In this document: positions 1 to 64,000 of the stretch, piece by piece
Position numbering within the stretch: the stretch's first letter is position 1
How the letters are laid out: every line of letters begins with the position of its first letter
Assembly: GCA_041308845.1 (NCBI GenBank)
Contig: JBFZAT010000059.1
Span: 3,378-67,377, forward strand
Reading direction: 5' to 3'
Source of the DNA: Candidatus Omnitrophota bacterium
GTDB lineage: Bacteria > Omnitrophota > Gorgyraeia > Gygaellales > Profunditerraquicolaceae
Length of the DNA: 64,000 nt
Translations under genes and position numbers: made by a program
Notes under the pieces: generated by a model
The model's database searches: none
What the model was told of the DNA's origin: nothing
What the model saw: only the letters and a program-made list of their open reading frames with translations

Positions 1-1
1 G

Positions 2-2155
2 GCCAACAATAAACATCTTTTCCATACCGATATTCCAGATAGCGTTAAACTCTGGACCGGCACCCGGCTAAATAATAACGGTACCCCGAATGACCCCGAT
101 GATGATTATGAAGAAACGCGTAGCATGGAGGATGTGATCGCTGATTGCGCTGCCTATAAGACTGGAGAATCGCCGATTCCAGCCCAATTTAACGGATTCT
201 TTACCCAGGTCTGGTCACCGACTAATTATTCTGCCGCTGCCACTTATCCTAAGTTACAATCTGGTAAGGTTTATACCGTAGCCAGTTATGTGGCTTTAGC
301 TACCGGAGCTACTTTTACTACTCCGGTTTCTTTCTCCGTAACTATCCCGCAGACCATGAGCGATATGAAGGCATCTTTGGATACCGTGCAAGCTACAGTT
401 GAAAGTACATTGAACATGCCGATTGCGACCATGGAGTCTAACTTACGCCGGATTCTGGCTGGAGATGATGCTGACCCGGATGAAATTGCCGCCCAAGGAG
501 GGATCAAAGGAATTGTAGAGCAGAAACTTGATGATCAGGAAGCGATTATCCGTGCGGCAACTGCGGATATGATGGCAGCTTTTGCTGCTGTTTTAGTGAG
601 CTTTGAGTCTAAGACCCAGGCGGCAGTAGACTTATTGGATGCCAGCTCTAAGACCGCCGAGATTGCCGGCCAAACCCTTAAAGCGACAGCTGAGAAATAT
701 TCTTGGCGTATTGCCCTTTCACCTGATCCAGCTTTACCCGGAGATGAAATAACTTTAACGGCCACCGGATTACCGAATAAAAACCCAGTATTAAGTATTT
801 ATAGTTGGGATAATAAAATCCTTTTTAATAATCAAAAATTAAAAGAGGTTGCTGCTACTCCGGGTGTTTATACTTATAAGTTTGATGTAAACAATAGATT
901 TGCTAGCGGCAAGGCTTATAGTTTTATTATGACTGAGCCGGATAGTGACGCTTTTGAAATCGGATCCGGGATGGTAGAGTCAATGAGCTTAACTACGATT
1001 GCTGGGTTGGCTTCTGCTGCTCCCGGAGCTGAGCGGGCAGCTAAGAAGGCCTTAGATGCGATTAAGGCTGTAGAAGCAGTATTAGTCAGCGGAGAGAATA
1101 TTAATATTGCCCTCACCCTGAAGAACCTGAGAGATTCCGTAGATGCCTTGCCCGGAGAGTTAGCCAAAGAAGGTCCTTCTTCACGTTTAAATAACACTGT
1201 GGATGAAATATCCGACCGATTAAAGGCTCTCGGTGGTAAAGAGGGATTGGACTTAAGCGCTTTGTTCGAAAAAGCCCTGTCTACCTCGCCGACGGTTAGA
1301 GATATGCGCGTCAAGACCGATGAGATCGGGTCAGTGATTGAGATCTTAAAACAAATCTTTGAGGCTAAGTTCGGCGGTAAAGATGCGCCGGTAGTTTCGG
1401 CCACCTTGGCTCCGGGAAGCGTAAAGTTCCGGATCATCGCGGTCAATCCTTCCTCGGATAAAACCCAATTTGTCCAGGTTAAGTATGATTTACCCGAGGA
1501 GGTTAAGCCTCAAGATATTGCAGATTTAGGGGGCCTAGACTTAGAGTATGACTCGGCCCGGTCAATCCATTATGTTTATAAAGCAGATCTTGAATTGGCT
1601 CCGAATGAAGTGCGGGTATTTGAAGTAGATGTAGAAGATATCTGGTTAATCGCCCAGGACAAAATCACGGATCTGAAATTCCGGGTAGACCAAATCCTGT
1701 CTCGCCTTGAACAAACTGCTTACTATCCTAAGGCCAAGGAAATATCAGATACCATCTATCCTAAGCTAAACGAAATTCTGGTTTCTCAGGCGGATGATAC
1801 AGTCAGCCGGGAACGGCATATTGGTGTTTACCGTCAGAATTTATTAGTGCTTGGTCAGGTTAAGGAAGATATCGCCAGGATGGAAAAGATTTTGGTAACT
1901 GCCGGCGGCCCGGCGTCTCCGGAGATGTTGGCTAAGACTAAGATTAAAGCTGATGAGCCGAATAAAACAATGACTTGGATTATTATTTTTGTTATAATCA
2001 TATTTACAGGGCTGCTGGCGGGTGTACTGTTCTTCAGCTGGAATCGTCAGTCGCGTATGGTTAAAGATGAACTCGCAGAAGCTAAAAACTCCGCCTTTCC
2101 TGAGTCCGGATTCGGGCCTGAAGAAAAAAATAAGCCCGCGGAAGGTCAATCTTAA
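2..2155 (+). CDS. Large protein of unknown function (>717 aa, 5'-partial), Ala-rich with coiled-coil-like stretches and a single C-terminal TM helix followed by a basic tail. Its stop overlaps the atpC start (TAATG)
   Basis: The reading frame stays open from position 2 to the listed ORF at 125, with no stop, so the gene runs off the window. The C-terminal hydrophobic helix IIIFVIIIFTGLLAGVLFF resembles the b-subunit anchor FIIFEIIVFTGLIFIL encoded at 2626. I recognise no catalytic motif. Confidence 0.5.
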   Translation, partial: ANNKHLFHTDIPDSVKLWTGTRLNNNGTPNDPDDDYEETRSMEDVIADCAAYKTGESPIPAQFNGFFTQVWSPTNYSAAATYPKLQSGKVYTVASYVALATGATFTTPVSFSVTIPQTMSDMKASLDTVQATVESTLNMPIATMESNLRRILAGDDADPDEIAAQGGIKGIVEQKLDDQEAIIRAATADMMAAFAAVLVSFESKTQAAVDLLDASSKTAEIAGQTLKATAEKYSWRIALSPDPALPGDEITLTATGLPNKNPVLSIYSWDNKILFNNQKLKEVAATPGVYTYKFDVNNRFASGKAYSFIMTEPDSDAFEIGSGMVESMSLTTIAGLASAAPGAERAAKKALDAIKAVEAVLVSGENINIALTLKNLRDSVDALPGELAKEGPSSRLNNTVDEISDRLKALGGKEGLDLSALFEKALSTSPTVRDMRVKTDEIGSVIEILKQIFEAKFGGKDAPVVSATLAPGSVKFRIIAVNPSSDKTQFVQVKYDLPEEVKPQDIADLGGLDLEYDSARSIHYVYKADLELAPNEVRVFEVDVEDIWLIAQDKITDLKFRVDQILSRLEQTAYYPKAKEISDTIYPKLNEILVSQADDTVSRERHIGVYRQNLLVLGQVKEDIARMEKILVTAGGPASPEMLAKTKIKADEPNKTMTWIIIFVIIIFTGLLAGVLFFSWNRQSRMVKDELAEAKNSAFPESGFGPEEKNKPAEGQS

Positions 2156-2388
2156 TGCTGTTAAACGTTTCAATTTTAAACACTAGCCGGGTAGTTTTTG
2201 AGGGGCAAGCCGGCAGTGTAATTGTAACCGGAGAGGAGGGGGTTTTTGAAATTCTCCCTTTTCATAAGCGTATTATGAGCCGTTTGATTACCGGTTCGGT
2301 TATTGTGGATCAGCAGAGTTTTCCGATCCGCCGGGGGATTATTAAAGCTGATCAAAATACAGTAACTATTATTATGGAAGAAAAATGA
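2155..2388 (+). CDS. atpC: F-type ATPase epsilon subunit, N-terminal beta-sandwich domain only (77 aa)
   Basis: VVFEGQAGSVIVTGEEGVFEILPFHKRIMSRLITGSVIV aligns to the epsilon N-domain ([29 protein letters not shown]...). There is no C-terminal helical hairpin. The stop overlaps the atpE start (ATGA). Confidence 0.7.
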   Translation: MLLNVSILNTSRVVFEGQAGSVIVTGEEGVFEILPFHKRIMSRLITGSVIVDQQSFPIRRGIIKADQNTVTIIMEEK

Positions 2389-2603
2389 GTAAAAATATTG
2401 CTTTAGTCATTATTTTTGCTTTATCTATATTAGGGCCCTGCGCAGTTTTTGCCGCAGGCAGCTTTGCTAGTATTAATGCTTTGGGCCGGAACCCTTCGAG
2501 TGCCCCGAAAATTTTTACGGCTATGATTATCGGGTTAGTTTTTGCGCAGTCTTTGGCTATTGTAGCGATGTTAATTGTATTCCAATTATTCGGAGCCTCT
2601 TAA
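2385..2603 (+). CDS. atpE: F-type ATPase c subunit (proteolipid), atypical because it has no acidic residue
   Basis: It is a 72-aa two-helix hairpin with a GRNP polar loop (canonical ARQP). Helix 2, IIGLVFAQSLAIVAM, aligns to G-ALVEALPIIG, with Gln at the ion-binding Glu/Asp position. Confidence 0.7.
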   Translation: MSKNIALVIIFALSILGPCAVFAAGSFASINALGRNPSSAPKIFTAMIIGLVFAQSLAIVAMLIVFQLFGAS

Positions 2604-2625
2604 TACTGGATAAGGAGACAATAAG

Positions 2626-3336
2626 ATGTTGATGGTTTCATTTATAATTTTTGAAATTATCGTTTTTACCGGTTTGATTTTTATCTTACGTAAAATCATG
2701 ACCCAGAATGTAATTTCGGCGACCCAGCACATCGACGAATTAAACCAGGATTATACTAAGAAAGATGAAGATATCCACCGCCGTTGGGAGGAAGTTAAGC
2801 GGCAAGCTGAGCAAATTATCCGCCAGGCTCAAGAAGAAGCTGAAAAGACCAAATCGGAGTTGATGGCTGCCGGTCAAGCCGAAAAAGATCAGATTTTAAA
2901 ACAGGCCCGCGCTAAAAGCGAAGAGATGGTTGCTCAAGCGGACAAATCTTGTCAAGCGATGCTTGCGGAAATAGAGGCGCGGGTTAGCCGGGAGGCGATG
3001 AATAAAGCAGCAGATTTAATTCATGATGTTTTGCCCGATAAATTTAAGCAGAGCGTGCATAATGAATGGGTAGAAGGGTTGATTGCCCATGGGTTTAGCC
3101 ATTTGAATAATATCAGTATTCCGGATAATGTCTTCGAAGTTTTGATTGTTTCCGCATTTCCACTTACTGCTGCCCAGCGCCAGGAGTTGACGCAAAAGCT
3201 TTCCCGGGTTTTAGAGAGAACAATTACCTTAAAAGAAGAAGTAGAACCTAAGCTTGTTGCCGGACTAATTATTAAGATTGCCAGCCTGGTTTTTGATGGA
3301 ACTTTAAAAAATAAAATTATGGAGAAGGCCCGCTAA
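2626..3336 (+). CDS. atpF: ATP synthase b subunit fused to the delta (OSCP) C-terminal domain
   Basis: It has an N-terminal TM helix and a charged coiled coil typical of b. The C-terminus, LTAAQRQELTQKLSRVLERTITLKEEVEPKLVAGLIIKIASLVFDGTLKNKIMEKAR, matches the delta C-terminus (...[34 protein letters not shown]). Confidence 0.65.
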   Translation: MLMVSFIIFEIIVFTGLIFILRKIMTQNVISATQHIDELNQDYTKKDEDIHRRWEEVKRQAEQIIRQAQEEAEKTKSELMAAGQAEKDQILKQARAKSEEMVAQADKSCQAMLAEIEARVSREAMNKAADLIHDVLPDKFKQSVHNEWVEGLIAHGFSHLNNISIPDNVFEVLIVSAFPLTAAQRQELTQKLSRVLERTITLKEEVEPKLVAGLIIKIASLVFDGTLKNKIMEKAR

Positions 3337-4820
3337 TGTCCAGCGAGATAAAATTCCCGGATCCCGGAACAGTTTTTGAGATTCGCGAGGTAGGTTTTGT
3401 GCAGAGCGTGCGTAAATTCATTGTCGTGGCTAAAGGCATGCCCAGCTGTATTAATGGCCAGATTGTTGAGTTTGCTAACGGTATTCCGGGTTTAGTGATG
3501 GGGTTTACCGAGGAAAAAGTCCAGATTTTAGTTTTAGGGGACCCGGTGGGCATTCGTGCCGGAGATGAAGTTTATAACAAGGGGAAATCTCTTAGTCTTC
3601 CGGTAGGGGAGGCTTTCGTCGGCAGGCTTGTAGATGCGCTTTGCCGTCCCCTGGATGGTTTAGGCCCAATCCAAGCCACTACCCAATTACCAGCATTTAT
3701 TGTTGCTCCCGGAGTTATGGATCGGCAGCCGGTAAATCAAACTCTGGAATCTGGTACTCTGATTATCGATGCGATTATTCCTCTGGCCAAAGGCCAGAGG
3801 CAGCTTTTAATCGGCGACCGAATTACCGGTAAAACCTCGGTAGCCTTGGATGCGATTATTAACCAGAAAGGTAAAGATGTAGTTTGTATTTATTGTTGCA
3901 TCGGTAAGCCATACTCAAGTTTAGTAAAAGTGATCAATGTTTTACGCGAAAAAGAAGCTTTGGATTACGTGATTATTGTCTCTGGCGTAGCCAGTGTTTC
4001 TACCGGAGAACAGTATTTAGCCCCCTATACTGCCTGTACTTTAGGGGAATATTTTATGAGCCAGGGTAAGGATGTATTATTGGTGGCGGATGATTTAACC
4101 AAACATGCCTGGGTGTATCGGCAAATATCTCTTTTACTAGAGCGGGCACCCGGGCGAGAAGCCTACCCGGGAGACATTTTTTATTTACACTCTCAAATGA
4201 TGGAGCGGGCCGGACTGCTTAAAAAAGAGTTAGGCGGAGGCTCAATGACCTTTTTACCGATCGTCGAAATTCTGCAGGGAGACCTTACCGGTTATATTCC
4301 GACCAACTTGATTTCGATGACCGACGGGCAGCTGTATTTCTCTACGGGGCTTTTTAATAAAGGGGTTAAGCCGGCGATTGATTTTGGTTTATCGGTCTCC
4401 CGTATTGGTAATAAAGCGCAGTGGCCGGCGATGAAGGCCTCCAGTAAATCTTTGCGGCTGGACTACCTACAGTATAAGGAACTACTGCAGATGACCCAAC
4501 TGCGCACCGCCGGACTTTCTAAAGAGGCCGAAGAGCGCCTGCGCCGGGGGGAGGCGATCAGCCAATTGATTACTCAGGATAAAAACCGTCCGGTTTCTAT
4601 CGAAGAGCAGATTATTTATTTATATTCCTTAAACCAGGGTTGGTTAGATAATTTATCGACGCAGCAGATTCGGCAATTCCGGTTGGGCATTCTGAATTAT
4701 TTCCAACAGAAAAAGCCTGCATTCTGCCAACAGATCCGCCAGAGCAAAATGCTTAGCGAAGATTTACGTTTGATGTTAGAGGAAACATTAACCGCATACT
4801 TACAGCAAGAGGTAAAGTAG
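3336..4820 (+). CDS. atpA: F-type ATPase alpha subunit
   Basis: It carries the alpha P-loop GDRITGKTS with QRQLLIGD, and the overall alpha architecture. Confidence 0.85.
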   Translation: MSSEIKFPDPGTVFEIREVGFVQSVRKFIVVAKGMPSCINGQIVEFANGIPGLVMGFTEEKVQILVLGDPVGIRAGDEVYNKGKSLSLPVGEAFVGRLVDALCRPLDGLGPIQATTQLPAFIVAPGVMDRQPVNQTLESGTLIIDAIIPLAKGQRQLLIGDRITGKTSVALDAIINQKGKDVVCIYCCIGKPYSSLVKVINVLREKEALDYVIIVSGVASVSTGEQYLAPYTACTLGEYFMSQGKDVLLVADDLTKHAWVYRQISLLLERAPGREAYPGDIFYLHSQMMERAGLLKKELGGGSMTFLPIVEILQGDLTGYIPTNLISMTDGQLYFSTGLFNKGVKPAIDFGLSVSRIGNKAQWPAMKASSKSLRLDYLQYKELLQMTQLRTAGLSKEAEERLRRGEAISQLITQDKNRPVSIEEQIIYLYSLNQGWLDNLSTQQIRQFRLGILNYFQQKKPAFCQQIRQSKMLSEDLRLMLEETLTAYLQQEVK

Positions 4821-4824
4821 ATTT

Positions 4825-5688
4825 ATGCAGACGATGGCGGTAATTAAAAAAGATATGGATTTTAACCGCGGCCTTTCTTCATTGATCGAAGTATTAAAAA
4901 ATATCGCTGTGTCACAATATCGTTCGCTAGAGCATAAATTCACTGTTTTTGATAAACTGATGAACGCCATTGAAAGCTGTTTTGAATTTATTGACCTTTC
5001 AGCTTTCCGGCACCAGTTTTTAACGCCGGCTAATCCGGCGCAATTAATTGTGGTGATTACCAGCGATAGCGGACTTTTGGGCGGTTTAAATATGCAGGTA
5101 GTTACCCGGGCCCTGGCCGGATTAGGGAATACTTCTGGTGGTCAATTGGTAGTCATTGGCGAAAGAGGAAAGATGTATGCCCGGGAAAGCCAGGTACCCT
5201 TTGTGGCCTATCCCGGAATTAGCGACGATAACCGCCTTACCCAGGCTTTGCAACTAAGAGATTATTTATTCTCCGGAATCCTGCAGAAGAAGTTCGGTGC
5301 TTTAAAAGTGGTTTATCCTCATCCGGTGTCTTTTACAGTGCAACGGGTGGAGACGGTGAATTTTCTCCCTTTTTCTATGGATTTCTTATCGAACCAACCT
5401 CAGGCCGCCGGTCAGGCCCGAATTATCAAAGAGGTTATTTTCGAATCTAAGATGGCAGATATTTTTGAATATTTGATTTATCTCTGGATGGGGCAGAAGC
5501 TTTATGACATTTTCGGCTTGAGCCGTTTATCAGAATTTGCCGCCCGCTATGTTCATCTCGAGGATAGTTTGCGCCGGCTTAAAGAGATGGATAGTAAACT
5601 AAAATTACAGTATTTTCGCATCCGGCATGAAATCATTGATCAAAGCATGCGTGAACTTTTTAGCGCCCGGTTATTGTATAATTCTTAA
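4825..5688 (+). CDS. atpG: F-type ATPase gamma subunit (divergent)
   Basis: LIVVITSDSGLLGGLNMQV matches gamma YLVVSTDRGLCGGLNINL, and the C-terminal helix aligns to the gamma C-terminus. Confidence 0.65.
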   Translation: MQTMAVIKKDMDFNRGLSSLIEVLKNIAVSQYRSLEHKFTVFDKLMNAIESCFEFIDLSAFRHQFLTPANPAQLIVVITSDSGLLGGLNMQVVTRALAGLGNTSGGQLVVIGERGKMYARESQVPFVAYPGISDDNRLTQALQLRDYLFSGILQKKFGALKVVYPHPVSFTVQRVETVNFLPFSMDFLSNQPQAAGQARIIKEVIFESKMADIFEYLIYLWMGQKLYDIFGLSRLSEFAARYVHLEDSLRRLKEMDSKLKLQYFRIRHEIIDQSMRELFSARLLYNS

Positions 5689-5719
5689 CAGTTAGAGGAG
5701 TTTATCAGGGGAATATTTT

Positions 5720-7120
5720 ATGGTTAAGGAAAAAATAAAAGGAAAAATTACTGCCGTGCAGGGGCCGGTGGTGGATGTAAAATTTGCCAGCTCTGATGAG
5801 GTACCGAATATTTATGCGATGCTCTTGACGCATACCATTGATGGTAGTGAGGTTTTTTTAGAGGTTGCTGAGCACCTGCCGGGGAACCTAGCTCGTTGTA
5901 TCTCAATTAACTCTACTACTAATATCCAACGCTATGCGCAGGCAGTTTTCTACGGCCCGTCTATCCAGATACCGGTGGGAGATGGCCTTTATGGACGTTT
6001 AATTAATGTGGTTGGTCAGGCGATTGACCAGGGCGGGGCGATCCCTTACCAGGAAAAAAATTCGATCAGGAAAACCGATATGGGCAGCCGGATGACAATT
6101 AGTAAGAATAAAGATGAGCGGCGTAGTTTTGAGGTAATGGAAACCGGTATTAAGATTATCGATTTACTGGCTCCTTTAGTTAAAGGCAGTAAAACCGGTA
6201 TTTTAGGGGGCGCCGGATTAGGCAAGAGCGTGTTAACCTTGGAAATTATCCAGCATATCGTTAAACGCTATCAGGGTAGTTGCGTTTTTGTCGGTATCGG
6301 GGAGCGTATTCGTGAAGGAAATGAGCTATATTATGAATTAAAGAATCATGATGTGTTATCTAAAACAATGATGGTTTTTGGCCAGATGAATGAGCCTCCC
6401 GGAGCGCGTTTTGCCGTGGCGATGACCGGCATTACCATGGCCGAGGCGGTGCAGAAGAAGAATCAGGATGTGTTGATGTTTTGCGATAATATCTTTCGTT
6501 TTGTGCAAGCCGGAAGTGAAATTTCTACACTCTTAGGCCGGGTGCCTTCAGAAACCGGTTATCAGCCTACCTTACTTTCGGAGGTGAGTGAGTTTCATGA
6601 GCGTATTCGCACAACTAAAGATTCGGGAGGTTCCATTACTTCTATTGAGGCGGTCTATGTGCCGGCTGATGATTTAACTGATCCAGCGGTTGTGGCGATT
6701 TTTAGTTTTCTAGATTCAGTTCTGGTTTTATCCCGCGAGCGTATCCAATTAGGTTTATATCCGGCGATTGATCCGCTTTTATCCAGTTCTTCTAATTTGG
6801 ATATCGATATCGTCGGTAAACGTCATTTCGATGTTGCCCAGGATGTCATCAGAATGTTTCAACGCTATGAAGAGTTACGCCGGATTGTTTTAGTTGTGGG
6901 TATCGATGAACTTTCTTCAAGCGACCGGATTATTTATGAGCGGGCCAGAAAAATGCAGAATTTCCTCACTCAACCGTTTTTTGTCGGAGAAGCTTATACC
7001 GGTAAAAAGGGGGTTTATGTAACCATTGAACAAACTTTGGATGGATGTGAAAGAATTATTTCTGGTAGAATGGATAATCAGCCGGAGGAAGGTTTTTATT
7101 TAATCGGAGCTTTATCATAA
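5720..7120 (+). CDS. atpD: F-type ATPase beta subunit
   Basis: It has the P-loop GGAGLGKSV, the catalytic GERIREG, MNEPPGAR, FRFVQAGSEISTLLGRVPSETGYQPTL and YVPADDLTDPA motifs. The DELSEED loop reads DELSSSD. Confidence 0.85.
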   Translation: MVKEKIKGKITAVQGPVVDVKFASSDEVPNIYAMLLTHTIDGSEVFLEVAEHLPGNLARCISINSTTNIQRYAQAVFYGPSIQIPVGDGLYGRLINVVGQAIDQGGAIPYQEKNSIRKTDMGSRMTISKNKDERRSFEVMETGIKIIDLLAPLVKGSKTGILGGAGLGKSVLTLEIIQHIVKRYQGSCVFVGIGERIREGNELYYELKNHDVLSKTMMVFGQMNEPPGARFAVAMTGITMAEAVQKKNQDVLMFCDNIFRFVQAGSEISTLLGRVPSETGYQPTLLSEVSEFHERIRTTKDSGGSITSIEAVYVPADDLTDPAVVAIFSFLDSVLVLSRERIQLGLYPAIDPLLSSSSNLDIDIVGKRHFDVAQDVIRMFQRYEELRRIVLVVGIDELSSSDRIIYERARKMQNFLTQPFFVGEAYTGKKGVYVTIEQTLDGCERIISGRMDNQPEEGFYLIGALS

Positions 7121-7147
7121 TAAAATATATTAAAAAGCGAGTAAAAG

Positions 7148-9298
7148 ATGTCTAAAAAAATCGATTTGCAGTTAGCCGAAGTATTGGTGGAAAAGAAATT
7201 GATTAACCGGGAGGATATCGGAAAATTTTTACAGGAAGCCGCAACGCTCAGCCATGATTTAAAACAGGTTTTAATCAAGCACAATTTGTTTTCTGAAAAA
7301 GAACTGCTGGATATCTTGGCCGAGAAGCTAAAATTAAGCTGCGTTAACCTTAAGGAGCTGCTGATTGATAAATCGATTATTACTAAAGTTCCTTTGAAGA
7401 TCGCTTCTTATTATAAATTTATTCCTTTGGCGCTGCGCGGCCGGACACTGACGATTGCCGTGGCTTATCCTTTAGACATTCAGACCTTGGATGAAATTAG
7501 GACTCAGCTGGGTCTGGACCTGGAGATGTCTTTGGCCTGCTCGGCGGATGTTTTAGATGATTTAAAGAAATATTACGGTTTGGCCGCCGATACCCTGGAA
7601 AAAATAAGCTCCCAGAGTCCTGCGGGGAACTTTAGCGAACAGACTAAAGTGCAAGAAGGAGTGGAAGATATTGAAAAACAGGCCACGGATGCTTCAGTGA
7701 TTAAATTAGTTAACCAGATAATTCTAGAGGGTTGGCGGAAACGGGCTACCGATATCCATATTGAGCCTTATCGCCAAGGCTTATCTTTACGCTACCGGAT
7801 TGACGGTTTACTTTACGATGCTAATGTGCCAGGGGAAATAAAAAATTTTCTTAATGCCATTGTTTCCCGGATTAAAATCATGTCGAACCTGAATATCGTT
7901 GAACGCCGCCTGCCCCAGGACGGCCGGGCGATTGTTAGGGTCCAAGATCAGGTCTTAGACCTGCGTATTTCCACTATTCCTACTCCTTTTGGAGAAAGCT
8001 TGGTGATCAGAATTCTGCCTACCCAGATGCTCTTTAGCCTGGAGAAACTGGGTTTAGCCAAGAGTGAATTGCAGATCTTTGAAAAATTAGTTCAGAAGCC
8101 GCACGGTATAATATTCGTTACCGGCCCCACTGGCAGCGGTAAGACGACCACCCTTTATTCTTGCCTGACCAGGATTAACACCAAAGACCGTAAAATTATT
8201 ACCATCGAAGACCCGATCGAATATGAGATGAGCGGGATTACGCAGATCCAGGTAATGCCGGAGATCGGGCTGGATTTTGCCCGCGGCCTGCGCAGCATTT
8301 TAAGGCATGATCCGGATGTAATTATGGTGGGAGAAGTAAGGGATTTTGAAACTGCTGAAACAGCCATCCGGGTGGCTTTAACCGGGCATTTAGTATTTTC
8401 TTCTTTACATACTAACGATGCCGCCAGCGGAATCGCCCGCCTGCAGGATATCGGAGTAGAACCTTACTTGATTGCTTCTAGCGTGGAGGCTTTTATTGCT
8501 CAACGTTTGATCCGGGTGATTTGTCCGGAATGCCGTTTTGAAGATAAAAATGCGCCTTTAGAATTAAGGGAGTTGATTGCTAAAGATTTGGGAATTAAAT
8601 TAGAAGAGGTAAAAATATTCCGGGGTAAAGGTTGTGCCCATTGTAACGCTACCGGGTTTTTTGGCCGTACGGCTATCTACGAAATCCTAATCGTCGATGA
8701 TCTAACTAAGGAGATGATTTTAAAGAAAGCTTCTTCGGATCAAATTAAAAGGCTGGCTTTATCCAAAGGCATGCGGACTTTGCGCCAGGACGGTTGGAAA
8801 AAAACGATCAGCGGGATTACTACTTTTGAAGAAGTAATCCGGGTAACTTCGGCTCAACAGGAGGATCTTTTGGTCAAAGAGACTCCGGCTCAAGAGCGCG
8901 GATATACTAAATCGGAGCTGCCGCCGCAGCCGGAAGGATCAAATAAACGTATTTATCAACGTTTAGATAATAAAGTTAAAGTGCGCTATAAAGTTTTTGA
9001 AACCGAAAAAGAATTGATTAAGCGTAAAGAAATCACTGAGGAAATCAGCGCGACAAAAAATATTTCTGCCGGAGGTTTACTTTTTATTGCTCAGGAGCAG
9101 TTAACTATAGGTGCAATATTAGAGCTTAAGATTCAATTACCTAGCAGCCAGGAGTTGGTTGAATGCTTAGCCAGGGTGACTAGGGTGGAGGAAATGCTTG
9201 AGCCGGGAGAATATGATATTGCAGTTTGTTTCCTGGATTTAACCAGCGCTGATAGGATTAGATTAGATAAATTCGTGAAGCTAGAAAGCGGAGGTTAA
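7148..9298 (+). CDS. gspE: Type II secretion / type IV pilus assembly ATPase (GspE/PilB family) with an N-terminal T2SSE_N/MshEN-like domain and a C-terminal PilZ domain
   Basis: Walker A is GPTGSGKTTT. The tetracysteine motif is CPEC...CAHC. The C-terminal ~140 aa carry RIYQR (RxxxR) and NISAGGLLF ((D/N)xSxGG), which are PilZ c-di-GMP-binding signatures. Confidence 0.8.
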   Translation: MSKKIDLQLAEVLVEKKLINREDIGKFLQEAATLSHDLKQVLIKHNLFSEKELLDILAEKLKLSCVNLKELLIDKSIITKVPLKIASYYKFIPLALRGRTLTIAVAYPLDIQTLDEIRTQLGLDLEMSLACSADVLDDLKKYYGLAADTLEKISSQSPAGNFSEQTKVQEGVEDIEKQATDASVIKLVNQIILEGWRKRATDIHIEPYRQGLSLRYRIDGLLYDANVPGEIKNFLNAIVSRIKIMSNLNIVERRLPQDGRAIVRVQDQVLDLRISTIPTPFGESLVIRILPTQMLFSLEKLGLAKSELQIFEKLVQKPHGIIFVTGPTGSGKTTTLYSCLTRINTKDRKIITIEDPIEYEMSGITQIQVMPEIGLDFARGLRSILRHDPDVIMVGEVRDFETAETAIRVALTGHLVFSSLHTNDAASGIARLQDIGVEPYLIASSVEAFIAQRLIRVICPECRFEDKNAPLELRELIAKDLGIKLEEVKIFRGKGCAHCNATGFFGRTAIYEILIVDDLTKEMILKKASSDQIKRLALSKGMRTLRQDGWKKTISGITTFEEVIRVTSAQQEDLLVKETPAQERGYTKSELPPQPEGSNKRIYQRLDNKVKVRYKVFETEKELIKRKEITEEISATKNISAGGLLFIAQEQLTIGAILELKIQLPSSQELVECLARVTRVEEMLEPGEYDIAVCFLDLTSADRIRLDKFVKLESGG

Positions 9299-9303
9299 AG
9301 TTA

Positions 9304-10521
9304 ATGGTAAAGTATAATTATCGGGCCAAGAAAGGGCTCCAGGAGATAGTCAGCGGTACGATAGAAGCTGCTTCGGAAAAAGAGGCCATTGAAAAAATCA
9401 GTGCTTTAGGGTATCTGCCCGTGCACCTGGAAGAGAATAAGGGTCCTGCTCAGGCCTCGATTTTAACCACGCCTAAATCTTACGGCAGGATAGGTTCCGG
9501 TCAGATTACTATTTTTAGCCGGCAGTTGGCCAGCCTTTTAAAATCCGGGGTTCCGATATTATCCGCGATAAATATTATTAAAGAACAATCGGAAAACATG
9601 AATTTAAAAGCGGTGCTGGTTGATATCTATAATGAGATTAAGAATGGAGGTACTTTTTCGTCTTCCCTGGAGGCTCACCCCAAATATTTTTCTGTTTTGT
9701 ACGTAGCGATGGTGCGCACCGGGGAGAATAGCGGAGCTTTAGCTGGTTCGCTTTTAAGGATTGCGGATTACCGGGCTAAACAAGAAGAATTGCTTTCGCG
9801 TTTGCGCATGGCGATGGCTTATCCGCTACTTATGGCTTTAGTCGGAGTGGCTACGGTGGTATTTATGCTTACTTTTGTGATGCCTAGGTTAATGGGGATA
9901 TTTTCTAGTCTGGGCCAGAATCTCCCGCTGCCGACTAAGATTTTATTGGCTATCAGCCAAGGTCTGCGCCAGTGGTGGCCGGGAATAATCTTAAGTCTGG
10001 GGGTAGTGGTTTTTTTGATCAAACAGCAGTTAAAAACTAAAATTGGTAAAATTTCCTGGAGCATTCTAAAATTGCATATACCGATTTTTGGGAAATTCGT
10101 GTTAAAAGCGGATCTGGCTTGTTTTAGCCGGACTTTAGAGCTGTTAATTAAAAGCGGCCTGCCGATACTTAGGGCGCTGCAGATATCCGTTCAGGTATTA
10201 AGCAATGAAGTGATCAAGGAAAAGTTAATTAAAAGCCATCGTGATCTGGAACAGGGGGGATCTTTTGGCCAGAGCATGAAAGATTCTAAATTGCTGCCTT
10301 TGTTTATGGTGAACTTAATCAGCGTCGGCGAAGAATCCGGTAACCTGGCTGCGGCCTTAGGAGAAGTAGCGGATTGCTATGAACGTGATACCGATGAAAC
10401 CGTCAGGATAATGAGCAGCTTACTTGAACCACTAATGATCTTGGTTATGGGTTTAATCGTGGGTTTTATTGTGGTAGCCATGTTATTGCCGATATTTGAA
10501 ATTAACATGATGGCTAAATAA
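9304..10521 (+). CDS. gspF: T2SS/T4P inner-membrane platform protein (GspF/PilC family)
   Basis: It has the duplicated T2SSF-like architecture, 405 aa, three TM segments, and sits immediately downstream of the ATPase. Confidence 0.75.
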   Translation: MVKYNYRAKKGLQEIVSGTIEAASEKEAIEKISALGYLPVHLEENKGPAQASILTTPKSYGRIGSGQITIFSRQLASLLKSGVPILSAINIIKEQSENMNLKAVLVDIYNEIKNGGTFSSSLEAHPKYFSVLYVAMVRTGENSGALAGSLLRIADYRAKQEELLSRLRMAMAYPLLMALVGVATVVFMLTFVMPRLMGIFSSLGQNLPLPTKILLAISQGLRQWWPGIILSLGVVVFLIKQQLKTKIGKISWSILKLHIPIFGKFVLKADLACFSRTLELLIKSGLPILRALQISVQVLSNEVIKEKLIKSHRDLEQGGSFGQSMKDSKLLPLFMVNLISVGEESGNLAAALGEVADCYERDTDETVRIMSSLLEPLMILVMGLIVGFIVVAMLLPIFEINMMAK

Positions 10522-10526
10522 ATCCT

Positions 10527-11387
10527 ATGACGAATATAAGAATGAAGCTATTTTTAGTTATTTTATTGGGTCTATGTTCTTTGGCCGCCGGTTACCCCGG
10601 GAACTGGTCAGAGAAAAAAAGCGAGCATTTTATCGTCTATTTCACCCAGGATGAAAAGTTCGCCCAGGATGTATTGCATAGAGCAGAGCAGGATTACCGC
10701 CGTATCGCTCACGATTTAGGGTATGCGCGGTATTCGGAATTTTGGACCTGGGATAAAAGAGTGAAAATTTACATCTATCCAGAGCGGAATGCTTTCTTAA
10801 AAGCGACCAACCAACCTTCTTGGTCAGAAGGGATGGCTGATTATACCAATAAGCATATCGTCAGCTATGCCTGGGGCAAAGGGTTTGTAGAGTCGCTTCT
10901 ACCGCATGAGATTGCGCATTTAGTTTTCCGCGATTTTGTAGGCTTTAAGGGAGAGATTCCTCTTTGGCTGGATGAAGGTGTAGCGCAGTGGGCCGAAGAA
11001 GCTAAACGTAAGGAGATTAAGAGCCTGATACAGCGATATTTTCAGCAGGATAATTTACTTTTAGTGAGCGATATCATGAAACTGAATATTGAGAATCTTA
11101 AAGGTAAACAGGGGTTATTGATCCGGGCCACCCGGACCAAAGACGATAAAGACGGAGTACTTTTCTTAAGCGCTAACAATTTAATCGAAATTTATTATCT
11201 TCAATCTGTTTCGCTGGTGGGTTATTTAATTGAGAAATTCGGCTCTACCGCTTTTTCCGGGTTTTGCCGTGAACTACGCGATGGGCGCAGCGTAGAGGAA
11301 GCTTTGAGGGTTGCCTATCCTTTACGCATCCGTGATATTAAAGAGTTCGAGGATGGCTGGAGGGAATATTTAAAGACAGGTAATTGA
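10527..11387 (+). CDS. Secreted putative zinc metallopeptidase, MA clan (Peptidase_MA_2-like)
   Basis: It has a signal peptide, HEIAH (HExxH) and a downstream WLDEGVAQW (third-ligand Glu in the WxxEGxAxY/W context). It is embedded between gspF and gspG. Confidence 0.45.
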   Translation: MTNIRMKLFLVILLGLCSLAAGYPGNWSEKKSEHFIVYFTQDEKFAQDVLHRAEQDYRRIAHDLGYARYSEFWTWDKRVKIYIYPERNAFLKATNQPSWSEGMADYTNKHIVSYAWGKGFVESLLPHEIAHLVFRDFVGFKGEIPLWLDEGVAQWAEEAKRKEIKSLIQRYFQQDNLLLVSDIMKLNIENLKGKQGLLIRATRTKDDKDGVLFLSANNLIEIYYLQSVSLVGYLIEKFGSTAFSGFCRELRDGRSVEEALRVAYPLRIRDIKEFEDGWREYLKTGN

Positions 11388-11402
11388 GTAATTGAAGAAA
11401 GG

Positions 11403-11834
11403 ATGATCATGAATAAAGCGCAAAAAGGTAGAGTTCAATCAAATGGTTTTACGCTGATCGAATTAATGTTGGTAGTGGTAATTATCGGGGCATTGGTAGC
11501 GATGGTCATGCCTAGGCTTACCGGTAGAGGAGAACAGGCCCGGGTGGCAGCAGCTAGCGCGGATATTAATGCTAATATTGCTACTGCTTTAAAACTTTAC
11601 GAATTGGATAATGGCAATTTTCCCAGTTCCTCTGAAGGGTTAAAGGCTTTATTAGTTAAACCTTCATCAGTGAAGAATTGGAATGGGCCTTATTTAGAAA
11701 GAAAACCGGTTGATCCTTGGGGCCGGGAATATGAATATAAATCTCCGGGTGAGCATCGCAAAGCCGATTATGATTTATACTCTTTAGGTAAGGATGGGGT
11801 AGAGAGTGTTGATGATGTTACAAACTGGGAATAA
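11403..11834 (+). CDS. gspG: T2SS major pseudopilin GspG
   Basis: It has the prepilin leader SNG|FTLIELMLVVVIIG and the GspG C-terminal signature NWNGPY...DPWGREYEYKSPG...DYDLYSLGKDG. Confidence 0.85.
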   Translation: MIMNKAQKGRVQSNGFTLIELMLVVVIIGALVAMVMPRLTGRGEQARVAAASADINANIATALKLYELDNGNFPSSSEGLKALLVKPSSVKNWNGPYLERKPVDPWGREYEYKSPGEHRKADYDLYSLGKDGVESVDDVTNWE

Positions 11835-12228
11835 GGCAAGCATAAAGAGTCCTGTTAGAGGCTTTAGTCTGCTGGAGGTGATGATTGCCGCAGCGGTGCT
11901 GGCTTTGGGGGCGACATTAATTTATCAGTCTTTTTTTACCGCGGTTGATTCTTTTAATTATTATTCCGCTCTTTTAAAAATAACCCCTTGGATGGATGAG
12001 CAGATTTGGCAAGCCCAGAATGAGCTTAGCCGTCCGGGTTCAGGAGCTAATCTGCCCTCCGGCGGTCGGCTGGAAATTAATAATAAGGTTGTGGATTGGA
12101 GTTTAACTTACCATGCTCTAGATCAATCTATGAACCTTTACCAGATTGACTTGGCTCTTTTCTGGCCGCAAGGGGCCAGGCAAGTCAAATTATCGAGATC
12201 CGCTTATGCGATTCATACGCAAGAATAA
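11806..12228 (+). CDS. Minor pseudopilin (GspH/GspI-like)
   Basis: It has the prepilin-type N-terminus RG|FSLLEVMIAAAVLALG and is of small size. Confidence 0.55.
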   Translation: MLMMLQTGNKASIKSPVRGFSLLEVMIAAAVLALGATLIYQSFFTAVDSFNYYSALLKITPWMDEQIWQAQNELSRPGSGANLPSGGRLEINNKVVDWSLTYHALDQSMNLYQIDLALFWPQGARQVKLSRSAYAIHTQE

Positions 12229-12790
12229 TTCAGGTTTTAGTCTGGTTGAGCTTCTGGTAGTCATGGTTATGCTCAGCGTAATTTCTTTAGCTATCTATTC
12301 AACCTTTAATAATGGTTTTAAAATATGGCAAAAGGTTAATCAGCCTTTAGAGCAGCAAGATTTGGGTATTTTCTTTGATAAGTTGGCTCAAGATTTAAGC
12401 AACTGCTTGCATTCTGCCAATATCCCTTTTTCCGGTAGCCTGAATACCCTGACTATACCGACCTTAGTTTTTAGCCCGCGCTTAAAGATAAAAAGTTTAG
12501 GTTCGGTAGATTATTTTTACGATCCGCAAGCCGGATTTGTGTATCGTCAAACTAAGGATTTCAGCCAGCTTTATAACCGGCAACAAGAGAGTCCGGTGCT
12601 CCTATTAAAGGAGATTAGATTTTTTAGATTTGAATATTATTACTTTGACGCAGAGAAACAAACTTATTTGTGGCAAGAAGAATGGTTAAGCACGGGTTTA
12701 CCTCTGGCGGTTAGGGTAGTGCTAGGTTTTAATGATTCCGATGAGAATAACCAATTTATCCGGACAATCAGTGTTCCGATCGGCGCTTAA
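12206..12790 (+). CDS. Minor pseudopilin (GspJ-like)
   Basis: It has the prepilin-type N-terminus NSG|FSLVELLVVMVMLS, reached from the internal ATG at 12206. The listed ORF start at 12146 is probably too far upstream. Confidence 0.55.
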   Translation: MRFIRKNNSGFSLVELLVVMVMLSVISLAIYSTFNNGFKIWQKVNQPLEQQDLGIFFDKLAQDLSNCLHSANIPFSGSLNTLTIPTLVFSPRLKIKSLGSVDYFYDPQAGFVYRQTKDFSQLYNRQQESPVLLLKEIRFFRFEYYYFDAEKQTYLWQEEWLSTGLPLAVRVVLGFNDSDENNQFIRTISVPIGA

Positions 12791-13784
12791 GTCCAAAGGA
12801 AGTATTTTAATTCTGGCTTTATGGTCGCTTTGTTTATTATCGGCGTTTGCCGTTATTTTAAATTATCAAATTCGCCAAGCGCTGGTTTTAGCCAGCCGGA
12901 TTGATCAGAAAGATAAAATGCGCTGGATTGCCGCTGCCGGGGTAGCTAAGGTTATGGCGGAATTAAAGCATAGCCCAGCGCAGACCTACGATTATTTAGC
13001 TGACCCCTGGAGTAATAATCCTGCCGCTTTCCGGGATATTCCGGTAGGAGACGGCGAATTTACCCTAGAATATTTTTATCCAGATACCTACTCTGCTGTT
13101 GCCCAAGCAGGTTACGGTTGTGTGGATGAAGAACGTAAGCTTAATATTAATCAGGTTGAGCCGGAAGTTTTAACCCGTTTTTTCCGGGTAGTTTTATCGG
13201 TTGATGAATCGCTGGCTCAAGAATTAGCCGCTTGCATTGTGGATTGGAGGGATGCAGATAGCCAGCTTTCTATTCCTACCGGGAGTGCGGAATATTTTTA
13301 TTATAGCAGCCTGCCTTTTTCTTATCCGGCTAAAAATGCCGATTTTGAGGTTCTAGAGGAGTTGTTGCTGGTTAAAGGTTTTAGCGAGAATGTTTTTGAA
13401 AAAATAAAAGACTATGTTACTATTTATGGATCCGGCCGGGTGAATATTAATACCACTACGCAGGTTATCTTATTTGCCCTGGGGTTAGATGAAGATTTGG
13501 CGGCCAAGATTATTTTATACCGCATGGGTCCGGACGGATTGGGCCAGACACCGGATGATAACGTTTTTGTTTCTCAATCGGAGATTGTGCCCAAGTTAAG
13601 TCAATTTTATGCTTTCAGTTCTGCACAGATTGATCAGTTGAATCGGATAGTTTCTCAGTATATCGCGGTTGGCTCCAATAACTTTTTGATTAAGTCTACG
13701 GCTAAATTGTCCGGAAAGAATACTTTAACTGTATTTAGTGTAGTTAATCGAGATGGCAAAGTTCTTTACTGGCGGGAAAATTGA
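12732..13784 (+). CDS. gspK: T2SS minor pseudopilin GspK-like
   Basis: It has a hydrophobic N-terminal segment, 350 aa, a GRVNINTTT (xNxNTA-like) motif and a helix-hairpin-helix-like region typical of GspK. Confidence 0.55.
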   Translation: MIPMRITNLSGQSVFRSALKSKGSILILALWSLCLLSAFAVILNYQIRQALVLASRIDQKDKMRWIAAAGVAKVMAELKHSPAQTYDYLADPWSNNPAAFRDIPVGDGEFTLEYFYPDTYSAVAQAGYGCVDEERKLNINQVEPEVLTRFFRVVLSVDESLAQELAACIVDWRDADSQLSIPTGSAEYFYYSSLPFSYPAKNADFEVLEELLLVKGFSENVFEKIKDYVTIYGSGRVNINTTTQVILFALGLDEDLAAKIILYRMGPDGLGQTPDDNVFVSQSEIVPKLSQFYAFSSAQIDQLNRIVSQYIAVGSNNFLIKSTAKLSGKNTLTVFSVVNRDGKVLYWREN

Positions 13785-13787
13785 TAA

Positions 13788-15269
13788 ATGTTTAAAATTA
13801 AAATGAAAAAGTTTAAATTTTTTTCCAGGCTTGCCCACCAGGAAATGGTCGGGGTTAATCTCAGCGGGAATAATTTAAAAATCTCTCATCTAAAGATTTC
13901 TCCGAACAAGAAAGAGGTAGTTAATCTTTTGAATTTAGATATTACCGCGCTTAACGATATTGAGATCGCTAAAAAAATCCAGGTAGCTATCGGGGCTCTC
14001 CGGGGTAAAGCGGTGGAGATTATTGATTTGCTTCCTACGCATTTGGTAATTACCAAAAATATCGAAGTTCCTTCTATCGAAAAAAAAGAGATTAAGGAGA
14101 TTCTCAACCTGCAGGCCGGCCGGCATACTCCTTATTCCCGAGAAGAAATAATCGTAGATTATGTTGAAATCGGTACCTATAAAAATAGCTATACTAAGGT
14201 ACTTTTAGTGATTGTGGCTCGCAGCGTTGTTAAGCGGCATTATGAAATATTGGAACGGGCAGGTTTTAGGCTTAAGCAGGCTCTTCTGGCTTCGGAAGGA
14301 ATGGCTTTGGCTGTTTTTAAAACTTTAAGGCTGGAGAATGAAAGCGCGCCGGTCAACATTCTGCATGTTGATGAAAACTTTACGGATTTTAGCGTCGTTT
14401 TTAAAAACCGGGTTATTTTTATCCGTTCTATCCCGATCGGGGCCTCTCAGCTCAAACAAGAAAAAGAAGTTTACCAGCTGAAGTTTATCGACGAGCTTAA
14501 AAGATCGTTGGAGGCTTATTTAGGCGGAGATATTGAAATCAGCCCGAATATGCTTATTTTAACCGGAGCCGAGGACGGCCTGAAAGAAATTGAAACTTTG
14601 CTTAACAGCACAATGCATTTACCGATTAAAACCTTGTCGTATTCCGGTATGTTTAATATTTCAGAGCTAGCCCGCGGAGCAATGTTTAAATCCCGGCAAA
14701 TATCTTTTTTTGATGTAATTGCTCCGCTTTTAAACTGTCCGGAGCTCAAGATTGATCTGGTGCCGGAGGAAGCCCGGGTGCGCCGCTCACTTGAGGAAAG
14801 AGGCAAAGATTTGATTAAAACCGGTATTTTTATCTTAAGTATTTTTATTATTGTTTTCTTTATTCTAGCCAGTAAAATCTATTTCCATGGTGTTCAGCTA
14901 AACAGGTTAGAACGTAAATATTCTACGGTTAACCGGGAAGCCAAAGAGCTAGAGAAAGACCTGGTTAAAATAGGGTTGGTGAAGAATTATCTGACTAATC
15001 GGGGCTATTCTTTAGAAATTTTGACTCAGTTACACGGTTTAGTTTCTGCTGATATTGAGTTGAGCGAAATTCGCTATGACCTAGATAAATTCTCCATTAA
15101 AGGTTCGGCGGATGCCATGAGTTCGGTTTTTTCATTTGTCGACCGGCTGGAAAAGTCCGAATATTTCAAGGAGGTTAAAACCCGCTATACCACTAAGCGC
15201 AAAGACGGTTTGAGGGATTTAACGGATTTCGAAATTATTACTTTGACCGAAAGGCCTAAGGATCGATGA
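13788..15269 (+). CDS. GspL-like protein: a PilM-type actin-like cytoplasmic domain, a TM helix, and a PilN-like periplasmic domain
   Basis: The N-terminal ~350 aa resemble PilM. A single TM helix follows (IFILSIFIIVFFILA), then a ~120-aa periplasmic segment. Confidence 0.6.
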   Translation: MFKIKMKKFKFFSRLAHQEMVGVNLSGNNLKISHLKISPNKKEVVNLLNLDITALNDIEIAKKIQVAIGALRGKAVEIIDLLPTHLVITKNIEVPSIEKKEIKEILNLQAGRHTPYSREEIIVDYVEIGTYKNSYTKVLLVIVARSVVKRHYEILERAGFRLKQALLASEGMALAVFKTLRLENESAPVNILHVDENFTDFSVVFKNRVIFIRSIPIGASQLKQEKEVYQLKFIDELKRSLEAYLGGDIEISPNMLILTGAEDGLKEIETLLNSTMHLPIKTLSYSGMFNISELARGAMFKSRQISFFDVIAPLLNCPELKIDLVPEEARVRRSLEERGKDLIKTGIFILSIFIIVFFILASKIYFHGVQLNRLERKYSTVNREAKELEKDLVKIGLVKNYLTNRGYSLEILTQLHGLVSADIELSEIRYDLDKFSIKGSADAMSSVFSFVDRLEKSEYFKEVKTRYTTKRKDGLRDLTDFEIITLTERPKDR

Positions 15270-15832
15270 AGCTGCCTAATTTACAGTTTTTACAGGTATT
15301 TGTAGGGAAGTTATCTAAAAAAGACCGTTTGATTTTTTACCTTACGGTTTTTATGGTTTCATTATTGATTTTAGACCGGGCAATTGTTTCTCCCGTTTTT
15401 TCTAAAATCAAATCCTTAAATAATCAGGTCCGCGATAAGCAGGCCGAGATTAAAAAAAATTTACGGCTGCTAGCGCAGAAAGACAGAATTATTACCGGAA
15501 GTGTTAAATACAGCTCTTTTTTAGGTGATGCCCGGCTGAGCGATGACCAGCAGGTCACTTTAGTACTGAAAGAATTGGAAAGTCTAGCTAGCAAGAGTTC
15601 GGTATATTTAGTAGATATGAAACCGGCGGGGGTCAAAACATCGGGTTCTTCAAAAATAATCATGATCAATCTGAATTGTGAAGCCCAAATGGAGCAGTTG
15701 GTGAATTTTATGTATAATCTAGAGAATTCCAATAGTTTGATTTCGATAGAGAAATATCAACTGGTTCCTAAAACCAGAGAATCCAGCGTAGCTAAATGCA
15801 GCATATCTGTGTATAAGATCGTAGCGCTATAA
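15266..15832 (+). CDS. GspM/PilO-like bitopic membrane protein
   Basis: It has an N-proximal TM helix, is 188 aa, and its position after the GspL-like gene matches canonical T2SS order. Confidence 0.45.
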   Translation: MKLPNLQFLQVFVGKLSKKDRLIFYLTVFMVSLLILDRAIVSPVFSKIKSLNNQVRDKQAEIKKNLRLLAQKDRIITGSVKYSSFLGDARLSDDQQVTLVLKELESLASKSSVYLVDMKPAGVKTSGSSKIIMINLNCEAQMEQLVNFMYNLENSNSLISIEKYQLVPKTRESSVAKCSISVYKIVAL

Positions 15833-15880
15833 TTTCTAGGTGGATTAGCGATAGAGGGTGAAAAAGAAAGGGGTGAGTAG

Positions 15881-16354
15881 ATGAAAAGGATATTTTTATT
15901 GGCGTTGAGTTTAGTCCTCTTGTGGAGTTTTACCGCGCAGGCCTTAGAAACTACATTGATCGACGTGCGTAACGAAATACTAAAGAATGCCCAGGGGATA
16001 AAACCTTACTTTGAGAAATCTCGGGACCCGCTTTTATTAAATAGTTTGTGGGGTTCTTCGATTATGGCGGTTTCACAATTAGACGCTTATTTTTCGATGT
16101 TGGGGATCATAAACGGCATTAAAAATGAAGATTTACAAACAGCCCAGATTGGTTATTTGGTCAGTTGGCTGAACCAAATTAAAGATACAACGGAATTAAA
16201 TATTAAAAGTTTAGAGGCGATTAAATCGACTAGTGATGCCCGTAGCCGGGCGATGGCTTTAAAGTTAAGGGACATTTTTAATAATTTAAAAACCCGGGTA
16301 GTTAAAGAGCTGGGGACGGTTACGCAGCTGCAGCAGTCGCAGGCTAAGAACTAA
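15881..16354 (+). CDS. Small secreted/periplasmic helical protein of unknown function, last gene of the T2SS-like cluster
   Basis: It has a signal peptide (LALSLVLLWSFTAQA), no recognisable motifs, and is followed by a terminator. Confidence 0.4.
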   Translation: MKRIFLLALSLVLLWSFTAQALETTLIDVRNEILKNAQGIKPYFEKSRDPLLLNSLWGSSIMAVSQLDAYFSMLGIINGIKNEDLQTAQIGYLVSWLNQIKDTTELNIKSLEAIKSTSDARSRAMALKLRDIFNNLKTRVVKELGTVTQLQQSQAKN

Positions 16355-16400
16355 GCCGGAAAAATTTTAAAAGCGCTAAATCTTAAATACTCAAAATCAC

Positions 16401-16434
16401 CAGCTCTATTTTATTTAAATAGGGCTGTTTTTTT
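16401..16434 (+). terminator. Rho-independent terminator after the T2SS-like cluster
   Basis: An inverted repeat, cagctctattt...aaatagggctg, is followed by TTTTTTT. Confidence 0.6.
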
Positions 16435-16445
16435 ACCTTTATCTG

Positions 16446-16475
16446 TTGGAAGATCCGGGGGTTTTGCGGTATAAT
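16446..16475 (+). promoter_or_regulatory. Putative sigma70-type promoter for purU
   Basis: TTGGAA, an 18-nt spacer, then TATAAT, lying ~20 nt upstream of the purU RBS. Confidence 0.35.
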
Positions 16476-16496
16476 AATTTATCCAAAGGGGGGAGT

Positions 16497-17339
16497 ATGC
16501 ATAAATTTATCCTATTGTTTCAATGCCAGGATCGTCAGGGTATCGTAGCTAAAATTTCCCAATTTATTTTTAAGATTGGTGGCAATATTATTACTGCTGA
16601 TCAGCATAGCACGAATCCGCAGGGAGGGTATTTTTTTATGCGGGTAGAGTTTGTTTTGGGAGACCAACAGTATAATCTTCAGAGCTTAATTTTGGCTTTT
16701 AAGCCGGTAGCTGATGAATTCCAAGCTAGCTGGAATTTATACGACCGGTCAGAGATTTTACGCATGGGAATTTTTGTTTCAGAGCCGGATCATTGCCTGG
16801 TGGATTTATTGTATTTATGGTCTGCTGGAGAGTTGAAGGTGAAGATTCCCTTTGTCCTGAGTAATTGCGAAAAACACCGTAAATTGGTAGCTGGATATGA
16901 TCTACCGTTTTATTACGTTCCGGCGGATAAAGATAACCGCCGGGAGCCGGAATTGCTGTCTTATGCTTGCGGGGCGACGGATTTTTTGGTGTTGGCCCGT
17001 TATATGCTGGTGCTTTCGCAGGATTTCTTACAAAAGTATAACCGCGACATTATCAATATTCACCACGGCTTTCTGCCTTCTTTTAAGGGGGCTGATCCTT
17101 ATGGCCAGGCACTTAAAAAAGGGGTTAAGGTTATCGGTTCTACCGCTCATTTTGTCAATAACCAGCTGGATGAAGGGCCGATTATCGCTCAAGAGGTCGA
17201 ATATGTATCGCATAAAGATAATGTTCAAGATTTAATCCGTAAAGGCAAAGATGCGGAAAAAAAAGCATTAGCGCAGGCCTTAGTTAGTTATATCGATTAT
17301 CGGATTATTAAGCATGAAAGTAAGACTATAGTTTTCTGA
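16497..17339 (+). CDS. purU: Formyltetrahydrofolate deformylase
   Basis: It has an N-terminal ACT domain plus a formyltransferase domain. Start is set at MHKF, which follows an AAAGGGGGG RBS; the listed ORF start is further upstream. Confidence 0.75.
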   Translation: MHKFILLFQCQDRQGIVAKISQFIFKIGGNIITADQHSTNPQGGYFFMRVEFVLGDQQYNLQSLILAFKPVADEFQASWNLYDRSEILRMGIFVSEPDHCLVDLLYLWSAGELKVKIPFVLSNCEKHRKLVAGYDLPFYYVPADKDNRREPELLSYACGATDFLVLARYMLVLSQDFLQKYNRDIINIHHGFLPSFKGADPYGQALKKGVKVIGSTAHFVNNQLDEGPIIAQEVEYVSHKDNVQDLIRKGKDAEKKALAQALVSYIDYRIIKHESKTIVF

Positions 17340-17377
17340 AATTTAATTTAACTTACGGATTAAAAAAGGAGGGGATT

Positions 17378-18823
17378 CTGGCTAAGAAAGTAGCGATCGT
17401 AGGAGCAGGGGTGGGTGGATTAGCTACCGCTGCCCGGTTAGCCAAGGATGGTTTTGCAGTGGAGGTGTTTGAAAAACTATCCGCATGCGGAGGACGTAAT
17501 AATCTGATTCTGGACCGGGGTTTTAAATTTGATACCGGTCCGTCTTTTGTACTGATGCCGGATTTCTTTGCTGAGGTTTTTAGCTATTGCGGCCGGGAAA
17601 TTAAAGATTACCTGGATTTACGGTTCTTGGATCCTAGTTATAAAATTTTTTATGCTGACCAGACAACTGTACTTAATGTTTGTCGGGATAGCCAGCAGAC
17701 TAAAGAAGAGTTGGAAAAAATCGAGCCCGGCAGTGCCAAACAATTTGATAAGTTTATCCGGGAAACCGCCCGGATCTATGCTCTGGTTAAACCGCTGCTT
17801 TATAAATGCGTAACTTTAAAAAACCTGGCTAATCCTTATTACTGGCCACTGGCTTTAAAGATCCGGGCTTTTGAATCATATTGGCACCTGGCGCGTAAGT
17901 ATTTTAAAAGCGAAAAACTCTGTTATGCTTTTACTTTTGAAGCCATGTTTATGGGGGTTTCTCCTTATCAGGCCCCGGCCTTTTATAGCGTGATTACTTA
18001 TACTGATCATGTACAGAAAGTCGCGCATCCGATGGGGGGGATGTATCAAATTCCCCTGGCTTTGGAAAAATTAGCTAAACAACTGGGGGTTAAATTCAAT
18101 TATAATTGCGCCGTAGAAAGCATCGAACAGAAAAATTCAAAAATTTTCCTTTCTTTGGCCCAGCAGCGCAGCGTTGCCGATTATGCCGTAGTCAACGCGG
18201 ATTACGCTTATGCCCAAACAAAGTTACTTAATCGCCGGATTCCCGATTTTAAGTATTCTTGCTCTACCTATTTAATTTACCTGGGGCTTAAAAAGAAACT
18301 TGATTCATTGGCTCACCACAATTTATTCTTTAGCCGCGATTTGGATAAAAATTTAGAGCAGATATTTAATGAAAAAACCATTCCCCTTGATCCATCTTTT
18401 TATATCCATCTGCCTACAGTTACCGATTTAAGCTTAGCCCCACCGGGTAAGGAGATATTGTATTTACTGATTCCGATTCCTAATCTGAAAAATGCTCATG
18501 ATCATCTGCAGGAGCATATCGGCCGGTTAAGGGAACTGATTTTTGCTAAAATCAATCAGGTTTGCGGATGTGACCTAGAGGAATTAATTGAGGTAGAGCA
18601 TCATTTTCTCCCAGAAGATTTTATTGACCGCTATAATATTAAATACGGAGCGACCTTTGGCCTGGCGCACAATCTAACCCAAAGCGCATTTTTCCGTCCG
18701 CCTAACCGGGATAGAAAAATTAAGAATTTATATTATGTCGGAGCCAGTACCCAGCCGGGAGGGGGGTTACCGGTGGTGATCGCCGGTTCACGGATTGTCG
18801 CTGAGATGATTAAACAGCACTGA
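17378..18823 (+). CDS. crtI: Phytoene desaturase family flavoprotein (CrtI/CrtN-like); the true start lies upstream of the listed GTG and has no canonical start codon
   Basis: The FAD motif AIVGAGVGGLATAARLA needs translation to start near 17375-17378 (ATT/CTG), after the RBS AAAGGAGGGG. The C-terminal motif YYVGASTQPGGGLPVV is typical of the CrtI family. Confidence 0.7.
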   Translation: MAKKVAIVGAGVGGLATAARLAKDGFAVEVFEKLSACGGRNNLILDRGFKFDTGPSFVLMPDFFAEVFSYCGREIKDYLDLRFLDPSYKIFYADQTTVLNVCRDSQQTKEELEKIEPGSAKQFDKFIRETARIYALVKPLLYKCVTLKNLANPYYWPLALKIRAFESYWHLARKYFKSEKLCYAFTFEAMFMGVSPYQAPAFYSVITYTDHVQKVAHPMGGMYQIPLALEKLAKQLGVKFNYNCAVESIEQKNSKIFLSLAQQRSVADYAVVNADYAYAQTKLLNRRIPDFKYSCSTYLIYLGLKKKLDSLAHHNLFFSRDLDKNLEQIFNEKTIPLDPSFYIHLPTVTDLSLAPPGKEILYLLIPIPNLKNAHDHLQEHIGRLRELIFAKINQVCGCDLEELIEVEHHFLPEDFIDRYNIKYGATFGLAHNLTQSAFFRPPNRDRKIKNLYYVGASTQPGGGLPVVIAGSRIVAEMIKQH

Positions 18824-19655
18824 TAACTTTGATTTTTGCGATTACCGCTTGAATACTTGATTCCGGGGTAGAAGCTCCGGCGGTAATTCCGATGTTGTCC
18901 GCATTATTCAGCCAACTTTTCTTAATTTCTTGGGCGCTATTTACCCAGTAACTATTTTTATTTAAGGCTTTGGATATTTCGTAAATACGTTTAGTATTGG
19001 CGCTGGTTTTTGATCCGATAATAATCATCACTGAATTTTTTAAGGGCATAGTTTTGACTTCATTTTGCTTTATCCGGGTAGGGTTACAGATAGTATTATG
19101 GAAGGCAATTTGGGGAATATATTTACGTAGTGATTTTACAATGGCTAGCACATTATCCAGGTTTTGAGTGGATTGTACGACAATTCCGGCCCGGGTAATG
19201 TTTTTTATTTTTTTCCAGGGTATATTCCTGGGCTGGTCGATTACTAGCGCTTTGGAGCGGAGTTGTCCGATTATCCCCCGTACTTCATCATGATCTTGGT
19301 CTCCGATGATGATTATGCGGTAGCCGTCAGTTTCTAACCGGTGAGCGAGCTTGTGTATTTCTTTGACCATCGGGCAAGTAGCATCCACGATGCGGTAGCC
19401 TAATTTTAAAGCTCGTTGCAGAGTTTTTTGGCTTGATCCGTGCGCTCGGATGAGCAGGGTTTTATTCCGGCCAGCTGAAAGCCGAGTGATTTTTTTAACC
19501 CCGGCGGTGCGGATTTGTTTGACCACCGTTTCATTATGCACAATATCTCCCAGCATATAGACGGGTTTCTGAGTGTGAGCGGTTTTTAAGGCGGTATTGA
19601 TAGCTTGCCTTACCCCAAAACAGAAACCTGCAGATTTTGCTAAATTAATCTTCAT
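18810..19655 (-). CDS. ispH: 4-hydroxy-3-methylbut-2-enyl diphosphate reductase
   Basis: Its N-terminus, AGFCFGVRQAINTA...GDIVHNETV, is characteristic of LytB/IspH. Confidence 0.8.
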   Translation of the reverse strand: MKINLAKSAGFCFGVRQAINTALKTAHTQKPVYMLGDIVHNETVVKQIRTAGVKKITRLSAGRNKTLLIRAHGSSQKTLQRALKLGYRIVDATCPMVKEIHKLAHRLETDGYRIIIIGDQDHDEVRGIIGQLRSKALVIDQPRNIPWKKIKNITRAGIVVQSTQNLDNVLAIVKSLRKYIPQIAFHNTICNPTRIKQNEVKTMPLKNSVMIIIGSKTSANTKRIYEISKALNKNSYWVNSAQEIKKSWLNNADNIGITAGASTPESSIQAVIAKIKVISAV

Positions 19656-20515
19656 AAATACTTCCTTTCCCAGAGAATTCTGAGGATCATCCTGATTTTT
19701 TTGATCGTATTCACTTGAGCACGCTTAGTGAAAACATTATAGTTGTTATCCCGGATTGCATCTAATATCCCCTGATAAACTTCGTGCATTACTAAGGCTA
19801 CTAATCTGGCGCAGCGATTACCGATTAACTTGATCCCGGGTAGGCTTTCGGCATACAACTTATGGCAGCGCTGGATTTGGAAACGCATGAGATTTTTGAA
19901 CGCTTCGTTATTCTGAGCCAGGGCTAGCTGTTTTTCATTCACTGCGAAGGCCAGGAGTTCATCTTGCGGAAGATAGATTCTATTGCGTAGTAAATCTTCG
20001 TTGATGTCGCGTAAGATGTTAGTCAGCTGCATGGCTACACCAAGTTTTACCGCGTAGGGCTGGGCAGCTTGGTTTTGGCAGCCGAAGATTTTTAGCATAA
20101 TTAAGCCGACTACCCCGGCGGCCCGGTAGCAGTATTCATAAAGCTCCGGAAAGCTTGCGTAGCGTTTTGATTCCAGATCCATGCGCATCCCCTGGATCAG
20201 CGTATCAAAATATTCTTTAGGTATTCGATAAGTAGTGACCGTATGTTTAAAAGCGGCCAATAGCGGCCGGGTAAGTACTTTTTGCGTGTAAACTTCATGG
20301 ATGTTTTGTTCTAGTTTTTGCAGGCTTTGCGCCGGGTGAGCAGCGGTTAGATTATCGACGGCTTCATCGCTTAAACGGCAGAGCGCATAAACTGCATAGC
20401 TGGCATTTTTTTTGCCCGGAGGCAGAAAAAGAGAGGCTAAATAAAAGCTTTTAGCGAATTGTTTAGTAATTTTTTTAGCTTGGCGGAACCCCGCTTTTAA
20501 TGGCGATTGATTCAT
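19652..20515 (-). CDS. crtB: Phytoene/squalene synthase family (head-to-head prenyl-diphosphate synthase)
   Basis: It carries the YAVYALCRLSDEAVD, YCYRAAGVVGLIM and QLTNILRDINEDL motifs. Confidence 0.75.
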   Translation of the reverse strand: MNQSPLKAGFRQAKKITKQFAKSFYLASLFLPPGKKNASYAVYALCRLSDEAVDNLTAAHPAQSLQKLEQNIHEVYTQKVLTRPLLAAFKHTVTTYRIPKEYFDTLIQGMRMDLESKRYASFPELYEYCYRAAGVVGLIMLKIFGCQNQAAQPYAVKLGVAMQLTNILRDINEDLLRNRIYLPQDELLAFAVNEKQLALAQNNEAFKNLMRFQIQRCHKLYAESLPGIKLIGNRCARLVALVMHEVYQGILDAIRDNNYNVFTKRAQVNTIKKIRMILRILWERKYL

Positions 20516-20658
20516 ATGAGCATTTTACCTTTAAATATGGTAAATGCCAAGTGTCTTATGGTTCTTTCCAGTTGTAATTTTTTATGGAAATTAGCTAGCG
20601 TAAAGTTACCGGATTAATAATTATTGAAAAAAGGTCAGCTCGGTAATAGAATAAAGCC

Positions 20659-20967
20659 ATGTCTAAATATATGGTAGTTTTAATTTTATCCGGATTTATA
20701 CCGTTGTTATGCAGTTTTTATCCGCCGCTTAAGTTTTGGCGTAAATTTAAGGCCTTAATTCTTACTTTAGGCATACTCCTGGTTATTTTCGGCTCCTGGG
20801 ATGTTTTTGCGGTTTGGCGCGGCCATTGGTATTTTGATCCCGCCGGAATCATCGGCGTAGAAATAATTAATTTACCGATTGAAGAATGGCTATTTTTTTT
20901 AATCATACCTTTTTGTTGTATTTTTACCTGGGAGGCATTAAATTTTATTCGGGGAAAACTTAAATGA
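20659..20967 (+). CDS. Lycopene cyclase domain protein (heterodimeric-type half, CrtYc-like)
   Basis: It is a ~100-aa three-TM protein with a PIEEW (PxE(E/D)) motif and is paired with a second half gene. Confidence 0.5.
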   Translation: MSKYMVVLILSGFIPLLCSFYPPLKFWRKFKALILTLGILLVIFGSWDVFAVWRGHWYFDPAGIIGVEIINLPIEEWLFFLIIPFCCIFTWEALNFIRGKLK

Positions 20968-21260
20968 AAGAATATACTTTGATCGCCGTCTTCTGGGCGG
21001 CGCTGACCCTCTGCATTGACCGTTGGACCGGGGCCAACATTTTAAGAAAAAAAATATTTTATTTTTTTTTGGCACTGATCCTGGGTTTTAAATTCCTGGT
21101 AAACGGCTATCTTACCCAGAGCAAGATTGTTGTATACAATCCGGAATTTTTTTTAGGTATCAGATTAGGCAGTATTCCGCTTGAAGATTTTTTATTTGGT
21201 TTTAGCATGGTTAGTTTAGGAATTATTTTTTGGGAATTTTTCAAAAAGCCGCACCACTAA
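20964..21260 (+). CDS. Lycopene cyclase domain protein (second half, CrtYd-like)
   Basis: It is a ~98-aa membrane protein with a PLEDF motif, translationally coupled to the preceding half. Confidence 0.5.
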   Translation: MKEYTLIAVFWAALTLCIDRWTGANILRKKIFYFFLALILGFKFLVNGYLTQSKIVVYNPEFFLGIRLGSIPLEDFLFGFSMVSLGIIFWEFFKKPHH

Positions 21261-22141
21261 TGGCTAAAACAACTATCCTATTGATTTTAGCCGTATTTAA
21301 TTTCCTGAACCCGCTCTATGCTTTAGATTACAAAGATTTGCATAACCGGGCTATTCAGCTCACCTTAAATGCAGCGCAGAATGAAGTAATTAAACAACCC
21401 GATGTTTATAATCAGTATCTTTTAGCTTTAGTTTATCTTAATTCGCATCAGGATCAGGCTGCCGGAGAGATTTTTAGCCAATTGTTGAGAGCTGATCCGG
21501 ATTTTATTCCGGCCCGTTGGGGCCAGGCTGAAGTTTTACGGCGCCGTCATGCTACTGCTCAGGCGGAGCACTTGTTAAATCAGGTGCTTGCAGTTGATCC
21601 GCGATTTGCACCGGCGTTAATCAGTCTGGCTTATTTAAAATACTTCCAACAGGATTTTAAGGGGTCGATTCATCTGGCGCGTAGAGTTATCGCGCAGGGG
21701 CTTGATGCGGTGGATCTGAATAATTTTGCGCAGGCATATTCGATGTATGCCGGGGCCAAGGGCATGTTGGCTCACTACGGAGGGGTTTTATCTAAAGCGG
21801 TCGACGGTTTAGCGGTTAAGGTCAATCTAGATAAAGCTTATAAGCTGCAACCCAACTCTGCGGCGGTTTTATTTGGCCTAGGAAGTTTTTATTTACTGGC
21901 TCCGGTAATTGCCGGGGGAGATAAGCTTAAGGCTCAAGATTTTCTCACCCGGGCAATCCAGGCGGATCCTTATTTTGCCGATGTGTATGTACGCCTGGGG
22001 CAGTTAGCTCAAGCCAATGGCGATCTGAAGCAATACGATTTTTATCTGCAAAAGGCTTTAACCATTGATCCTCAAAACCAGTTAGCTCAGGATGTTTTGA
22101 GCCGGCGTTGTAATTTTATCTGTTTGGACACACTTGATTAA
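21230..22141 (+). CDS. Secreted TPR-repeat protein
   Basis: It has a signal peptide and multiple TPR-like A/L/Y-rich repeats. Confidence 0.5.
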   Translation: MGIFQKAAPLMAKTTILLILAVFNFLNPLYALDYKDLHNRAIQLTLNAAQNEVIKQPDVYNQYLLALVYLNSHQDQAAGEIFSQLLRADPDFIPARWGQAEVLRRRHATAQAEHLLNQVLAVDPRFAPALISLAYLKYFQQDFKGSIHLARRVIAQGLDAVDLNNFAQAYSMYAGAKGMLAHYGGVLSKAVDGLAVKVNLDKAYKLQPNSAAVLFGLGSFYLLAPVIAGGDKLKAQDFLTRAIQADPYFADVYVRLGQLAQANGDLKQYDFYLQKALTIDPQNQLAQDVLSRRCNFICLDTLD

Positions 22142-23182
22142 TTAAATGCTGAGGGTTTTCAGAGTAAATTCATCTAGGGCTTGAAAGTATTCTGTGCGTA
22201 TCTTTAAGCCCCGGATTTTATCCGTTGCCTGATTGTAGAGGCAGGTGATCTGTCTTTGAGCGTAAGCTAAAGCTCCGCTGGCGGTAATGATCGAACGTAT
22301 TCTAAGCAATTCGCTGTCTTTAGCCGTTTTATTTTCCATGATTTGCTGAATTATTAGGCGGTCGGCTTTAGCGGAGTGGTTAAAAGCATACCAGATAAGC
22401 AGGGTTCTTTTGGCTTCTTTAATATCCGTGAGATTGGATTTACCGGTTTCTTTAATTGTCCCGAAAGTTCCGATAATATCATCTTTGATCTGAAAGGCCC
22501 TACCTAGCAGCAAGCCATAATCATGTAATTTTTTGATTTGACCGGCGCTGGCCCCTGCCAGAGTAGCCCCCATGGTTAGCGGAGAAGCGAAGGTATAATT
22601 GGCAGTTTTGTAATCATAAATTTTATAAATATCCTCCCGGGAAACGCAAGCGATAGGTTTAGTCCCCAGCAATAACTCGATAAATTCTCCACTGCCGGTG
22701 TATAAAGCTGCCAAGAATAATTTTTTTAAGGCCGCTTCTTTGCGGCTGGGATCCTCCTGGATAGCCAAGAAAGCATCAAGGGCCATCGCGTACATGACGT
22801 CGCCGACTACGATGGCTAAATCTTCCCCGTTGAATTTAAGTTTATTATTTCTTCCTAAGGCATTGTTAAGTAAAGTATGCATCGCCGGTTTACCGCGCCG
22901 CTGTTGGCTTTTATCAATGATATCATCATGCACCAGCATGAAGTCGTGCAGCAGTTCTAAAGATAAAGCGCTGCGGTAAAGGCCCGGGGCTGTTTTTTTA
23001 GTAAAACCCAGATAACCGATACAGAATAATATCGGCCGGATCCTTTTACCGTCCCGGCTGATAAATTCCTTAATATTCTTAAAAAGTAAAGGAGAGAGCT
23101 GGTTGAGGGAGTATAATTTATTAATTGAGCTAAGATAGAGGTCTAGCTGGCGCTCGATTTTATTTTTTATTTCCAAAAACAT
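22142..23182 (-). CDS. Polyprenyl diphosphate synthase (GGPP/FPP synthase family)
   Basis: The first Asp-rich motif is LHDFMLVHDDIID and the second is FQIKDDIIG. Confidence 0.7.
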   Translation of the reverse strand: MFLEIKNKIERQLDLYLSSINKLYSLNQLSPLLFKNIKEFISRDGKRIRPILFCIGYLGFTKKTAPGLYRSALSLELLHDFMLVHDDIIDKSQQRRGKPAMHTLLNNALGRNNKLKFNGEDLAIVVGDVMYAMALDAFLAIQEDPSRKEAALKKLFLAALYTGSGEFIELLLGTKPIACVSREDIYKIYDYKTANYTFASPLTMGATLAGASAGQIKKLHDYGLLLGRAFQIKDDIIGTFGTIKETGKSNLTDIKEAKRTLLIWYAFNHSAKADRLIIQQIMENKTAKDSELLRIRSIITASGALAYAQRQITCLYNQATDKIRGLKIRTEYFQALDEFTLKTLSI

Positions 23183-23236
23183 ATTTTATGTTAACATATA
23201 AATAGCAATTATGCAATTAATTTGGATAAATAAACG

Positions 23237-24361
23237 ATGAAAAAAATCATTATTATCGGCGCTGGTTTCGCGGGTTTAAGCTGTGCTAGAAGATTGTCCG
23301 GCTGTAGCTTAGATCTGGAAGTCATTTTATTAGATAGTAAGGGGGAATTTAATTTTTTACCCCTGCTGCCGGATTGTCTGGGCCGGGGGATTAATCCGGC
23401 CTGGCTGGCCAAGAAAGTCAGCGAACTTTGCCGCGGCCGAAAAATCTGTTTTATTCAGCAGAAGGTTAACCGGCTAGATTTAGATTCCGGACAGCTAAGT
23501 ACTGATCTGGCGGACTATACTTATGATTATTTAGTGATTGCCAGCGGCAGCCAAACGAATTTTTTTTCTAATGCCCAGGCAGCCGCCTATGGTTATCCGT
23601 TAAATAATCTCAAAGATTTAGCGGTGATTAAGCGTTCTGTAGAAGAAAATAAATTTGATAATTTGGTCATCTGTGGGGCCGGGTACACCGGAGTGGAGGC
23701 AGCGACTAACCTTAAGCGTTATTTTAAAAACCGGGGGATCTCTAAAAAAATTATCCTGGTTGAACGGGCGCCGGCGATCCTGGGAGCGTTGCCGGATTGG
23801 ATGAGGGAGTATGTGGCTGGAAACTTAAAAGTTATGGGGATTGAGGTTTTGACCAATACCGTGATTGAAAAAATTTATCCGGATAGAATTTCGCTCTCTG
23901 GTAACCGGGAACTCCTCAACTGCCTGTTAATCTGGGTGCCGGGGGTCAGCACCGCCGATTTTATTCAAAAGCTTAATCTGCCTAAAAACCCGCAAGGCCG
24001 CCTAGTCGTAGATAAATACTTAAGGATCAGGAATAATTGTTTCTGCGCTGGCGATGCCGCTTTCTTTAGCTTTAACAATAACACTCTAAGGATGGCGGTT
24101 CAGTTTGCGCTGACCCAGGGTGAACAGGTGGCCAGAAATATAATCGCAAGCATAAAGCGAACTCAGCTTAAGGTTTACCGGCCTGTGGATTTAGGCTATA
24201 TTATTCCTCTGGCGAATAATCATTCTTGCGGCCGGGTCCTTGGTTTAAATATTTCTGGTCCGCTGGCTACTTTTTTACATTTCAGTATGTGCATTTTTCG
24301 GACTCCGGGATTAAAAAATAAACTCGGGATTATCAACCATTTAATCAAAGGAGGTAAATGA
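23237..24361 (+). CDS. FAD/NAD(P)-binding oxidoreductase, NDH-2-like
   Basis: It has two Rossmann motifs, IIIIGAGFAGL and VICGAGYTGVEAA, plus FLPLLP. Confidence 0.5.
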   Translation: MKKIIIIGAGFAGLSCARRLSGCSLDLEVILLDSKGEFNFLPLLPDCLGRGINPAWLAKKVSELCRGRKICFIQQKVNRLDLDSGQLSTDLADYTYDYLVIASGSQTNFFSNAQAAAYGYPLNNLKDLAVIKRSVEENKFDNLVICGAGYTGVEAATNLKRYFKNRGISKKIILVERAPAILGALPDWMREYVAGNLKVMGIEVLTNTVIEKIYPDRISLSGNRELLNCLLIWVPGVSTADFIQKLNLPKNPQGRLVVDKYLRIRNNCFCAGDAAFFSFNNNTLRMAVQFALTQGEQVARNIIASIKRTQLKVYRPVDLGYIIPLANNHSCGRVLGLNISGPLATFLHFSMCIFRTPGLKNKLGIINHLIKGGK

Positions 24362-24756
24362 TGTTAGACTGGGGGATTTTAGTTTTACGTTTAGGTATCG
24401 GTATTATGTTTAGCGCGCACGGTTTACAAAAAGTTTTTGGTCTTTTCGGCGGATCGGGGATCAGTGGGTTCTCCCAAATGCTTTCCGGGATGGGGTTTAC
24501 TCCACCGATTTTTTGGGCTTATCTGGCCGCTTATATTGAATTATTAGGGGGAGTATCCTTGATTATCGGATTATTTAGCCGGTTTTCCGCAGGTATGCTT
24601 TTGGCGGTTATTCTTACTGCCGGGATCAAGGTGCATCTGATTAACGGGTTCTTTTTATCAGCCGGAGGCTTTGAATATACTTTTGTAATTGCCTCTGCCT
24701 GTTTAGCTTTAGTTTTATTGGGTTCCGGTAAATACAGCATTTTTAGTTTAATGTAA
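24358..24756 (+). CDS. DoxX family membrane protein
   Basis: It is a ~130-aa four-TM protein with a DoxX-like N-terminus LRLGIGIMFSAHGLQKVFG. Confidence 0.5.
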   Translation: MMLDWGILVLRLGIGIMFSAHGLQKVFGLFGGSGISGFSQMLSGMGFTPPIFWAYLAAYIELLGGVSLIIGLFSRFSAGMLLAVILTAGIKVHLINGFFLSAGGFEYTFVIASACLALVLLGSGKYSIFSLM

Positions 24757-24807
24757 GTTCGATCTTGGTTGAAGATTAAGTTGATCGCCGTTATTAAGAT
24801 GTTATAG

Positions 24808-26037
24808 TTGTTACCACATCTTTTTCGCTGGCCGGTTACGGTTTTGATGATAAAAGACATAATTCTGAGGTGTGAAATTAAACGTTATCTAGGGGCTCTA
24901 ATATTTTTGTTTTTACTATTACCCGGGCAACTGCCAGCTGTTCAGCAGGAGGCTTTGGATAAATTGGTTATTTTTTATTCACCCGGCTGTCATTATTGTA
25001 TCCAAATCAAGCAGAAAATTATGCCGGAGATTGAGCAGGAATTTAAGGGTAAAATTAATTTTGAATATCGGGATATTAGTCAGCTTGAAGATTATAAGCT
25101 GCTGTTGGGATTGTTACCGGACAACTCGAAATTCGAAATACCTCTTTTTTATTTTAAAGGCGAGTTTATTACTCCTGGGAAGGTGCAGGCCCGGTTAGAG
25201 CTGCGCAGTTTTATTTATTCCGGCATAAATAATAAGTTCGCTGGCCAGGGTTTCCGGCCGGTAGATTTGGTGTCGCATTTTAAGAATTTTATTCCGGCGG
25301 CGATTATTTTTGCTGGGTTAAGTGACGGAGTTAATCCTTGCGCTTTTACGGTGATAGTTTTTTTTATCTCTTTTTTAGCTTTGCAGGGGTATCGTAAAAG
25401 AGAGCTTATTTTAATCGGATTAGGTTTTATTCTTGCGGTTTTTTTGACTTATTTAGGGTTAGGTTTAGGAGTTTTTAATTTCTTTTATCGTTTCTCGGGT
25501 TTCTGGGCGGTAGCGCGTTTATTTAATCTGACGTTGGGAGTTTTAAGTATTGTGTTTGGCGTTCTGGCGGTTTATGATTTTATAAAATTTAAACAAACTG
25601 CTTCTACTGAAGGATTAATTTTACAGCTCCCCAAACCGGTTAAGGAGCGCATCCATCAGGTGGTCGGATTTTTTTACCGCAGAAGCCTTCAGGAAAAAAA
25701 GGAAAAATTTAAACCGGCACTCGGCAAACTTTTAGCGAGTGCTTTGCTTACTGGTTTCTTAGTTTCACTCTTAGAAGCAGTTTGTACCGGACAAGTGTAT
25801 TTACCGACGCTGTCTTTTATCCTTAAATCTACCGAATTTAAATTGGCTGCGCTGGGCTATCTTTTATTATATAATTTTATGTTTATTGTGCCTTTAATCG
25901 TGATTTTTGTCTTAGCGCTTTTAGGCACTAGCAGCCAGCAGTTTTCCGGTTTTTTAAAGAAATACCTGGGATTAATTAAGATAATGATGGCAATTTTATT
26001 TTTTAGCTTGGGAGTTTATCTGCTTTGGAGGGGTTAA
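24808..26037 (+). CDS. Thioredoxin-like domain (CHYC) fused to a DsbD/CcdA-like thiol-disulfide membrane domain
   Basis: The N-terminal domain has a CxxC motif (SPGCHYC). The membrane domain has conserved Cys in two TM helices (GVNPCAF, EAVCTGQ). Confidence 0.4.
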   Translation: MLPHLFRWPVTVLMIKDIILRCEIKRYLGALIFLFLLLPGQLPAVQQEALDKLVIFYSPGCHYCIQIKQKIMPEIEQEFKGKINFEYRDISQLEDYKLLLGLLPDNSKFEIPLFYFKGEFITPGKVQARLELRSFIYSGINNKFAGQGFRPVDLVSHFKNFIPAAIIFAGLSDGVNPCAFTVIVFFISFLALQGYRKRELILIGLGFILAVFLTYLGLGLGVFNFFYRFSGFWAVARLFNLTLGVLSIVFGVLAVYDFIKFKQTASTEGLILQLPKPVKERIHQVVGFFYRRSLQEKKEKFKPALGKLLASALLTGFLVSLLEAVCTGQVYLPTLSFILKSTEFKLAALGYLLLYNFMFIVPLIVIFVLALLGTSSQQFSGFLKKYLGLIKIMMAILFFSLGVYLLWRG

Positions 26038-26426
26038 TGTCTAAAAAGATTATGTTTTTACTACTGAGTTTTTTTATTCTGCAGACTGCTTGTGCTCAAA
26101 CAGAGAAGGCCAATCCTTATGAGTGGGATTTTGGGCAGGTTGTTTCCGGAGAGCTTGCAGAACATGATTTCGTAATTAAAAATTCCACTAGCGATATTTT
26201 AGAAATTAGCAATATACATAATTCTTGTGGATGCGTAGTCTCTCAACCGGCTAAAAAGTCTTTACTGCCGGAAGAAAGTGCAGCGGTGAAAGTAACATTT
26301 AATTCTAGCGGGTATGCCGGGCCGATTACCCAATTTGTATATGTGCATACCGATAATGCGGATCTGGCGATAATAAAACTTACAATTAAAGCCAATGTGG
26401 TATCTGAAAATAAGCCGTTAATTTAA
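26037..26426 (+). CDS. DUF1573-family secreted protein
   Basis: It has a signal peptide, the WDFGQV motif and a terminal NSCGCVVS motif characteristic of DUF1573. Confidence 0.45.
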   Translation: MSKKIMFLLLSFFILQTACAQTEKANPYEWDFGQVVSGELAEHDFVIKNSTSDILEISNIHNSCGCVVSQPAKKSLLPEESAAVKVTFNSSGYAGPITQFVYVHTDNADLAIIKLTIKANVVSENKPLI

Positions 26427-26441
26427 AGGAGGGTTAATTAA

Positions 26442-27404
26442 ATGTGGTCATTACAATTAAGAATGTGGTTATTGGTTACTTTGTTGTTCGGGATTATTTA
26501 TGCTTTAGTGGTGATCGTCGGGACCACTGTTTTGCAGGTTACGGATTTCAGTTTTTATTTAATTATCTCTTTGGCGATGATGGTCCTCCAGTATATGCTG
26601 GGGCCTAAAATTGTCGAATGGAGCATGCGGATAAAATATATCAGCCGGGATCAAAATCCGCGCCTTTTTCAAATCGTGGAGAGTTTAAGCGTGCGCGCCA
26701 ATATTCCGATGCCTAGAATCGGCATAGCTCAAATTGATATTCCTAATGCTTTTGCTTTCGGGCGTAGCTTAAAAGACGGCAGGGTTTGCGTAACCGGCGG
26801 CATTATTAATTTGCTTGATGAAGAAGAATTAAAAGCGGTGCTCGGCCATGAAATAAGCCACCTGAAAAACCGGGATGTGCTAACCATTACTTTGCTTTCT
26901 GTGATCCCGATGGTTATGTACCGCATTGCCTGGCAGTTTCTGTTTTTTGGCCGCCGCAGGGATGAGCGCAGCGGCAATACTATGTTAATTGGCCTGGCGG
27001 CTTTCTTTTTCTACTTTTTGACTAATCTTTTGGTGCTTTATGCTTCACGTATCCGGGAGTATTTTGCAGACCGGGGCTCGGTGCTCTTAGGTAATCAACC
27101 TAAAGCCTTGGCTTCCAGTCTTTATAAATTGGCTTATGGATCGGCCAGATTGAAACCGGAGTCTTTAAAACAATCGGAAGGGTTAAAAGCCTTTTTTATC
27201 AATGACCCATCAGCCGGCCGCAAAGAAGTTTTGGAGTTGGCGCAGTTGGATTTAGACAAGAGCGGCACCATTGATTCTGCCGAGCTGGAATTATTGAGGC
27301 AGTCCCGGATCCGTTTAAATTTAGGGGATAAGATGCTGGAGCTTTTAAGCACGCATCCAAACATGCTTAAACGGATTAAAAAGCTTTCAGAATACCGGGC
27401 TTAA
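26442..27404 (+). CDS. htpX: M48 family zinc metalloprotease HtpX-like
   Basis: It has N-terminal TM helices and HEISHLKNRD (HExxH), with the M48 fold layout. Confidence 0.7.
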   Translation: MWSLQLRMWLLVTLLFGIIYALVVIVGTTVLQVTDFSFYLIISLAMMVLQYMLGPKIVEWSMRIKYISRDQNPRLFQIVESLSVRANIPMPRIGIAQIDIPNAFAFGRSLKDGRVCVTGGIINLLDEEELKAVLGHEISHLKNRDVLTITLLSVIPMVMYRIAWQFLFFGRRRDERSGNTMLIGLAAFFFYFLTNLLVLYASRIREYFADRGSVLLGNQPKALASSLYKLAYGSARLKPESLKQSEGLKAFFINDPSAGRKEVLELAQLDLDKSGTIDSAELELLRQSRIRLNLGDKMLELLSTHPNMLKRIKKLSEYRA

Positions 27405-27429
27405 AAAGGTTCAATAGTAGCAGAAAAAA

Positions 27430-27470
27430 GGGGGGGTTTCAGCGATATGGAAGCGCCCCCGTTTTCTTTT
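27430..27470 (+). terminator. Rho-independent terminator after htpX
   Basis: A GGGGGG...CCCCC stem is followed by GTTTTCTTTT. Confidence 0.5.
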
Positions 27471-27506
27471 GACATAACCTCAAATATACTATATAATTAC
27501 TAAACT

Positions 27507-28961
27507 ATGGATATTAACGAAATTATACAGCAGAGAATTGCTAAATTGGATGCTTTGGGCAGTAAAAATGTGGCTGCTTATCCGTCAAATGTGCCTGCGC
27601 ATATTGCAATCGGTGCAGCTTTGGCTGATTTTCAGGAAGGTAAAAAAATTACTCTCTGCGGCAGGGTTACGGCTAACCGCGCGCACGGTAAAGTTAATTT
27701 TATGGACTTAAAGGACTCTAGTGGCAAGATCCAGCTTTATATTAAGCGGGATATTCTTGGCCAGGAAAAGTCGGCCTGGCTCGCAGACCTGGATATTGCC
27801 GATATTTTAAGCGTAAGCGGTGAACTTTTTAAAACCCATACCGGAGAATTAACGCTGAAAGTCCAGGATCTTACGGTATTAGCTAAAGCTTTACGGCCGC
27901 TTCCAGAGAAATGGCATGGTTTAAAGGACGTTGAGCTGCGCTATAGGCAGCGTTATCTTGACCTGCTTTCTAATGAAGAGGTAAAAAAGGTATTTTTATT
28001 GCGCGCTAAGATTATTCAGGCGGTGCGCAGTTTCTTGGATGCCCGGGGATTTTTAGAAGTGGAGACTCCGATGATGCATGATATTGCCGGAGGTGCCGCC
28101 GGCCGGCCATTTAAGACTTTCCATAATGAATATAGCATGGATTTATATTTGCGCATTGCCCCGGAGCTCTATTTAAAACGTTTACTGGTAGCCGGCCTGG
28201 ATCGGGTTTATGAAATCAACCGTTCATTTCGTAATGAAGGTGTTTCAACCCGGCATAATCCGGAGTTTACCATGCTAGAGGTTTATCAGGCTTACGCCGA
28301 TTATGAAGACATGATTAATTTGACCCAAGATTTAATTTGTTATATAGCGAAAGAGGTTCTAGGCAAAGAGCAGCTGCTTTATCAGGGTAAAACCATTGAC
28401 CTGAAAACTCCCTGGAACAGGCAGTCATTTGCCGGATTAGTTAAATCTAAATTTGGCATAGAGCCCCAAGATGAACCGGCGGTGATGTTGACTAAATTGC
28501 AGGCTAAGGGCCTGGCTCAGGAGAAGAGCCGCTTGAGCCGCTCTCAAATCAATAAGATTGTGGAAGATGCTTTGGAGCAGGAGCTGCAGGTTAACCCGAC
28601 TTTTATTACCGATTATTTCACTGCCTTATGCCCTTTAGCTAAAACGAAAAAAGATAATCCTTTGATTTCTGAAAGATTCGAGCTTTACCTGGCGGGGATG
28701 GAAGTAGCGAATGCTTATTCAGAGCTAAATGATCCCCGGGAACAACGCCGGCGTTTTGAAGAAGAAATCAAGGGGTTAAATGCCGATGAACAAAAGAATG
28801 TGGATGAAGAATACCTTTTAGCTTTAGAGCATGGTATGCCTCCGGCCGGAGGGTTGGGGATTGGTATTGACCGGCTGGTGATGCTGCTTTGCGATCAGCC
28901 ATCGATCAGGGATGTAATTTTGTTCCCTCTGCTGCGCTGCCAAGAGGAACAAAAGGTTTAA
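27507..28961 (+). CDS. lysS: Lysyl-tRNA synthetase (class II)
   Basis: It has an OB-fold N-domain and class II core motifs (FRNEG, GGLGIGIDRLVMLL). Confidence 0.9.
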   Translation: MDINEIIQQRIAKLDALGSKNVAAYPSNVPAHIAIGAALADFQEGKKITLCGRVTANRAHGKVNFMDLKDSSGKIQLYIKRDILGQEKSAWLADLDIADILSVSGELFKTHTGELTLKVQDLTVLAKALRPLPEKWHGLKDVELRYRQRYLDLLSNEEVKKVFLLRAKIIQAVRSFLDARGFLEVETPMMHDIAGGAAGRPFKTFHNEYSMDLYLRIAPELYLKRLLVAGLDRVYEINRSFRNEGVSTRHNPEFTMLEVYQAYADYEDMINLTQDLICYIAKEVLGKEQLLYQGKTIDLKTPWNRQSFAGLVKSKFGIEPQDEPAVMLTKLQAKGLAQEKSRLSRSQINKIVEDALEQELQVNPTFITDYFTALCPLAKTKKDNPLISERFELYLAGMEVANAYSELNDPREQRRRFEEEIKGLNADEQKNVDEEYLLALEHGMPPAGGLGIGIDRLVMLLCDQPSIRDVILFPLLRCQEEQKV

Positions 28962-28962
28962 T

Positions 28963-30174
28963 ATGTTTTCAGAATTATGGCTTAGCCAGAGATACCTGCG
29001 GGCAGGTAAAAAAGAAAAAATTATTTCGATCACCGCATTGATTTCTATTATCGGAATCGCCATCGGAGTAATGGTTTTAATCGTGGTGATTTCGGTGATG
29101 AGTGGATTCGACCGGTTCTTAGAGGATAAGATGGTGGGTACTAATGCCCATCTCTCGCTGGAATTTTATAACGGTACCCAGGATTCCCGCAGGGTCATTG
29201 ATAAACTTAAAACTTTGCCCTACGTAAAGGGGGTTTCACCTTTTATTGACGGGCAGGCCCTGGTCAAGACCGGTACATCAGTCTTCGGGGTTCAGGTGCG
29301 CGGGATTGATCCTCAATTGCAGGCGCAGACCTCTAAGCTTAATGAGTATTTGCAAGCCGGCAGCTATGAGTTAGCTGCTGACGAAGTGGCTTTAGGTAGC
29401 GAGCTAGCTTTTCGTCTGGGGTTGGAACCGGGTAAAGTTTTTAGCATGATTTCTCCGGTAACTTTAGCTAAAACCGATTTTTTGGTCAGAGGAATTTTTA
29501 ATAGCGGCATGTACCTGTATGACTCTAGTTTAATTTTGATGAGCATCCAGGGTGCGCAAGATTTCTACCAGATGTCCGGCTCGGTTAGCGGGGTTGCGGT
29601 TTCGGTAGCCGACATTTATAGAGTCGAGAATATTAAAGAGCGGCTATACCGGGATTTGACCGGTTTTGGGCCTTACCAGGTGCGTACCTGGATTGATGCC
29701 AATAAGAATTTTCTCGAAGCCTTAAAGCTAGAGAAAATTATTATGTTTATTGTGGTGACGATGACCACGGTAGTTGCGGCATTTGGGATCGTGAGCACCC
29801 TGATTATGTCGGTAATGAGCCGGATTAAAGATATCGGTATCTTGCGTTCAGTGGGGGCTAAGACTAAAAGCATTCTGCAGATTTTTATTTTTCAGGGGAT
29901 GGCCATCGGTACAATCGGAATTCTTTTAGGTTTTTTTTCGGGGGTCGGCTTGGCGCTTTCTCTGGATAAAGTAGTGAACTTGATCTCTAAGATTATCGGC
30001 CGTAGCTTGATTCCTAAAGATATTTACTACTTTGATCGTATTCCGGTCAATATTAATCTCGGGGATATCAGCGTGATTGTTATTTCGGCGCTGGTGATTA
30101 CTTTAGCGGCCAGTATTTATCCGGCATATTATGCCAGCCGGATAATTCCCAGTGAGGCGGTTAGGCATGAATAG
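28963..30174 (+). CDS. Lipoprotein-releasing system permease LolC/LolE (FtsX-like/MacB-type)
   Basis: It has four TM segments, a large periplasmic loop, FtsX-family C-terminal TMs, and an adjacent LolD-like ATPase. Confidence 0.6.
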   Translation: MFSELWLSQRYLRAGKKEKIISITALISIIGIAIGVMVLIVVISVMSGFDRFLEDKMVGTNAHLSLEFYNGTQDSRRVIDKLKTLPYVKGVSPFIDGQALVKTGTSVFGVQVRGIDPQLQAQTSKLNEYLQAGSYELAADEVALGSELAFRLGLEPGKVFSMISPVTLAKTDFLVRGIFNSGMYLYDSSLILMSIQGAQDFYQMSGSVSGVAVSVADIYRVENIKERLYRDLTGFGPYQVRTWIDANKNFLEALKLEKIIMFIVVTMTTVVAAFGIVSTLIMSVMSRIKDIGILRSVGAKTKSILQIFIFQGMAIGTIGILLGFFSGVGLALSLDKVVNLISKIIGRSLIPKDIYYFDRIPVNINLGDISVIVISALVITLAASIYPAYYASRIIPSEAVRHE

Positions 30175-30847
30175 GCAGATACTGAAGGTTAGCGCTATTG
30201 GTAAAATTTATAAAGATAATTCCAGTAACTTGGAGGTATTAAAGGATATTAATTTTAGCGTTGCCCAGGGTGAGTTTTTAGTTATCCAGGGGCCTTCGGG
30301 GGCGGGTAAATCCACGCTTTTGCATATTTTAGGCGGCCTGGATAATCCGACCGGCGGAGCGGTTTATTTTCAAGGTAAAGATATTTATACTTTGGATGAA
30401 AATGCGCGCAGTGCTTTCCGTAATCAACAGATCGGTTTTGTTTTTCAGTTCTTCCACCTTTTACCAGAATTAAGCGCCCTGGAAAATGTTTTGTTGCCGG
30501 GGATCTTAAGATCTTGGTGGGAAAGGAAAAAAAGTCTCGGGGCAGCGATTGAACTTTTAGCTAAGTTGGGATTATCCGCCAGGCTTAAACACCGCCCTAG
30601 CGCTTTAAGCGGAGGAGAGCAGCAAAGAGTAGCTTTGGCCCGGGCTTTGATTAACCGTCCCCAGCTTTTGCTTTGTGATGAACCGACGGGAAACCTGGAT
30701 TCAGAAAACGGCAAAAAGATCCTGCAGCTTTTAGTAGAGTTGAACCAGAGCCAAAAGATCACCCTAGTGATGGTCACTCATGATCCGGATATCGCCGGCC
30801 AGGCGCAAAGAGTGATGCATCTGAAGGATGGAATGATTTTAAACTAG
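30152..30847 (+). CDS. lolD: ABC transporter ATP-binding protein LolD-like
   Basis: Walker A is GPSGAGKST, the signature is LSGGEQQRVALARAL, and Walker B is LLLCDEPT. Confidence 0.7.
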   Translation: MRRLGMNRQILKVSAIGKIYKDNSSNLEVLKDINFSVAQGEFLVIQGPSGAGKSTLLHILGGLDNPTGGAVYFQGKDIYTLDENARSAFRNQQIGFVFQFFHLLPELSALENVLLPGILRSWWERKKSLGAAIELLAKLGLSARLKHRPSALSGGEQQRVALARALINRPQLLLCDEPTGNLDSENGKKILQLLVELNQSQKITLVMVTHDPDIAGQAQRVMHLKDGMILN

Positions 30848-30922
30848 GCATACAGCTATTGGGCAGATAACTACCGGGAATCCAGCTTTAGCCCGGGGTG
30901 CATTTTAGCGAAAGGAATAAAT

Positions 30923-31792
30923 ATGAAAATTTATATCAACGGAAAATTTTATGATAAAAACAATGCCAAGATTTCGGTGTTCGATCATGGTCTACTCTAC
31001 GGTGACGGGGTTTTTGAAGGGATCCGTTCCTATAATCGCCGGGTGTTTAAATTAAAGGAGCATGTTGACCGGCTTTTTGAATCTGCCCAGAGCATTATGT
31101 TAAATATCCCTTTGACCAGAGAGCAGCTGATTAAGGCGGTGGTTGCTACATTGAAAGCTAATAAATTAGCCGATGGCTATATTCGTCTGGTGGTGACTCG
31201 CGGAGCAGGGGATTTAGGTTTGGATCCGCGTAAATGTAATCAGGGCTCGACGGTTATTATCATTGCCGATAAGATTGCTTTGTATCCGCAGAAACTCTAT
31301 CGCGAGGGGTTAAGCATTGTTACCGTGCCTACGGTACGGAATTTGCCGGAAGCGCTTAATCCGCAGATTAAGTCTTTGAATTATTTGAATAATATTCTGG
31401 CTAAGATCGAAGCGGCTAACGCCGGCTGCGATGAAGCAATTATGCTGGATTCTTTAGGGTATGTAGCCGAGTGTACTGGAGATAATATTTTTGTGGTCAA
31501 AAACGGCCATCTTTACACTCCTCCGCAGTGTATGGGGACTTTACGCGGGATTACCCGTGATTCTATCCTAGAGATCGCCCGCAGGTATAAGATTGCTGCG
31601 CACGAACATGTAATTACGCGCCATGAAGTTTATATTTCAGATGAATGTTTCCTGACCGGAACTGCTGCTGAGGTGATCCCGGTTGTGAAAGTCGACGGCC
31701 GGATGATCGGGCGGGGTGTGCCCGGTAAGCTTACCTTGAGTCTGATGAAGAAGTTTAAACAGCTGACGGTTAAAAACGGAGTAAAATATTAA
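30923..31792 (+). CDS. ilvE: Class IV aminotransferase (branched-chain amino acid or D-amino acid aminotransferase)
   Basis: The N-terminus FDHGLLYGDGVFEGIRSY and the fold IV layout fit this class. Confidence 0.7.
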   Translation: MKIYINGKFYDKNNAKISVFDHGLLYGDGVFEGIRSYNRRVFKLKEHVDRLFESAQSIMLNIPLTREQLIKAVVATLKANKLADGYIRLVVTRGAGDLGLDPRKCNQGSTVIIIADKIALYPQKLYREGLSIVTVPTVRNLPEALNPQIKSLNYLNNILAKIEAANAGCDEAIMLDSLGYVAECTGDNIFVVKNGHLYTPPQCMGTLRGITRDSILEIARRYKIAAHEHVITRHEVYISDECFLTGTAAEVIPVVKVDGRMIGRGVPGKLTLSLMKKFKQLTVKNGVKY

Positions 31793-31794
31793 AA

Positions 31795-32310
31795 ATGCTT
31801 TGTGACATTTGTAATAAAAATCCGGCTACTGTGCATTTAACTGAGATCATCGATGAGCAGATGAATGAGTTACATTTATGCGAAGATTGCGCCCGGCATA
31901 AGAGTGCAGCGATGGAGCAACAGTTTGGTTTAAGCGACCTGCTTGCCGGCATGGCGGATTTTGAAAAACCTACAAACAAAGAAGAAGAACTGGTAACGAC
32001 TAAATGCCCGTCTTGCGGTTTAACTTACGCGGATTTTAAGAAGATCGGCCGGCTGGGCTGCGGAGACTGCTATAATACTTTCCGTAAATACCTGGCCCCT
32101 CTACTAAAACGTATCCACGGTTCTAACCAGCATATCGGTAAAAACCCGGCGAAAGCCAAGGTGGCGGTTAGGTCTTATAAAAAGAAGAACGGTTTAGCGG
32201 AATTAAAAATCCAATTACAGAAAGCTATCCAACAGGAGGCTTTTGAAGAAGCAGCGCGCTTACGGGATCAGATTAAAGCAGTAGAATCGCAGAAAGAAAA
32301 AGAAGAATAA
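31795..32310 (+). CDS. mcsA: McsA-like protein (zinc-finger/UVR-domain activator of the McsB arginine kinase)
   Basis: It has two CxxC pairs, CDIC...CEDC and CPSC...CGDC, and a C-terminal UVR motif LQKAIQQEAFEEAARLRDQI. Confidence 0.7.
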   Translation: MLCDICNKNPATVHLTEIIDEQMNELHLCEDCARHKSAAMEQQFGLSDLLAGMADFEKPTNKEEELVTTKCPSCGLTYADFKKIGRLGCGDCYNTFRKYLAPLLKRIHGSNQHIGKNPAKAKVAVRSYKKKNGLAELKIQLQKAIQQEAFEEAARLRDQIKAVESQKEKEE

Positions 32311-32311
32311 T

Positions 32312-33364
32312 ATGCAGATTAATGATTTGATCAACCATACTAGTGAGTGGCTCAAAGGGACCGGCCCGCATTCGGACGTAGTTATTTCCAGCCGGATCCG
32401 GCTGGCCAGGAATCTTAATAAATTTCCTTTTCCGCATTGGGCTTCTAAGGCACAGTTAAATAACGTTCTGGAGCTGACTCACCAGGCGCTGGAGAAGATA
32501 GAGCTACTGAAGCATTCCACGCTTTTTGTTCTGGCAGACTTAGATAGTATTGATAAGCAGTTTTTAGTAGAGCGGCACTTGATGTCTATCGAACATACCC
32601 AGAAAACAGAGCAGAAGGCGGTATCGGTTAATGATGAAGAAAATATCGCCGTGATGATTAACGAGGAGGACCATTTACGCATTCAATTGATGCAGTCGGG
32701 GTTTAATCTTTTTGAAGCCTGGGAGATTATTAACGGTATCGACGATGCTTTAGCCAAGCTTCTGGATTATGCTTATCTGGCTGATTTTGGCTATCTTACT
32801 GCTTGCCCGACGAATACCGGCACCGGTATGCGCGGGTCGGTTATGCTGCATTTACCGGCGCTGGTAATGAGCCGGCAGATCGAACGAGTTTTGGCGGCTA
32901 TTGCCAAGCTAAGTTTTACTACCCGTGGACTCTACGGAGAGGGTACCCAGGCCAGCGGTAATTTTTTCCAGATTTCTAATCAAGTCTCATTGGGGCATAG
33001 CGAAACCGAAATTATCGAGAACATTAATGGTTTAATTCGCCAGATTATTGAACAGGAAACTCAGGCTCGGGAAATTATGTTGACCAAAAGCAAGGAAATT
33101 CTGGAAGACAGGATTAACCGTTCTTTGGGTATTTTAAAAAGCGCCCGGATTATTACTAGCCAGGAAACAATTGAATTATTGTCTATGGTTAGGCTGGGCA
33201 GTGATTTAGGGATGATCAAAGGTATTGACCGGTTGACGATCAATGAGCTTTTTATTATTACTCAACCGGCGCATTTACAGAAACTGGAGAAGGTTAAGCT
33301 TTCATCAGATCAGCGGGATCTTAAAAGGGCAGAGTTAATTCGTAAGAAACTTAACTTTTTATAA
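32312..33364 (+). CDS. mcsB: Protein arginine kinase McsB (ATP:guanido phosphotransferase)
   Basis: It carries the CPTNTGTGMRGS active-site motif. Confidence 0.8.
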   Translation: MQINDLINHTSEWLKGTGPHSDVVISSRIRLARNLNKFPFPHWASKAQLNNVLELTHQALEKIELLKHSTLFVLADLDSIDKQFLVERHLMSIEHTQKTEQKAVSVNDEENIAVMINEEDHLRIQLMQSGFNLFEAWEIINGIDDALAKLLDYAYLADFGYLTACPTNTGTGMRGSVMLHLPALVMSRQIERVLAAIAKLSFTTRGLYGEGTQASGNFFQISNQVSLGHSETEIIENINGLIRQIIEQETQAREIMLTKSKEILEDRINRSLGILKSARIITSQETIELLSMVRLGSDLGMIKGIDRLTINELFIITQPAHLQKLEKVKLSSDQRDLKRAELIRKKLNFL

Positions 33365-33379
33365 TTATGAGGAGAGATT

Positions 33380-35800
33380 ATGTTTAATCGTTTTACGGAG
33401 CGGGCCAGGAAAGTTATCATTTTAGCTAAGGAAGAAGCCAGACGTTTTAATCATGACTATATCGGTACTGAACATATACTTCTGGGTTTAATCCGCGAAG
33501 GAGAAGGTGTAGCGGCAGCAGTTTTACAAAAATTGGAGATTTCGCTGGAAAATATCCGGTTGGAGATTGAAAAATTGGTGCAGCCTGGGCCGACTACCCA
33601 GATTATCGGAGATATTCCTTTCACCCCGCGGGCCAAAAAGGCTTTAGAGTTGGCTGCTGAGGAAGCGCGTTCCCTGGGGCATAATTATATCGGTACGGAA
33701 CATCTTTTGTTGGGTTTAATCCGCGAAGGAGAAGGGATTGCTTCGCAGGTGTTATTGAATTTAGGTATGGATTTAAATTCTGTACGCAATGAGGTGATGA
33801 ACCTTTTAGGTTCTGCTTTACCGGGGATGAGTCCGCAAGGGGCGCAAGCGACCAAATCTAAAACTCCGGCTTTGGATGCTTTCGGCCGGGACCTGACGGC
33901 TTTGGCCCGCGATAATAAATTAGATCCGGTTATTGACCGCACCCAGGAAATCGAACGGGTAGTTCAGATTTTAAGCCGGCGCACGAAAAATAATCCCGTG
34001 CTTTTAGGAGAAGCCGGCGTAGGTAAAACCGCTATTGTTGAAGGCTTAGCTCAGCTGATTATTATCGGCAATATCCCGGAAGTCTTGCGGGGTAAACGGA
34101 TTGTTGTCCTGGATTTAGCTTTGATGGTAGCTGGGACTAAATACCGCGGCCAGTTCGAGGAGAGGATTAAAGCAATTATGGAGGAGATTAAGCGCTCTCA
34201 GGATGTGATTATTTTTATTGATGAGTTGCATACTTTAGTGGGTGCCGGAGCAGCTGAGGGAGCAATTGACGCCTCTAATATTATGAAACCGGCGCTTTCC
34301 CGCGGGGAAATGCAGTGCATCGGGGCCACGACGATCAATGAATATCGTAAATACATTGAAAAAGACGCTGCTTTAGAGCGCCGTTTTCAAACGATTATGG
34401 TCGAGCCGCCGACGGTTGAGCAGACGGTGGAAATTTTGAAAGGCCTGCGCGATAAATACGAAGCCCACCACCGGGTTACTTTTAAGGATGAATCATTAGA
34501 GGCAGCAGCGCTTTTAAGCGATCGCTACATTACCGGAAGATTTATGCCGGATAAGGCGATTGATTTAATTGATGAAGCCGGCTCGCGGGCGCGGTTAAAT
34601 GTTTTAATTGTCCCGGAGAACATTAAAACTATTGAGGCTAATGTCGAATCTTTAAGGAAGGAAAAAGAGGCTTATATTAAAAGCCAGGATTTTGAAAAGG
34701 CCGCTTCGCTTAGGGACCAGGAGCGTACTGCCCGTCAGGAATTAGAAAGGCTGAATAAGGAATGGAGTCAGGCTAAAGATAAAATGCGTCCGGAGGTGAC
34801 CGCCGAAGACATCGCTAAAATTTTAGCGCAATGGACAGGTATTCCGATTTTCAGGTTGGAAGAAAAAGAAAGTGAAAAACTGCTTAAGATTGAAGAGGAA
34901 TTGCACAAGCGGGTGGTTGGTCAGAACGAGGCGATTGCGGCTATTGCGCATGCGGTACGGCGTTCGCGGGCCGGGATTAAAGATCCGAAACGGCCGATCG
35001 GTTCATTCATATTCTTGGGCCCCACCGGCGTAGGTAAAACTTTGCTTGCCCGGGCACTGGCGGAGTTTATGTTTGGCGATGAAGATGCGTTGTTGCAGAT
35101 AGACATGTCTGAATATATGGAAAAATTTAATGTCTCACGGTTAATCGGGGCTCCTCCGGGTTATGTCGGATATGAAGAAGGAGGCCAGTTGACCGAACGG
35201 GTCCGCCGCCGTCCTTATGCGGTTATACTGCTGGATGAAATTGAAAAAGCGCATCCGGACGTTTTTAGTTTATTGCTGCAAGTTTTCGAAGAGGGGCGAT
35301 TGACCGATAGTTTCGGCCGTAAGGTTAACTTTAAAAATACCATTATTATTATGACTTCAAACGTTGGTGCAGAATTAATCCGCAAGACCGGCTCGCTGGG
35401 TTTTAAATCCCAGAAAGAAGAAGGCACCTACCAGGAGATGAAAGATAAATTGCTGGAAGCGGTCAAGCATGCTTTTAAGCCGGAGTTTCTCAACCGGATC
35501 GATGATATTATTGTCTTTAAGCAATTAATCCGGGAGGATCTGGCTAAGATTATCGATATCGAAGTTGGTTATGTGATTCAACGCTTGAAAGAGCAAAAAA
35601 TATTTTTGGAAGTCAGCCAGGAAGCTAAGGATTTATTGATTGAGAAAGGGTTTGATCCGGTTTTCGGGGCCCGGCCGTTAAAAAGGACGATCCAGAGATT
35701 CCTGGAAGATTCGCTAGCTAATGAGATTATTTCCAAGAAATATAAGGAGGGCTCGGTGATTAAAGTCACCCGGAAGAACGAAGAGCTGATTTTCGAATAA
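33380..35800 (+). CDS. clpC: Clp ATPase ClpC
   Basis: It has two Clp_N repeats, two AAA+ modules ([16 protein letters not shown]) and a middle UVR-like coiled coil. Confidence 0.9.
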
Positions 35801-36585
35801 TGCTTAATTTATTTTTTATCGATCTGGGCCGCAAGGTGCTTTCTTTTATGTATTTCTGCGGTGGCCTGGCTAATCTGACTATTCAGACCGTCCACCAGAC
35901 ATTGAAGCCTCCTTATAAGCCTGGTCCAATCTTTGAGCAGTCTAAGAAAGCCGGTTATGACAGTTTGCCGATCGTTTCGGTGGTGGCTCTGTTTATCGGT
36001 TTTATCTTTGCGTTGCAATTTGGCTATTTTATGCAGCGTATCGGCTCGGAGATGTATATTGCCAGTTTAGTGGCGTTAGCCATTGTGCGGGAATTAGGGC
36101 CGGTAATTACCGCTTTAATTGTTGCCGGAAGAGTCGGAGCGGCTAATACCGCAGAGTTAGGCTCGATGCAGGTAACCGAACAGATCGACGCTTTGGAAAC
36201 ATTGGCGACTAATCCGGTAAAATATTTAGTTGTGCCGCGTTTTGTAGCCTTGGGGGTTATGTTGCCCTTGCTTACTTTGTATGCCAATATTATCGGCATC
36301 CTGGGTAGCTACCTGATTTGCGTATTGAAGTTAGGAATTACCGGCAGGATGTATATGAATATGACTTTTTCTGCTTTGTTTTACAAAGATTTATTCACCG
36401 GTTTATTTAAAGCCGGTATTTTTGGCATGGTGATTGCTCTGGTCAGTTGTTATGAAGGTTTTAATGTTGAAGGCGGAGCGGTGGGGGTAGGCAGAGCCAC
36501 GACGCGTTCGGTGGTTTTTAGTTTTCTGATGATTTTGGCAGCGGATTGTTTCTTTACTGCTTTATTCTATTTTATTTTTCCTTAA
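35800..36585 (+). CDS. mlaE: Phospholipid ABC transporter permease MlaE
   Basis: It has MlaE/Ttg2B-family TM topology and is followed by mlaF and mlaD. Confidence 0.7.
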   Translation: MLNLFFIDLGRKVLSFMYFCGGLANLTIQTVHQTLKPPYKPGPIFEQSKKAGYDSLPIVSVVALFIGFIFALQFGYFMQRIGSEMYIASLVALAIVRELGPVITALIVAGRVGAANTAELGSMQVTEQIDALETLATNPVKYLVVPRFVALGVMLPLLTLYANIIGILGSYLICVLKLGITGRMYMNMTFSALFYKDLFTGLFKAGIFGMVIALVSCYEGFNVEGGAVGVGRATTRSVVFSFLMILAADCFFTALFYFIFP

Positions 36586-36587
36586 CA

Positions 36588-37367
36588 ATGATTGAGATTA
36601 AAAATTTAAATAAAAAATTTAACAATAACTTAGTGTTAAATGAACTAAGTTTAAATATTGAAACCGGACAAACCTGTGTGATTATCGGCCGCAGCGGTTG
36701 CGGAAAATCAGTTTTACTTAAACATATTGTCGGCCTGTTGAAACCGGATAGCGGTAAAGTCCTAGTCGAAGGCAAAGAGGTGGCCAGCCTGAGGGAATTA
36801 GAATTAGCAGCCTTGCGTGCAAAAATCAGCATGGTTTTTCAGGGCGGGGCGCTTTTTGATTCAATGGACGTTAGCGGAAATGTCGGCTTTAGTTTAAGTG
36901 AGCATACCCGTTTGGGCCCCAAAGAGATTGCAGCGCGGGTAGAGGAATCTTTATCTTTAGTTGGTTTGTCAGGGATCGGTAACCTTTTGCCTTCGGAATT
37001 AAGCGGTGGAATGAAGAAGCGCGTCGCTTTAGCCCGGGCGATCTGTATTAAGCCGGAGATTATCTTGTATGATGAACCGACTACCGGAGTGGATCCGATC
37101 ACTGCCGATAGCATCAATGAATTAATCCGGTCTTTACACGATAAATTAAAAGTTACCTCTTTAGTGGTCACCCACGATATGAAAAGCGCCTATCACATTG
37201 CCGATAAAATTGCCATGATGTATAAAGGGAAAATAATTTTGGAAGGCACGCCTAAGCAGATTCAGGAGACGCAGGATCCGGTTGTACATCAGTTTATTAA
37301 CGGGCTCTCTCGGGGGCCGATTACTGAAGATACAGGTACTTTTAAATTTAAACTAGCGGAGGCTTAA
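36588..37367 (+). CDS. mlaF: Phospholipid ABC transporter ATPase MlaF
   Basis: It has Walker A GRSGCGKS and the LSGGMKKRVALARA signature. Start is set at MIEIKNL, right after the mlaE stop. Confidence 0.75.
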   Translation: MIEIKNLNKKFNNNLVLNELSLNIETGQTCVIIGRSGCGKSVLLKHIVGLLKPDSGKVLVEGKEVASLRELELAALRAKISMVFQGGALFDSMDVSGNVGFSLSEHTRLGPKEIAARVEESLSLVGLSGIGNLLPSELSGGMKKRVALARAICIKPEIILYDEPTTGVDPITADSINELIRSLHDKLKVTSLVVTHDMKSAYHIADKIAMMYKGKIILEGTPKQIQETQDPVVHQFINGLSRGPITEDTGTFKFKLAEA

Positions 37368-37982
37368 ATGATTTTTGGTAAAACTAAATTAGAATTGAAA
37401 GTGGGAACTTTTGTTTTTATCGGGCTAATTATTCTGGTGGTTTTCGTATTATCAATCGGAGGTTTTAAAACCTGGAGTTCGGGGTACCGGTTTAATATTA
37501 TTTTTCAATTTATTAACGGAGTTAAGGTGGGAGCGCCTGTGCGTTTTGCCGGCGTGGATGTCGGTGAGGTTAAGAAGATCAACTTGCGTTTTATACCCGA
37601 GCAAAACCAGACGGAGGTCTGCCTGGAGGTTTGGGTCAGGGATTTTGTGCGCGTGCCTGGCGATTCGATGGTCTGGGTGAATACCTTGGGGTTATTGGGT
37701 GAAAAATATATCGAAATTATCCCCGGCCAAGATTACGTCAATCTATTGAAAACCGGGCAGACTTTAGCCGGTATTGATCCTGTGCCTACTCATGACTTAT
37801 TCAGCAAGGCGGAAAGCATTATGGGTAACCTGGACAGCGGGATCAGCAGAATCATTAATCAGGAAGGCTCTTTAGGTAAGCTGCTTTACGATGATACGAT
37901 TTATAATGAATTAGAAGCTTTGGTTGCGGATGTGCGTAAACATCCCTGGAAGCTTTTAATTAAAACTAAAGAAAAGAAATGA
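37368..37982 (+). CDS. mlaD: MCE-domain protein MlaD
   Basis: It has an N-terminal TM helix plus an MCE domain, and sits in the mlaEFD operon position. Confidence 0.65.
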   Translation: MIFGKTKLELKVGTFVFIGLIILVVFVLSIGGFKTWSSGYRFNIIFQFINGVKVGAPVRFAGVDVGEVKKINLRFIPEQNQTEVCLEVWVRDFVRVPGDSMVWVNTLGLLGEKYIEIIPGQDYVNLLKTGQTLAGIDPVPTHDLFSKAESIMGNLDSGISRIINQEGSLGKLLYDDTIYNELEALVADVRKHPWKLLIKTKEKK

Positions 37983-39364
37983 AGACGCGATCAGTCTTTA
38001 GTTGTTCGGTTTGCGGTAATCAGTCCCCTAAATGGTTAGGCCGTTGTCCGGATTGTAACAGCTGGAATTCTTTTAGTGAAGAGAATTACACCCCGCTTGC
38101 CTGCGCCGCCAAGGAAAAGGTTTCTTTGTATAAAGACGGGCCGGTTTTACTCAAAGATGTTGTTGTCCAAGACCAGGACCGGTTAAAAACTGAAATTACT
38201 GAGTTAGACCGGGTATTAGGAGGCGGGATTGTTAAGGGGTCGGTAATCTTAATCGGCGGGGATCCCGGGGTCGGTAAATCCACGATTTCCTTACAAGTCT
38301 CTAATCATCTGACTAAGCAGGGCATCGGGGTGCTTTATGTCAGCGGCGAAGAATCAGTAGCTCAGACTAAATTGCGCGCAAGGCGTTTAGGTGAATCCGG
38401 ATCTGATTGTCTTTATATTGTTAATCAGACTGATTTGTCTTTAATCCTTGAATATATAAAAAAACTAAAACCCCAGGTAGTGATTATTGATTCTATCCAG
38501 GTAATTTTTGATCCCGGAATTAGCTCTTCAGCCGGCAGTGTCAGTCAAGTCAGAGAATGTGCCGGGGCCTTGACCCAATTAGCTAAAACTACCGGCACCT
38601 CTATTTTTATTATCGGGCATGTAACTAAAGAAGGAACTTTGGCTGGTCCGCGGGTCTTAGAGCATATTGTCGATACGGTTCTGTATTTTGAAGGAGACCG
38701 TTTTGCTATCTATCGGATATTGCGGGCGGTAAAAAACCGGTTTGGTTCAACTAATGAAATCGGGGTTTTTGAAATGGCGGCTACGGGTTTAGCGGAGGTG
38801 AAAAATCCTTCCGAAATTTTTCTTTCGGAGCGGCCGAACAATGTTTCCGGCACGATCGTGACTTCTGTCTTGGAAGGAACGCGTCCGCTTTTAGTAGAAA
38901 TCCAATCCTTGGTTTCCCGGAGCAGTTTTGGTTATGCCCGCCGCCGGGCGCAGGGTTTTGATTTTAACCGGCTTTCTTTGCTGGTGGCAGTTTTAGAGAA
39001 ACGCCTGGGGTTAGCTTTGGAGGCCGAAGATATATTTATTAATGTGACCGGGGGGATAAAAATTGAAGATCCGGCGGCAGACCTAGCGGTATGCGCAGTT
39101 ATCGCTTCTAGTTTTCGCGATCAGCCGGTATTACCCAGATCAGTAATTTTAGGTGAGGTTGGTTTAAGCGGGGAAATCAGAAGTATTGCTCAGGTATTAA
39201 CCCGGATTAATGAGGCGGAAAAATTAGGGTTCAAGCAGTGCATTTTACCCAAAAATAGCATCAAGAACCTTAAACTTAAAACATCAGAGATGGAGATTAT
39301 TGCTGTTTCTACTTTAAAAGAAGCTTTAGATATTATACTGTGTAGTTCAAATAAGCAAGTTTAA
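37979..39364 (+). CDS. radA: DNA repair protein RadA/Sms
   Basis: It has an N-terminal zinc finger CSVCGNQSPKWLGRCPDC, a RecA-like GDPGVGKST motif and a Lon-like C-terminal domain. Confidence 0.9.
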   Translation: MKTRSVFSCSVCGNQSPKWLGRCPDCNSWNSFSEENYTPLACAAKEKVSLYKDGPVLLKDVVVQDQDRLKTEITELDRVLGGGIVKGSVILIGGDPGVGKSTISLQVSNHLTKQGIGVLYVSGEESVAQTKLRARRLGESGSDCLYIVNQTDLSLILEYIKKLKPQVVIIDSIQVIFDPGISSSAGSVSQVRECAGALTQLAKTTGTSIFIIGHVTKEGTLAGPRVLEHIVDTVLYFEGDRFAIYRILRAVKNRFGSTNEIGVFEMAATGLAEVKNPSEIFLSERPNNVSGTIVTSVLEGTRPLLVEIQSLVSRSSFGYARRRAQGFDFNRLSLLVAVLEKRLGLALEAEDIFINVTGGIKIEDPAADLAVCAVIASSFRDQPVLPRSVILGEVGLSGEIRSIAQVLTRINEAEKLGFKQCILPKNSIKNLKLKTSEMEIIAVSTLKEALDIILCSSNKQV

Positions 39365-39450
39365 ACTGCTGCTAAAGGATGTCGTTGGTAAAAAAGTTTC
39401 AACGGGCTTAATTTTAAACCCAACAATTAAATAGCAGGGGGGATAAGAGG

Positions 39451-40437
39451 ATGAATTTATTATTAGCGCGGATTTTATTTATTTTAGGCAGCATGCTGAT
39501 CGGTTATCAATCTGGATTGACTAAAGGTAGTGGCTTGGTCGGTATCTCTATCGGAGGACTGGCAGCGTTGATAATGATTCTGGTTGAAGTGGGCCTGCGC
39601 AAAGTTTCAGTCAGCGGGTTATCTAGCGCGGTATTCGGGTTGATCCTGGGGTTGATTATGGCTAAGCTGGTGGGGGATGCTTTCAGCCTGGCTCCTATGG
39701 AGGCGAGCGTACTTTCCCGGATCAGGGTGGGGTTGACTTTGGTTTTTTGTTATCTGGGGATGGTGATGGCTTTGCGCGGGAAAGATGAATTTAACATTAT
39801 TATTCCTTATGTGCGACTGCGCCGGCAGGACCAGAGCCAGGATGTGATTCTTTTAGATACTAGTGTGATTATCGATGGCCGGATTGTTGATATCTGCAAG
39901 ACGCGTTTTTTAGGCGGTAAAGTGATTATTCCGAAGTTTGTGCTTAGGGAATTGCAGCAGATTGCTGATTCTACCGATCCGATTAAACGTCAAAGAGGCC
40001 GGCGGGGTTTAGAGATCTTAAATACAATTCAGAATGAACCGGGGATGGATATTACCATCCACGAGCAGGATTTTGTGGAGACTTCGGAAGTGGATGCTAA
40101 ATTAGTTTTATTGGCTAAATTACTGGAAGCTAAGATTTTGACCGTAGATTTTAATTTAAACCGGGTAGCCAGTATCCAGGGAATCAAAGTTCTAAATATC
40201 AATGAATTAGCGAATGCCTTGAAACCGGTTGTTTTCCCCGGCGAAGAGATGCATATTAAATTGATTAAAGAGGGTAAAGAGCATAACCAGGCAGTGGGTT
40301 ATCTGGACGACGGCACAATGGTGGTAGTTGAAGATGCCCGGCGTTTAATCGGGCAGGATGTGAAAGTAGCGGTCACCAGTGTTCTGCAGACCCAAGCCGG
40401 CAGGATGATTTTTACCAAAGTTGAGAAGAATGCTTAG
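39451..40437 (+). CDS. PIN/TRAM-domain membrane protein (YacL-like)
   Basis: It has N-terminal TM helices, a PIN domain ([13 protein letters not shown]) and a C-terminal TRAM-like domain. Confidence 0.55.
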
Positions 40438-41119
40438 TGTAATTATTGTTGCAGCCGGAGAGGGGCTACGTTTAAAGGCAGCAGTGCCTAAACCTTTAGT
40501 CAAAATTGGTAAAACTCCGGCAATTATTTATTCTTTGCAGGCTTTCCAGAAACATCCGGAGGTCAGCGAGATTATCCTGGTGCTTAATGCAAAAAACCAG
40601 CCGGCAATTAAACGGTTAATCCGTAACTATCATTTTAAAAAGATTAAAAATATAGTTTTAGGCGGGCGTCTGCGCCAGGATTCGGTTTATAACGGCTTAA
40701 AAGCGGTCAGCCCGGAGAGTGCTTGGGTATTGATTCATGATTCTGCCCGGCCGTTTATTGATCAACAGATAATTACCCGGGTTATCCGGGGGGCCAGGCA
40801 AACCGGTGCGGCGATTGCGGCTGTTACACCTAAGGCTACGCTGAAATCTTCCCGGGGTAATAGCCGGTGGGTAGAGAAAACCTTAGATCGCCGTAAGCTT
40901 TGGGAAATACAAACCCCCCAGGTGTTTAGGAAAGATTTGATCTTGCGGGCTTACGCTAAATATTCTGCTGCTTTGGTGACCGATGATGCGGCTTTGGTGG
41001 AAAAGTTAGCTCAGCCGGTAAAACTTATTCCGGGCAGCTATAGTAACATTAAGATTACTACCGGCGAAGATCTGCTGTTGGCCGGATTGATTGCTAAAAG
41101 GTTTAACTATGCAATATAA
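40421..41119 (+). CDS. ispD: 2-C-methyl-D-erythritol 4-phosphate cytidylyltransferase
   Basis: [11 protein letters not shown] and the overall IspD fold are present, with ispF adjacent. Confidence 0.8.
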
Positions 41120-41591
41120 AGTTGGCATCGGTTATGATATCCACCGTTTGGTCCGGGGGAGAAAACTTTTCCTGGGGGCAGTAGAAATTCCTTATGCTAA
41201 AGGGCTGCTCGGACATTCCGACGGGGATGTATTGTTGCATGCGTTGATTGACGCTTTGCTGGGGGCCTTGGGAGCGGGTGATATCGGAGAGCATTTTCCG
41301 GATAGCGACCCGCAATATCAGGGGATGGCCAGCAGCCTATTAGTGAGCAAGGTCAGGCAACTTATAGATAGAAGCGGCTACCGTATCAATAATCTGGATG
41401 CCATTATCATCGCCCAGCAACCTAAGCTTACGCCTTTTAAACAGCAGATCAAAGAAAAAATCTGCGCGTTGTTGAATCTCCGCCCGGAAATTTTAAATAT
41501 TAAGGCTAAAACTAATGAAGGGTTAGGCCCTTTGGGGCGAGGGCAAGGGATCAGTTCCTGGGTGAGCGTTTCTTTAATTAAGGGAGACTAG
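41091..41591 (+). CDS. ispF: 2-C-methyl-D-erythritol 2,4-cyclodiphosphate synthase
   Basis: It carries GIGYDIHRL and [19 protein letters not shown]. Confidence 0.85.
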
Positions 41592-41592
41592 T

Positions 41593-42273
41593 ATGGAGTA
41601 CTTGATCAGTATTTTAATTATTCTATTAGTAATCTTTATTATTAAATTGGCGTTGATTTCGATATTTTTCTATGCCGATATCCGGGCGGCGCAGAAAAGA
41701 GACCCGGCGGCTAAAAGTTTCTTTGAAATAATTTTACTATATCCCGGGCTGCACGCTTTGGTTTATTATCGGCTGGCGCACGCTTTGTATAACATAAAGT
41801 TATTTTTCTCGGCCCGTTTATTATCGCAGGCCGGCAGATTCTTTACCGGAATCGAGATCCACCCGGGGGCTAAAATCGGTAAGCGTTTCTTCATTGATCA
41901 TGGCCTGGGGGTGGTAATCGGAGAAACTTCAGTTGTGGGGGATGATGTTTTACTTTACCAGGGCGTGACTTTAGGAGGAACCGGGGTGGTCAAAGGCAAA
42001 CGGCATCCGACCATCGGTAATAATGTAGTCATCGGAGCCGGGGCTAAAGTGTTAGGCAATATTGTTATCGGGGATAACTCTTATATTGGAGCTAATGCGG
42101 TGGTGATTAAAGATGTGCCGCCTAATTCTACGGTCGTCGGGGTCCCCGGCCGGATTACCAAGCAAGACGGTAAAAAGATGGATGTTAATCTGGATCATGC
42201 GCGCATGCTGGATCCGATTATGCAGACAATCGAAGAACTGCAGGATAGAGTTAAGGATTTAGAGCAGAAATAA
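41593..42273 (+). CDS. cysE: Serine O-acetyltransferase
   Basis: It has hexapeptide repeats and the CysE core [26 protein letters not shown]. Confidence 0.75.
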
Positions 42274-42399
42274 TTTTTTGGTAGATACTGTTTTAGCTGT
42301 ATTTTTTTAAGGGCAGCGGTAGCGGGTCCTGCCAGAAGCTCGCCTGATCATCCGCTAAACAAAATATTAATTTTATACTAAAAATTTCCGGCCTTTAAT

Positions 42400-43878
42400 A
42401 TGGAAAATAAAATTTTTATATATAATTCTCTTACCAGGAAAAAAGAAGAGTTTATCCCTTTAAAAGCTAAAGCGGTTAAAATTTATGTTTGCGGCCCGAC
42501 CGTTTATGACCAGGCGCATATTGGCCATGCCCGCAGCGCTTACGTATTTGATTTAGTCAGGAGGTATCTAACTTACCGGGGCTATCAGGTTAAGTTTGTC
42601 CGGAACGTTACGGATGTCGATGATAAAATCATTAATAAGGCTCAGGAAGAATTTAAGGGGCAGGATTTAAATATGGCGGTTAAAGCCATCTCAGCCAAAT
42701 ACCTTGAGCTTTACCATCAAGATATGCAGAGTTTAGGGATTCCGGATCCGGATGTTGAACCAAAAGCTACCGAGTATGTCGGTCCAGATAACCCTCGGAT
42801 GCAGGAGTTTATTCAGCAACTGATTGATCAGGGGAAGGCCTATGTTTCTGAAGGGGATGTGTATTTCGATATTAAAAAAGCAAAAAATTACGGGAAATTA
42901 TCCAATCAGGCCTTAGATAAAATGGAGGCCGGCGCCAGAATTGCCCTGGGTGAGAAAAAGAAGGATCCCCTGGATTTTGCATTATGGAAATCAGCTAAGG
43001 CCGGTGAGCCTAGCTGGGATAGCCCGTGGGGACGCGGCCGGCCGGGTTGGCATATTGAGTGTTCAGTGATGAGTTCGGATATCTTAGGAGACCAGTTCGA
43101 TATCCATGGCGGCGGCCTGGATCTTATTTTTCCCCATCATGAAAATGAAATCGCCCAATCTGAAGGTGCGGGTAAAAAATTCGCCCGTTACTGGATGCAT
43201 CATGGTTTATTGACGATCAACGGCCAGAAAATGTCCAAGTCCCTGGGGAATTTCGTGACCGTAAAGGACTTTCTGGCTAAATATAAGGATGCTGATCTAC
43301 TTAAATTATTATTTTTGTCTACTCATTATTTACATCCTGTTGATTATACTAACGAGAAGATCGAAGAAGCTAAGAAACAACTAAGTAATTTTACGATTTT
43401 CTTTTTAATGGTAGATGCTTGGAGAAAATTTTGGGATCGTTGGTTTAGTGATCCTGAATTACTAAACTTGAAAAGAATGAGAAAAGTTGATTTTTCCGAG
43501 AAAGAAAAAGATAAGATTGATAAGCTTTGTATTCAATTTGAAGAAGCGATGGGTAATGATTTTAATACTCCTCAAGCTTTAAGCTTTCTATTTGAGCTTG
43601 CGAATTATGGCGCCACCCTTGTTTCTATGGATAAGGAAGAAGGTTTTACCTATATTGAATCAAGATTAATGATACTTCTTAAATTGTTAGGTCTTGGAAT
43701 TACCCGCATTCCTATAACTCAGGCCTTATTGGATGAATTGGTTGCGTTTGCAAAATCGAAAGTTAAGAAAGATTTTGTAGAATCAGATAAGAAGCGTGAG
43801 GAAATCAGTAGTATATATAATTTAGTTGTGTGCACTACTGCTTCTAGTGTAAGTCTTAGTGCTGCTAAAAGAAAATAG
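42400..43878 (+). CDS. cysS: Cysteinyl-tRNA synthetase
   Basis: It has HIGH (HIGHARSA), the zinc ligand CGPTVYD, and KMSKS. Confidence 0.9.
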   Translation: MENKIFIYNSLTRKKEEFIPLKAKAVKIYVCGPTVYDQAHIGHARSAYVFDLVRRYLTYRGYQVKFVRNVTDVDDKIINKAQEEFKGQDLNMAVKAISAKYLELYHQDMQSLGIPDPDVEPKATEYVGPDNPRMQEFIQQLIDQGKAYVSEGDVYFDIKKAKNYGKLSNQALDKMEAGARIALGEKKKDPLDFALWKSAKAGEPSWDSPWGRGRPGWHIECSVMSSDILGDQFDIHGGGLDLIFPHHENEIAQSEGAGKKFARYWMHHGLLTINGQKMSKSLGNFVTVKDFLAKYKDADLLKLLFLSTHYLHPVDYTNEKIEEAKKQLSNFTIFFLMVDAWRKFWDRWFSDPELLNLKRMRKVDFSEKEKDKIDKLCIQFEEAMGNDFNTPQALSFLFELANYGATLVSMDKEEGFTYIESRLMILLKLLGLGITRIPITQALLDELVAFAKSKVKKDFVESDKKREEISSIYNLVVCTTASSVSLSAAKRK

Positions 43879-43880
43879 CG

Positions 43881-43949
43881 GGTGGCTTGGGGGTGGTTTC
43901 GCAGCGCGTAATAGCGCAAGAAACTACCCCCAAGACAGGACCCGCTATT
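43881..43949 (+). other. Long imperfect hairpin (~69 nt) between cysS and tmk; possibly a terminator or regulatory RNA structure
   Basis: tagcgggtGGCTTGGGGGTGGTTTC...GAAACTACCCCCAAGacaggacccgcta; the outer arms acccgcta/tagcgggt pair, and an inner GCGC...GCGC mini-hairpin sits in the loop. Confidence 0.4.
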
Positions 43950-43963
43950 GAGTAAAGGAAAAG

Positions 43964-44572
43964 TTGATGAAAGGTAAATTCATTACATTCGAAGGATCCG
44001 AGGGCTGCGGTAAAAGTACGCATTCCAGTTTGCTCTTCAGGTATTTGAAGTCGAAAGGAGCCAGGGTTATCTATTTACGTGAACCAGGCGGAGTCAGGCT
44101 CAGCGAAATGATCAGGTCAATACTTCTGGATCCGGTTAATAGCATTTGCGCTCAAGCTGAAACCCTGCTTTATATGGCTGCCCGGGCCCAAGTAGTCGAG
44201 CAGATAATTAAGCCGGCGTTGGAGGCAGGCAAAACAGTAATTTGCGATAGATTTCTTGACTCTACTCTTGCTTATCAGGGATTTGGTTTAGGGGTGGATA
44301 TAAAATTAATTCAATCTCTGGGTAATTTTGCTACGCAAGGTATTAAACCGGATCTAACTATTTTTCTGGATTTGCCGGTAAAAAGCGGGCTCAAGCACCG
44401 TCGAGATTGCTGCGACCGGATTGAACAGCGTTCAATAAATTATCATCAAAAAGTCAGGCAGGGGTATCTGAAGTTAGCCCGCCAGGAGCCGCAAAGAATT
44501 AAGATCGTTAAAGTGTTAAAAGATAGGTTAGAGACGCAAAAGAAAATTAGGGAGATAGTTGATGCGTTTTAG
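43964..44572 (+). CDS. tmk: Thymidylate kinase
   Basis: It has the P-loop FEGSEGCGKST and the LID region. Confidence 0.85.
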   Translation: MMKGKFITFEGSEGCGKSTHSSLLFRYLKSKGARVIYLREPGGVRLSEMIRSILLDPVNSICAQAETLLYMAARAQVVEQIIKPALEAGKTVICDRFLDSTLAYQGFGLGVDIKLIQSLGNFATQGIKPDLTIFLDLPVKSGLKHRRDCCDRIEQRSINYHQKVRQGYLKLARQEPQRIKIVKVLKDRLETQKKIREIVDAF

Positions 44573-45521
44573 CGATTTGTTAGGCCAACAACAGGCACTC
44601 AGTGTTCTGCAGGCTCATCTGGAAGGAAATCGTTTTTCCGGGACTTATCTTTTCAGCGGCGCGGAGGGAATCGGCAAGTTCCTTACGGCGATGATTATTG
44701 CTCAGCAGGTTAACTGTCTGGTGCAGTCGCTTCGGCCCTGCGGTAGCTGCAGTGCGTGTTTAAAGATTCAACGCCAGGAACATCCGGATCTGCATATCAT
44801 TCAAAAAGGGCAATCACAGATCAAGATTGAAGAGATTCGCGATATTTTAAGACAGGCCAGCTTTAGGCCTTACGAAGGCGCTTTTAAAGTTTTTATTATT
44901 GATCAGGCGCATAAACTTAATCCGGAGGCAGCCAATGCTTTGCTTAAAATTTTAGAAGAACCTCCGGCGGATGCTTTATTTATCCTAATTACCGATAAAC
45001 CGCAAAATATTATTAAAACTGTGCTCAGCCGCTGTAAGGTGATTAAATTTTCTCCTCTGCCCCGTGCCCAGCTAGAGTCGATTTTAATTAAAAATTACGC
45101 TTTGGATAAAACCACTGCGCATTTTTTGGCTTTTTATGCGGAGGGCCGGTTAGGTTTAGCTTTAAGATTGAAAGACACCCCTTTAATACAGGAAAAAAAC
45201 AGGATACTGGATACTTTTATTTTTTCGGCTAAACCCTGGGACCGCAATATTATGGGCCAGAGTAAAGAGCAGCTGCAAATTTGTTTAAATATCCTGGCCT
45301 CCTGGTTTAGGGATGTATATTTATTAAAGGCCGGCTTAAGCGATCAGGAAACTATTCATTCAGACCGGCAGAGCGATTTACTGAAAATAATCCCACGTTT
45401 TTCTTTTAAGCAGCTGGATGATATTCTGTCCAGTCTTTCGGAGAGCTCGCTCTATCTAGAGAAAAATATTAATAGTAAACTACTTTTGCATAATTTAGGA
45501 GCGCAACTATGGAAGGTTTAA
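44559..45521 (+). CDS. holB: DNA polymerase III delta' subunit
   Basis: It has a clamp-loader AAA+ fold with a CGSCSAC zinc module, in the conserved tmk-holB context. Confidence 0.75.
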   Translation: MMRFSDLLGQQQALSVLQAHLEGNRFSGTYLFSGAEGIGKFLTAMIIAQQVNCLVQSLRPCGSCSACLKIQRQEHPDLHIIQKGQSQIKIEEIRDILRQASFRPYEGAFKVFIIDQAHKLNPEAANALLKILEEPPADALFILITDKPQNIIKTVLSRCKVIKFSPLPRAQLESILIKNYALDKTTAHFLAFYAEGRLGLALRLKDTPLIQEKNRILDTFIFSAKPWDRNIMGQSKEQLQICLNILASWFRDVYLLKAGLSDQETIHSDRQSDLLKIIPRFSFKQLDDILSSLSESSLYLEKNINSKLLLHNLGAQLWKV

Positions 45522-46315
45522 TTTTAGTTCAATTAAATAATTCTGGTATTGTGCAGTTTTATCAGGCCGGTAATTTAATTTTGAAAGTCGGCGATTATGT
45601 TATTGTTGAGCATGACCGGGGATTAGATTGCGGTTGCGTGATCCCTTCTTGCCAGGCGCATTGCGCCCCGGAAGATGCCCCTAAAGAACCGCCGAAAAAA
45701 ATAATCCGCCTGGCTAAAGATAGTGATTTAAAGCAAGTGCAAGATAATGCGCTTAAAGCTAAGGAAGCCTTTGGGGCCTGTGAAAAGAAAATTTTTGAGC
45801 ATAAACTAGATATGAAGCTGGTGAAAGCGGAATATTCTTTTGATCGCTCAAAAATCCTGTTTTATTTTACTTCCGACGGTCGGGTAGATTTCCGCAATTT
45901 AGTGAAAGACTTGGCTAAAGTCTTTAAGGCGCGTATTGAATTAAGGCAGATTGGGGTCAGGGATGAGGCCAGGTTGTTCGGCGGCTATGGCTCCTGCGGC
46001 CGAGAACTTTGCTGTAAAAAATTCTTAAAAGATTTCGAGCCGGTCACTATTAAAATGGCTAAAGAGGAAGGGCTACCGCTAAATCCGCCTAAAATTTCCG
46101 GATTATGCGGAAGGTTGATGTGTTGTTTATCTTACGAATATGAAACTTATAAAATACTTTCTAAAGGCCTGCCGCGCGAAGGGGAGCATTTGAATACTCC
46201 GGAAGGCAAAGGTAAGGTCATTAATGTCAATGTCTTCAAGCGTTTAGTCAGCGTGCAGCTGGATGAGGGCGGTTATGTGGAGGTTAGTTACAAGGAAAGG
46301 GATTATGACAAATAA
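45509..46315 (+). CDS. PSP1 C-terminal domain protein (YaaT/RicT-like)
   Basis: It has a PSP1 domain, and a tmk-holB-PSP1-metG neighbourhood is typical. Confidence 0.6.
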   Translation: MEGLILVQLNNSGIVQFYQAGNLILKVGDYVIVEHDRGLDCGCVIPSCQAHCAPEDAPKEPPKKIIRLAKDSDLKQVQDNALKAKEAFGACEKKIFEHKLDMKLVKAEYSFDRSKILFYFTSDGRVDFRNLVKDLAKVFKARIELRQIGVRDEARLFGGYGSCGRELCCKKFLKDFEPVTIKMAKEEGLPLNPPKISGLCGRLMCCLSYEYETYKILSKGLPREGEHLNTPEGKGKVINVNVFKRLVSVQLDEGGYVEVSYKERDYDK

Positions 46316-47807
46316 ATTTTATATTACCACGCCCATTTATTATGTTAATGCCTCTCCGCATATCGGGCATTCTTATACTACAATCGCTGCCGATTGTTTA
46401 GCCAGATTTAAGCGCCGGACTCTAGGCCCAGAGCAGGTGCGTTTTCTTACCGGTAGCGATGAACACGGCCAGAAAATCCAGAAAGCTGCGGATGCAGTTA
46501 AGCTTTCTGCCCAGAGTTTTGTCGACCAAACCAGTGAGCAGTTTAAAGCTCTCTGGAAATCTCTAGATGTGTCCTATGATGATTTTATCCGGACTACCCA
46601 ACAGCGCCATGTGCAAGTGGTGCAGAAGAGCCTAGAGATTCTTTTTAAAAAAGGCGATATTTATAAAGGACAATATGAGGGGTTGTATTGTACGCCTTGT
46701 GAAACATTCTGGCTTGAGTCTCAGGCCAGCGCAGGATTATGCCCGGATTGCCAAAGGCCGGTTGAGCGGATCCTAGAAACTAACTATTTTTTTAAATTAT
46801 CTAAATATCAGGCCTGGCTTTTGGGTTTCTTAAAGCAACGGCCGGATTTTATTAAACCGGCCAGTCGTTATGAAGAAACTTTAAGGTTCTTGGAATTAAA
46901 CCAATTGAATGACCTGTGTATTTCACGCCCAAAGGAAAGATTGAATTGGGGGATTGCTTTACCTTTTGCCCCCGAACATGTAACCTATGTTTGGTTTGAT
47001 GCTTTAATTAATTATATTAGCGCGGTAGGTGAGTTTGATAGTCAGGATCATTATGTTTCCTCGTGGTGGCCGGCGGAATTACATCTGATGGCTAAAGATA
47101 TTTTAAGGCAGCATACGGTCTATTGGCCGATTATGTTGCATGCTTTAGATATCCGGCTGCCTCAGGCGGTTTTTGCGCATGGTTGGTGGATGTTTAACCA
47201 GGATAAAATGTCTAAATCCCGCGGCAATGTGGTGAACCCGCTGGAGATGGTGGAAAAATATGGTTTGGATGCGTACCGCTATTTTCTTTTGCGGGATGTC
47301 CCCTTTGGTTTAGACGGTAATTTTTCAGAAGAAGGGATTATTAAGCGTTACAATAGTGACCTGGCTAATGATTTAGGGAATTTAGTTTATCGCACCTTGA
47401 CCATGGTTGAGAAGTATTTTGCGGGGGATATTCCGGTTATTGAGCTGGGTCAGCTTAAAAATAACCAAAAAGTTACGGATATCTTAGCCAAGCTAGCAGG
47501 CCTGGAGCTGCGGGTTTCTGCGGCTTTAGAGGAGCAAAGTTTCAGCCTGGCGCTGGAAGCCATCTGGGAATTAATCGGCATGGCCAATAAGCATGTCGAA
47601 GAAACCAAGCCCTGGAATCTGGCTAAAGAAAACAAGCAACAAGAGCTAAAAGAATTTATCCGGTTATTAGTGGATGTAATCCGGGCTGTTAGTGGGCAGC
47701 TGGAAATTTTTATTCCTCAGACTGCCCGGTTGATCCAGGAACAGTTTGCCGGCGCTAAGGTCAAAAAAGGCGATCCGTTATTCCCGCGCATCGAAATTAA
47801 AAAATAG
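46305..47807 (+). CDS. metG: Methionyl-tRNA synthetase
   Basis: It has HIGH (PHIGHSYT), a zinc knuckle CTPCE...CPDC, and KMSKS. Start is set at MTNKFYIT; the listed ORF start is further upstream. Confidence 0.9.
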   Translation: MTNKFYITTPIYYVNASPHIGHSYTTIAADCLARFKRRTLGPEQVRFLTGSDEHGQKIQKAADAVKLSAQSFVDQTSEQFKALWKSLDVSYDDFIRTTQQRHVQVVQKSLEILFKKGDIYKGQYEGLYCTPCETFWLESQASAGLCPDCQRPVERILETNYFFKLSKYQAWLLGFLKQRPDFIKPASRYEETLRFLELNQLNDLCISRPKERLNWGIALPFAPEHVTYVWFDALINYISAVGEFDSQDHYVSSWWPAELHLMAKDILRQHTVYWPIMLHALDIRLPQAVFAHGWWMFNQDKMSKSRGNVVNPLEMVEKYGLDAYRYFLLRDVPFGLDGNFSEEGIIKRYNSDLANDLGNLVYRTLTMVEKYFAGDIPVIELGQLKNNQKVTDILAKLAGLELRVSAALEEQSFSLALEAIWELIGMANKHVEETKPWNLAKENKQQELKEFIRLLVDVIRAVSGQLEIFIPQTARLIQEQFAGAKVKKGDPLFPRIEIKK

Positions 47808-47813
47808 CCAATC

Positions 47814-48575
47814 ATGCTGATCGATACACACTGTCATCTTGATTTTCCCGCCTTTGCTGCAGATCGACCGCAAGTGATCCAGCGGGCTCTGGAAGCGCAA
47901 GTCAATTATTTTATTAATGTCGGAGCCACCTTGGAATCCTCGGCAGCAGCCGTTAAGCTGGCGGCTGAATATCCGCAAGTTTATGCCAGCGTAGGCCTGC
48001 ACCCGCACGATGCGCATACTTTTAATCAGCAGGCAGAAGCTGACCTAAGGCAGTTGGCTTCGGTCGAGAAAGTAGTAGCTATCGGGGAAACCGGCCTGGA
48101 TTATTACCGGAATTTATCTGCTCCAGAAGATCAAAAACAGGCATTCTTAAAACAAATTGCTTTAGCTAAGGCAATGAATCTGCCGCTGGTTATTCATTGC
48201 CGGCAAGCAGAGCAGGATTTATTAGAAATTTTAAAGACAGCTTTGCCGTTATCGGCGGTGATACATTGTTTTTCCGGAGATGAAAAATTTTTAAATTCCT
48301 GCCTGGATTGCGGATTTTTTATTTCTTATACCTGCAATATAACCTATCCGAAAGCTGTGGTTTTAAGAGCTTTGGTCGCTTTGACTCCGCTGGATAAATT
48401 AATGTTGGAAACCGACGCGCCGTATTTATCCCCGCAGGGTTTCCGGGGGAAACGCAATGAACCGGCGCAGATAAAATTATTGGCTCAGGAAGTGAGCCGG
48501 ATCAAAGGGGTGAGTTTTAAGCAGCTGGCTGAATACACTACGCAAAACGCCCAAAAATTCTTTAAATTAAGATGA
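47814..48575 (+). CDS. tatD: TatD family metal-dependent hydrolase (DNase)
   Basis: It has MLIDTHCHLDF and the TatD fold. Confidence 0.8.
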   Translation: MLIDTHCHLDFPAFAADRPQVIQRALEAQVNYFINVGATLESSAAAVKLAAEYPQVYASVGLHPHDAHTFNQQAEADLRQLASVEKVVAIGETGLDYYRNLSAPEDQKQAFLKQIALAKAMNLPLVIHCRQAEQDLLEILKTALPLSAVIHCFSGDEKFLNSCLDCGFFISYTCNITYPKAVVLRALVALTPLDKLMLETDAPYLSPQGFRGKRNEPAQIKLLAQEVSRIKGVSFKQLAEYTTQNAQKFFKLR

Positions 48576-49693
48576 ACGCTAAAATTTCCGTAGTTAAATG
48601 TCAGGGGTATGATCCGCAGTTGGTTGAATCAGCGGTTAGAAGATCCCTGGAGCTTTTAGGAGGAATTGGTGGTTTTGTCAAACCCGGCTCCCGGGTATTG
48701 ATTAAACCTAATCTTTTAATGTCTAAAGCTCCGGAATGCGCCATTACTACTCATCCTCAGGTTGTCAGGGCGGTAATTCGGATATTAAAAGAGATCAATT
48801 GCCAGATTACCGTTGGCGACGGACCCAGCGCTTGGGCCCAGTACGTCGAAAATGTGGATGAGGTTTACCAGGTTACCGGGATTAAAGAGGTTTGCCGCCG
48901 GGAAGATGTGCGGTTGGTAAATTTTGATAAACGCCGGATGCATGATAAGTTTCCGTTGGCAGCGGCCCTGGATGAATGCGATTATTTAATTAACCTGCCG
49001 AAATTTAAAACCCATGAATTAACCTTAATTACCGGAGCAATCAAAAATCTTTTTGGCTTGGTTTCCGGCACCTATAAAATCGAACTGCATAAGAATTATT
49101 TTCCGCCTCCTGAATTTGCCAAGATTCTAGTAGACATTTACCAAAAGGTCCGGCCGCAATTAACGATCATCGACGGAATATTAGCGCTGGAAGGGGATGG
49201 CCCGGCGACTAGCGGTTCTGTCCGCCAGCTTAATCTTATCTTAGCCGGAGCCGATGGAGTGGCTTTAGATACGGTGATGGCTAAAATAATGGGTATTACT
49301 CAACAAGAGGTTTTAACCACTAAAGAAGCCGCTTTGCGCGGTTTGGGGCAAGGGCAGTTGAGTAAGATCGAAATAAAAGGAGAGGATATTAACAAGTTAG
49401 AGATCGCTCCGTTTAGCCTGCCGAAAAATTATGCCAAAGTAATTCATTTACCTCCGGTAGTCAAAAGAATATTCAGGTCCTTAATTAAATATTATCCTTA
49501 TTCGCTGTCTGGAAAATGTACGCATTGCGGACATTGCCTTAAAATTTGTCCGCACCAATGTATCGGCTTTAAACCCAAAGGCATCAAGATTAACTATCGT
49601 AAATGTATCGCTTGTTTTTGTTGCCAGGAGGCTTGTCCGGAGGCAGCCATTGGAGTGAAAAAGAGTTTATTGGCTAAAATAATCGGATTATAA
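48572..49693 (+). CDS. DUF362 domain protein with C-terminal 2x[4Fe-4S] ferredoxin motifs
   Basis: It has a DUF362 N-terminus and the cysteine clusters CTHCGHCLKICP and CIACFCCQEACP. Confidence 0.6.
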   Translation: MNAKISVVKCQGYDPQLVESAVRRSLELLGGIGGFVKPGSRVLIKPNLLMSKAPECAITTHPQVVRAVIRILKEINCQITVGDGPSAWAQYVENVDEVYQVTGIKEVCRREDVRLVNFDKRRMHDKFPLAAALDECDYLINLPKFKTHELTLITGAIKNLFGLVSGTYKIELHKNYFPPPEFAKILVDIYQKVRPQLTIIDGILALEGDGPATSGSVRQLNLILAGADGVALDTVMAKIMGITQQEVLTTKEAALRGLGQGQLSKIEIKGEDINKLEIAPFSLPKNYAKVIHLPPVVKRIFRSLIKYYPYSLSGKCTHCGHCLKICPHQCIGFKPKGIKINYRKCIACFCCQEACPEAAIGVKKSLLAKIIGL

Positions 49694-49697
49694 TTTT

Positions 49698-50759
49698 GTG
49701 GATATGAATATTCGCACACTAGACTGGAAAAATAATAAAATTCGGATTATCGATCAGACTAAGCTTCCGCTTAAACTGTGTTATATTAATCTTAAGAATT
49801 TAAAGGAGCTGTGGCAGGCGATTAAGATGTTAAAGGTGCGGGGAGCTCCGGCTTTAGGGGCAGCCGCTGGGTTGGGGATGTATTTAGGGATCAAGGATTA
49901 TCGCTGTTCGGATTGGAATAAGTTTAACCGTAAGTTGGCTGGCCTGGCAAAATACATTGCCAGTTCCCGCCCGACCGCCCGGAATCTATTTTGGGGCCTA
50001 GAAAAAATATCTGCCGTGGCTTTAGTCAATAAAAATCAGCCGCTGGCTAAGATTAAACAAAAGATTCTGGACCAGGCCAAGTTGATTATGCGCCAGGATA
50101 TGGCAGCCTGCCGTCAGATCGGTTTCCACGGGGCCAAATTACTGAAAAACCACAGCCGGATATTGACTATTTGTAATGCCGGGATATTGGCGAGCATTGA
50201 TTACGGGACGGCCCTGGGGGTGATCTACCGGGCCAAAGAAGATGGCAAAGTGATCAAAGTTTTTGTTTCTGAAACGCGCCCCCTATTGCAGGGGGCACGT
50301 TTATCAACTTGGGAGTTGCTTAGGCAGGGCATAGATGTTACTTTAATTGCTGATAATACCGCGGCTAAACTGATGCAGGAGGGCCGGATTGATCTGGTGA
50401 TTGCCGGGGCCGACCGCATTGCGGCTAACGCCGATACGGCGAACAAAATCGGGACTTTTAACCTGGCGGTCTTAGCAAAGTATCACCGCTTGCCTTTCTA
50501 TATCGCTGCCCCCGAAAGCACTTTTGATCTGCAGATAAAAAATCAGGCTGGGATAAAAATTGAAATGCGCCAGGAGGCAGAAGTGGCTGAAATTTTATTT
50601 AAAAAAAAGGTAGCCCCCCCGGGGGTAAAAATAATTAATCCGGCTTTTGATATTACTCCGCATCAGTTAATCAGCGGGATTATTACCGAACAGGGGATTA
50701 TCGGTCCACCGTATGCAAAAAATATCCGGAAAATTTTCAGGGTGGGAAAATGCGCTTAA
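49698..50759 (+). CDS. mtnA: S-methyl-5-thioribose-1-phosphate isomerase (eIF-2B alpha/beta/delta family)
   Basis: It has the N-terminus IRIIDQTKLP...VRGAPALGAAAG and C-terminal family motifs. Confidence 0.7.
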   Translation: MDMNIRTLDWKNNKIRIIDQTKLPLKLCYINLKNLKELWQAIKMLKVRGAPALGAAAGLGMYLGIKDYRCSDWNKFNRKLAGLAKYIASSRPTARNLFWGLEKISAVALVNKNQPLAKIKQKILDQAKLIMRQDMAACRQIGFHGAKLLKNHSRILTICNAGILASIDYGTALGVIYRAKEDGKVIKVFVSETRPLLQGARLSTWELLRQGIDVTLIADNTAAKLMQEGRIDLVIAGADRIAANADTANKIGTFNLAVLAKYHRLPFYIAAPESTFDLQIKNQAGIKIEMRQEAEVAEILFKKKVAPPGVKIINPAFDITPHQLISGIITEQGIIGPPYAKNIRKIFRVGKCA

Positions 50760-51646
50760 AAGATCTCGGTGAGTTTGAATTAATCGAAAGATTCCGTAAA
50801 CAGATTAAACTTGATTCTTCAGTGGTTTATGGCAGCGGGGATGATTGCGCGGTTTTAGAGTTTAATCAGCGCTGTTATCAATTACTGACTTGTGATATGT
50901 TAGTCCAGGGGGTAGATTTCTATAAAACCACAGACCTTAAACTGGTCGGCAGAAAAGCTCTGGGCCAATCAATTAGCGATATTGCTGCCTGCGGAGGGAT
51001 TCCCCAGCAGGCATTAGTGGCTTTGGGGTTGCCTGGGACAATGCCGGTTAAACAGCTGGACCGTCTGGCTAAAGGGATCTTTGATCTGGCCCGGGAATTT
51101 AAAATTAATATTGTCGGAGGAGATATTTCGACTGCTGCTAAGCTGGTTATTGATGTCAGTTTGCTGGGCCAGGTGGATAAAAATAAACTTTGTTTACGCC
51201 GGGGGGCAGAACCCGGGGATTTAATCATGGTTACCGGCGAGTTTGGCAAAGCGATTAAAGGCAAGCATTTAAGATTTACCCCGCGCTTAAAAGAAGCGCA
51301 ATTTTTAGTGAATAATTTTAAGATTAACTCGATGATTGATGTTTCAGACGGGTTAGTGCAGGATTTAGGGCATATTCTCAAGCAGAGCGCCAAGGGTGCG
51401 GTTTTATACGAAAGCCTCATTCCCTTAAGCCGCCAGGCTGTTGATCCAGCTGAGGCCCTTTGCTCGGGTGAAGAGTTCGAATTGCTTTTTACCGCCGCGC
51501 GCCAGCAGGCTAGCAAAATCATTCAAAGCACTAGATACCGTTATAAAGTAATCGGCGAAATCATGCCAGAGTCATTTGGCTTAAGAATAATTAATTATAA
51601 AAACCGGTATTCCCGGCTTAAGCTCCAGGGTTACCGTCATTTTTAA
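50750..51646 (+). CDS. thiL: Thiamine-monophosphate kinase
   Basis: The N-terminus LGEFELIERF...GDDCAVL fits the AIR-synthase-related fold. Confidence 0.7.
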   Translation: MRLKDLGEFELIERFRKQIKLDSSVVYGSGDDCAVLEFNQRCYQLLTCDMLVQGVDFYKTTDLKLVGRKALGQSISDIAACGGIPQQALVALGLPGTMPVKQLDRLAKGIFDLAREFKINIVGGDISTAAKLVIDVSLLGQVDKNKLCLRRGAEPGDLIMVTGEFGKAIKGKHLRFTPRLKEAQFLVNNFKINSMIDVSDGLVQDLGHILKQSAKGAVLYESLIPLSRQAVDPAEALCSGEEFELLFTAARQQASKIIQSTRYRYKVIGEIMPESFGLRIINYKNRYSRLKLQGYRHF

Positions 51647-52113
51647 TGGAAAAATTATCTTTATCGGTTCAGCAGACCTTAAAATTAGGCCAGCAGATTG
51701 CCGCTAAATTGTCCGGAGGGGAGATTATTCTTTTATCCGGTTCTTTGGGTGCCGGTAAAACGGTTTTGGCTAAAGGCATCGCTCAAGGTTTAGGCATTGA
51801 TAAAAATGATGTAGTCAGCCCAACTTTTGTTTTACTGCGCACCTATGCAGGAAAACATCTGTTGCAGCACTTTGATTTCTACCGGATCAGTTCTGTGGAT
51901 GAGGTTTTAGCTTTGGGTTATCAGGAATACCTATATTCTGAGGCGGTAACCGTGATTGAATGGCCGGAACGCTTAAAATTCCTCTTGCCAAAGGAATTTT
52001 TACAGATTAAGCTATCTGCAAAGGCCGAAAATCAACGTTGTTTTAAATTTAAAGCTAAAGGCCGGCGCTATAAAAAATTATTGGAGAGCATCGATGAAGA
52101 TTCTGGCAATTGA
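51646..52113 (+). CDS. tsaE: tRNA t6A biosynthesis ATPase TsaE
   Basis: It has the P-loop GSLGAGKT and the YjeE-family layout. Confidence 0.75.
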   Translation: MEKLSLSVQQTLKLGQQIAAKLSGGEIILLSGSLGAGKTVLAKGIAQGLGIDKNDVVSPTFVLLRTYAGKHLLQHFDFYRISSVDEVLALGYQEYLYSEAVTVIEWPERLKFLLPKEFLQIKLSAKAENQRCFKFKAKGRRYKKLLESIDEDSGN

Positions 52114-52768
52114 TACTTCTACTAGCCGTCTTTGCCTGGGTTTACATATTGACGGTAAATTCTATGAATATAACCTGCAGGTTGGCCGGCGGCTTTCGGA
52201 ATTATTGGTTCCGACTATCCAGCGGCTTACCGCTGCCTTAGGCGTAGCGGTGAGTGAGATCGATTATTTGGCCTGCGGTTTAGGGCCGGGTTCTTTTACC
52301 GGAATGCGCATTGGTCTGGCCACGATTAAAGGTTTAAGCGTAATCAGAGATACGCCGGTAATCGGGATTCCCAGCCTGGATATTTTGGCTAAGAATGCCC
52401 CGCTTACCGACCGATTGATCCTAACGGTCGTGGATGCCAGAAGGTCATTGATTTATTGCAGCGCTTATCGATATAAACAAGGCGGTTTAAAGCGGCAGAG
52501 CGGATACCTGCTGGTTACTTTAGATGAATTAATTAAAAAGTTTTCTGCTAAAGCAGTAATTTTAGGTGACGCAGTTGGTTTATACGGTGATGCGTTTTTG
52601 GCGCGGTTTAAAAACGCTAGGCTTTTAGACAAAGATTATTGGCTGCCCCAGGCCCACAACCTTATGGAGTTGGCGCTGGCTAAGATTAAAGCTAAACAGT
52701 TTACTTCGGTTTTAACCATTAAACCTATTTATCTATACCCTAAAGAATGCCAAATAAAAAAGCGATAG
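52094..52768 (+). CDS. tsaB: tRNA t6A biosynthesis protein TsaB
   Basis: It has the N-terminus ILAIDTSTS and a YeaZ-like fold, and is adjacent to tsaE. Confidence 0.7.
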   Translation: MKILAIDTSTSRLCLGLHIDGKFYEYNLQVGRRLSELLVPTIQRLTAALGVAVSEIDYLACGLGPGSFTGMRIGLATIKGLSVIRDTPVIGIPSLDILAKNAPLTDRLILTVVDARRSLIYCSAYRYKQGGLKRQSGYLLVTLDELIKKFSAKAVILGDAVGLYGDAFLARFKNARLLDKDYWLPQAHNLMELALAKIKAKQFTSVLTIKPIYLYPKECQIKKR

Positions 52769-53868
52769 GCTACCGGCCGACCTGGGCCCAAGTCAATTTA
52801 GATTATTTGGAGCATAATTATTTTGCAGTTAAATCTTTGTTGCCAGCGCAGACTAAAATGCTGGTAACAGTCAAAGCCGACGCCTACGGCCACGGTTTAA
52901 TCGAAGTTTCCACTAGGTTGATGCTTTGCGGAGTAGATTATTTAGGGGTGGCTTCGATTGATGAGGGGATAAAATTAAGAAAAGCCGGTATTAAGATTCC
53001 GATTCTGCTTTTAGGGTTAATGCTTCAAGAAGATATCGGGCCGCTTTTTACCTACCGGTTAATTCCGACGGTCTGTGATTTTAAGCTGGCCACTGCCCTG
53101 CAGAAAAAAGCCGCCAGTCTAAAACAAAAAATACCCGTGCATATCAAAGTGGATACCGGGATGGGAAGGATCGGGGTATTGCCTGCGGCGGCTTTTAAAC
53201 TGGTAACTGAAATTCATCAGTTAAAAAATATCTGCCTCCAGGGAATTTTTACGCATTTCGCCTTAGCCGATACTGACCGTAAATTTACTGTTGGACAGAT
53301 AAAAATATTTAATCAATTAGTAGCTGATTTAAAAAAGAGCGGAATCTCTATCCCCCTGGTGCATGCTGCCAATAGTATAGGGTTGATCCGCTACCAAAAC
53401 AGCCATTTTACAATGGTGCGCCCGGGGCTGATTATTTATGGGCTGCATCCAAAGAAAAATTTAGGCATTAATTTAAAACCGGTGTTAAGCCTTAAAACCC
53501 GGGTGGTTTTTGTGAAGCGGGTGGGTTCAGGCTGCGGTTTGAGCTATGGTTTGACTTATGTCACTAAGCGTCCGGCCTATATCATTACTTTGCCTGTTGG
53601 CTATGGTGACGGATACCCGCGTAACCTTTCTAACCTAGGCTGGGTGCTTATCGGGGGCCGGCGTTTCCGGATCAGCGGCCGGATTTGCATGGATCAGATT
53701 ATGGTAGATGTAGGGAATTTTAAACCGCGAATCGGCCAGGAGGTAGTGTTAATCGGAAGGCAGGGCCAGCAGAAAATTACTGCTGAAGAGTTAGCGGATC
53801 TGGCCGGAACCATCTCTTACGAAATTGTTTGCGGCTTAGGGAATCGTATTCCCCGGGTATACCGATAG
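52747..53868 (+). CDS. alr: Alanine racemase
   Basis: It has the PLP-Lys motif VKADAYGHG and the overall Alr architecture. Confidence 0.85.
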   Translation: MPNKKAIGYRPTWAQVNLDYLEHNYFAVKSLLPAQTKMLVTVKADAYGHGLIEVSTRLMLCGVDYLGVASIDEGIKLRKAGIKIPILLLGLMLQEDIGPLFTYRLIPTVCDFKLATALQKKAASLKQKIPVHIKVDTGMGRIGVLPAAAFKLVTEIHQLKNICLQGIFTHFALADTDRKFTVGQIKIFNQLVADLKKSGISIPLVHAANSIGLIRYQNSHFTMVRPGLIIYGLHPKKNLGINLKPVLSLKTRVVFVKRVGSGCGLSYGLTYVTKRPAYIITLPVGYGDGYPRNLSNLGWVLIGGRRFRISGRICMDQIMVDVGNFKPRIGQEVVLIGRQGQQKITAEELADLAGTISYEIVCGLGNRIPRVYR

Positions 53869-53886
53869 GTCTAGTGGTTATTGGGC

Positions 53887-54987
53887 TTAAGGCAGTTTAG
53901 AGATTAGATAGAGGCTGCCTGAGAGTACAATTACATGACTAAGCGCAGCCGCCAAGCCAGGCATAATTAATCCGGATTTTCCTACCGCCAGGCAGACAGC
54001 GTCTAACACATAATAGAAAAATCCTACGATAATTGAGACCCCGATCGCTGACATGCCGGTAGCGCGTTTACGCATCAGCAGCGAAAAAGGAATGCCCAGG
54101 AATATAATAATAATACTGGTAAACGGTGAGCTAAACCGTTGATAGAGATCCACCTTTAAGTTCCGGATGACGCTGGTGGCACCGCTTTTTGAAAGAATCC
54201 AGATATAATCCTGCATTTGACGGATATTCATCTGTTCGGGTTTCTGCCTTAAAGAGGCCAAATGCTCCGGGGTCTCCGGAATGCTCATAATTTCTTCTTC
54301 CATATAAATCGGCTCATCAATTACCTGTCCGTTACGGTCGAATTTATAAGTAATGCTTTGGAAGAATTTCCACAATCCATCCTGATAAATGCCCCGGGTA
54401 GCGATAATTTTTTTAGTCAGATTTTGGTTTTCATCTTGCTCTAGAATAGTAATCCCGTCCATAGTTTTGCTGGCCGGAGTAAACTTGCTGATAAAGAACA
54501 GCCGGTTTCTTAAACCGTAAAGGGTTAGATTAATAATTATTTCGTTTTTCTTAGGTTTAATTTTTCCGGAGCCCTCTTCGATTTGCAGCTTAATTTTTTG
54601 GTTAGCAGCCAGGGAAACGGGCACAAAACTATCATTGACCCAAAAGACTGTCAGGCTGACCAGTAATCCGAAAATCAGGGCTTGGCGGGCAATGGCAAAT
54701 ATGCTTAAACCGCTGGAACGCATGGCAATGATTTCGTTATTGTGGTTTAGTTTTCCAAAAGTATATACCGTGCTTAACAGGCAAGCAAACGGAGAGACTT
54801 GCACAAACATAATCGGCAGATAAGTGAAGTAGTAACGGGCTAAAAGCGCCAGGCTAGCCTGATGTTTTAATATTTCATCTAAATTCGACAATAGATCGAT
54901 CACCACATAGAGGAACAGGAAGACAAAGATGCAGGAGAAAAATATATAGATTACCGATTTTAAGATGTAGCGGTCTAAGATGCGCAT
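53887..54987 (-). CDS. LPS export permease, YjgP/YjgQ family (LptG-like)
   Basis: It has six-TM YjgP/YjgQ topology with a periplasmic beta-jellyroll insert, and is paired with the upstream homologue. Confidence 0.65.
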   Translation of the reverse strand: MRILDRYILKSVIYIFFSCIFVFLFLYVVIDLLSNLDEILKHQASLALLARYYFTYLPIMFVQVSPFACLLSTVYTFGKLNHNNEIIAMRSSGLSIFAIARQALIFGLLVSLTVFWVNDSFVPVSLAANQKIKLQIEEGSGKIKPKKNEIIINLTLYGLRNRLFFISKFTPASKTMDGITILEQDENQNLTKKIIATRGIYQDGLWKFFQSITYKFDRNGQVIDEPIYMEEEIMSIPETPEHLASLRQKPEQMNIRQMQDYIWILSKSGATSVIRNLKVDLYQRFSSPFTSIIIIFLGIPFSLLMRKRATGMSAIGVSIIVGFFYYVLDAVCLAVGKSGLIMPGLAAALSHVIVLSGSLYLISKLP

Positions 54988-56078
54988 AGTTTAAAGGTTA
55001 GGTATCCTCCGATTGCGGAAAAAATTATGTTGGGCAGCCATAAAGCCCAGGCTGCCGGCAGCACTCCTTCCATCGCCAGCGCGGTTAAGCCGATATATAA
55101 AGGATAATAGCAGACAATGATCAATACAGCAATTCCAATGTTGATAGATTTTTCGCGGCGGCGGGTAATGATCCCCAGGGAAGAGCCCAGGAGCATAAAG
55201 GTAAAACAAGAAAAAGCCAAAGCCAGCTTTTCATGAATTTTGGTTACCAACGGCGCCGGGCTGATGCCTTCGGCCTGTAATTTAGCTGCCTGTTTCTTTA
55301 GCTCCTGGATAGTCATTTCTTTATATTTTTTTTCCACGACTCTATTTTGTATTTGGGCCATATCCAGATTCATAAAATAAGTCCGGAAATTAAGTTTATA
55401 AAAACTGGTGGGATTTTCCGGATCCGGTTCATCGCTGGTTCCGTCAATCAGCTTTAATTTAATCGCGTTTTGTCCGGGGATAGCGATAAACTCTCCGGCT
55501 TTAGCGACAATCGTGCGGGTCGGCCGGTCTTCTCCTTGCGGTTCATAGATCCGGATGTTATTAAGCCGGTTTTTCTTTTGGTCTACATTATAGATAAACA
55601 GAATATATTTCTTAAAAGCATCGATGAACACCCCTTCTTCGAAAGCGGCGGTAGGATTTTTAATACCCATTTGCTGTAAAGTCTTGCGGTAAGCAAAATG
55701 GGAATAGGAAGCGGCGCGATCATTAAAAACTGCCAGAGCCAGACTGAAAGCTAGTCCGATGGTTAATAAAGGCAATACCAACCTGAAGAGATTGATACCG
55801 CTGGAACGAATAGCGATGATTTCATTGTCTCCGCTTAATCTGCCCAGGGCCAGTAAAACCGCCACCAGTATCGAAATAGGTAGGGTGTAGGTGACAATAT
55901 AAGGGGTAAGATAAATAAAAATCTGGATTACGCTAAAGATATCTACTCCTTTATTGATCACCAAGTCGGCAATGCGTTTTAAATTCCCGATAAGTACCAT
56001 GACAAAGGTCAATACCCCCAGACACAATAGCAACGGGCCGAAAAATTCTTTTAGGATATAATTACGTAGGATTTTCAT
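54975..56078 (-). CDS. LPS export permease, YjgP/YjgQ family (LptF-like)
   Basis: Same family as the preceding gene, forming a tandem pair. Confidence 0.65.
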   Translation of the reverse strand: MKILRNYILKEFFGPLLLCLGVLTFVMVLIGNLKRIADLVINKGVDIFSVIQIFIYLTPYIVTYTLPISILVAVLLALGRLSGDNEIIAIRSSGINLFRLVLPLLTIGLAFSLALAVFNDRAASYSHFAYRKTLQQMGIKNPTAAFEEGVFIDAFKKYILFIYNVDQKKNRLNNIRIYEPQGEDRPTRTIVAKAGEFIAIPGQNAIKLKLIDGTSDEPDPENPTSFYKLNFRTYFMNLDMAQIQNRVVEKKYKEMTIQELKKQAAKLQAEGISPAPLVTKIHEKLALAFSCFTFMLLGSSLGIITRRREKSINIGIAVLIIVCYYPLYIGLTALAMEGVLPAAWALWLPNIIFSAIGGYLTFKLCAS

Positions 56079-56082
56079 TCGC

Positions 56083-56814
56083 TTAACAGGCTAAAGTTAA
56101 AAGAAGCACTTTTTTTGCCCCGGATGCCTTCAAGCATTTAGCGGCCTGGGTGGCCGTGGCCCCGGTGGTTAAAACATCATCAATCAGCAGTAAATTAGTA
56201 TCTTTGAATATTTCGGGTTTAGGGACAGAGAAACTTTGCTCCATATTCTGACAACGTTGAGCAAAAGTCAATTCAGTTTGAGTCCGCGTCGGTTTAATCC
56301 GAGTGAGGTTGTCGGTTAAGACTGTTTTGGTGAATTCTTGGGCGATCTGCCGGCTTAAGATCTCTGCCTGGTTAAACTCTCTTTGCCTTAAACGGCTTTT
56401 ATGCAGCGGAACGGGGATAATAAAATCAAGATGTTCGATCGGTAAACGGTAATCTCGGATAAATTCATTCATTAGTTTTCCTAAGGGTTTGCCCAGATAT
56501 TTTTTACCGGAGTATTTAAATTCATGGATCAATCTTTTTACTGATCCAGTATAAATACAAGGGCTGAAAGCATGGTCAAAATAAAAACTTTTCCTGGATT
56601 TTGAGCAGCCCGGACAAGTTTGTTTTTTGATCGCTTCGATATCCAGGTGTCTGCCGCAGCCGGAGCAGAAGGGAGGCAGATTTTTTTCCAGCTTTTCCCA
56701 ACAGCCAGCGCAAATAAATTTTTCTTGGTCGGTATCGAGGACTCGTTTCTTACAAATTATACAGCAGTTAGGATAGAATAAATCCTTTAATCCCTTCCAC
56801 CACCCCTGTAACAT
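56083..56814 (-). CDS. comF: ComF family protein (phosphoribosyltransferase domain with N-terminal zinc ribbon)
   Basis: It has the N-terminal cysteine pairs CCIIC...CAGC...CSGC...CPGC and a C-terminal PRTase motif LLIDDVLTTGAT. Confidence 0.65.
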   Translation of the reverse strand: MLQGWWKGLKDLFYPNCCIICKKRVLDTDQEKFICAGCWEKLEKNLPPFCSGCGRHLDIEAIKKQTCPGCSKSRKSFYFDHAFSPCIYTGSVKRLIHEFKYSGKKYLGKPLGKLMNEFIRDYRLPIEHLDFIIPVPLHKSRLRQREFNQAEILSRQIAQEFTKTVLTDNLTRIKPTRTQTELTFAQRCQNMEQSFSVPKPEIFKDTNLLLIDDVLTTGATATQAAKCLKASGAKKVLLLTLAC

Positions 56815-56890
56815 AAAGATATAATATCAATGAAAATCAGGTTTGTCAAAGTAATTGACAGTTGGCTTTATCGAGAGTAAAATACAAATC

Positions 56891-57451
56891 ATGGAAAAAC
56901 TTAGTACTGCACAAAAAAAAGAAAAACTATTCGATTTATTAAACCGGGAGGCCTTAAAAAGAGGTAAATTTGTGCTTTCTTCTGGCCTGGAAAGTAATTA
57001 TTATCTGGATGGCCGTATAATTACTTTAACTCCCGCCGGTGCTTATTTAGTGGCCAGCTTAATTTTAGATATGATTGCCAAAGAAGCCTGGGATGCGGTG
57101 GGTGGGCCGACCCTGGGGGCGGATCCTATTGTGGGGGCCTTGGCAGCAGTGAGCTATATTAACCAACAGCCGATTAAGACTTTTATCGTGCGTAAGCAGG
57201 CCAAAGAACATGGAACCCAGCAGCAGTTAGAGGGTCCGGAGCTGAAAAAAGGCGCGCGGGTTATTCTGGTGGATGACGTAGCTACCAGTGGGAAGGCAAT
57301 TTTAGAAGCCAAACAGGCTTTGGATAAAATCGGAGTAATCGCCCAGAACGCTATCGTGATTGTCGACCGTAACCAGGGGGCTGCGGATAATTTAGCCAAG
57401 GCGGGAATAAAACTGGAATCAATCTTTAAAATCGCGGATTTCGGCCTCTAA
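56891..57451 (+). CDS. pyrE: Orotate phosphoribosyltransferase
   Basis: It has the PRTase motif VILVDDVATSGKA. Start is set at MEKLST; the listed ORF start is further upstream. Confidence 0.75.
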   Translation: MEKLSTAQKKEKLFDLLNREALKRGKFVLSSGLESNYYLDGRIITLTPAGAYLVASLILDMIAKEAWDAVGGPTLGADPIVGALAAVSYINQQPIKTFIVRKQAKEHGTQQQLEGPELKKGARVILVDDVATSGKAILEAKQALDKIGVIAQNAIVIVDRNQGAADNLAKAGIKLESIFKIADFGL

Positions 57452-57460
57452 GATATTCTT

Positions 57461-58723
57461 GTGGAAAATTTAAAAATTGTAGTAGTCGGCGGCGGGCCAA
57501 GCGGCATGATGGCGGCAATCCGGGCAAAGGCTCTGGGCCGGGAGGTAATCCTCCTGGAAAAAAAGAGCGCCCTGGGTAATAAGCTATTGTTAAGCGGCAA
57601 AGGCCGTTGCAATCTTACCAATAACCAAGACCTTCCTGATTTTCTGAAACGTTTCTCCAAAAATGGCGATTTTTTAAGGGATGCTTTTAAACTTTTTTTT
57701 AACCAGGAATTAATTGCGTTTTTCCAAAAACGTGGTTTAAAGCTTAAAATCGAACGTCAGCAGCGGGTCTTCCCGGAAACCGACAATTCAGCTAGTATCC
57801 TTAAGATTCTAGAAAACGAGATGTTTAAGTCTGGAGTAAAGTTGTTCTGTCGCAGTCAAGTTGCGGCTGTTCTGGTTTCCGCCGGAAAGGTTCAAGGGGT
57901 AGGTTTAGAAAATGGGCAGGATATTTCCAGCTCCCGGGTTATTTTGGCTACCGGAGGTGCCAGTTATAGTTTTACCGGTTCGGATGCCTCCGGAATTAAT
58001 ATCGCCAGAAGATTAGGCCATACAATCATTCCTCTGCAGGCCGGTTTAATTCCCTTGGATGTAAAAGAAAAATACGTGCAAAAGTTAGAAGGGTTAGCTC
58101 TACGCAACATCCGGCTTAGGTTTTCGGATGGCTCTCGGGTGATTGACTCAGAGATTGGTGAATTGATTTTTACCTCTAGCGGCATCTCCGGCCCGCTAGT
58201 GATTACTTTAAGCGCTAAGGTCATCGATTTATTAGCGCCTAACAAAAACGTTTTTGTTGACCTAGATTTAAAACCGGCTTTATCCACTCAGCAGCTGGAT
58301 GCCCGTCTATTGCGGGAGTTTAAATTGAATTCTAAAAAGAGTATCAAAAATACGCTCAAAACTCTGCTGCCTTTACGCTTAATTACAGTTTTTAGTCAGG
58401 AGTCCGGAATCGATCCTTTAAAAAAATGCAGCCAGATTACTCAGAAGGAAAGAGAAAAGATTGTTGCTTTATTGAAAGGTTTTCGTTTAGAAATCGCTTG
58501 CGCCCGCCCGTTAGAAGAAGGGATGATTACCCGCGGGGGAGTAAGCTTAAAAGAGATTAATCCGCGCACCATGGAGTCGCGTCTGATTAAGGGGCTGTAT
58601 TTTTGCGGAGAGATGATGGATGTAGATGCAGACACCGGAGGATTTAATCTCCAGGCTGCATTCTCTACTGGATATCTGGCCGGAGAAAGCGCAGCAGTAA
58701 GCTCTACCGTTGGCGGATATTAA
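57461..58723 (+). CDS. HI0933-like FAD-dependent flavoprotein
   Basis: It has the N-terminus VVVGGGPSGMMAAIRA, is 420 aa, and has the HI0933/aminoacetone-oxidase family layout. Confidence 0.65.
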   Translation: MENLKIVVVGGGPSGMMAAIRAKALGREVILLEKKSALGNKLLLSGKGRCNLTNNQDLPDFLKRFSKNGDFLRDAFKLFFNQELIAFFQKRGLKLKIERQQRVFPETDNSASILKILENEMFKSGVKLFCRSQVAAVLVSAGKVQGVGLENGQDISSSRVILATGGASYSFTGSDASGINIARRLGHTIIPLQAGLIPLDVKEKYVQKLEGLALRNIRLRFSDGSRVIDSEIGELIFTSSGISGPLVITLSAKVIDLLAPNKNVFVDLDLKPALSTQQLDARLLREFKLNSKKSIKNTLKTLLPLRLITVFSQESGIDPLKKCSQITQKEREKIVALLKGFRLEIACARPLEEGMITRGGVSLKEINPRTMESRLIKGLYFCGEMMDVDADTGGFNLQAAFSTGYLAGESAAVSSTVGGY

Positions 58724-58735
58724 AAAAAATAAATT

Positions 58736-60073
58736 ATGGAAATTTATTTAGCCTCAAAATCTAAAGCTAGAAAGAAACTCTTAGAGAAATTCGGCCTGAA
58801 ATTCAAAGTCTTACCGGCTAAAGTTAAAGAGCAATCCCGGCGGGGTAATTTATCATATGCTAAGCTTGTCCAGTATAATGCCCGTCAGAAAGCCGAAGCA
58901 GTAGCTGCCCGGCTGCCGGCGGGAATCATTATCGCTGCTGACACTATCTGCGTTCAGGACGGCAAGATCTTCGGCAAACCGAAAAATTTAGTCAATGCTG
59001 CCGGGATGCTTAAGCGATTATCCAGTAAACCGCAATGGCTTTATACCGGCTTGGCAGTGATTAAAAAAACCAGTACTCAGCAGAAACTGATCCTGGATTA
59101 TGAAAAAACTAAAGTTTATATGGATAAATTAAGCCCCCAGCAGATTAGCCGGTATTTTAAACAGGTTTCTCCTCTGGATAAAGCCGGCAGTTTTGATATC
59201 CAGGGTAAGGGGGCATTCTTTATTAAAAAGATCGAAGGTTGTTTCTATAATGTGGTCGGCCTACCTTTAAGAAAACTTTATCGGATTTTTCAGCGCCTGG
59301 GACTCTGGTTAATCCTCTGTACGTTTTTTGGCCTGGCTGGTTGCGCTACGGAATATAATCTGGCCACTAAACAAGAGGAAAAGTATTACTACAGTACGGA
59401 TAAAGAGGTACAGATGGGCCGGTCGATTAACCGCAGAATAGAAAAAGAATTAAAATTTTCCGATGATCTTTTGCAGCAAAAACGCCTGGAGGATATCGGC
59501 AAGAAAATCGCCGCAGTCAGCGACCGCCAGGAAATTGATTACCATTTCCGTGTTTTAGATGATCCAGAAGTTAACGCTGTCTCTTTGCCCGGAGGCTATG
59601 TTTACGTTAATAGCGGATTATTAGATAAGCTAGCTAATGATGATGAGCTGGCCTGTGTTTTAGCCCATGAAATAGGGCATATTGTTGCTCGGCACAGCAT
59701 TAAAAAACTTCAGGCTCTGCAAAGCTACTCTGTTTTAAGGGTGCTGGTGGCGGTGGCACCCGGGTCCGCAGAAGTAGGCAATGCCGCGGACGCTGCTTTT
59801 ACTCAATTTTTATTAGGTTATAGCCGTCAAGATGAGTTGTTAGCCGACCAGCTGGGAGCCCGTTATGCTAAACTGGCAGGTTATAATCCGCAGGGCATGA
59901 TTACTTTTCTGATGAAATTACAGGAGTCTAACCGCCGGATGCCGATTCGGGGGCGGTCCTATTATAAAACTCATCCTTATGTTGCTGATCGGATCAGAGT
60001 AGTTAAGCAGGAATTAAATCAACCGCTTAATTTCGGGGATTATATTAATATCGAACAGCAAACCTATGAATAA
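58736..60073 (+). CDS. maf: Maf nucleotide pyrophosphatase domain fused in-frame to a lipobox/TM segment and an M48-type zinc metallopeptidase domain
   Basis: Residues 1-190 form a Maf fold (IYLASKSKARKKLL...AADTI...GLPL). Next comes LWLILCTFFGLAGC (a lipobox-like LAGC), then HEIGHIVARH (HExxH) with a downstream Glu, typical of M48. Confidence 0.55.
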   Translation: MEIYLASKSKARKKLLEKFGLKFKVLPAKVKEQSRRGNLSYAKLVQYNARQKAEAVAARLPAGIIIAADTICVQDGKIFGKPKNLVNAAGMLKRLSSKPQWLYTGLAVIKKTSTQQKLILDYEKTKVYMDKLSPQQISRYFKQVSPLDKAGSFDIQGKGAFFIKKIEGCFYNVVGLPLRKLYRIFQRLGLWLILCTFFGLAGCATEYNLATKQEEKYYYSTDKEVQMGRSINRRIEKELKFSDDLLQQKRLEDIGKKIAAVSDRQEIDYHFRVLDDPEVNAVSLPGGYVYVNSGLLDKLANDDELACVLAHEIGHIVARHSIKKLQALQSYSVLRVLVAVAPGSAEVGNAADAAFTQFLLGYSRQDELLADQLGARYAKLAGYNPQGMITFLMKLQESNRRMPIRGRSYYKTHPYVADRIRVVKQELNQPLNFGDYINIEQQTYE

Positions 60074-61184
60074 AATATTTTGTTTTTTAGTTTCCAGTTT
60101 ATTAATTGTTTTTAACCTGCAAGCAGCAGAAATCTTGCCTAAGGAAAATATGGAAAATAAAACGCTAGCTTTGAGTAAAGCCAATTTTAATAATCCGTTT
60201 GGAGTTTTAGAATTCTTGCATTGGAACCATGCTTGGAATAATTATAAATATTCACGGGATAGCGAATTAAAGAAAGCTATTGGTTTAATGCAAAACGCCG
60301 GAGTAGGCTGGATAAGATTAGATTTTTTGTGGGAGGATATCGAGCCAAAAGAAGGGGAGTTTGATTTTGCCAAATATGATAATCTGGTTAGGCTGCTCCG
60401 GGATAAAGGAATCCATATTCTAGGCATTTTACATTACAGCGCAACTTGGGCTTCTTCCTGCGGGGAATGGAATTGTGCGCCTAAAGATAATGCCTTATTT
60501 GTTAATTATGCCACTCAAGTGATAAAACGTTATAAGGACCAGGTTAAGCATTGGGAAATCTGGAATGAGCCAGATTCTTCAACTTATTGGAAGCAGCAGG
60601 ATAGCTTGAAATCCTATTGCGGCTTACTCCAAAAAGTTTATTTAGCGGCAAAAAAAATTGATCCGGATTGCAAGATCCTCAACGGTGGAATTGCCAATGG
60701 CCTAGGCAGCATTAACCATCTTTATGATAACGGAGCTAAAGATTATTTTGATATTTTAAATATCCATTATTTCCAAAGCCCTTTATTAGGGAAAAATGCT
60801 GTAAAAGCCGTGGCTAGTTATCCTAAGCTAGCCTATAAAATAATGGCGCGTAATGGGGACGGCGATAAGAAGATATGGATTACAGAAATCGGTTGTCCCG
60901 GGGTCAAGCCGGTGCTGGGCGCGGGTAATTGGTGGATGGGAAAAAATCCCAATGAGGTTGAGCAAGCCGCTTGGGTTAAAGAGGTATATACTGAATTATT
61001 ACAGGATCCCAAAGTAGAAAAGATTTTCTGGGCTTTTTTCCGGGATACAAAAAAACATTGGGATAACGGAGTAGATTATTTTGGTTTAGTGCGCTGGGAT
61101 TATTCAATTAAGCCATCTTTTAAGGCTTACCGGGCCAGTTATCGTCAGTGGCAGAAAAATAAAACTAGAAAAAATAAGCAGTAG
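60066..61184 (+). CDS. Secreted glycoside hydrolase, clan GH-A-like
   Basis: It has a signal peptide, an acid/base motif HWEIWNEPD and a candidate nucleophile ITEIGC. Confidence 0.5.
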   Translation: MNKIFCFLVSSLLIVFNLQAAEILPKENMENKTLALSKANFNNPFGVLEFLHWNHAWNNYKYSRDSELKKAIGLMQNAGVGWIRLDFLWEDIEPKEGEFDFAKYDNLVRLLRDKGIHILGILHYSATWASSCGEWNCAPKDNALFVNYATQVIKRYKDQVKHWEIWNEPDSSTYWKQQDSLKSYCGLLQKVYLAAKKIDPDCKILNGGIANGLGSINHLYDNGAKDYFDILNIHYFQSPLLGKNAVKAVASYPKLAYKIMARNGDGDKKIWITEIGCPGVKPVLGAGNWWMGKNPNEVEQAAWVKEVYTELLQDPKVEKIFWAFFRDTKKHWDNGVDYFGLVRWDYSIKPSFKAYRASYRQWQKNKTRKNKQ

Positions 61185-61210
61185 GTAGCAATGGGTAACT
61201 TTTCCTTGCC

Positions 61211-61270
61211 GGAGGAGTCCCTCCCTGAGGATTTGGTGCGGGAGGAGTCCCTCCCTGAGGATTTGGTGCG
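61211..61270. repeat. Perfect tandem duplication of a 30-bp unit (ggaggagtccctccctgaggatttggtgcg x2) that contains the 3' terminal 14 nt of tRNA-Leu
   Basis: The two copies lie at 61211-61240 and 61241-61270. The reverse complement of each ends in ...ctcctcccgcacca, the tRNA acceptor 3' strand plus CCA. Confidence 0.8.
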
Positions 61271-61347
61271 GGAGGAGGGAGTTGAACCCTCAAGGGTTGC
61301 CCCACACGCTTCTGAGACGTGCGCGTATGCCATTCCGCCACTCCCGC
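61264..61347 (-). tRNA. tRNA-Leu (anticodon CAG) with a long variable arm and encoded CCA
   Basis: The minus-strand sequence is GCGGGAG-TG-GCGG...CACGT-CTCAGAA-GCGTG-TGGGGCAACCCTTGA-GAGGGTTCAACTCCCTC-CTCCCGC-A-CCA. The acceptor stem (7 bp), anticodon stem/loop (anticodon CAG) and T-arm all pair by hand. Confidence 0.75.
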
Positions 61348-61503
61348 AAAAATTAATGAGCGCTTAACTTACGAAGAGAAAGTATGAGTAAGTTAATGTG
61401 TGAACCAAACCCCGCAAGAATTACGGGGGATCTGCAATTAATCAAGTATATCTTAGCCCGTCTTTGCTGTCAATCGGATATCCACTTCTTACTTGGAAAT
61501 GAA

Positions 61504-61532
61504 TTGCGACCGGGTTTTTTTGCTGATATAAT
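61504..61532 (+). promoter_or_regulatory. Sigma70-type promoter upstream of the AEC transporter gene
   Basis: TTGCGA, a 17-nt spacer, then TATAAT. Confidence 0.45.
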
Positions 61533-61579
61533 ATACAATTACAAAAAAGAATGGGTATTAAGCCAGAAGAGAGGAAAAA

Positions 61580-62536
61580 GTGTTTTTAGAACAGTTTAAA
61601 ATTACCGGCTTGGCAATGGTAGAGATCTTTATCCTGGGCGGTTTAGGATATTTTTTGGTCAAAAGAGGCCTGCTTTCTTTAACAGGGCTGGATGCTTTAA
61701 GCCGGTTGCTGATCCAGGTTATTTTTCCGGCCTTTATATTATCCCAGATGCTGCAGAATTTTAGTTTTCAGCTTTATGCCCAGTGGTGGGTCTTCCCTTT
61801 AATTAGCCTATCGATTACCGCTGCGGGTTTAGTGCTAGGCTGGATTTTGTTAAAGTTTGCAAAATTAAAATCGGACCGGTTGCAATTCTTAAGCCTGGTG
61901 GCTTTTCAGAATTCAGGTTATTTGCCTTTGGCCCTAGTGGCTGGGATATTTACCGGCCAGCAAGCCAGCGATATGTTTATTTTTATTTTTTTATTTTTAT
62001 TAGGATTTGATTTGGTAGCTTGGTCATTGGGGATTTATATGCTTACTTATCAGAAGCAGATTAAATTTAAATTCTCTAGTGTCTTTAGCCCACCGGTAAT
62101 TGCTAACCTGGTTAGCCTGGCATTAGTGGCTGTAGGTCTAAATAAGTTGATTCCCCCTGGGGTATTCCGTCCGCTTTCAATGGTGGGTAATTGCACTCTG
62201 CCTTTAGCTATGCTGGTGGTCGGAGGCAACGTCGCTTTGGTGCAATTAAAACAGATTGATAAAAAAACGACTTTTTTATTTTTATTGGGTAAATTAATTA
62301 TTCTGCCGGCCTTAGGAATGGCCCTGGTGTTTAAGCTGGGTTTACCCTATTTATTGGGGTTTTTAATTGTGCTGCAGCTGGCCATGCCTGCGGCTACTTC
62401 TTTATCGGTGATTATCCGTCGCTATAATAAAACTGACCACTTAATCAGCCAAGGGGTATTTTTCAGCCATTTATTGAGCTTGTTAACCATTCCTTTATTT
62501 TTAAGTGTATATTTATACCTGGTTGTGTTAAAATGA
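61580..62536 (+). CDS. AEC family (auxin efflux carrier-like) membrane transporter
   Basis: It has ~10 TM helices in a 5+5 organisation with a central loop, typical of AEC/malate permease family members. Confidence 0.45.
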   Translation: MFLEQFKITGLAMVEIFILGGLGYFLVKRGLLSLTGLDALSRLLIQVIFPAFILSQMLQNFSFQLYAQWWVFPLISLSITAAGLVLGWILLKFAKLKSDRLQFLSLVAFQNSGYLPLALVAGIFTGQQASDMFIFIFLFLLGFDLVAWSLGIYMLTYQKQIKFKFSSVFSPPVIANLVSLALVAVGLNKLIPPGVFRPLSMVGNCTLPLAMLVVGGNVALVQLKQIDKKTTFLFLLGKLIILPALGMALVFKLGLPYLLGFLIVLQLAMPAATSLSVIIRRYNKTDHLISQGVFFSHLLSLLTIPLFLSVYLYLVVLK

Positions 62537-62988
62537 GTACAATTATCGCTACTAACCGTAAAGCTTACCGGGATTATGAGGTCCTGGAATCTTTAGAGTG
62601 CGGGATTGAATTAAAAGGCTCGGAAGTAAAATCTTTACGTGCCGCTAAGATCAATTTAAATGACAGTTTTGCCCGTTTTGAGGGTGATGAAATATTTTTA
62701 TATAACGCCCATATCAGCCATTACGCGCAAGCCAGCTATTTAAATGTTGATCCTGACCGGCAGCGTAAACTACTTTTACATAAGAAGCAGTTGGTTAGAA
62801 TAAGAGGTAAACTTACCCAAAAAGGTTTGACCTTAATTCCGTTAAAGATTTATTTTAATGAACGGGGTTTTGTAAAGATTGATCTTGCTCTTTGCAAAGG
62901 AAAGAAGCTTTACGATAAGCGCGAAGGTATCAGGCGCCGGGAAACCGACCGGGAGCTGCGCAGGATAATAAAAAGTAAACGCCGCTAG
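62533..62988 (+). CDS. smpB: SsrA-binding protein
   Basis: NRKAYRDYEVLESLECGIELKGSEVKSLR and the C-terminal basic tail KRREGIRRRETDRELRRIIKSKRR are canonical SmpB. Confidence 0.9.
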   Translation: MSTIIATNRKAYRDYEVLESLECGIELKGSEVKSLRAAKINLNDSFARFEGDEIFLYNAHISHYAQASYLNVDPDRQRKLLLHKKQLVRIRGKLTQKGLTLIPLKIYFNERGFVKIDLALCKGKKLYDKREGIRRRETDRELRRIIKSKRR

Positions 62989-63041
62989 ACTATCGTCTAT
63001 AGTCTGTTAGACTATCGACCAGTTAGTTCTTTTGAAAACTT

Positions 63042-63448
63042 GGGGGTGAAAGGGTTCGACTTAAGCTATGTCGGATAAGAGCAGCATGCCGCGGAGGTAA
63101 GGTTAGCCGCGTTAACAACCCTTACACAATTTAAACGCAAACACGCAAGTGTCACGTTTAGGAACATTTGTCCAGCCGTCTTTGGCGGCCAGACCGATGT
63201 TCGTACCAGCCTTCGGACTTAATTAAGCCCGAAGCCCCTAACTGTCCTGCCTACGGGATAGATTAGGGCCCAAGTAGGATAGTTCCGGCGGTTAGCCTTC
63301 CAAACCGGGGCGAAATTCTAAAAGGCTGCGCTTTACAAATCCTGCCGGGTAGGAGTTGTAAAGGCTAAGATAAATTACCAGGCTAAGCATGTAGCGGCTT
63401 TTATTTGATTACTTAAGGACCCCGGTTCAATTCCGGGCACCTCCACCA
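63042..63448 (+). ncRNA. ssrA: tmRNA (ssrA)
   Basis: The 5' end GGGGGTGAAAGGGTTCGAC pairs with the 3' end CACCTCCACCA. The 3' T-arm reads GGACCCCGGTTCAATTCCGGG. It lies immediately downstream of smpB and is ~407 nt long. Confidence 0.7.
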
Positions 63449-63450
63449 AT

Positions 63451-63470
63451 CCTGTGCTACCCACAGGATT
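63451..63470 (+). terminator. Hairpin after tmRNA
   Basis: CCTGTGctacccACAGG is followed by ATTTCGC, a weak T-tract. Confidence 0.35.
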
Positions 63471-63504
63471 TCGCTGGATAGAAACTTATTGTGCTCAAAA
63501 TTTT

Positions 63505-64000
63505 ATGAAGATTAATGAACATCTAAAAATATTTCTTGTTGGTATTATTTTGGTTGTTTTGATTGCTGGTTGCGCTACTGTTCCCAGTGGAGAACGGATT
63601 GCTACTTATTCTATTCGGGGAGCAACTTATTATCCTTTGGTTTTGCTGTGTGATTTAGCGGGAGTGCAGATGCGTTATGAGCCACTTTTGCACACCGCTT
63701 TCTTAACTAAAGATAATCAGCAGGTCAGTTTACGGGTGGGCGATGGTCTAGTGTTAGTAAACGCTAACAGCGTGCAGTTGAACTCTCCGATAGATTTATA
63801 TCAAGGGACCATTGCAGTGCCCCGGCAGTTTAAAGAGCAGATTTTTGACCGGTTATTTAAACCGGAGGTTACCACGCCCCGGCATACCGGAGTAGCTAAA
63901 ATTAAATTAAATAAAATAGTGATCGATGCCGGCCACGGGGGCAATGACCCCGGGGCGGTAGGTAGATCCGGCCTAAAAGAAAAAAACGTAAATCTGGATA
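63505..64000 (+). CDS. N-acetylmuramoyl-L-alanine amidase (Amidase_3 family) lipoprotein, 3'-partial
   Basis: It has a lipoprotein signal LVVLIAGC and the amidase_3 motif VIDAGHGGNDPGAVG. The ORF runs off the window end. Confidence 0.65.
   Translation, partial: MKINEHLKIFLVGIILVVLIAGCATVPSGERIATYSIRGATYYPLVLLCDLAGVQMRYEPLLHTAFLTKDNQQVSLRVGDGLVLVNANSVQLNSPIDLYQGTIAVPRQFKEQIFDRLFKPEVTTPRHTGVAKIKLNKIVIDAGHGGNDPGAVGRSGLKEKNVNLD

Follow-up and report, generated by a model that had tools for sequence, protein, structure and literature searches.

The genomes of Omnitrophota have been reported to carry, beside type-IV-pilus genes, a non-respiratory F-type ATPase termed 'symbiotic' (sF-ATP), with the F-type ATPase lying within 10 kb of T4aP genes in 57 of 66 contigs; this characterisation rested solely on alpha/beta phylogeny and on co-location (Seymour et al. 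2023, PMC10066038). In published analyses the alpha subunit falls outside the respiratory clade, and Omnitrophota are reported to have V/A-type ATPases or distinct respiratory F-type enzymes (PMC10066038; 10.64898/2026.06.07.730766), with V/A-type subunits in 70–99% of Gorgyraeia outside Pluralincolimonadales and an F-type gamma that 'fails' KO thresholds (10.64898/2026.06.07.730766). The composition and function of two F1-like clusters of Mycoplasma, type 2 (G1-ATPase, gliding) and type 3 (F1-like X0, MIB-MIP), have also been described (PMC12994834), and a further relative, the N-ATPase, is thought to be an extra copy without ATP synthesis (PMC2881411).

The locus considered here lies in a 64-kb stretch of DNA (hereafter the window) from an Omnitrophota bacterium, the beta subunit of which has homologues of 75–93% identity annotated as Omnitrophota. 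It is the same entity as the sF-ATP/T4aP loci of PMC10066038, in which the ATPase genes likewise abut a GspE/GspF/pseudopilin cluster, and the class is therefore already known. That this class had been reported, and that ORF1 and the T2SS-like genes belong to it as integral components, was overlooked in the initial annotation of this DNA. However, the searched text and supplements of PMC10066038 make no mention of the missing a subunit, the unconstrained carboxylate of c, the fusion of b with delta, the truncated epsilon, the loss of the alpha N-terminus or the obligatory ORF1 partner, and this anatomy seems undescribed in the papers searched.

Gene layout and synteny of the cluster

The C-terminus of ORF1 and the genes for epsilon, c, b-delta, alpha, gamma and beta follow one another, partly overlapping, on one strand of the window (positions 2–7120; Table 1), and our ORF calls and profile matches bore out the genes and coordinates of the initial annotation. 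Start and stop codons overlap at the ORF1/epsilon, epsilon/c and b-delta/alpha junctions, and intergenic gaps range from -83 to +48 nt over the whole array of ATPase and T2SS-like genes. ORF1, the ATPase genes and the T2SS/T4P-like genes thus appear to form a co-transcribed unit, the 3' end of which is likely marked by a terminator-like hairpin.

Table 1. Features of the cluster and of the adjoining operon in the window
Feature	Position (nt)	Strand	Remarks
ORF1	2..2155	+	C-terminal 717 aa; open at window start; large/giant extracytoplasmic protein with Ig-like and helical repeats
ORF1 C-terminal module	1343..2155	+	~270 aa: beta-sandwich, three-helix bundle, TM helix, short cytoplasmic tail
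epsilon	2155..2388	+	77 aa; N-terminal beta-sandwich only; start overlaps ORF1 stop (TAATG)
c subunit	2385..2603	+	72 aa; start overlaps epsilon stop (ATGA); PF00137 26.6 bits vs cut-off 24
b-delta fusion	2626..3336	+	236 aa; N-terminal TM helix, b-like coiled coil, delta residues ~105–171
alpha	3336..4820	+	F1 alpha; Walker A GDRITGKT and Arg finger SVSRIG intact
gamma	4825..5688	+	F1 gamma, divergent; 80 bits vs TIGR01146 cut-off 194
beta	5720..7120	+	Walker A GGAGLGKS; catalytic motif GERIREG; DELSSSD in place of DELSEED
GspE/PilB-type ATPase	7148..9298	+	N-terminal MshEN, C-terminal PilZ; both annotated cyclic-di-GMP-binding
GspF/PilC platform protein	9304..10521	+	
Peptidase_MA_2 metallopeptidase-like protein	10527..11387	+	secreted; HEIAH; conserved within cluster
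GspG-like major pseudopilin	11403..11834	+	
Minor pseudopilin 1 of three	11806..12228	+	
GspJ-like minor pseudopilin	12146..12790	+	
GspK-like minor pseudopilin	12732..13784	+	
PilM-PilN fusion	13788..15269	+	
GspM-like protein	15266..15832	+	
157-aa protein	15881..16354	+	last gene of array
Terminator-like hairpin	16401..16427	+	11-bp stem then T run; first strong one 3' of array; pattern match only

The order ORF1-epsilon-c-b-delta-alpha-gamma-beta-GspE-GspF is kept in 80 genome loci found with beta, and it is identical in 80 metagenome loci that were retrieved independently with the C-terminal module of ORF1 as the query. Distant relatives of this module (25–31% identity) still adjoin an a-less ATPase cluster, with the genes rearranged to module-alpha-alpha'-epsilon-c-b-delta-gamma-beta-GspE and alpha duplicated. 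All seven genes are undamaged in more than 150 loci; the a-less layout, the short epsilon, the fusion of b with the C-terminal domain of delta and the neutralised DELSEED motif are family-wide in more than 100. The gene order had been termed non-canonical, which holds for epsilon at the front and the absence of atpI and atpB, but these are the sole departures, the series c-b(delta)-alpha-gamma-beta being canonical. GspE comes after beta in nearly all related loci with downstream sequence and, as far as gene context goes, the T2SS/T4P-like operon belongs to the ATPase unit. Modules linked to cyclic di-GMP are frequent near the cluster, in the form of the MshEN and PilZ domains of GspE, a separate MshEN gene and a GGDEF domain on one module protein.

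The F1 head and the stator

Alpha and beta score above the NCBIfam thresholds of the ordinary atpA and atpD models (572.7 vs 554 and 560.3 vs 462.9, respectively), and beta is 60–94% identical across the related loci. The Walker A and GERxREG motifs of beta were present in all 106 sequences compared, and the Walker A motif and Arg finger of alpha in 97 and 99 of 100, respectively. Judged by these intact motifs, the head formed by alpha3beta3, gamma and the short epsilon is predicted to be catalytically competent.

Epsilon matches only the beta-sandwich domain PF02823 (over 1–78/80), as had been proposed, and is 74–84 aa long in most relatives. The proposed fusion of b to the C-terminal domain alone of delta was likewise recovered: the profile match of this protein, which is 236–250 aa long in most relatives, covers only positions 100–166/172 of OSCP, with the N-terminal domain of delta missing, and in PDB comparisons its residues 167–234 match delta 105–171. 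The alpha N-terminus preceding the beta-barrel is a short, unconserved stretch of 13 aa in which the delta-binding segment is missing, and this matches the loss of the delta N-domain. The partial neutralisation of DELSEED, first seen in the beta subunit of the window, proved to be family-wide. Several features that regulate or brace a synthase have thus been lost jointly, namely the epsilon C-terminal helices, the DELSEED acids, the delta N-domain and its N-terminal partner in alpha.

The a subunit and the carboxylate site of the c subunit

Among the ORFs of the 64-kb window predicted to have three or more TM segments, none was ATP-synt_A. Probing the window and 164 related loci with E. coli AtpB and AtpI gave no match (E>1), whereas each of the other seven E. 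coli ATPase subunits recovered homologues in the same set. In the 80 genome loci, no ORF with four or more TM segments was left unassigned in or beside the cluster. The absence of atpB and atpI, initially noted among and beside the genes, hence extends to the entire window and to 10 kb around ~170 related loci.

The c subunit of the window has neither Asp nor Glu, and Gln55 (CAG, nt 2547–2549), 20 residues past the invariant Arg of the RNP loop, occupies the column of E. coli Asp61. Among 107 unique c sequences this column holds Q (51), E (39), A (4), F (3), V (2), L (2), T (2) and S (1), and M also occurs. The initial description of a carboxylate-less c subunit is thus correct for the window, but about 36% of the relatives (39/107) keep Glu, the residue being replaced in 64%, including the window's. 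With an entropy of 1.94 bits the column is among the more variable ones of an otherwise highly conserved protein, and at least 16 state changes are required on a 53-taxon tree. Positions 28–47 are mostly below 0.5 bits, R35-N36-P37 is invariant, and helix 1, about 5 residues shorter than the canonical one, contains a near-invariant Pro. Given that the invariant loop is the one contacting epsilon and gamma of F1, the F1 head is probably still coupled to the c-ring. The carboxylate, in contrast, is by this measure unconstrained, i.e. dispensable. In E. coli, loss of the carboxylate in D61 mutants abolishes ion translocation. A dispensable carboxylate would imply that rotation is not coupled to the flow of H+ or Na+, and that the complex consumes ATP and is no synthase, although some Glu-retaining lineages might still bind ions.

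ORF1 as the anchored partner

ORF1 had been treated as a bystander, a view that the comparative data overturn. In all 11 loci with a full 10-kb flank its homologues stay open over 3,600 aa or more; the longest, with no fewer than 4,308 aa (L081) and 5,481 aa (L170), are each ended by the contig end, suggesting that the C-terminal module is usually the end of a giant protein exceeding 5,000 aa. A C-terminal helix (aa 658–680, nt 1973–2041) is the sole TM segment seen in ORF1; in alignments of the module it displays an invariant face, and it is followed in the tail by a conserved AK..AFP motif (nt 2081–2104). In one relative a GGDEF domain lies C-terminal to the TM helix, which indicates that the tail is cytoplasmic; the beta-sandwich and the helical bundle accordingly lie on the periplasmic side. 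The AF2 model of the module has a pLDDT of 82.9, and structure searches with ORF1 returned only generic Ig-like and helical-bundle matches. The module family comprises 825 clusters at 50% identity, and in about 12 lineages the module is a separate gene opening with a Sec-type signal peptide. Epsilon lies directly downstream of it in all loci with downstream DNA. This conservation marks the module as a fixed, obligatory partner of the ATPase cluster, usually as the end of a giant protein.

In its topology the module resembles the V-ATPase accessory proteins Ac45/ATP6AP1, PRR and yeast Voa1. All three are type-I membrane proteins: a large domain outside the cytoplasm is anchored by a single TM helix near the C-terminus, which sits inside the c-ring and is followed by a short tail in the cytoplasm. 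For Ac45 and PRR, the TM helices have been placed in the core of Vo, within the c-ring (PMC7979754). It should be noted that this is an analogy only, and that V-ATPases, unlike the cluster, retain the a subunit and the carboxylates and are proton pumps.

Comparison with known rotary ATPases

With canonical F1Fo (atpIBEFHAGDC) the cluster shares the c-b-delta-alpha-gamma-beta order, the F1 catalytic residues and the c hairpin with its RNP loop, but a and AtpI are missing, the carboxylate is unconserved, of delta only the C-domain remains, joined to b, alpha has no N-terminal helix, epsilon comes first and lacks its C-terminal helices, and the DELSEED acids are neutralised. The N-ATPases (atpDCQRBEFAG; Dibrova et al. 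2010, PMC2881411) have no separate delta gene either, and their long b, as in the cluster, has a C-terminal region aligning with the delta C-terminus; the TIGR03321 model accordingly gave the most extensive match to b (residues 34–216). However, N-ATPases have a, AtpQ, AtpR and a c subunit with the full set of Na+ ligands, none of which the cluster has, and membership was rejected as all alt_F1F0 cut-offs were missed (508 vs 750, 494 vs 752, 49 vs 225 and 36 vs 282).

The Mycoplasma type 2 and 3 clusters are likewise non-bioenergetic F1-like motors with alpha-, beta-, gamma- and epsilon-like proteins; their alpha also lacks the delta-binding N-terminal helix, they also have a gene for a large protein that carries a signal peptide and, at its C-terminus, TM helices, and the role proposed for them, relaying force through the membrane to a protein at the surface, could be shared (PMC12994834). 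The likeness of the partners is one of general layout, with one TM helix in Omnitrophota as against two in Mycoplasma. The Omnitrophota cluster keeps c and b fused to the delta C-terminal domain, whereas Mycoplasma has in their place a 12-TM protein together with a small protein of the cytoplasm. The likeness to these clusters that had been suggested at the outset therefore stands for the logic of a repurposed motor but not for membership: alpha and beta score far below the family cut-offs, and E. coli AtpA and AtpD come at least as close to the same models, so that the 'type 2/3' assignment of PMC10066038 was not reproduced by our HMM scores. The best PDB match of beta was to canonical F1 (473 bits), with M. 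mobile G1 beta at 347 bits. Furthermore, unlike Mycoplasma, the host has LptF/G for LPS export to the outer membrane, and the cluster is tied to a T2SS-like operon. The comparison with T3SS/flagellar FliI, also drawn initially, is remote (165–194 bits vs cut-offs of 380–619).

Functional interpretation and alternatives

On balance we lean towards the cluster being an ATP-hydrolysing mechanical motor that acts on the ORF1-anchored giant protein at the cell surface, and not an ATP synthase. The F1 head would be seated on the c-ring and held by the b-delta stalk, against which gamma, epsilon and the c-ring would turn upon ATP hydrolysis. The c-ring would serve as a transmembrane shaft or anchor rather than as an ion turbine, handing motion to the ORF1 anchor, and the giant envelope protein might be moved, tensioned or reset during attachment to, or attack on, a host cell. 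This logic would parallel that of the Mycoplasma gliding and MIB-MIP ATPases.

That the motor instead powers export or assembly, i.e. the secretion, unfolding or insertion of giant ORF1 or an aid to the T2SS/T4P-like endopilus machine, in loose analogy with FliI-FliJ at the flagellar export gate, we regard as unlikely yet worth weighing. In nearly all related loci the ATPase genes are flanked by the giant gene and the GspE-GspF-pseudopilin genes in what looks like a single operon, the pairing with ORF1 survives rearrangement, and an extracytoplasmic protein of such size requires its own means of export or folding. However, the T2SS-like system already owns its GspE ATPase, and we know of no polypeptide-translocating activity of F1. 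The conserved partner, moreover, is the membrane anchor with its juxtamembrane module, retained even where it stands alone as a 270-aa protein with a regular Sec signal peptide, and this persistence is more in keeping with a permanent subunit than with a substrate.

A non-rotating scaffold or sensor, that is, a membrane-anchored nucleotide-binding platform (e.g. for cyclic di-GMP-linked regulation) without mechanical output, is improbable: the conserved Walker A, catalytic Glu, Arg finger, gamma, epsilon beta-sandwich and c loop exceed what such a platform needs, even if the cyclic-di-GMP modules nearby lend it some plausibility.

We consider it very improbable that the cluster encodes an ordinary divergent F1Fo synthase or ion pump, with an a subunit that is supplied from another site in the genome or, in Glu-retaining lineages, borrowed. 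Its homologues of c, b, the delta C-domain, gamma and epsilon, the intact catalytic residues, the scores of alpha and beta and the Glu of 39 c subunits would suit such an enzyme. These are offset by the replacement of the carboxylate in most c subunits (by Q, A, V, L, F, T, S or M) with no other acidic residue in the membrane, the absence of atpB and atpI within 10 kb in ~170 loci, the loss of the delta N-domain and alpha N-terminal helix, and the strict linkage to the gene of a giant surface protein and to a T2SS-like operon; published analyses also separate this alpha from the respiratory clade and provide the phylum with other ATPases. The initial reading of an F1-plus-partial-Fo module that is probably no proton-driven synthase is supported by the family-wide anatomy, the variable carboxylate and PMC10066038. 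Finally, a decaying remnant of an ATP synthase operon, which the loss of a, the delta N-domain, the epsilon C-domain and the carboxylate might suggest, is effectively refuted by the conservation data, i.e. seven intact genes in more than 150 loci, the identity among beta subunits, the invariant c loop, the breadth of the partner module family and a component set that survives rearrangements and the duplication of alpha.

Gene content and conservation of the a-less F-type ATPase cluster

The genes of the window were placed through ORF listing combined with profile searches, which confirmed the gene positions of the initial annotation (see the table). That annotation had described the operon order as non-canonical; the succession c-b-delta-alpha-gamma-beta is in fact shared with canonical F1Fo operons, and the departure lies in epsilon, the only gene to have moved, and in the missing atpI and atpB. 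Start and stop codons overlap at the ORF1/epsilon (TAATG), epsilon/c (ATGA) and b-delta/alpha junctions.

Coordinates of features in the window and in related loci (L numbers)
Feature	Sequence	Position	Strand	Remarks
ORF1	window	2-2155	+	open at window start; without family match
epsilon	window	2155-2388	+	77 aa; beta-sandwich domain only
c	window	2385-2603	+	72 aa
b-delta	window	2626-3336	+	TM helix, b-like coiled coil, delta positions about 100-172 only
alpha	window	3336-4820	+	intact catalytic motifs
gamma	window	4825-5688	+	divergent
beta	window	5720-7120	+	DELSSSD
GspE/PilB ATPase	window	7148-9298		N-terminal MshEN, C-terminal PilZ
Peptidase_MA_2-like metallopeptidase	window	10527-11387		signal peptide, HEIAH
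Terminator-like hairpin	window	16401-16427		first strong one after the array
Isoprenoid/carotenoid-type genes	window	17411-23182		
Lycopene cyclase domain protein	window	20659-20967		
tRNA-Leu(CAG)	window	61264-61347		
tmRNA gene	window	63042-63448		
Module protein P0275	L169	617-2674		epsilon next
Tandem alpha paralogues	L080	2859-5816		
Tandem alpha paralogues	L166	6624-9549		
Tandem alpha paralogues	L168	3605-6536		
Tandem alpha paralogues	L171	7859-10766		
MshEN-only gene	L081	11422-11889		
Y1 (IS200-like) transposase gene	L172	14269-14610		between b-delta and gamma

A beta scan of species-representative genomes recovered 80 loci, with beta subunits 60-94% identical, in which the order, where the flanks allow it to be read, is ORF1-epsilon-c-b-delta-alpha-gamma-beta-(small MshEN gene)-GspE-GspF-Peptidase_MA_2-pseudopilin. 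An independent metagenome scan, seeded with the conserved C-terminal module of ORF1 (A3, narrower than the 16-sequence A2), added 80 more loci; epsilon lies directly 3' of the module in every one of these with downstream DNA, and the same genes then follow. Remote relatives of the module (25-31% identity) still adjoin an a-less cluster in altered order, either as module-alpha-alpha'-epsilon-c-b-delta-gamma-beta-GspE-GspF or as module-alpha-epsilon-c-...-b-delta-gamma-beta-GspE. The cluster is real, and the preservation of its component set despite rearrangement and duplication of alpha argues that cluster and module constitute one functional unit. Given that one cluster of such remote module relatives is labelled Verrucomicrobiota, the family may extend beyond Omnitrophota. 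In one related locus (L172) a transposase gene is inserted within the cluster and GspF is represented by two ORFs.

Loss of the ion path

The cluster had been read in the initial annotation as an F1-plus-partial-Fo module, perhaps not a proton-driven ATP synthase, in which atpB and atpI are lacking and the c subunit has no carboxylate; each element of this reading is supported. E. coli AtpB and AtpI used as probes gave zero matches in the window and 164 related loci, and the other seven E. coli subunits all matched homologues. No subunit a (ATP-synt_A), the bearer of the half-channels and essential Arg in canonical F1Fo, was detected in the 64-kb window, nor in some 170 related loci searched to about 10 kb. 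Nor is there an a subunit among the window ORFs for which three or more TM segments are predicted; these correspond to DoxX, M48, FtsX, MlaE, LptF/G, Mem_trans and similar proteins.

Whereas the canonical c subunit has a conserved membrane Asp/Glu, that of the window contains no acidic residue at all and no ESTxxY motif; in the alignment its Gln55, 20 residues past the loop Arg, occupies the column of E. coli Asp61. Among 107 unique c subunits this column is dominated by Q (51) and E (39), followed by A (4), F (3), V, L and T (2 each) and S (1), with an entropy of 1.94 bits, and Met is found there in the remote relative L171. On the beta tree of 53 loci the site has undergone at least 16 changes from an inferred Glu ancestor. 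Positions 28-47, which span the loop contacting gamma and epsilon, mostly show less than 0.5 bits, with an invariant Arg-Asn-Pro. In F-type c-rings the membrane carboxylate is indispensable for ion translocation. Given its replacement and the absence of a and AtpI from the window and neighboring DNA, the complex, as judged from its sequence, can neither pump ions nor work as an ion-driven synthase in the organism of the window and in most relatives.

Other features of c include a first helix about 5 residues shorter than that of E. coli, a GxGxGxG packing motif that is partly missing, a near-invariant Pro18 and a nearly invariant C-terminal FQLF; the size and packing of the c-ring may be unusual.

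The F1 head and stator

The alpha and beta subunits share with canonical F1Fo the Walker A motif, catalytic Glu and Arg finger, and reach the atpA (alpha, 572.7 against a cut-off of 554 for NF009884 and 538.6 against 484 for TIGR00962) and atpD (beta, 560.3 against 462.9) thresholds. Walker A (GGA[AG]LGK[ST]) and GERxREG are kept in 106/106 beta sequences, and alpha retains Walker A in 97 and the Arg finger SVSRIG in 99 of 100. The best PDB matches of both window subunits are canonical bacterial F1 structures, beta scoring 473 bits to 2qe7 versus 347 bits to the M. mobile G1-ATPase beta.

Several elements have been lost across the family, among them the three that had been pointed out in the window. 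The C-terminal helices of epsilon are gone, most relatives having 74-84 aa; the acidic residues of the beta DELSEED loop are lost, leaving DELS[ASKHG..][ASGT]D; and the delta N-domain has disappeared, only positions about 100-172 surviving as a fusion to b. The delta-binding N-terminal helix of alpha is replaced by 13-17 unconserved residues, such that the cluster lacks both partners of the canonical contact, in which the N-domain of a full delta/OSCP binds this helix. These losses are of interacting elements that disappear jointly, in pairs. The F1 is predicted to be retained as a working hydrolase devoid of synthase-type controls.

Remote variants (L080, L166, L168 and L171) carry two tandem alpha paralogues. 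In all three clusters checked (L166, L168 and L171) the second paralogue keeps Walker A and lacks the Arg-finger SVSRIG, which suggests that the F1 head could be heteromeric or asymmetric in these variants.

ORF1, the anchored partner

Searches of Pfam and NCBIfam with ORF1 returned nothing significant, Pex19 remaining below threshold and longer homologues giving weak Ig-like matches. In its conserved module, the last ~270 aa, a beta-sandwich and a three-helix bundle precede a TM helix, after which comes a short tail bearing the motif AK..AFP (AF2 model of the module, pLDDT 82.9). The TM helix has invariant Trp on its flanks and invariant residues at i, i+3, i+6 and i+9. Stand-alone module genes begin with a Sec-type signal peptide, and P0275, a module protein in locus L169, combines a signal peptide, two module copies and a TM helix with a C-terminal GGDEF diguanylate cyclase domain. 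Given the signal peptides of the stand-alone forms and the position of the GGDEF domain after the TM helix, the module is predicted to be periplasmic and the tail cytoplasmic. The same domain apparently links the system to cyclic-di-GMP signaling.

The family is large, with 825 clusters of this partner module at 50% identity, occurring in giant, stand-alone and 2-3-copy tandem forms. In most lineages the module is the end of a very large protein: wherever the flanks were full (11/11 loci), the reading frame stays open over at least 3,600 aa, and two contigs carry it on to at least 4,308 and at least 5,481 aa. It is always cut by the contig end, and no full-length giant ORF1 was recovered, each long contig stopping inside the gene. 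The only TM segment seen in the giant homologues is the C-terminal one, and the visible part of ORF1 is predicted to fold as Ig-like sandwiches alternating with helical bundles. Four long contigs of 75-212 kb (L081, L083, L086 and L170, the last also with an N-run) stop inside the ORF1 homologue at the 5' end, and this gene is probably a point at which assemblies break. ORF1 is possibly among the published Omnitrophota "giant genes", for which a preceding T2SS-like locus, pilZ genes that follow and many TM regions are described (10.1101/2023.11.21.568195); its visible part has no match to the described traits.

Relationship to known rotary ATPases

A close parallel in layout is provided by the type 2 and 3 clusters of Mycoplasma, whose products are a 12-TM protein, a small protein of the cytoplasm, gamma-, epsilon- and beta-like proteins, an alpha-like protein that has no N-terminal helix, and a large protein that has a signal peptide and, at its C-terminus, two TM helices (PMC12994834). 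Type 2 drives gliding and type 3 is needed for the MIB-MIP antibody-cleavage system; their X0 is formed by the 12-TM and small cytoplasmic proteins, with no homologues of a, b, c or delta (PMC12994834). Common to both systems are an alpha without the stalk-binding helix and the lack of an ion path, and in layout ORF1 resembles the large anchored extracytoplasmic partner of Mycoplasma. The ORF1 module has a signal peptide (in stand-alone forms) and an extracytoplasmic domain, and its C-terminal TM helix is single where Mycoplasma has two; c and b-delta(CTD) stand in place of the Mycoplasma X0 proteins. On the type 2/3 models the window alpha scores 409/285 bits (cut-offs 600/520) and beta 425/412 (cut-offs 850/570); given that E. 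coli AtpA (412/312) and AtpD (495/427) score likewise, the window subunits are no closer to these models. Considering both the close layout parallel and scores far under the cut-offs, we file the cluster as one that works like an F1-like X0 motor and is not a member of the Mycoplasma families by HMM thresholds. The likeness to repurposed F1-like ATPases that had been raised for this DNA holds for the type 2/3 layout, but by score neither for membership in those families nor for FliI.

N-ATPases similarly lack a separate delta and have a long b with a delta-like C-terminus (PMC2881411). This is the only shared feature, and we rejected this identity: the atpDCQRBEFAG order, AtpQ, AtpR, a and the Na+ ligands in c are all absent, no extra membrane proteins lying within the cluster, and the alt_F1F0 NCBIfam scores are missed by alpha (508 vs 750), beta (494 vs 752), gamma (36 vs 282) and b (49 vs 225). 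A FliI-type export ATPase was also rejected, given scores of 165-194 bits on FliI/SctN models against cut-offs of 380-619 and separate alpha and beta genes versus a homohexamer. A pseudogenised operon was considered and rejected.

Prior reports in Omnitrophota

Homologues 75-93% identical to the window beta are annotated as Candidatus Omnitrophota, and the close ones are Omnitrophota proteins out of the same conserved cluster. The window has F-type alpha and beta genes less than 10 kb from a T4P/T2SS-like cluster, the arrangement of the Omnitrophota sF-ATPase/T4aP locus of Seymour et al. (2023), in whose phylogeny a "symbiotic" alpha clade is distinguished. The searched text and supplements of that study describe this ATPase as adjoining type-4a pilus clusters in all Omnitrophota classes (57/66 contigs within 10 kb), compare its alpha to the Mycoplasma type 2/3 ATPases, drawn there as its deep sister group, and mention neither subunit a nor subunit c, nor the gene upstream (PMC10066038). 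In a 2026 preprint on complete Omnitrophota genomes, alpha and beta were found in 125/176 and gamma in 30/176, which was read as incomplete F1Fo, and subunits of V/A-type ATPases in 70-99% of Gorgyraeia outside Pluralincolimonadales (10.64898/2026.06.07.730766). Two Omnitrophota giant-gene papers note T2SS/T4P neighbors, and neither mentions an F-type ATPase neighbor (one is 10.1101/2023.11.21.568195). Given these reports, the ATPase class is known in its broad lines; a description of its anatomy appears to be lacking so far, and the architectural details found here appear to be new, constituting a distinct variant of the repurposed-F1 theme.

Downstream T2SS-like genes

On the 3' side of beta lie genes for GspE, GspF, a secreted Peptidase_MA_2, a GspG-like pseudopilin, GspJ/K-like minor pseudopilins, a PilM-PilN fusion and a GspM-like protein, with gaps of -83 to +48 nt across the array. 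A promoter scan gave as many matches as chance predicts (37 vs 37.3 expected), and the window ORFs scanned include no secretin.

The MshEN and PilZ domains of GspE are two putative cyclic-di-GMP receptors on one secretion ATPase. A separate MshEN-only gene of ~155 aa lies between beta and GspE in most relatives (for example L081, and most of L008-L164); it is missing from the window, where 7120 is the last position of beta and 7148 the first of GspE, and from the closest relatives L001-L006 and L086. The metallopeptidase gene, between GspF and the major pseudopilin, keeps its position in most relatives, and its product might process pseudopilins or the giant protein.

Proposed mechanism and implications

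The component set, its topology, the loss of the ion path, the retention of catalytic and rotor-contact residues and the obligatory linkage to the ORF1 anchor and T2SS-like genes are established at the sequence level. In the mechanism that we propose, the b-delta stalk would be the stator against which ATP hydrolysis turns gamma, epsilon and the c-ring, the c-ring would act as shaft or anchor, and motion would pass to the ORF1 module and then to the giant envelope protein, for use in attachment, motility on hosts or predation. Speculatively, the ORF1 TM helix could lie within the ring core like the Ac45 and PRR helices of V-ATPases (PMC7979754). A further version, which we consider rather unlikely, is that the c-ring would no longer be an ion turbine and would instead have become a drive shaft across the membrane, with the ORF1 TM helix and tail docking in or on the ring as in Ac45/Voa1 and rotation delivered directly to the giant periplasmic or surface protein. 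The main rival explanation is that the motor may work in export or assembly, either of the giant protein or of an endopilus.

If the c-ring does act as a drive shaft, an ATP-powered rotary machine of a new kind would operate at the surface of a bacterium with an apparent outer membrane, and the complex would represent a living intermediate linking F1Fo to the F1-like X0 motors of Mycoplasma. To our knowledge, these two Mycoplasma motors are the only characterised F-type derivatives besides synthases and ion pumps. The present large family keeps recognisable c and b and has discarded the ion path; it offers a cleaner system in which to ask how an F1 motor can drive an extracytoplasmic protein, and bears on the possible evolution of the Mycoplasma motors out of F1Fo. 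The cluster also explains the scoring of Omnitrophota genomes as having an "incomplete F1Fo", and its alpha and beta genes should not be counted in annotation as evidence of chemiosmotic ATP synthesis. Giant surface protein, motor and endopilus system together form one candidate attachment or predation apparatus in Omnitrophota.

Other features of the window

The isoprenoid/carotenoid-type genes encode a phytoene-desaturase-like amine oxidase, LytB, a squalene/phytoene synthase, a lycopene cyclase domain protein and a polyprenyl synthase. A tmRNA gene (tag ANTQVSRLGTFVQPSLAARPMFVPAFGLN) and a tRNA-Leu(CAG) gene are also present. Every 2-kb bin from 1 to 64000 has positive GC skew, and between 12 and 64 kb the + strand carries 46/54 of the ORFs that encode 120 aa or more, in keeping with a single replichore with strong co-orientation.

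Follow-up and report, generated by a model that had tools for sequence, protein, structure and literature searches.

The C-terminal anchor module of a giant exported Omnitrophota protein is encoded directly upstream of an F-type ATPase gene cluster without an a subunit

Omnitrophota, which are treated as diderm, are widespread, ultra-small and host-dependent bacteria without a pure-culture isolate. Gliding in Mycoplasma mobile involves a motor derived from the F1 ATPase, the type 3 F1-like ATPase MMOB1660/1670, and the giant surface proteins Gli349, Gli521 and Gli123, which act on host surfaces. The mycobacterial peripheral stalk combines a b-delta fusion with b', a b-type subunit of full length whose cytoplasmic helix is long, in an enzyme in which the a subunit is present. 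FliH, FliI and FliJ are homologous to b-delta, alpha/beta and gamma, respectively.

In Omnitrophota themselves, Seymour et al. (2023, PMC10066038) reported loci combining a 'symbiotic' (type 2/3-like) F-type ATPase, whose alpha subunit groups in phylogeny with mycoplasma type 2/3 enzymes and not with respiratory ones, with a type-4a pilus; the main text of that paper describes the ATPase as non-respiratory and located <10 kb from pilus/T2SS-like genes across the phylum, proposes a role of the locus in attachment to or motility on host cells, draws the analogy with Mycoplasma mobile gliding, and handles giant ORFs as a separate trait. Giant Omnitrophota proteins, the archaeovorins and dockerin-type giants, were the subject of West-Roberts et al. 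(2023, 10.1101/2023.11.21.568195) and of a 2026 preprint (10.64898/2026.06.07.730766), neither of which mentions ATP synthase genes as neighbors of the giants. Both the ATPase/pilus locus and the giant ORFs are thus already published, while the pairing of a membrane anchor with the ATPase, the missing a subunit and the loss of the c-subunit carboxylate were not found in the literature searched, which included the main text of PMC10066038.

The window, by which we mean the whole 64-kb stretch of DNA analyzed here, contains, by gene content, the same locus as that described by Seymour et al.: the atp genes (2155-7120) are followed by gspE from position 7148, well within the 10 kb that defines those loci, and the nearest relatives are Omnitrophota MAGs (Table 1). 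The adjoining T2SS/T4P-like set encodes GspE/PilB with a PilZ domain, GspF, Peptidase_MA_2, GspG and minor pseudopilins, as well as GspK, a PilM-PilN fusion and a GspM-like protein; a secretin gene is absent from the cluster in the window.

Table 1. Features of ORF1, the ATPase genes and the adjoining T2SS/T4P-like genes in the window (aa, residues of ORF1)
Feature	Position	Strand	Basis
ORF1, last 717 codons and stop; 5' part of the gene beyond the window	2..2155	+	
Variable region: beta-rich aa 1-117, Ala-rich long helices aa 119-233	2..700	+	AF2 model
Ig-like beta-sandwich A, aa 234-327	701..982	+	AF2 strands 236-325, pLDDT 83-92
Most conserved module stretch, aa 321-360, GSGMVESMSLTTIAGLASAAPGAERAAKKALDAIKAVEAV	962..1081	+	Column conservation
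Helical bundle, aa 342-457	1025..1372	+	AF2 helices 342-363, 369-390, 394-413, 432-457
Ig-like beta-sandwich B, aa 458-546, start of anchor module	1373..1639	+	AF2 models
Anchor-module extracytoplasmic helices, aa 547-658	1640..1975	+	AF2 helices 552-569, 575-597, 603-633, 640-651
Single TM helix, aa 659-680, WIIIFVIIIFTGLLAGVLFFSW	1976..2041	+	Hydropathy
Cytoplasmic tail, aa 681-717 (37 aa)	2042..2152	+	Family consensus, AF2
GGAAGG, ribosome-binding-like (Shine-Dalgarno-like) site	2140-2145	+	Sequence
TAATG stop/start overlap, ORF1/epsilon	2153-2157	+	Sequence
Epsilon, N-terminal beta-sandwich only, 77 aa	2155..2388	+	PF02823, E = 1e-11
c subunit	2385..2603	+	PF00137
b-delta fusion, 236 aa: N-terminal TM, long helix, C-terminal OSCP part	2626..3336	+	Pfam
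Alpha	3336-4820	+	Pfam, NCBIfam
Gamma	4825-5688	+	Pfam, NCBIfam
Beta	5720-7120	+	Pfam, NCBIfam
T2SS/T4P-like genes	7148..15832	+	Pfam; order same in related loci

In the window sequence, frame 2 starts at base 2 and runs without a stop codon until the TAA at 2153-2155 (717 codons), and because the alignment of the homologs begins at residue 1 of ORF1, the gene extends 5' of the window, as an earlier note on this DNA had supposed. The labelled members among the 43 homologs are from Omnitrophota or unclassified bacteria. In 53 of 68 related loci the upstream flank (up to 10 kb) is wholly open in the ORF1 frame, and the giant-gene lengths obtained from related loci, the highest being 4,316 aa, are lower bounds. 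The ORF1 module forms the C-terminus of proteins reaching 6,941 aa, and a complete relative of 6,910 aa begins with a signal peptide; its gene, at 20.7 kb, exceeds the >20 kb limit used for giant ORFs by Seymour et al. (2023), while the 5' end of ORF1 itself lies outside the window. Kre9_KNH and Reelin-subrepeat were the sole matches in ~3,000 aa upstream in each of two relatives, and Kre9/KNH-like Ig repeats, several tens in number, make up the upstream part of the giant protein. The 717 residues of ORF1 are thus the C-terminal end of an Omnitrophota surface protein that is Sec-exported and several thousand residues long, and not a tail-anchored protein of ~720 aa: the single TM helix does lie near the C-terminus, ending 37 residues before the stop, but a signal-less N-terminus and a cytoplasmic bulk are contradicted by the signal peptides of the relatives.

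Searches of ORF1 against Pfam, NCBIfam and PHROGs returned no family match (the top Pfam entry was a sub-threshold Pex19), in line with the earlier statement that it carries no recognizable motif. The sole PDB sequence-profile match, to ZorA (E = 0.003), was dismissed as likely reflecting coiled-coil composition. The description of the bulk of ORF1 as Ala-rich and coiled-coil-like captures part of its structure, in that Ala-rich helices are present (Ala content 11% overall and 19% in aa 119-233), but the AF2 models also contain two Ig-like beta-sandwiches. Foldseek comparison of the 717-aa model and of a 265-aa anchor model with the PDB yielded only generic Ig/CBM-like sandwiches (E >= 0.003), the matches being generic Ig-like for sandwich A and CBM- or Ig-like for sandwich B (E >= 0.01). 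Conservation is unevenly distributed: the variable region shows 33% median identity to orthologs, while column conservation reaches 0.84-0.89 in aa 321-360 vs 0.56 overall, a stretch that is partly a low-confidence linker in the AF2 model (pLDDT <50 at aa 329-339). With the Omnitrophota giants the ORF1 family shares great length, a signal peptide, a membrane anchor, richness in repeats, few known domains and proximity to T2SS/T4P genes, but it is smaller (~4-7 kaa vs 10-147 kaa for archaeovorins and dockerin-type giants), and the many TM helices and SecA-DEAD-like domains of archaeovorins are not found, ORF1 having a single TM helix and the parts of the family seen lacking SecA-like or enzymatic domains.

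The last ~265 aa, the anchor module, constitute a gene of their own with its own signal peptide in >10 genomes, the break falling at one fixed boundary between strands 1 and 2 of Ig-like beta-sandwich B, and in these split genomes the anchor part is the cistron adjoining epsilon. The 265-aa gene of one locus (L002) is not an additional gene inserted between ORF1 and epsilon, as had been considered, but the C-terminal fragment of an ORF1 homolog that is broken. The presence of signal peptides on both the full-length and the split forms places the bulk of the protein outside the cytoplasm with the TM helix running out-to-in, so that the anchor is oriented N-out/C-in, in the same sense as subunit b. 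The flanking charges (+2.3 before the TM helix and +1.4 after it) are both net positive and render the positive-inside rule uninformative. Behind the TM helix, which runs on to aa 698 in the AF2 model, the first ~20 aa of the tail follow the conserved pattern xRQxRxxxEELLxAKxxAFP and the remainder is variable.

Linkage of ORF1 to the atypical atp cluster, the absence of which the earlier note had named as refuting its proposal, is borne out in related genomes, where it is very strongly conserved and looks obligate. The order ORF1-epsilon-c-b-delta-alpha-gamma-beta-GspE-GspF is found in every ORF1-found locus with downstream DNA. In a second set of loci, gathered by a metagenome scan via the c subunit and hence independently of ORF1, the ORF1 module lies just upstream of epsilon in 48 of 50 informative loci; loci of this kind number more than 500 in all. 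The giant is not upstream in the remaining two clusters (L135 and L138), and the ATPase can therefore exist without an adjacent anchor gene. The TAATG junction reported between ORF1 and epsilon is present in the window sequence, and the b-delta/alpha junction is likewise TAATG; across 67 loci, however, ORF1 and epsilon overlap or abut in only 10, are separated by a gap of <=30 nt in 21, and lie further apart in the others, including 26 with >100 nt, and the epsilon overlap is not a feature of the family.

Downstream of ORF1, the cluster encodes an ATPase of unusual composition. Epsilon is short in all loci (74-91 aa). In the b-delta fusion PF00213 covers residues 167-232 and PF00430 matches weakly, scores against the NCBIfam B/delta and alternate-B models are below their cut-offs, and no further b-like gene is found in the cluster. 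There is no room for an a subunit in ~60 clusters with measured gene gaps, nor does the window contain one, its ORFs with multiple TM segments encoding MlaE, an M48 peptidase, FtsX and proteins of that kind. At the position of the ion-binding carboxylate the c subunit of the window carries Gln55 (CAG 2547-2549); among 63 distinct c sequences this position is E in 28, Q in 25 and another residue in 10, and among 122 distinct sequences it is Q in 56, E in 52 and another residue in 14, the carboxylate being absent from 70/122 (57%) and Glu being kept in ~43%. Translations of the alpha/gamma/beta region contain what we take to be the Walker A motif, the catalytic Glu and the Arg finger. Since the cluster lacks an a subunit, epsilon is truncated, b-delta is single and the c carboxylate is dispensable, the gene content indicates that the ATPase of this organism is not an ion-coupled synthase; genomes with Glu at this position could carry the gene of an a subunit at another locus.

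The TM helix stands out within the anchor. Its median identity to orthologs is 73% (column conservation 0.76), comparable to the alpha, beta and c subunits (70-74%), and the anchor module as a whole, at 57%, is about as conserved as epsilon (54%) and gamma (50%) and more so than b-delta (42%). Such conservation of the TM helix fits a specific intramembrane partner. The earlier note had singled out one C-terminal TM helix followed by NRQSRMVK, which sequence and hydropathy confirm, and had called it strikingly similar to the N-terminal anchor of b-delta. In the window this holds, with 9/19 positions identical, the best match when set against the 48 other TM-like segments that the 64 kb contain (runner-up 7). 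For the families the likeness is marginal: identity averages 6.1/19 in 60 orthologous pairs vs 4.9 +/- 1.0 for other TM segments, profile-profile comparison of the two TM families against column shuffles gave z ~2 (p = 0.03-0.04), and, measured from the cytoplasmic boundary, the common motif (I/V)IFxGL(L/I) lies ~5 residues deeper in ORF1 than it does in b-delta. The window pair thus appears to be the high end of a weak, marginal family-level signal. Packing of the ORF1 TM helix with that of b-delta is possible; inspection by eye revealed no pattern of covariation between the TM helices of the anchor and b-delta and the E/Q state of the c subunit.

Taken as a whole, these observations are, in our judgment, best explained by a giant exported anchor protein docked to an a-less ATPase, a reading we favor with some confidence, and the two are probably parts of one surface machine. 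The anchor module is the first cistron of a conserved string that continues with epsilon, c, b-delta, alpha, gamma, beta, GspE/PilB-PilZ, GspF and pseudopilins. Its TM helix and juxtamembrane tail may dock in the membrane sector beside the b-delta TM helix, the c ring or both, where they would partly occupy the space vacated by the a subunit and by a second b, such that an ATP-hydrolyzing rotary motor inside the cell would be tied to a very long adhesin outside, with the adjoining pseudopilus system joining the same host- or prey-attachment apparatus. A competitor, which we consider possible though clearly less probable, is co-regulation only, i.e., an adhesin or surface fiber co-transcribed for attachment, whose TM helix is a plain anchor without ATPase contact. 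Co-expression explains the synteny and shared operon equally well and sits comfortably with the long ORF1-epsilon gaps, the two clusters missing the giant and the weak TM likeness to b-delta. A plain anchor, however, would not be expected to keep 73% identity in its TM helix where other parts of the module show 33-57%, nor to have a conserved juxtamembrane tail motif, and the splitting of the gene leaves exactly the anchor part as the cistron next to epsilon.

That ORF1 is a cytoplasmic tail-anchored protein whose TM helix runs antiparallel to that of b-delta in a heterodimeric stator, as would follow from the inverted-topology arrangement that the earlier note gave as an example, is scarcely credible. 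The 9/19 identity in the window and the single b-like gene had made it attractive, and the locus does resemble the mycobacterial stalk in having one b-delta fusion gene whose product requires another membrane-anchored helix as its partner; yet the signal peptides put a large part of the protein outside the cytoplasm and make the helices parallel. Unlike b', ORF1 offers only a TM helix and ~20 conserved cytoplasmic residues. It does not match the subunit b or b' models (PF00430, TIGR01144 and other NCBIfam b models) and does not have the b-subunit layout of an N-terminal TM followed by a cytoplasmic helix of >100 residues, and with just 37 residues after the TM helix it is unable to replace subunit b as a stalk. 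Somewhat less remote, but still improbable, is an export or assembly machine in which the a-less ATPase, with its FliH-like b-delta fusion, works with the T2SS-like system to translocate, extrude or tension a giant cargo, a comparison that likens the ATPase to FliH-FliI-FliJ handling flagellar substrates. The gene order groups a cargo-like giant, an ATPase and secretion genes, and T2SS/T4P genes lie beside Omnitrophota giants in West-Roberts et al. (2023) and the 2026 preprint; against this, the giant and the split anchor bear ordinary Sec-type signal peptides, the c ring and epsilon are without counterpart in export ATPases, and the window cluster lacks a secretin gene.

The docked machine that we favor would resemble Mycoplasma mobile gliding in function, each combining an F1-derived motor that does not make ATP with very large membrane-anchored proteins on a host-facing surface, but with differing parts. 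Alpha scores 573 bits against the ordinary atpA cut-off of 554 and beta likewise passes that of atpD, whereas both fail the MMOB1660/1670 models (NF045863/NF045858; 409 < 600 and 425 < 850 bits, respectively); moreover, unlike the Mycoplasma mobile system, the window cluster retains epsilon, c, b-delta and gamma, and a T2SS-like system is present. Among the matches obtained for ORF1, no kinship with Gli proteins was seen. In its most far-reaching form, which is doubtful and which we offer tentatively, the anchor would be a true subunit of an a-less, non-ion-translocating ATPase in which ATP would drive gamma, epsilon and the c ring to turn relative to a stator of b-delta and the anchor helix, and the turning would move or tension a surface fiber of ~5,000-7,000 residues. 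If true, this would be a mechanical machine of a new kind, spanning the envelope and serving to glide on host cells or grapple them, with an origin separate from that of the Mycoplasma mobile gliding motor.

Our results bring two published hallmarks of Omnitrophota, the giant surface proteins and the pilus-adjacent non-respiratory F-type ATPase, together in one gene string, in which a conserved membrane-anchor module joins the gene of the giant to those of the ATPase. It is also a case in which an F-type c ring evolves without the carboxylate that binds ions. The ~265-aa anchor protein and the six ATPase subunits constitute a small, expressible structural target, and the locus supplies a testable hypothesis, namely that a rotary ATPase without a proton channel may be wired to a giant adhesin.

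The 717 codons of ORF1 in the window form the 3' end of a giant gene. Searching for homologs of ORF1 returned 43 relatives, the labelled ones from Omnitrophota or unclassified bacteria and the majority ending at contig ends. In 53 of the 68 loci collected (65 genome loci through ORF1 alignment and three through protein look-up), the frame with the homolog stays open through all of the upstream flank retrieved (up to 10 kb), giving lower bounds on protein length of up to 4,316 aa, with more than 3,000 aa in 27 loci. A profile search of 1.8 billion representatives located the module at the C-terminus of proteins as long as 6,941 aa, in which the N-terminal profile region recurs 10-38 times per protein; these repeats weakly match the Kre9/KNH Ig-like domain. 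The related locus L149 carries a complete giant of 6,910 aa (20.7 kb) that starts with a signal peptide.

The last A of the ORF1 stop is the first base of the epsilon ATG (77 aa), with a GGAAGG site 9 nt upstream; the b-delta/alpha junction is likewise TAATG and epsilon and c overlap by ATGA, so that ORF1 is joined to the atp genes as these are to one another. The TAATG coupling described in the earlier note is present in the window, but among 67 loci the ORF1 stop overlaps or abuts the epsilon start in only 10, the distance being up to 30 nt in 21, 31-100 nt in 10, 101-300 nt in 21 and more than 300 nt in 5. Operon membership of ORF1 is general, whereas TAATG coupling is confined to some lineages.

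The co-occurrence with the atp cluster that the earlier note proposed as a check is borne out in related genomes. The order ORF1-epsilon-c-b-delta-alpha-gamma-beta-(MshEN)-GspE-GspF and its strand are constant in every ORF1-found locus with downstream DNA, and the only two loci without these genes are both cut by contig ends. In the reverse test, 80 metagenome loci were fetched by the c subunit alone; 50 of them extend 700 nt or more 5' of c, and in 48 of these the ORF1 module lies directly 5' of epsilon. It is missing from L138, with a toxin-antitoxin pair, miaB and rsmE upstream instead, and from L135, a locus that lacks epsilon altogether.

ORF1 gave no family match in Pfam, NCBIfam or PHROGs. 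The AF2 model (mean pLDDT 72, pTM 0.38) is good for domains and uncertain for the packing between them; a separate model of the last 265 residues has the same layout, and Foldseek searches of the models against the PDB returned nothing beyond generic sandwiches. Conservation increases towards the C-terminus, with median identities to orthologs of 33% (aa 1-233), 54% (aa 234-457), 57% (anchor, aa 458-700) and 73% (transmembrane (TM) helix), compared with 54% for epsilon, 50% for gamma, 42% for b-delta, 74% for c, 70% for alpha and 71% for beta. Conservation within the module peaks at aa 321-360, which could be a processing or interaction site.

Features of the window and of related loci (L-numbers); aa positions are residues of the 717
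Feature	Position	Strand	Basis or remark
ORF1	2-2155	+	frame 2, open from base 2 to TAA 2153-2155
TAATG, ORF1/epsilon	2153-2157	+	
Beta-rich variable segment	aa 1-117		AF2
Ala-rich helices, one 67 residues long	aa 119-233		AF2
Ig-like sandwich A	aa 236-325		AF2
Low-confidence linker	between sandwich A and helical bundle		AF2
Most conserved stretch	aa 321-360 (962-1081)		GSGMVESMSLTTIAGLASAAPGAERAAKKALDAIKAVEAV; partly overlaps the linker
Helical bundle	aa 342-457		AF2
Ig-like sandwich B	aa 464-544		AF2
Helices	aa 552-651		AF2
Helix: TM plus ~20 further residues	aa 655-698		AF2
c (72 aa), b-delta fusion (236 aa), alpha, gamma, beta	3' of epsilon	+	
c subunit	2385-2603	+	Gln55, codon 2547-2549
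b-delta TM	2626-2700	+	b-delta aa 1-25
GspE/PilB-type ATPase	7148-9298		C-terminal PilZ domain
Peptidase_MA_2 protein	10527-11387		N-terminal hydrophobic segment
Pilus genes	11403-16354		Pfam
157-aa ORF	15881-16354		no family match
Carotenoid-type genes	17411-21260		directly 3' of secretion cluster
Anchor as separate gene	L061, L063-L066, L068, L082, L114, L124, L127, L145, L149 (e.g. L149:28702-29553)		own signal peptide
Toxin-antitoxin pair in giant's place	L138:4496-5081		upstream of epsilon
Y1-transposase-like ORF	L020:10374-10996		separates epsilon and c
522-aa gene	L002:5488-7056	-	immediately 5' of broken ORF1 homolog

The last ~245 residues of ORF1 are an independent unit, kept next to epsilon. 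The gene is broken at the same position in at least 10 loci and also in the complete locus L149: the giant terminates at ...FEAKFGGxDxPVVxxxx*, strand 1 of sandwich B, and a second protein of 262-283 aa begins with a typical signal peptide and continues with ...RFRIVAVNPS... (strand 2), after which come the helices, TM and tail. Because the break falls between strands 1 and 2, the last strand of the giant may complete the sandwich of the small protein. A unit with its own signal peptide is exported, so that its TM crosses the membrane out-to-in and the 37-residue tail lies in the cytoplasm; the charges flanking the TM are not decisive by themselves. Subunit b of F-type ATPases has the same orientation, and the two helices would therefore be parallel. 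This topology, together with a tail too short for a stalk, contradicts the earlier suggestion that a C-terminally anchored ORF1 pairs with b-delta as an inverted-topology heterodimeric stator.

The similarity of the two TMs, also noted earlier, holds in the window, where 9 of 19 residues are identical, the best score among 48 other TM-like segments (runner-up 7), but is weak at the family level. Over 60 orthologous pairs the mean was 6.1 identities (BLOSUM 25.9) vs 4.9 ± 1.0 (16.9 ± 5.4) for the remaining TM segments of each locus, and b-delta scored highest in 41 of the 60 loci, with few comparators per locus; profile-profile comparison with whole-column shuffles, controlling for composition and relatedness, gave z = 1.9-2.2 (p = 0.03-0.04). 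In ORF1 the common element, (I/V)IFxGL(L/I), is ~5 residues more distant from the cytoplasmic boundary than it is in b-delta. We take the resemblance as no more than suggestive; the 73% conservation of the helix argues more strongly for a specific membrane partner. Residue 10 of b-delta, in the middle of its TM, is polar in the window (Glu10); roughly half of the orthologs have Gln there and the others a hydrophobic residue, and no correlation with the E/Q state of the c subunit was seen.

The ATPase itself is atypical. From epsilon to beta, neighbouring genes are separated by median gaps of 13-53 nt, leaving no room for an a subunit in any of ~60 clusters with measured gaps, and none is found in the 64-kb window. 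Epsilon is 74-91 aa in all loci, long enough for the N-terminal beta-sandwich domain only, and Pfam matches only the C-terminal third of OSCP in b-delta. Alignment of the c subunit to canonical ones is in register, and Gln55 occupies the ion-binding carboxylate position, which we take to be +18 from the loop proline, as is E. coli D61. Of 122 distinct clade sequences, 56 have Q at this position, 52 have E and 14 have another residue, a mixture arguing that the carboxylate is not under selection. Alpha and beta retain catalytic motifs and score above the ordinary NCBIfam atpA/atpD cut-offs. Taken together, the missing a subunit, short epsilon, partial OSCP, c residue and kept alpha/beta motifs indicate an F-type complex that is predicted to hydrolyse ATP and, in this organism and most relatives, could not be ion-coupled.

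After beta follow genes for GspE/PilB with a PilZ domain, a hint of c-di-GMP control, GspF, the Peptidase_MA_2 protein (in many loci retained between gspF and pseudopilin genes), GspG, minor pseudopilins, GspK, a PilM-PilN fusion and a GspM-like protein. Most relatives have a separate MshEN-domain gene between beta and gspE, absent in the window. By Pfam the pilus genes are more T2SS-like (GspG, J, K, M) than T4aP-like, and the window's cluster has no secretin gene. The carotenoid-type genes encode an amine-oxidase/desaturase-like protein and two small lycopene-cyclase-domain proteins.

Seymour et al. (2023, PMC10066038) describe this 'symbiotic' ATPase beside type-4a pilus genes across Omnitrophota, with a proposed role in attachment or motility, and handle giant ORFs as a separate trait. 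T2SS/T4P genes beside much larger giants are reported by West-Roberts et al. (2023, bioRxiv 10.1101/2023.11.21.568195) and in a 2026 preprint (10.64898/2026.06.07.730766); West-Roberts et al. do not name ATP synthase among the giants' neighbours. In the main texts searched, we found no paper linking a giant's anchor module to epsilon or noting the missing a subunit or variable c-subunit carboxylate. The identity of ORF1 and its linkage to the ATPase genes are thereby established. The main rival reading is that anchor and ATPase are co-expressed with no contact. Because the adjacency is constant, the split forms behave as described, the helix is conserved and the a subunit and second b leave positions vacant, we infer instead that the anchor helix and tail may dock physically in the membrane sector of the a-less ATPase.

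Follow-up and report, generated by a model that had tools for sequence, protein, structure and literature searches.

A c subunit without the ion-binding carboxylate in an Omnitrophota F-type ATPase operon that appears to lack subunit a

In a 64,000-nucleotide stretch of DNA from a Candidatus Omnitrophota bacterium (the window), the c gene of an F-type ATPase operon encodes a genuine PF00137 rotor-ring subunit without the ion-binding acid. Few functional residues in bioenergetics are as conserved as the helix-2 carboxylate of subunit c. We propose, with a probability of about 0.7, that the gene specifies the rotor-ring subunit of an F-type-derived, nonchemiosmotic ATPase that works without subunit a and is conserved across Omnitrophota. 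Such a complex is most likely an ATP-hydrolyzing rotary motor with a ring that no longer carries ions. As judged from the comparisons below, strong selection maintains the ring, central stalk, stator, and catalytic head in this family, which nevertheless drops subunit a and lets the carboxylate drift. The family would thus provide a natural experiment in which the mechanical role of a c-ring is separated from its ion-carrying role.

The c open reading frame (ORF) lies at positions 2385 to 2603 (+) and specifies 72 amino acids. An earlier sequence-only reading had described the product as a 72-aa F-type c subunit with a GRNP loop and no Asp or Glu, and this description was borne out. Both acidic residues were counted at 0 over the whole protein. 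PF00137 (ATP-synt_C) was matched at 26.6 bits against a gathering score of 24 (E value of 7.2e-6). The AF2 model, built from 62 homologues, was a helical hairpin (helices 2-35 and 40-70, pLDDT 90.8), and the top Foldseek matches to it were all F-type c subunits. The protein has the two-transmembrane (TM) hairpin and polar R-x-P loop of a c subunit, and the GRNP form of the loop is invariant in the family. Thus, the gene resembles canonical AtpE (PF00137) as a two-helix hairpin of about 72 aa with an R-N-P loop, encoded in an operon with b, delta, alpha, gamma, beta, and epsilon. Canonical AtpE differs in having a carboxylate, a GxGxGxG packing motif in helix 1 (where the window protein reads GPCAVFAAG), and a subunit a as partner. 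The scores for the NCBIfam AtpE equivalogs were below their cut-offs, the best being NF005521 (20.8 versus 122), with TIGR01260 at 15.2 versus 43.95.

For an ion-translocating AtpE, Glu or Asp is expected in the middle of helix 2, whereas the window protein carries Gln55, encoded by CAG at 2547 to 2549 (+). When the protein was searched with phmmer against all PDB chains, Gln55 was aligned with the ion-binding Glu of the Chloroflexus aurantiacus c subunit (9itj, FTEALAI) and with E59 of the yeast and Yarrowia c subunits. The earlier assignment of this Gln to the carboxylate column was therefore upheld. Gln55 was also aligned with a Gln in hairpin 2 of Acetobacterium woodii c1 (4bem_J), which replaces the ion-binding Glu at the same column. 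In A. woodii, the Gln hairpin reportedly contributes one silent site to a ring of mixed composition, in which an Na+-binding Glu is present in the other subunits, and the enzyme is said to have a subunit a and to be chemiosmotic. In the window operon, the sole c gene has no acid, so every site of the ring would be silent, unlike in A. woodii.

In all 80 related genome loci and 6 metagenome loci, the gene order was giant surface protein, epsilon, c, b/delta fusion, alpha, gamma, beta, and a T2SS/T4P-like cluster. The window has the gene order of the 80 loci, and all of its genes are intact. Stop and start codons overlap between the giant protein and epsilon genes, between epsilon and c (ATGA), and between b/delta and alpha. 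Epsilon (2155 to 2388, +; 77 aa) comprises only the N-terminal beta-sandwich (PF02823 only) and is devoid of the C-terminal inhibitory helical domain. The b/delta fusion (2626 to 3336, +; 236 aa) was recognized by profile matches and consists of an N-terminal TM helix, a b-like coiled coil, and a C-terminal part of delta/OSCP. This last part covers only positions 100-166 of the 172 in the OSCP profile, and the N-terminal domain of delta is absent. A canonical F1Fo operon encodes a full-length epsilon and a full delta, and neither was found here. The alpha subunit (3336 to 4820, +) matched the atpA profile only from position 25 and appears to lack the N-terminal helix that in Escherichia coli binds the N-terminal domain of delta. 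In one close relative (MAG STB_134; loci L002/L011), the alpha gene is split into two ORFs.

The catalytic head was well preserved. Alpha retains its Walker A motif and Arg finger (SVSRIG), and beta (5720 to 7120, +) retains Walker A (GGAGLGKS), the catalytic GERIREG, and Walker B. In 62 loci, Walker A, GERxREG, and Walker B of beta and the Arg finger of alpha were 100% conserved. Alpha and beta also passed the canonical cut-offs (atpA, 572.7 versus 554; atpD, 560.3 versus 462.85). Epsilon, gamma, b, and c were all under their NCBIfam equivalog cut-offs, and gamma (4825 to 5688, +) was divergent, with 80 bits versus the TIGR01146 cut-off of 194.

Downstream, the T2SS/T4P-like cluster was identified by domain matches. 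It starts 28 nt past the end of beta with a GspE/PilB-type ATPase that has an MshEN domain and a C-terminal PilZ domain (7148 to 9298, +). A GspF/PilC platform protein (9304 to 10521, +) and a Peptidase_MA_2 protein that is conserved in the cluster (10527 to 11387, +) follow, both also recognized from the related loci. The segment from 11403 to 15832 (+) encodes GspG, two N_methyl pseudopilins (one of them GspJ-like), GspK, a PilM/PilN (GspL-like) fusion, and GspM.

Given the huge secreted protein on one side of the operon and the T2SS-like system on the other, a protein-export ATPase like the flagellar/T3SS FliI-FliH-FliJ has to be considered. The giant protein or the pseudopilins would then be exported or unfolded with energy from an F1-like head that the c-ring and b/delta hold at the membrane, with no productive rotation of the ring. 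Alpha and beta are homologous to FliI/SctN (176-194 bits), although the best FliI/SctN scores, at 165-194 bits, stayed under the family cut-offs of 379-619, and the architecture of the b/delta fusion resembles that of FliH. However, the gamma/epsilon-binding loop of c and the full gamma and epsilon rotor are kept, in favor of torque transmission. Signal peptides of the ordinary kind are present in the separate anchor genes described below, suggesting export by Sec; no homologue of the FlhA/SctV export gate was present in the cluster in the related loci or the window; and the cluster already has a GspE ATPase of its own. An export ATPase is thus considered unlikely, and the rotary motor remains the preferred reading.

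As reported previously, Omnitrophota have a "nonrespiratory" or "symbiotic" F-type ATPase beside T4aP clusters, for which a role in attachment or motility on host cells was proposed (Seymour et al. 2023, PMC10066038). The window operon belongs to the same phylum and the same cluster, with divergent alpha and beta directly beside T4P-like genes and less than 10 kb from the type-IV-pilus-like cluster. The main text of that study makes no mention of subunit c, subunit a, a c-ring, or protons. In a 2026 preprint on 176 complete Omnitrophota genomes, strict thresholds gave alpha/beta in 125 genomes of the 176 and gamma in only 30; V/A-type ATPases were common, and the authors speak of an "incomplete F1F0 chemiosmotic apparatus." T2SS-like loci adjoining giant genes were described by West-Roberts et al. 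Literature searches for an Omnitrophota ATPase lacking subunit a or the carboxylate found nothing. The system is therefore known in outline already, and what is new is that the ring is ion blind, that subunit a is absent, that epsilon and delta are truncated, and that there is a conserved anchor module.

Two groups of known enzymes are close enough for comparison. The same study placed the Omnitrophota alpha near the Mycoplasma type 2/3 F1-like ATPases (PMC10066038), among them the gliding motor of Mycoplasma mobile, in which F1-derived alpha, beta, and gamma form an ATP-burning motor and not a synthase (PMC11864180, PMC8406192). By HMM score, the window alpha was nearer to canonical atpA than to the Mycoplasma models, and beta likewise scored better with canonical atpD. 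Against MMOB1660/1670 and MSC_0619/0618, alpha and beta were below every cut-off (409 versus 600, 425.5 versus 850, 284.8 versus 520, and 411.6 versus 570). The gliding motor of M. mobile operates with the giant surface proteins Gli349 and Gli521. To our knowledge, the Mycoplasma F1-like complexes have no c-ring and no b/delta, whereas the Omnitrophota operon keeps both. N-ATPases (alternate F1Fo, atpDCQRBEFAG) likewise have no separate delta, and the window b/delta resembles their b subunit in architecture, with a delta-like C terminus, and matched TIGR03321 at 8e-13. Their gene order runs from epsilon to c-b-alpha-gamma, as in the window operon. However, N-ATPases have subunit a, AtpQ/AtpR, and an ion-binding c, while the window operon has no extra small membrane genes. 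The N-ATPase models TIGR03321, TIGR03324, TIGR03305, and TIGR03323 were all below cut-off (48.7 versus 224.7, 508.4 versus 750.5, 493.6 versus 752, and 35.9 versus 282, respectively).

Subunit a (PF00119), which adjoins c in a canonical F1Fo operon, was sought in several ways. No subunit a-like ORF was found by phmmer with E. coli AtpB in the ORFs of 90 loci or in the six-frame translation of the 64-kb window; the query was one distant sequence of limited sensitivity, for which a scan by TM count compensated. Within the related operons, there were no unassigned multi-TM ORFs, and within 10 kb on either side of the 80 loci, there was no polytopic a-like ORF. A scan of the R-x-x-G-N motif for a hidden subunit a was negative, and no second atp operon was present within the 64-kb window. 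These searches indicate that the operon family, which is phylum-wide in Omnitrophota, is without subunit a in the operon or within 10 kb on either side.

The carboxylate column was then followed through the family, which comprised 406 clusters of c homologues, nearly all from Omnitrophota, and 331 GTDB species-representative genomes encoding a relative. In the best 120 of the 406 clusters plus the window sequence (n = 121), position 55 was Glu in 62 and Gln in 59, and the Q-type proteins among these best 120 clusters had no acidic residue anywhere. The 90 c genes read from the loci, which represent about 80 species, had Gln at this column in 48 cases, Glu in 37, Ala in 2, and Phe, Ser, Val, and Gly in 1 each. 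By comparison, N4, P18, G34-R35-N36-P37, P41, K42, F44, F66, and Q67 were invariant, and the remainder of the protein was nearly so. When 1.84 billion representatives were searched with a profile, Glu was always present at this column in canonical c subunits outside the family, and non-Glu residues were concentrated in the nearest relatives, with a GRNPSxAPK-type loop. Two distant non-Glu representatives (P0145 and P0129) were on contigs of less than 1 kb, on which only the order of epsilon followed by c was visible. From these alignments, the column is free to vary (E/Q/A/S/V/G/F), while the rest of c is strongly conserved.

A crude concatenated tree of alpha and beta from 62 loci (neighbor joining, midpoint rooted) gave about 13 state changes at the column. 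Together with the variation of the column, this suggests that the acid was lost repeatedly and independently. The deepest clades on this tree all have Glu, which is kept in about 40% of family members, and the carboxylate may still matter in these Glu-keeping lineages. When the locus lists were compared by eye, there was no association between the E or Q state and a fused or separate anchor. In the TM helix of b, no residue, including a charged partner, covaried with E or Q.

An ordinary reversible ATP synthase, with subunit a encoded elsewhere in the genome and Gln rings that are inactive, regulatory, or supplied with another ion ligand, seems very improbable. Split atp operons do occur in some bacteria, alpha and beta score above the canonical cut-offs, and the retention of Glu in part of the family is in keeping with such an enzyme. 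However, Q-type c subunits have no acidic residue at all, and the column also accepts A, S, V, G, and F. Nor was an a-like ORF found in the window or in the 80 loci with 10 kb on either side, and synteny is strict with the giant protein and pilus genes, not with atpI/atpB. In addition, four subunits fall under their equivalog cut-offs, and published surveys describe the system as nonrespiratory (PMC10066038) or incomplete (2026 preprint).

Selection on the c gene was strong, with a dN/dS of 0.025-0.044 between the window and Q-type relatives at a dS of >1.3, at which synonymous sites are saturated. The Gln55 codon differs by species, being CAA in some and CAG in others. An independent record (GCA_041308905.1; L001) was 100% identical over 4838 nt, including the CAG. 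A decaying operon, which the sequence-only reading had offered as one outcome, or an error at the CAG codon, which it had also allowed for, can be dismissed despite the split alpha of the close relative, given the dN/dS of about 0.03, conservation in 331 species genomes and 406 clusters, Gln in 48 of the 90 locus c genes under both codons, the identical record, and the intact window genes.

The same reading had also pointed to a noncanonical or repurposed rotary complex with no canonical ion translocation, and this view gained support from the absent subunit a, the variable column, the intact F1 catalytic residues, and the fixed synteny. Without subunit a, there would be no half-channels and no Arg, so a Glu in the ring would stay protonated in the lipid and act like Gln. 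For a different c-ring site, a Glu that is protonated constitutively has been argued to be equivalent to Gln in energetic terms (PMC3692424). Such equivalence would explain why E and Q, and even A, S, and V, are interchangeable beside conserved residues for assembly and torque. The acid would then be dispensable and hence could have been replaced repeatedly. The enzyme would run only in the direction of ATP hydrolysis, which fits an epsilon without the inhibitory C-terminal domain. Assuming rotation, gamma, epsilon, and the c-ring would turn against the b/delta stator, and the c-ring may serve as a purely mechanical rotor or a membrane anchor.

The gene upstream of epsilon suggests where the work of such a motor might be delivered. 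It encodes the C-terminal 717 aa of a giant surface protein (2 to 2155, +), in an ORF that is open at the left edge of the window and whose stop codon overlaps the start of epsilon. Its homologues range from 2240 to >7753 aa and contain repeated Ig-like units. The last 270 aa (1343 to 2152, +) form a conserved anchor module, modeled by AF2 (pLDDT 85.6) as a beta-sandwich, a three-helix bundle, one long TM helix, and a short cytoplasmic tail. This architecture implies a type I topology, in which the tail is cytoplasmic and most of the protein is extracellular. The TM helix, WIIIFVIIIFTGLLAGVLFFSW (1976 to 2041, +), contains the family-invariant T211, W212, F221, F231, and W233; Q236, just past the helix, and A251-F252 of the tail (the A-F motif) are invariant or nearly so. 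Conservation of this kind in the TM helix and tail is unusual for a simple anchor and argues for specific membrane and cytoplasmic contacts. No Pfam family was matched by the module, and its 82 homologue clusters are nearly all unnamed or hypothetical, the few named ones being mainly from Omnitrophota. In about one-third of the loci, the module is a separate gene of 265-310 aa with its own signal peptide.

The obvious candidate for the partner of the anchor module is the ATPase. The tie between the two rests on gene order, overlapping stop and start codons, and conservation, and by these the motor is probably mechanically coupled to the anchor or the giant protein. One functional analogue of such coupling is the M. 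mobile gliding motor with its giant leg proteins (PMC11864180, PMC8406192). In the V-ATPase, the lumen of the c-ring holds the Ac45/PRR helices, and in the GldLM/PorLM gliding motor, a membrane rotor carries a single-pass protein and transmits its rotation to adhesins on the surface. The anchor module has the same type I single-pass topology and large extracytoplasmic domain as these proteins. By analogy with Ac45/PRR in the V-ATPase ring or GldM in GldL, it is conceivable, although we regard it as doubtful, that the ATP-driven, ion-blind c-ring carries or pushes the anchor helix of the giant extracellular protein. More speculatively, work would be delivered to the type I anchor encoded just upstream, whether free-standing or as the C terminus of the giant protein, and the anchor could act with the adjoining T2SS/T4P-like apparatus in attachment, motility, or predation on host cells. 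If this were true, cytoplasmic ATP would spin, crank, or reel a surface adhesin of thousands of residues during attachment to prey, and the complex would represent a new class of rotary machine, the first F-type rotor with extracellular mechanical work as its output.

With these features, the "symbiotic ATPase" of Omnitrophota becomes a testable model, predicted to be an ATP-driven, DCCD-insensitive, nonpumping rotary motor with genetic ties to a conserved membrane anchor, giant surface proteins, and a pseudopilus system. The operon also carries a warning for annotation, as a KEGG or Pfam label of "F-type ATPase" in these ultrasmall, host-dependent bacteria is not to be taken as evidence of chemiosmotic ATP synthesis. 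In the related operons, the otherwise fixed gene order was occasionally interrupted by insertions of GIY-YIG or toxin-antitoxin genes.

Copy number of the c gene and of the whole locus varied among the related loci fetched for comparison (L-numbers; coordinates after the colon are those within the locus). In a PVC-group MAG, a tandem pair of c genes was present within the operon (L049:988-1498). Both encode Gln at column 55, the ion-binding carboxylate column, and the second is far more divergent, with a GRNPDRAPK loop and five acidic residues outside this column. The sequences of the pair suggest that a mixed ring may be possible. In the MAG STD1_64, the complete locus of giant surface protein, ATPase, and pilus genes was found twice (L018, JAQURC010000010.1, and L020, JAQURC010000009.1), with a Q-type c subunit in both copies. 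Thus, provided that the STD1_64 bin is not mixed, the system can occur duplicated in one genome.

Several proteins (P-numbers) carried many c-subunit hairpins in a single chain. The longest, P0132 (1139 aa), from Promethearchaeota/Hodarchaeota MAGs, contains 15 hairpins in one polypeptide, followed by P0144 (968 aa, approximately 11 hairpins), P0160 (631 aa, 8 hairpins), P0149 (447 aa, 6 hairpins), and P0154 (306 aa, 4 hairpins; Bacillota MAG). Glu was retained in all hairpins of these five proteins. A proteolipid with 13 hairpins occurs in Methanopyrus, which P0132 recalls; the Asgard protein looks like an entire rotor ring made as one chain.

The b/delta fusion has a single transmembrane helix (window 2626-2700) with a polar residue at position 10. 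In the alignment, the window has Glu at this position and many relatives carry Gln ("LQV" and "FQI"); across the window and its relatives, the residue did not track the E/Q state of subunit c.

The alpha gene of the MAG STB_134, the window's closest species-level relative (c protein 97% identical), is broken into two ORFs (L002/L011:6839-8323) of 183 aa and approximately 290 to 306 aa, the latter length varying with the start called. The split is due to a recent inactivation or else to a frameshift or assembly error. Selfish or mobile genes were also found between the genes of the otherwise rigid operon (L027:12555-12878, L086:3281-3544, L085:278-3002, and L051:72-657); on sequence alone, these inserts resemble genes for GIY-YIG nucleases, toxin-antitoxin systems, and nucleotidyltransferases.

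Downstream of beta, the window GspE/PilB ATPase (7148-9298) carries two c-di-GMP-binding modules on one protein, MshEN at the N-terminus and PilZ at the C-terminus. Between these two genes, many related loci have one or two additional stand-alone MshEN genes. The last gene of the T2SS-like cluster (15881-16354, 157 aa) had no Pfam family, nor did an ORF among housekeeping genes (24808-26037, 409 aa).

Elsewhere in the window, a gene for a McsB-type protein arginine kinase (ATP:guanido phosphotransferase) is followed directly by a ClpC gene (32312-35800). Firmicutes provide the best-known cases of this gene pair, and here it is present on an Omnitrophota chromosome. A tmRNA gene was located at 63042-63448 (Rfam, 170 bits). 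For this gene, ARAGORN predicts an unusually long tag peptide of 29 aa, in which ...PAFGLN takes the place of the customary ...LAA ending.
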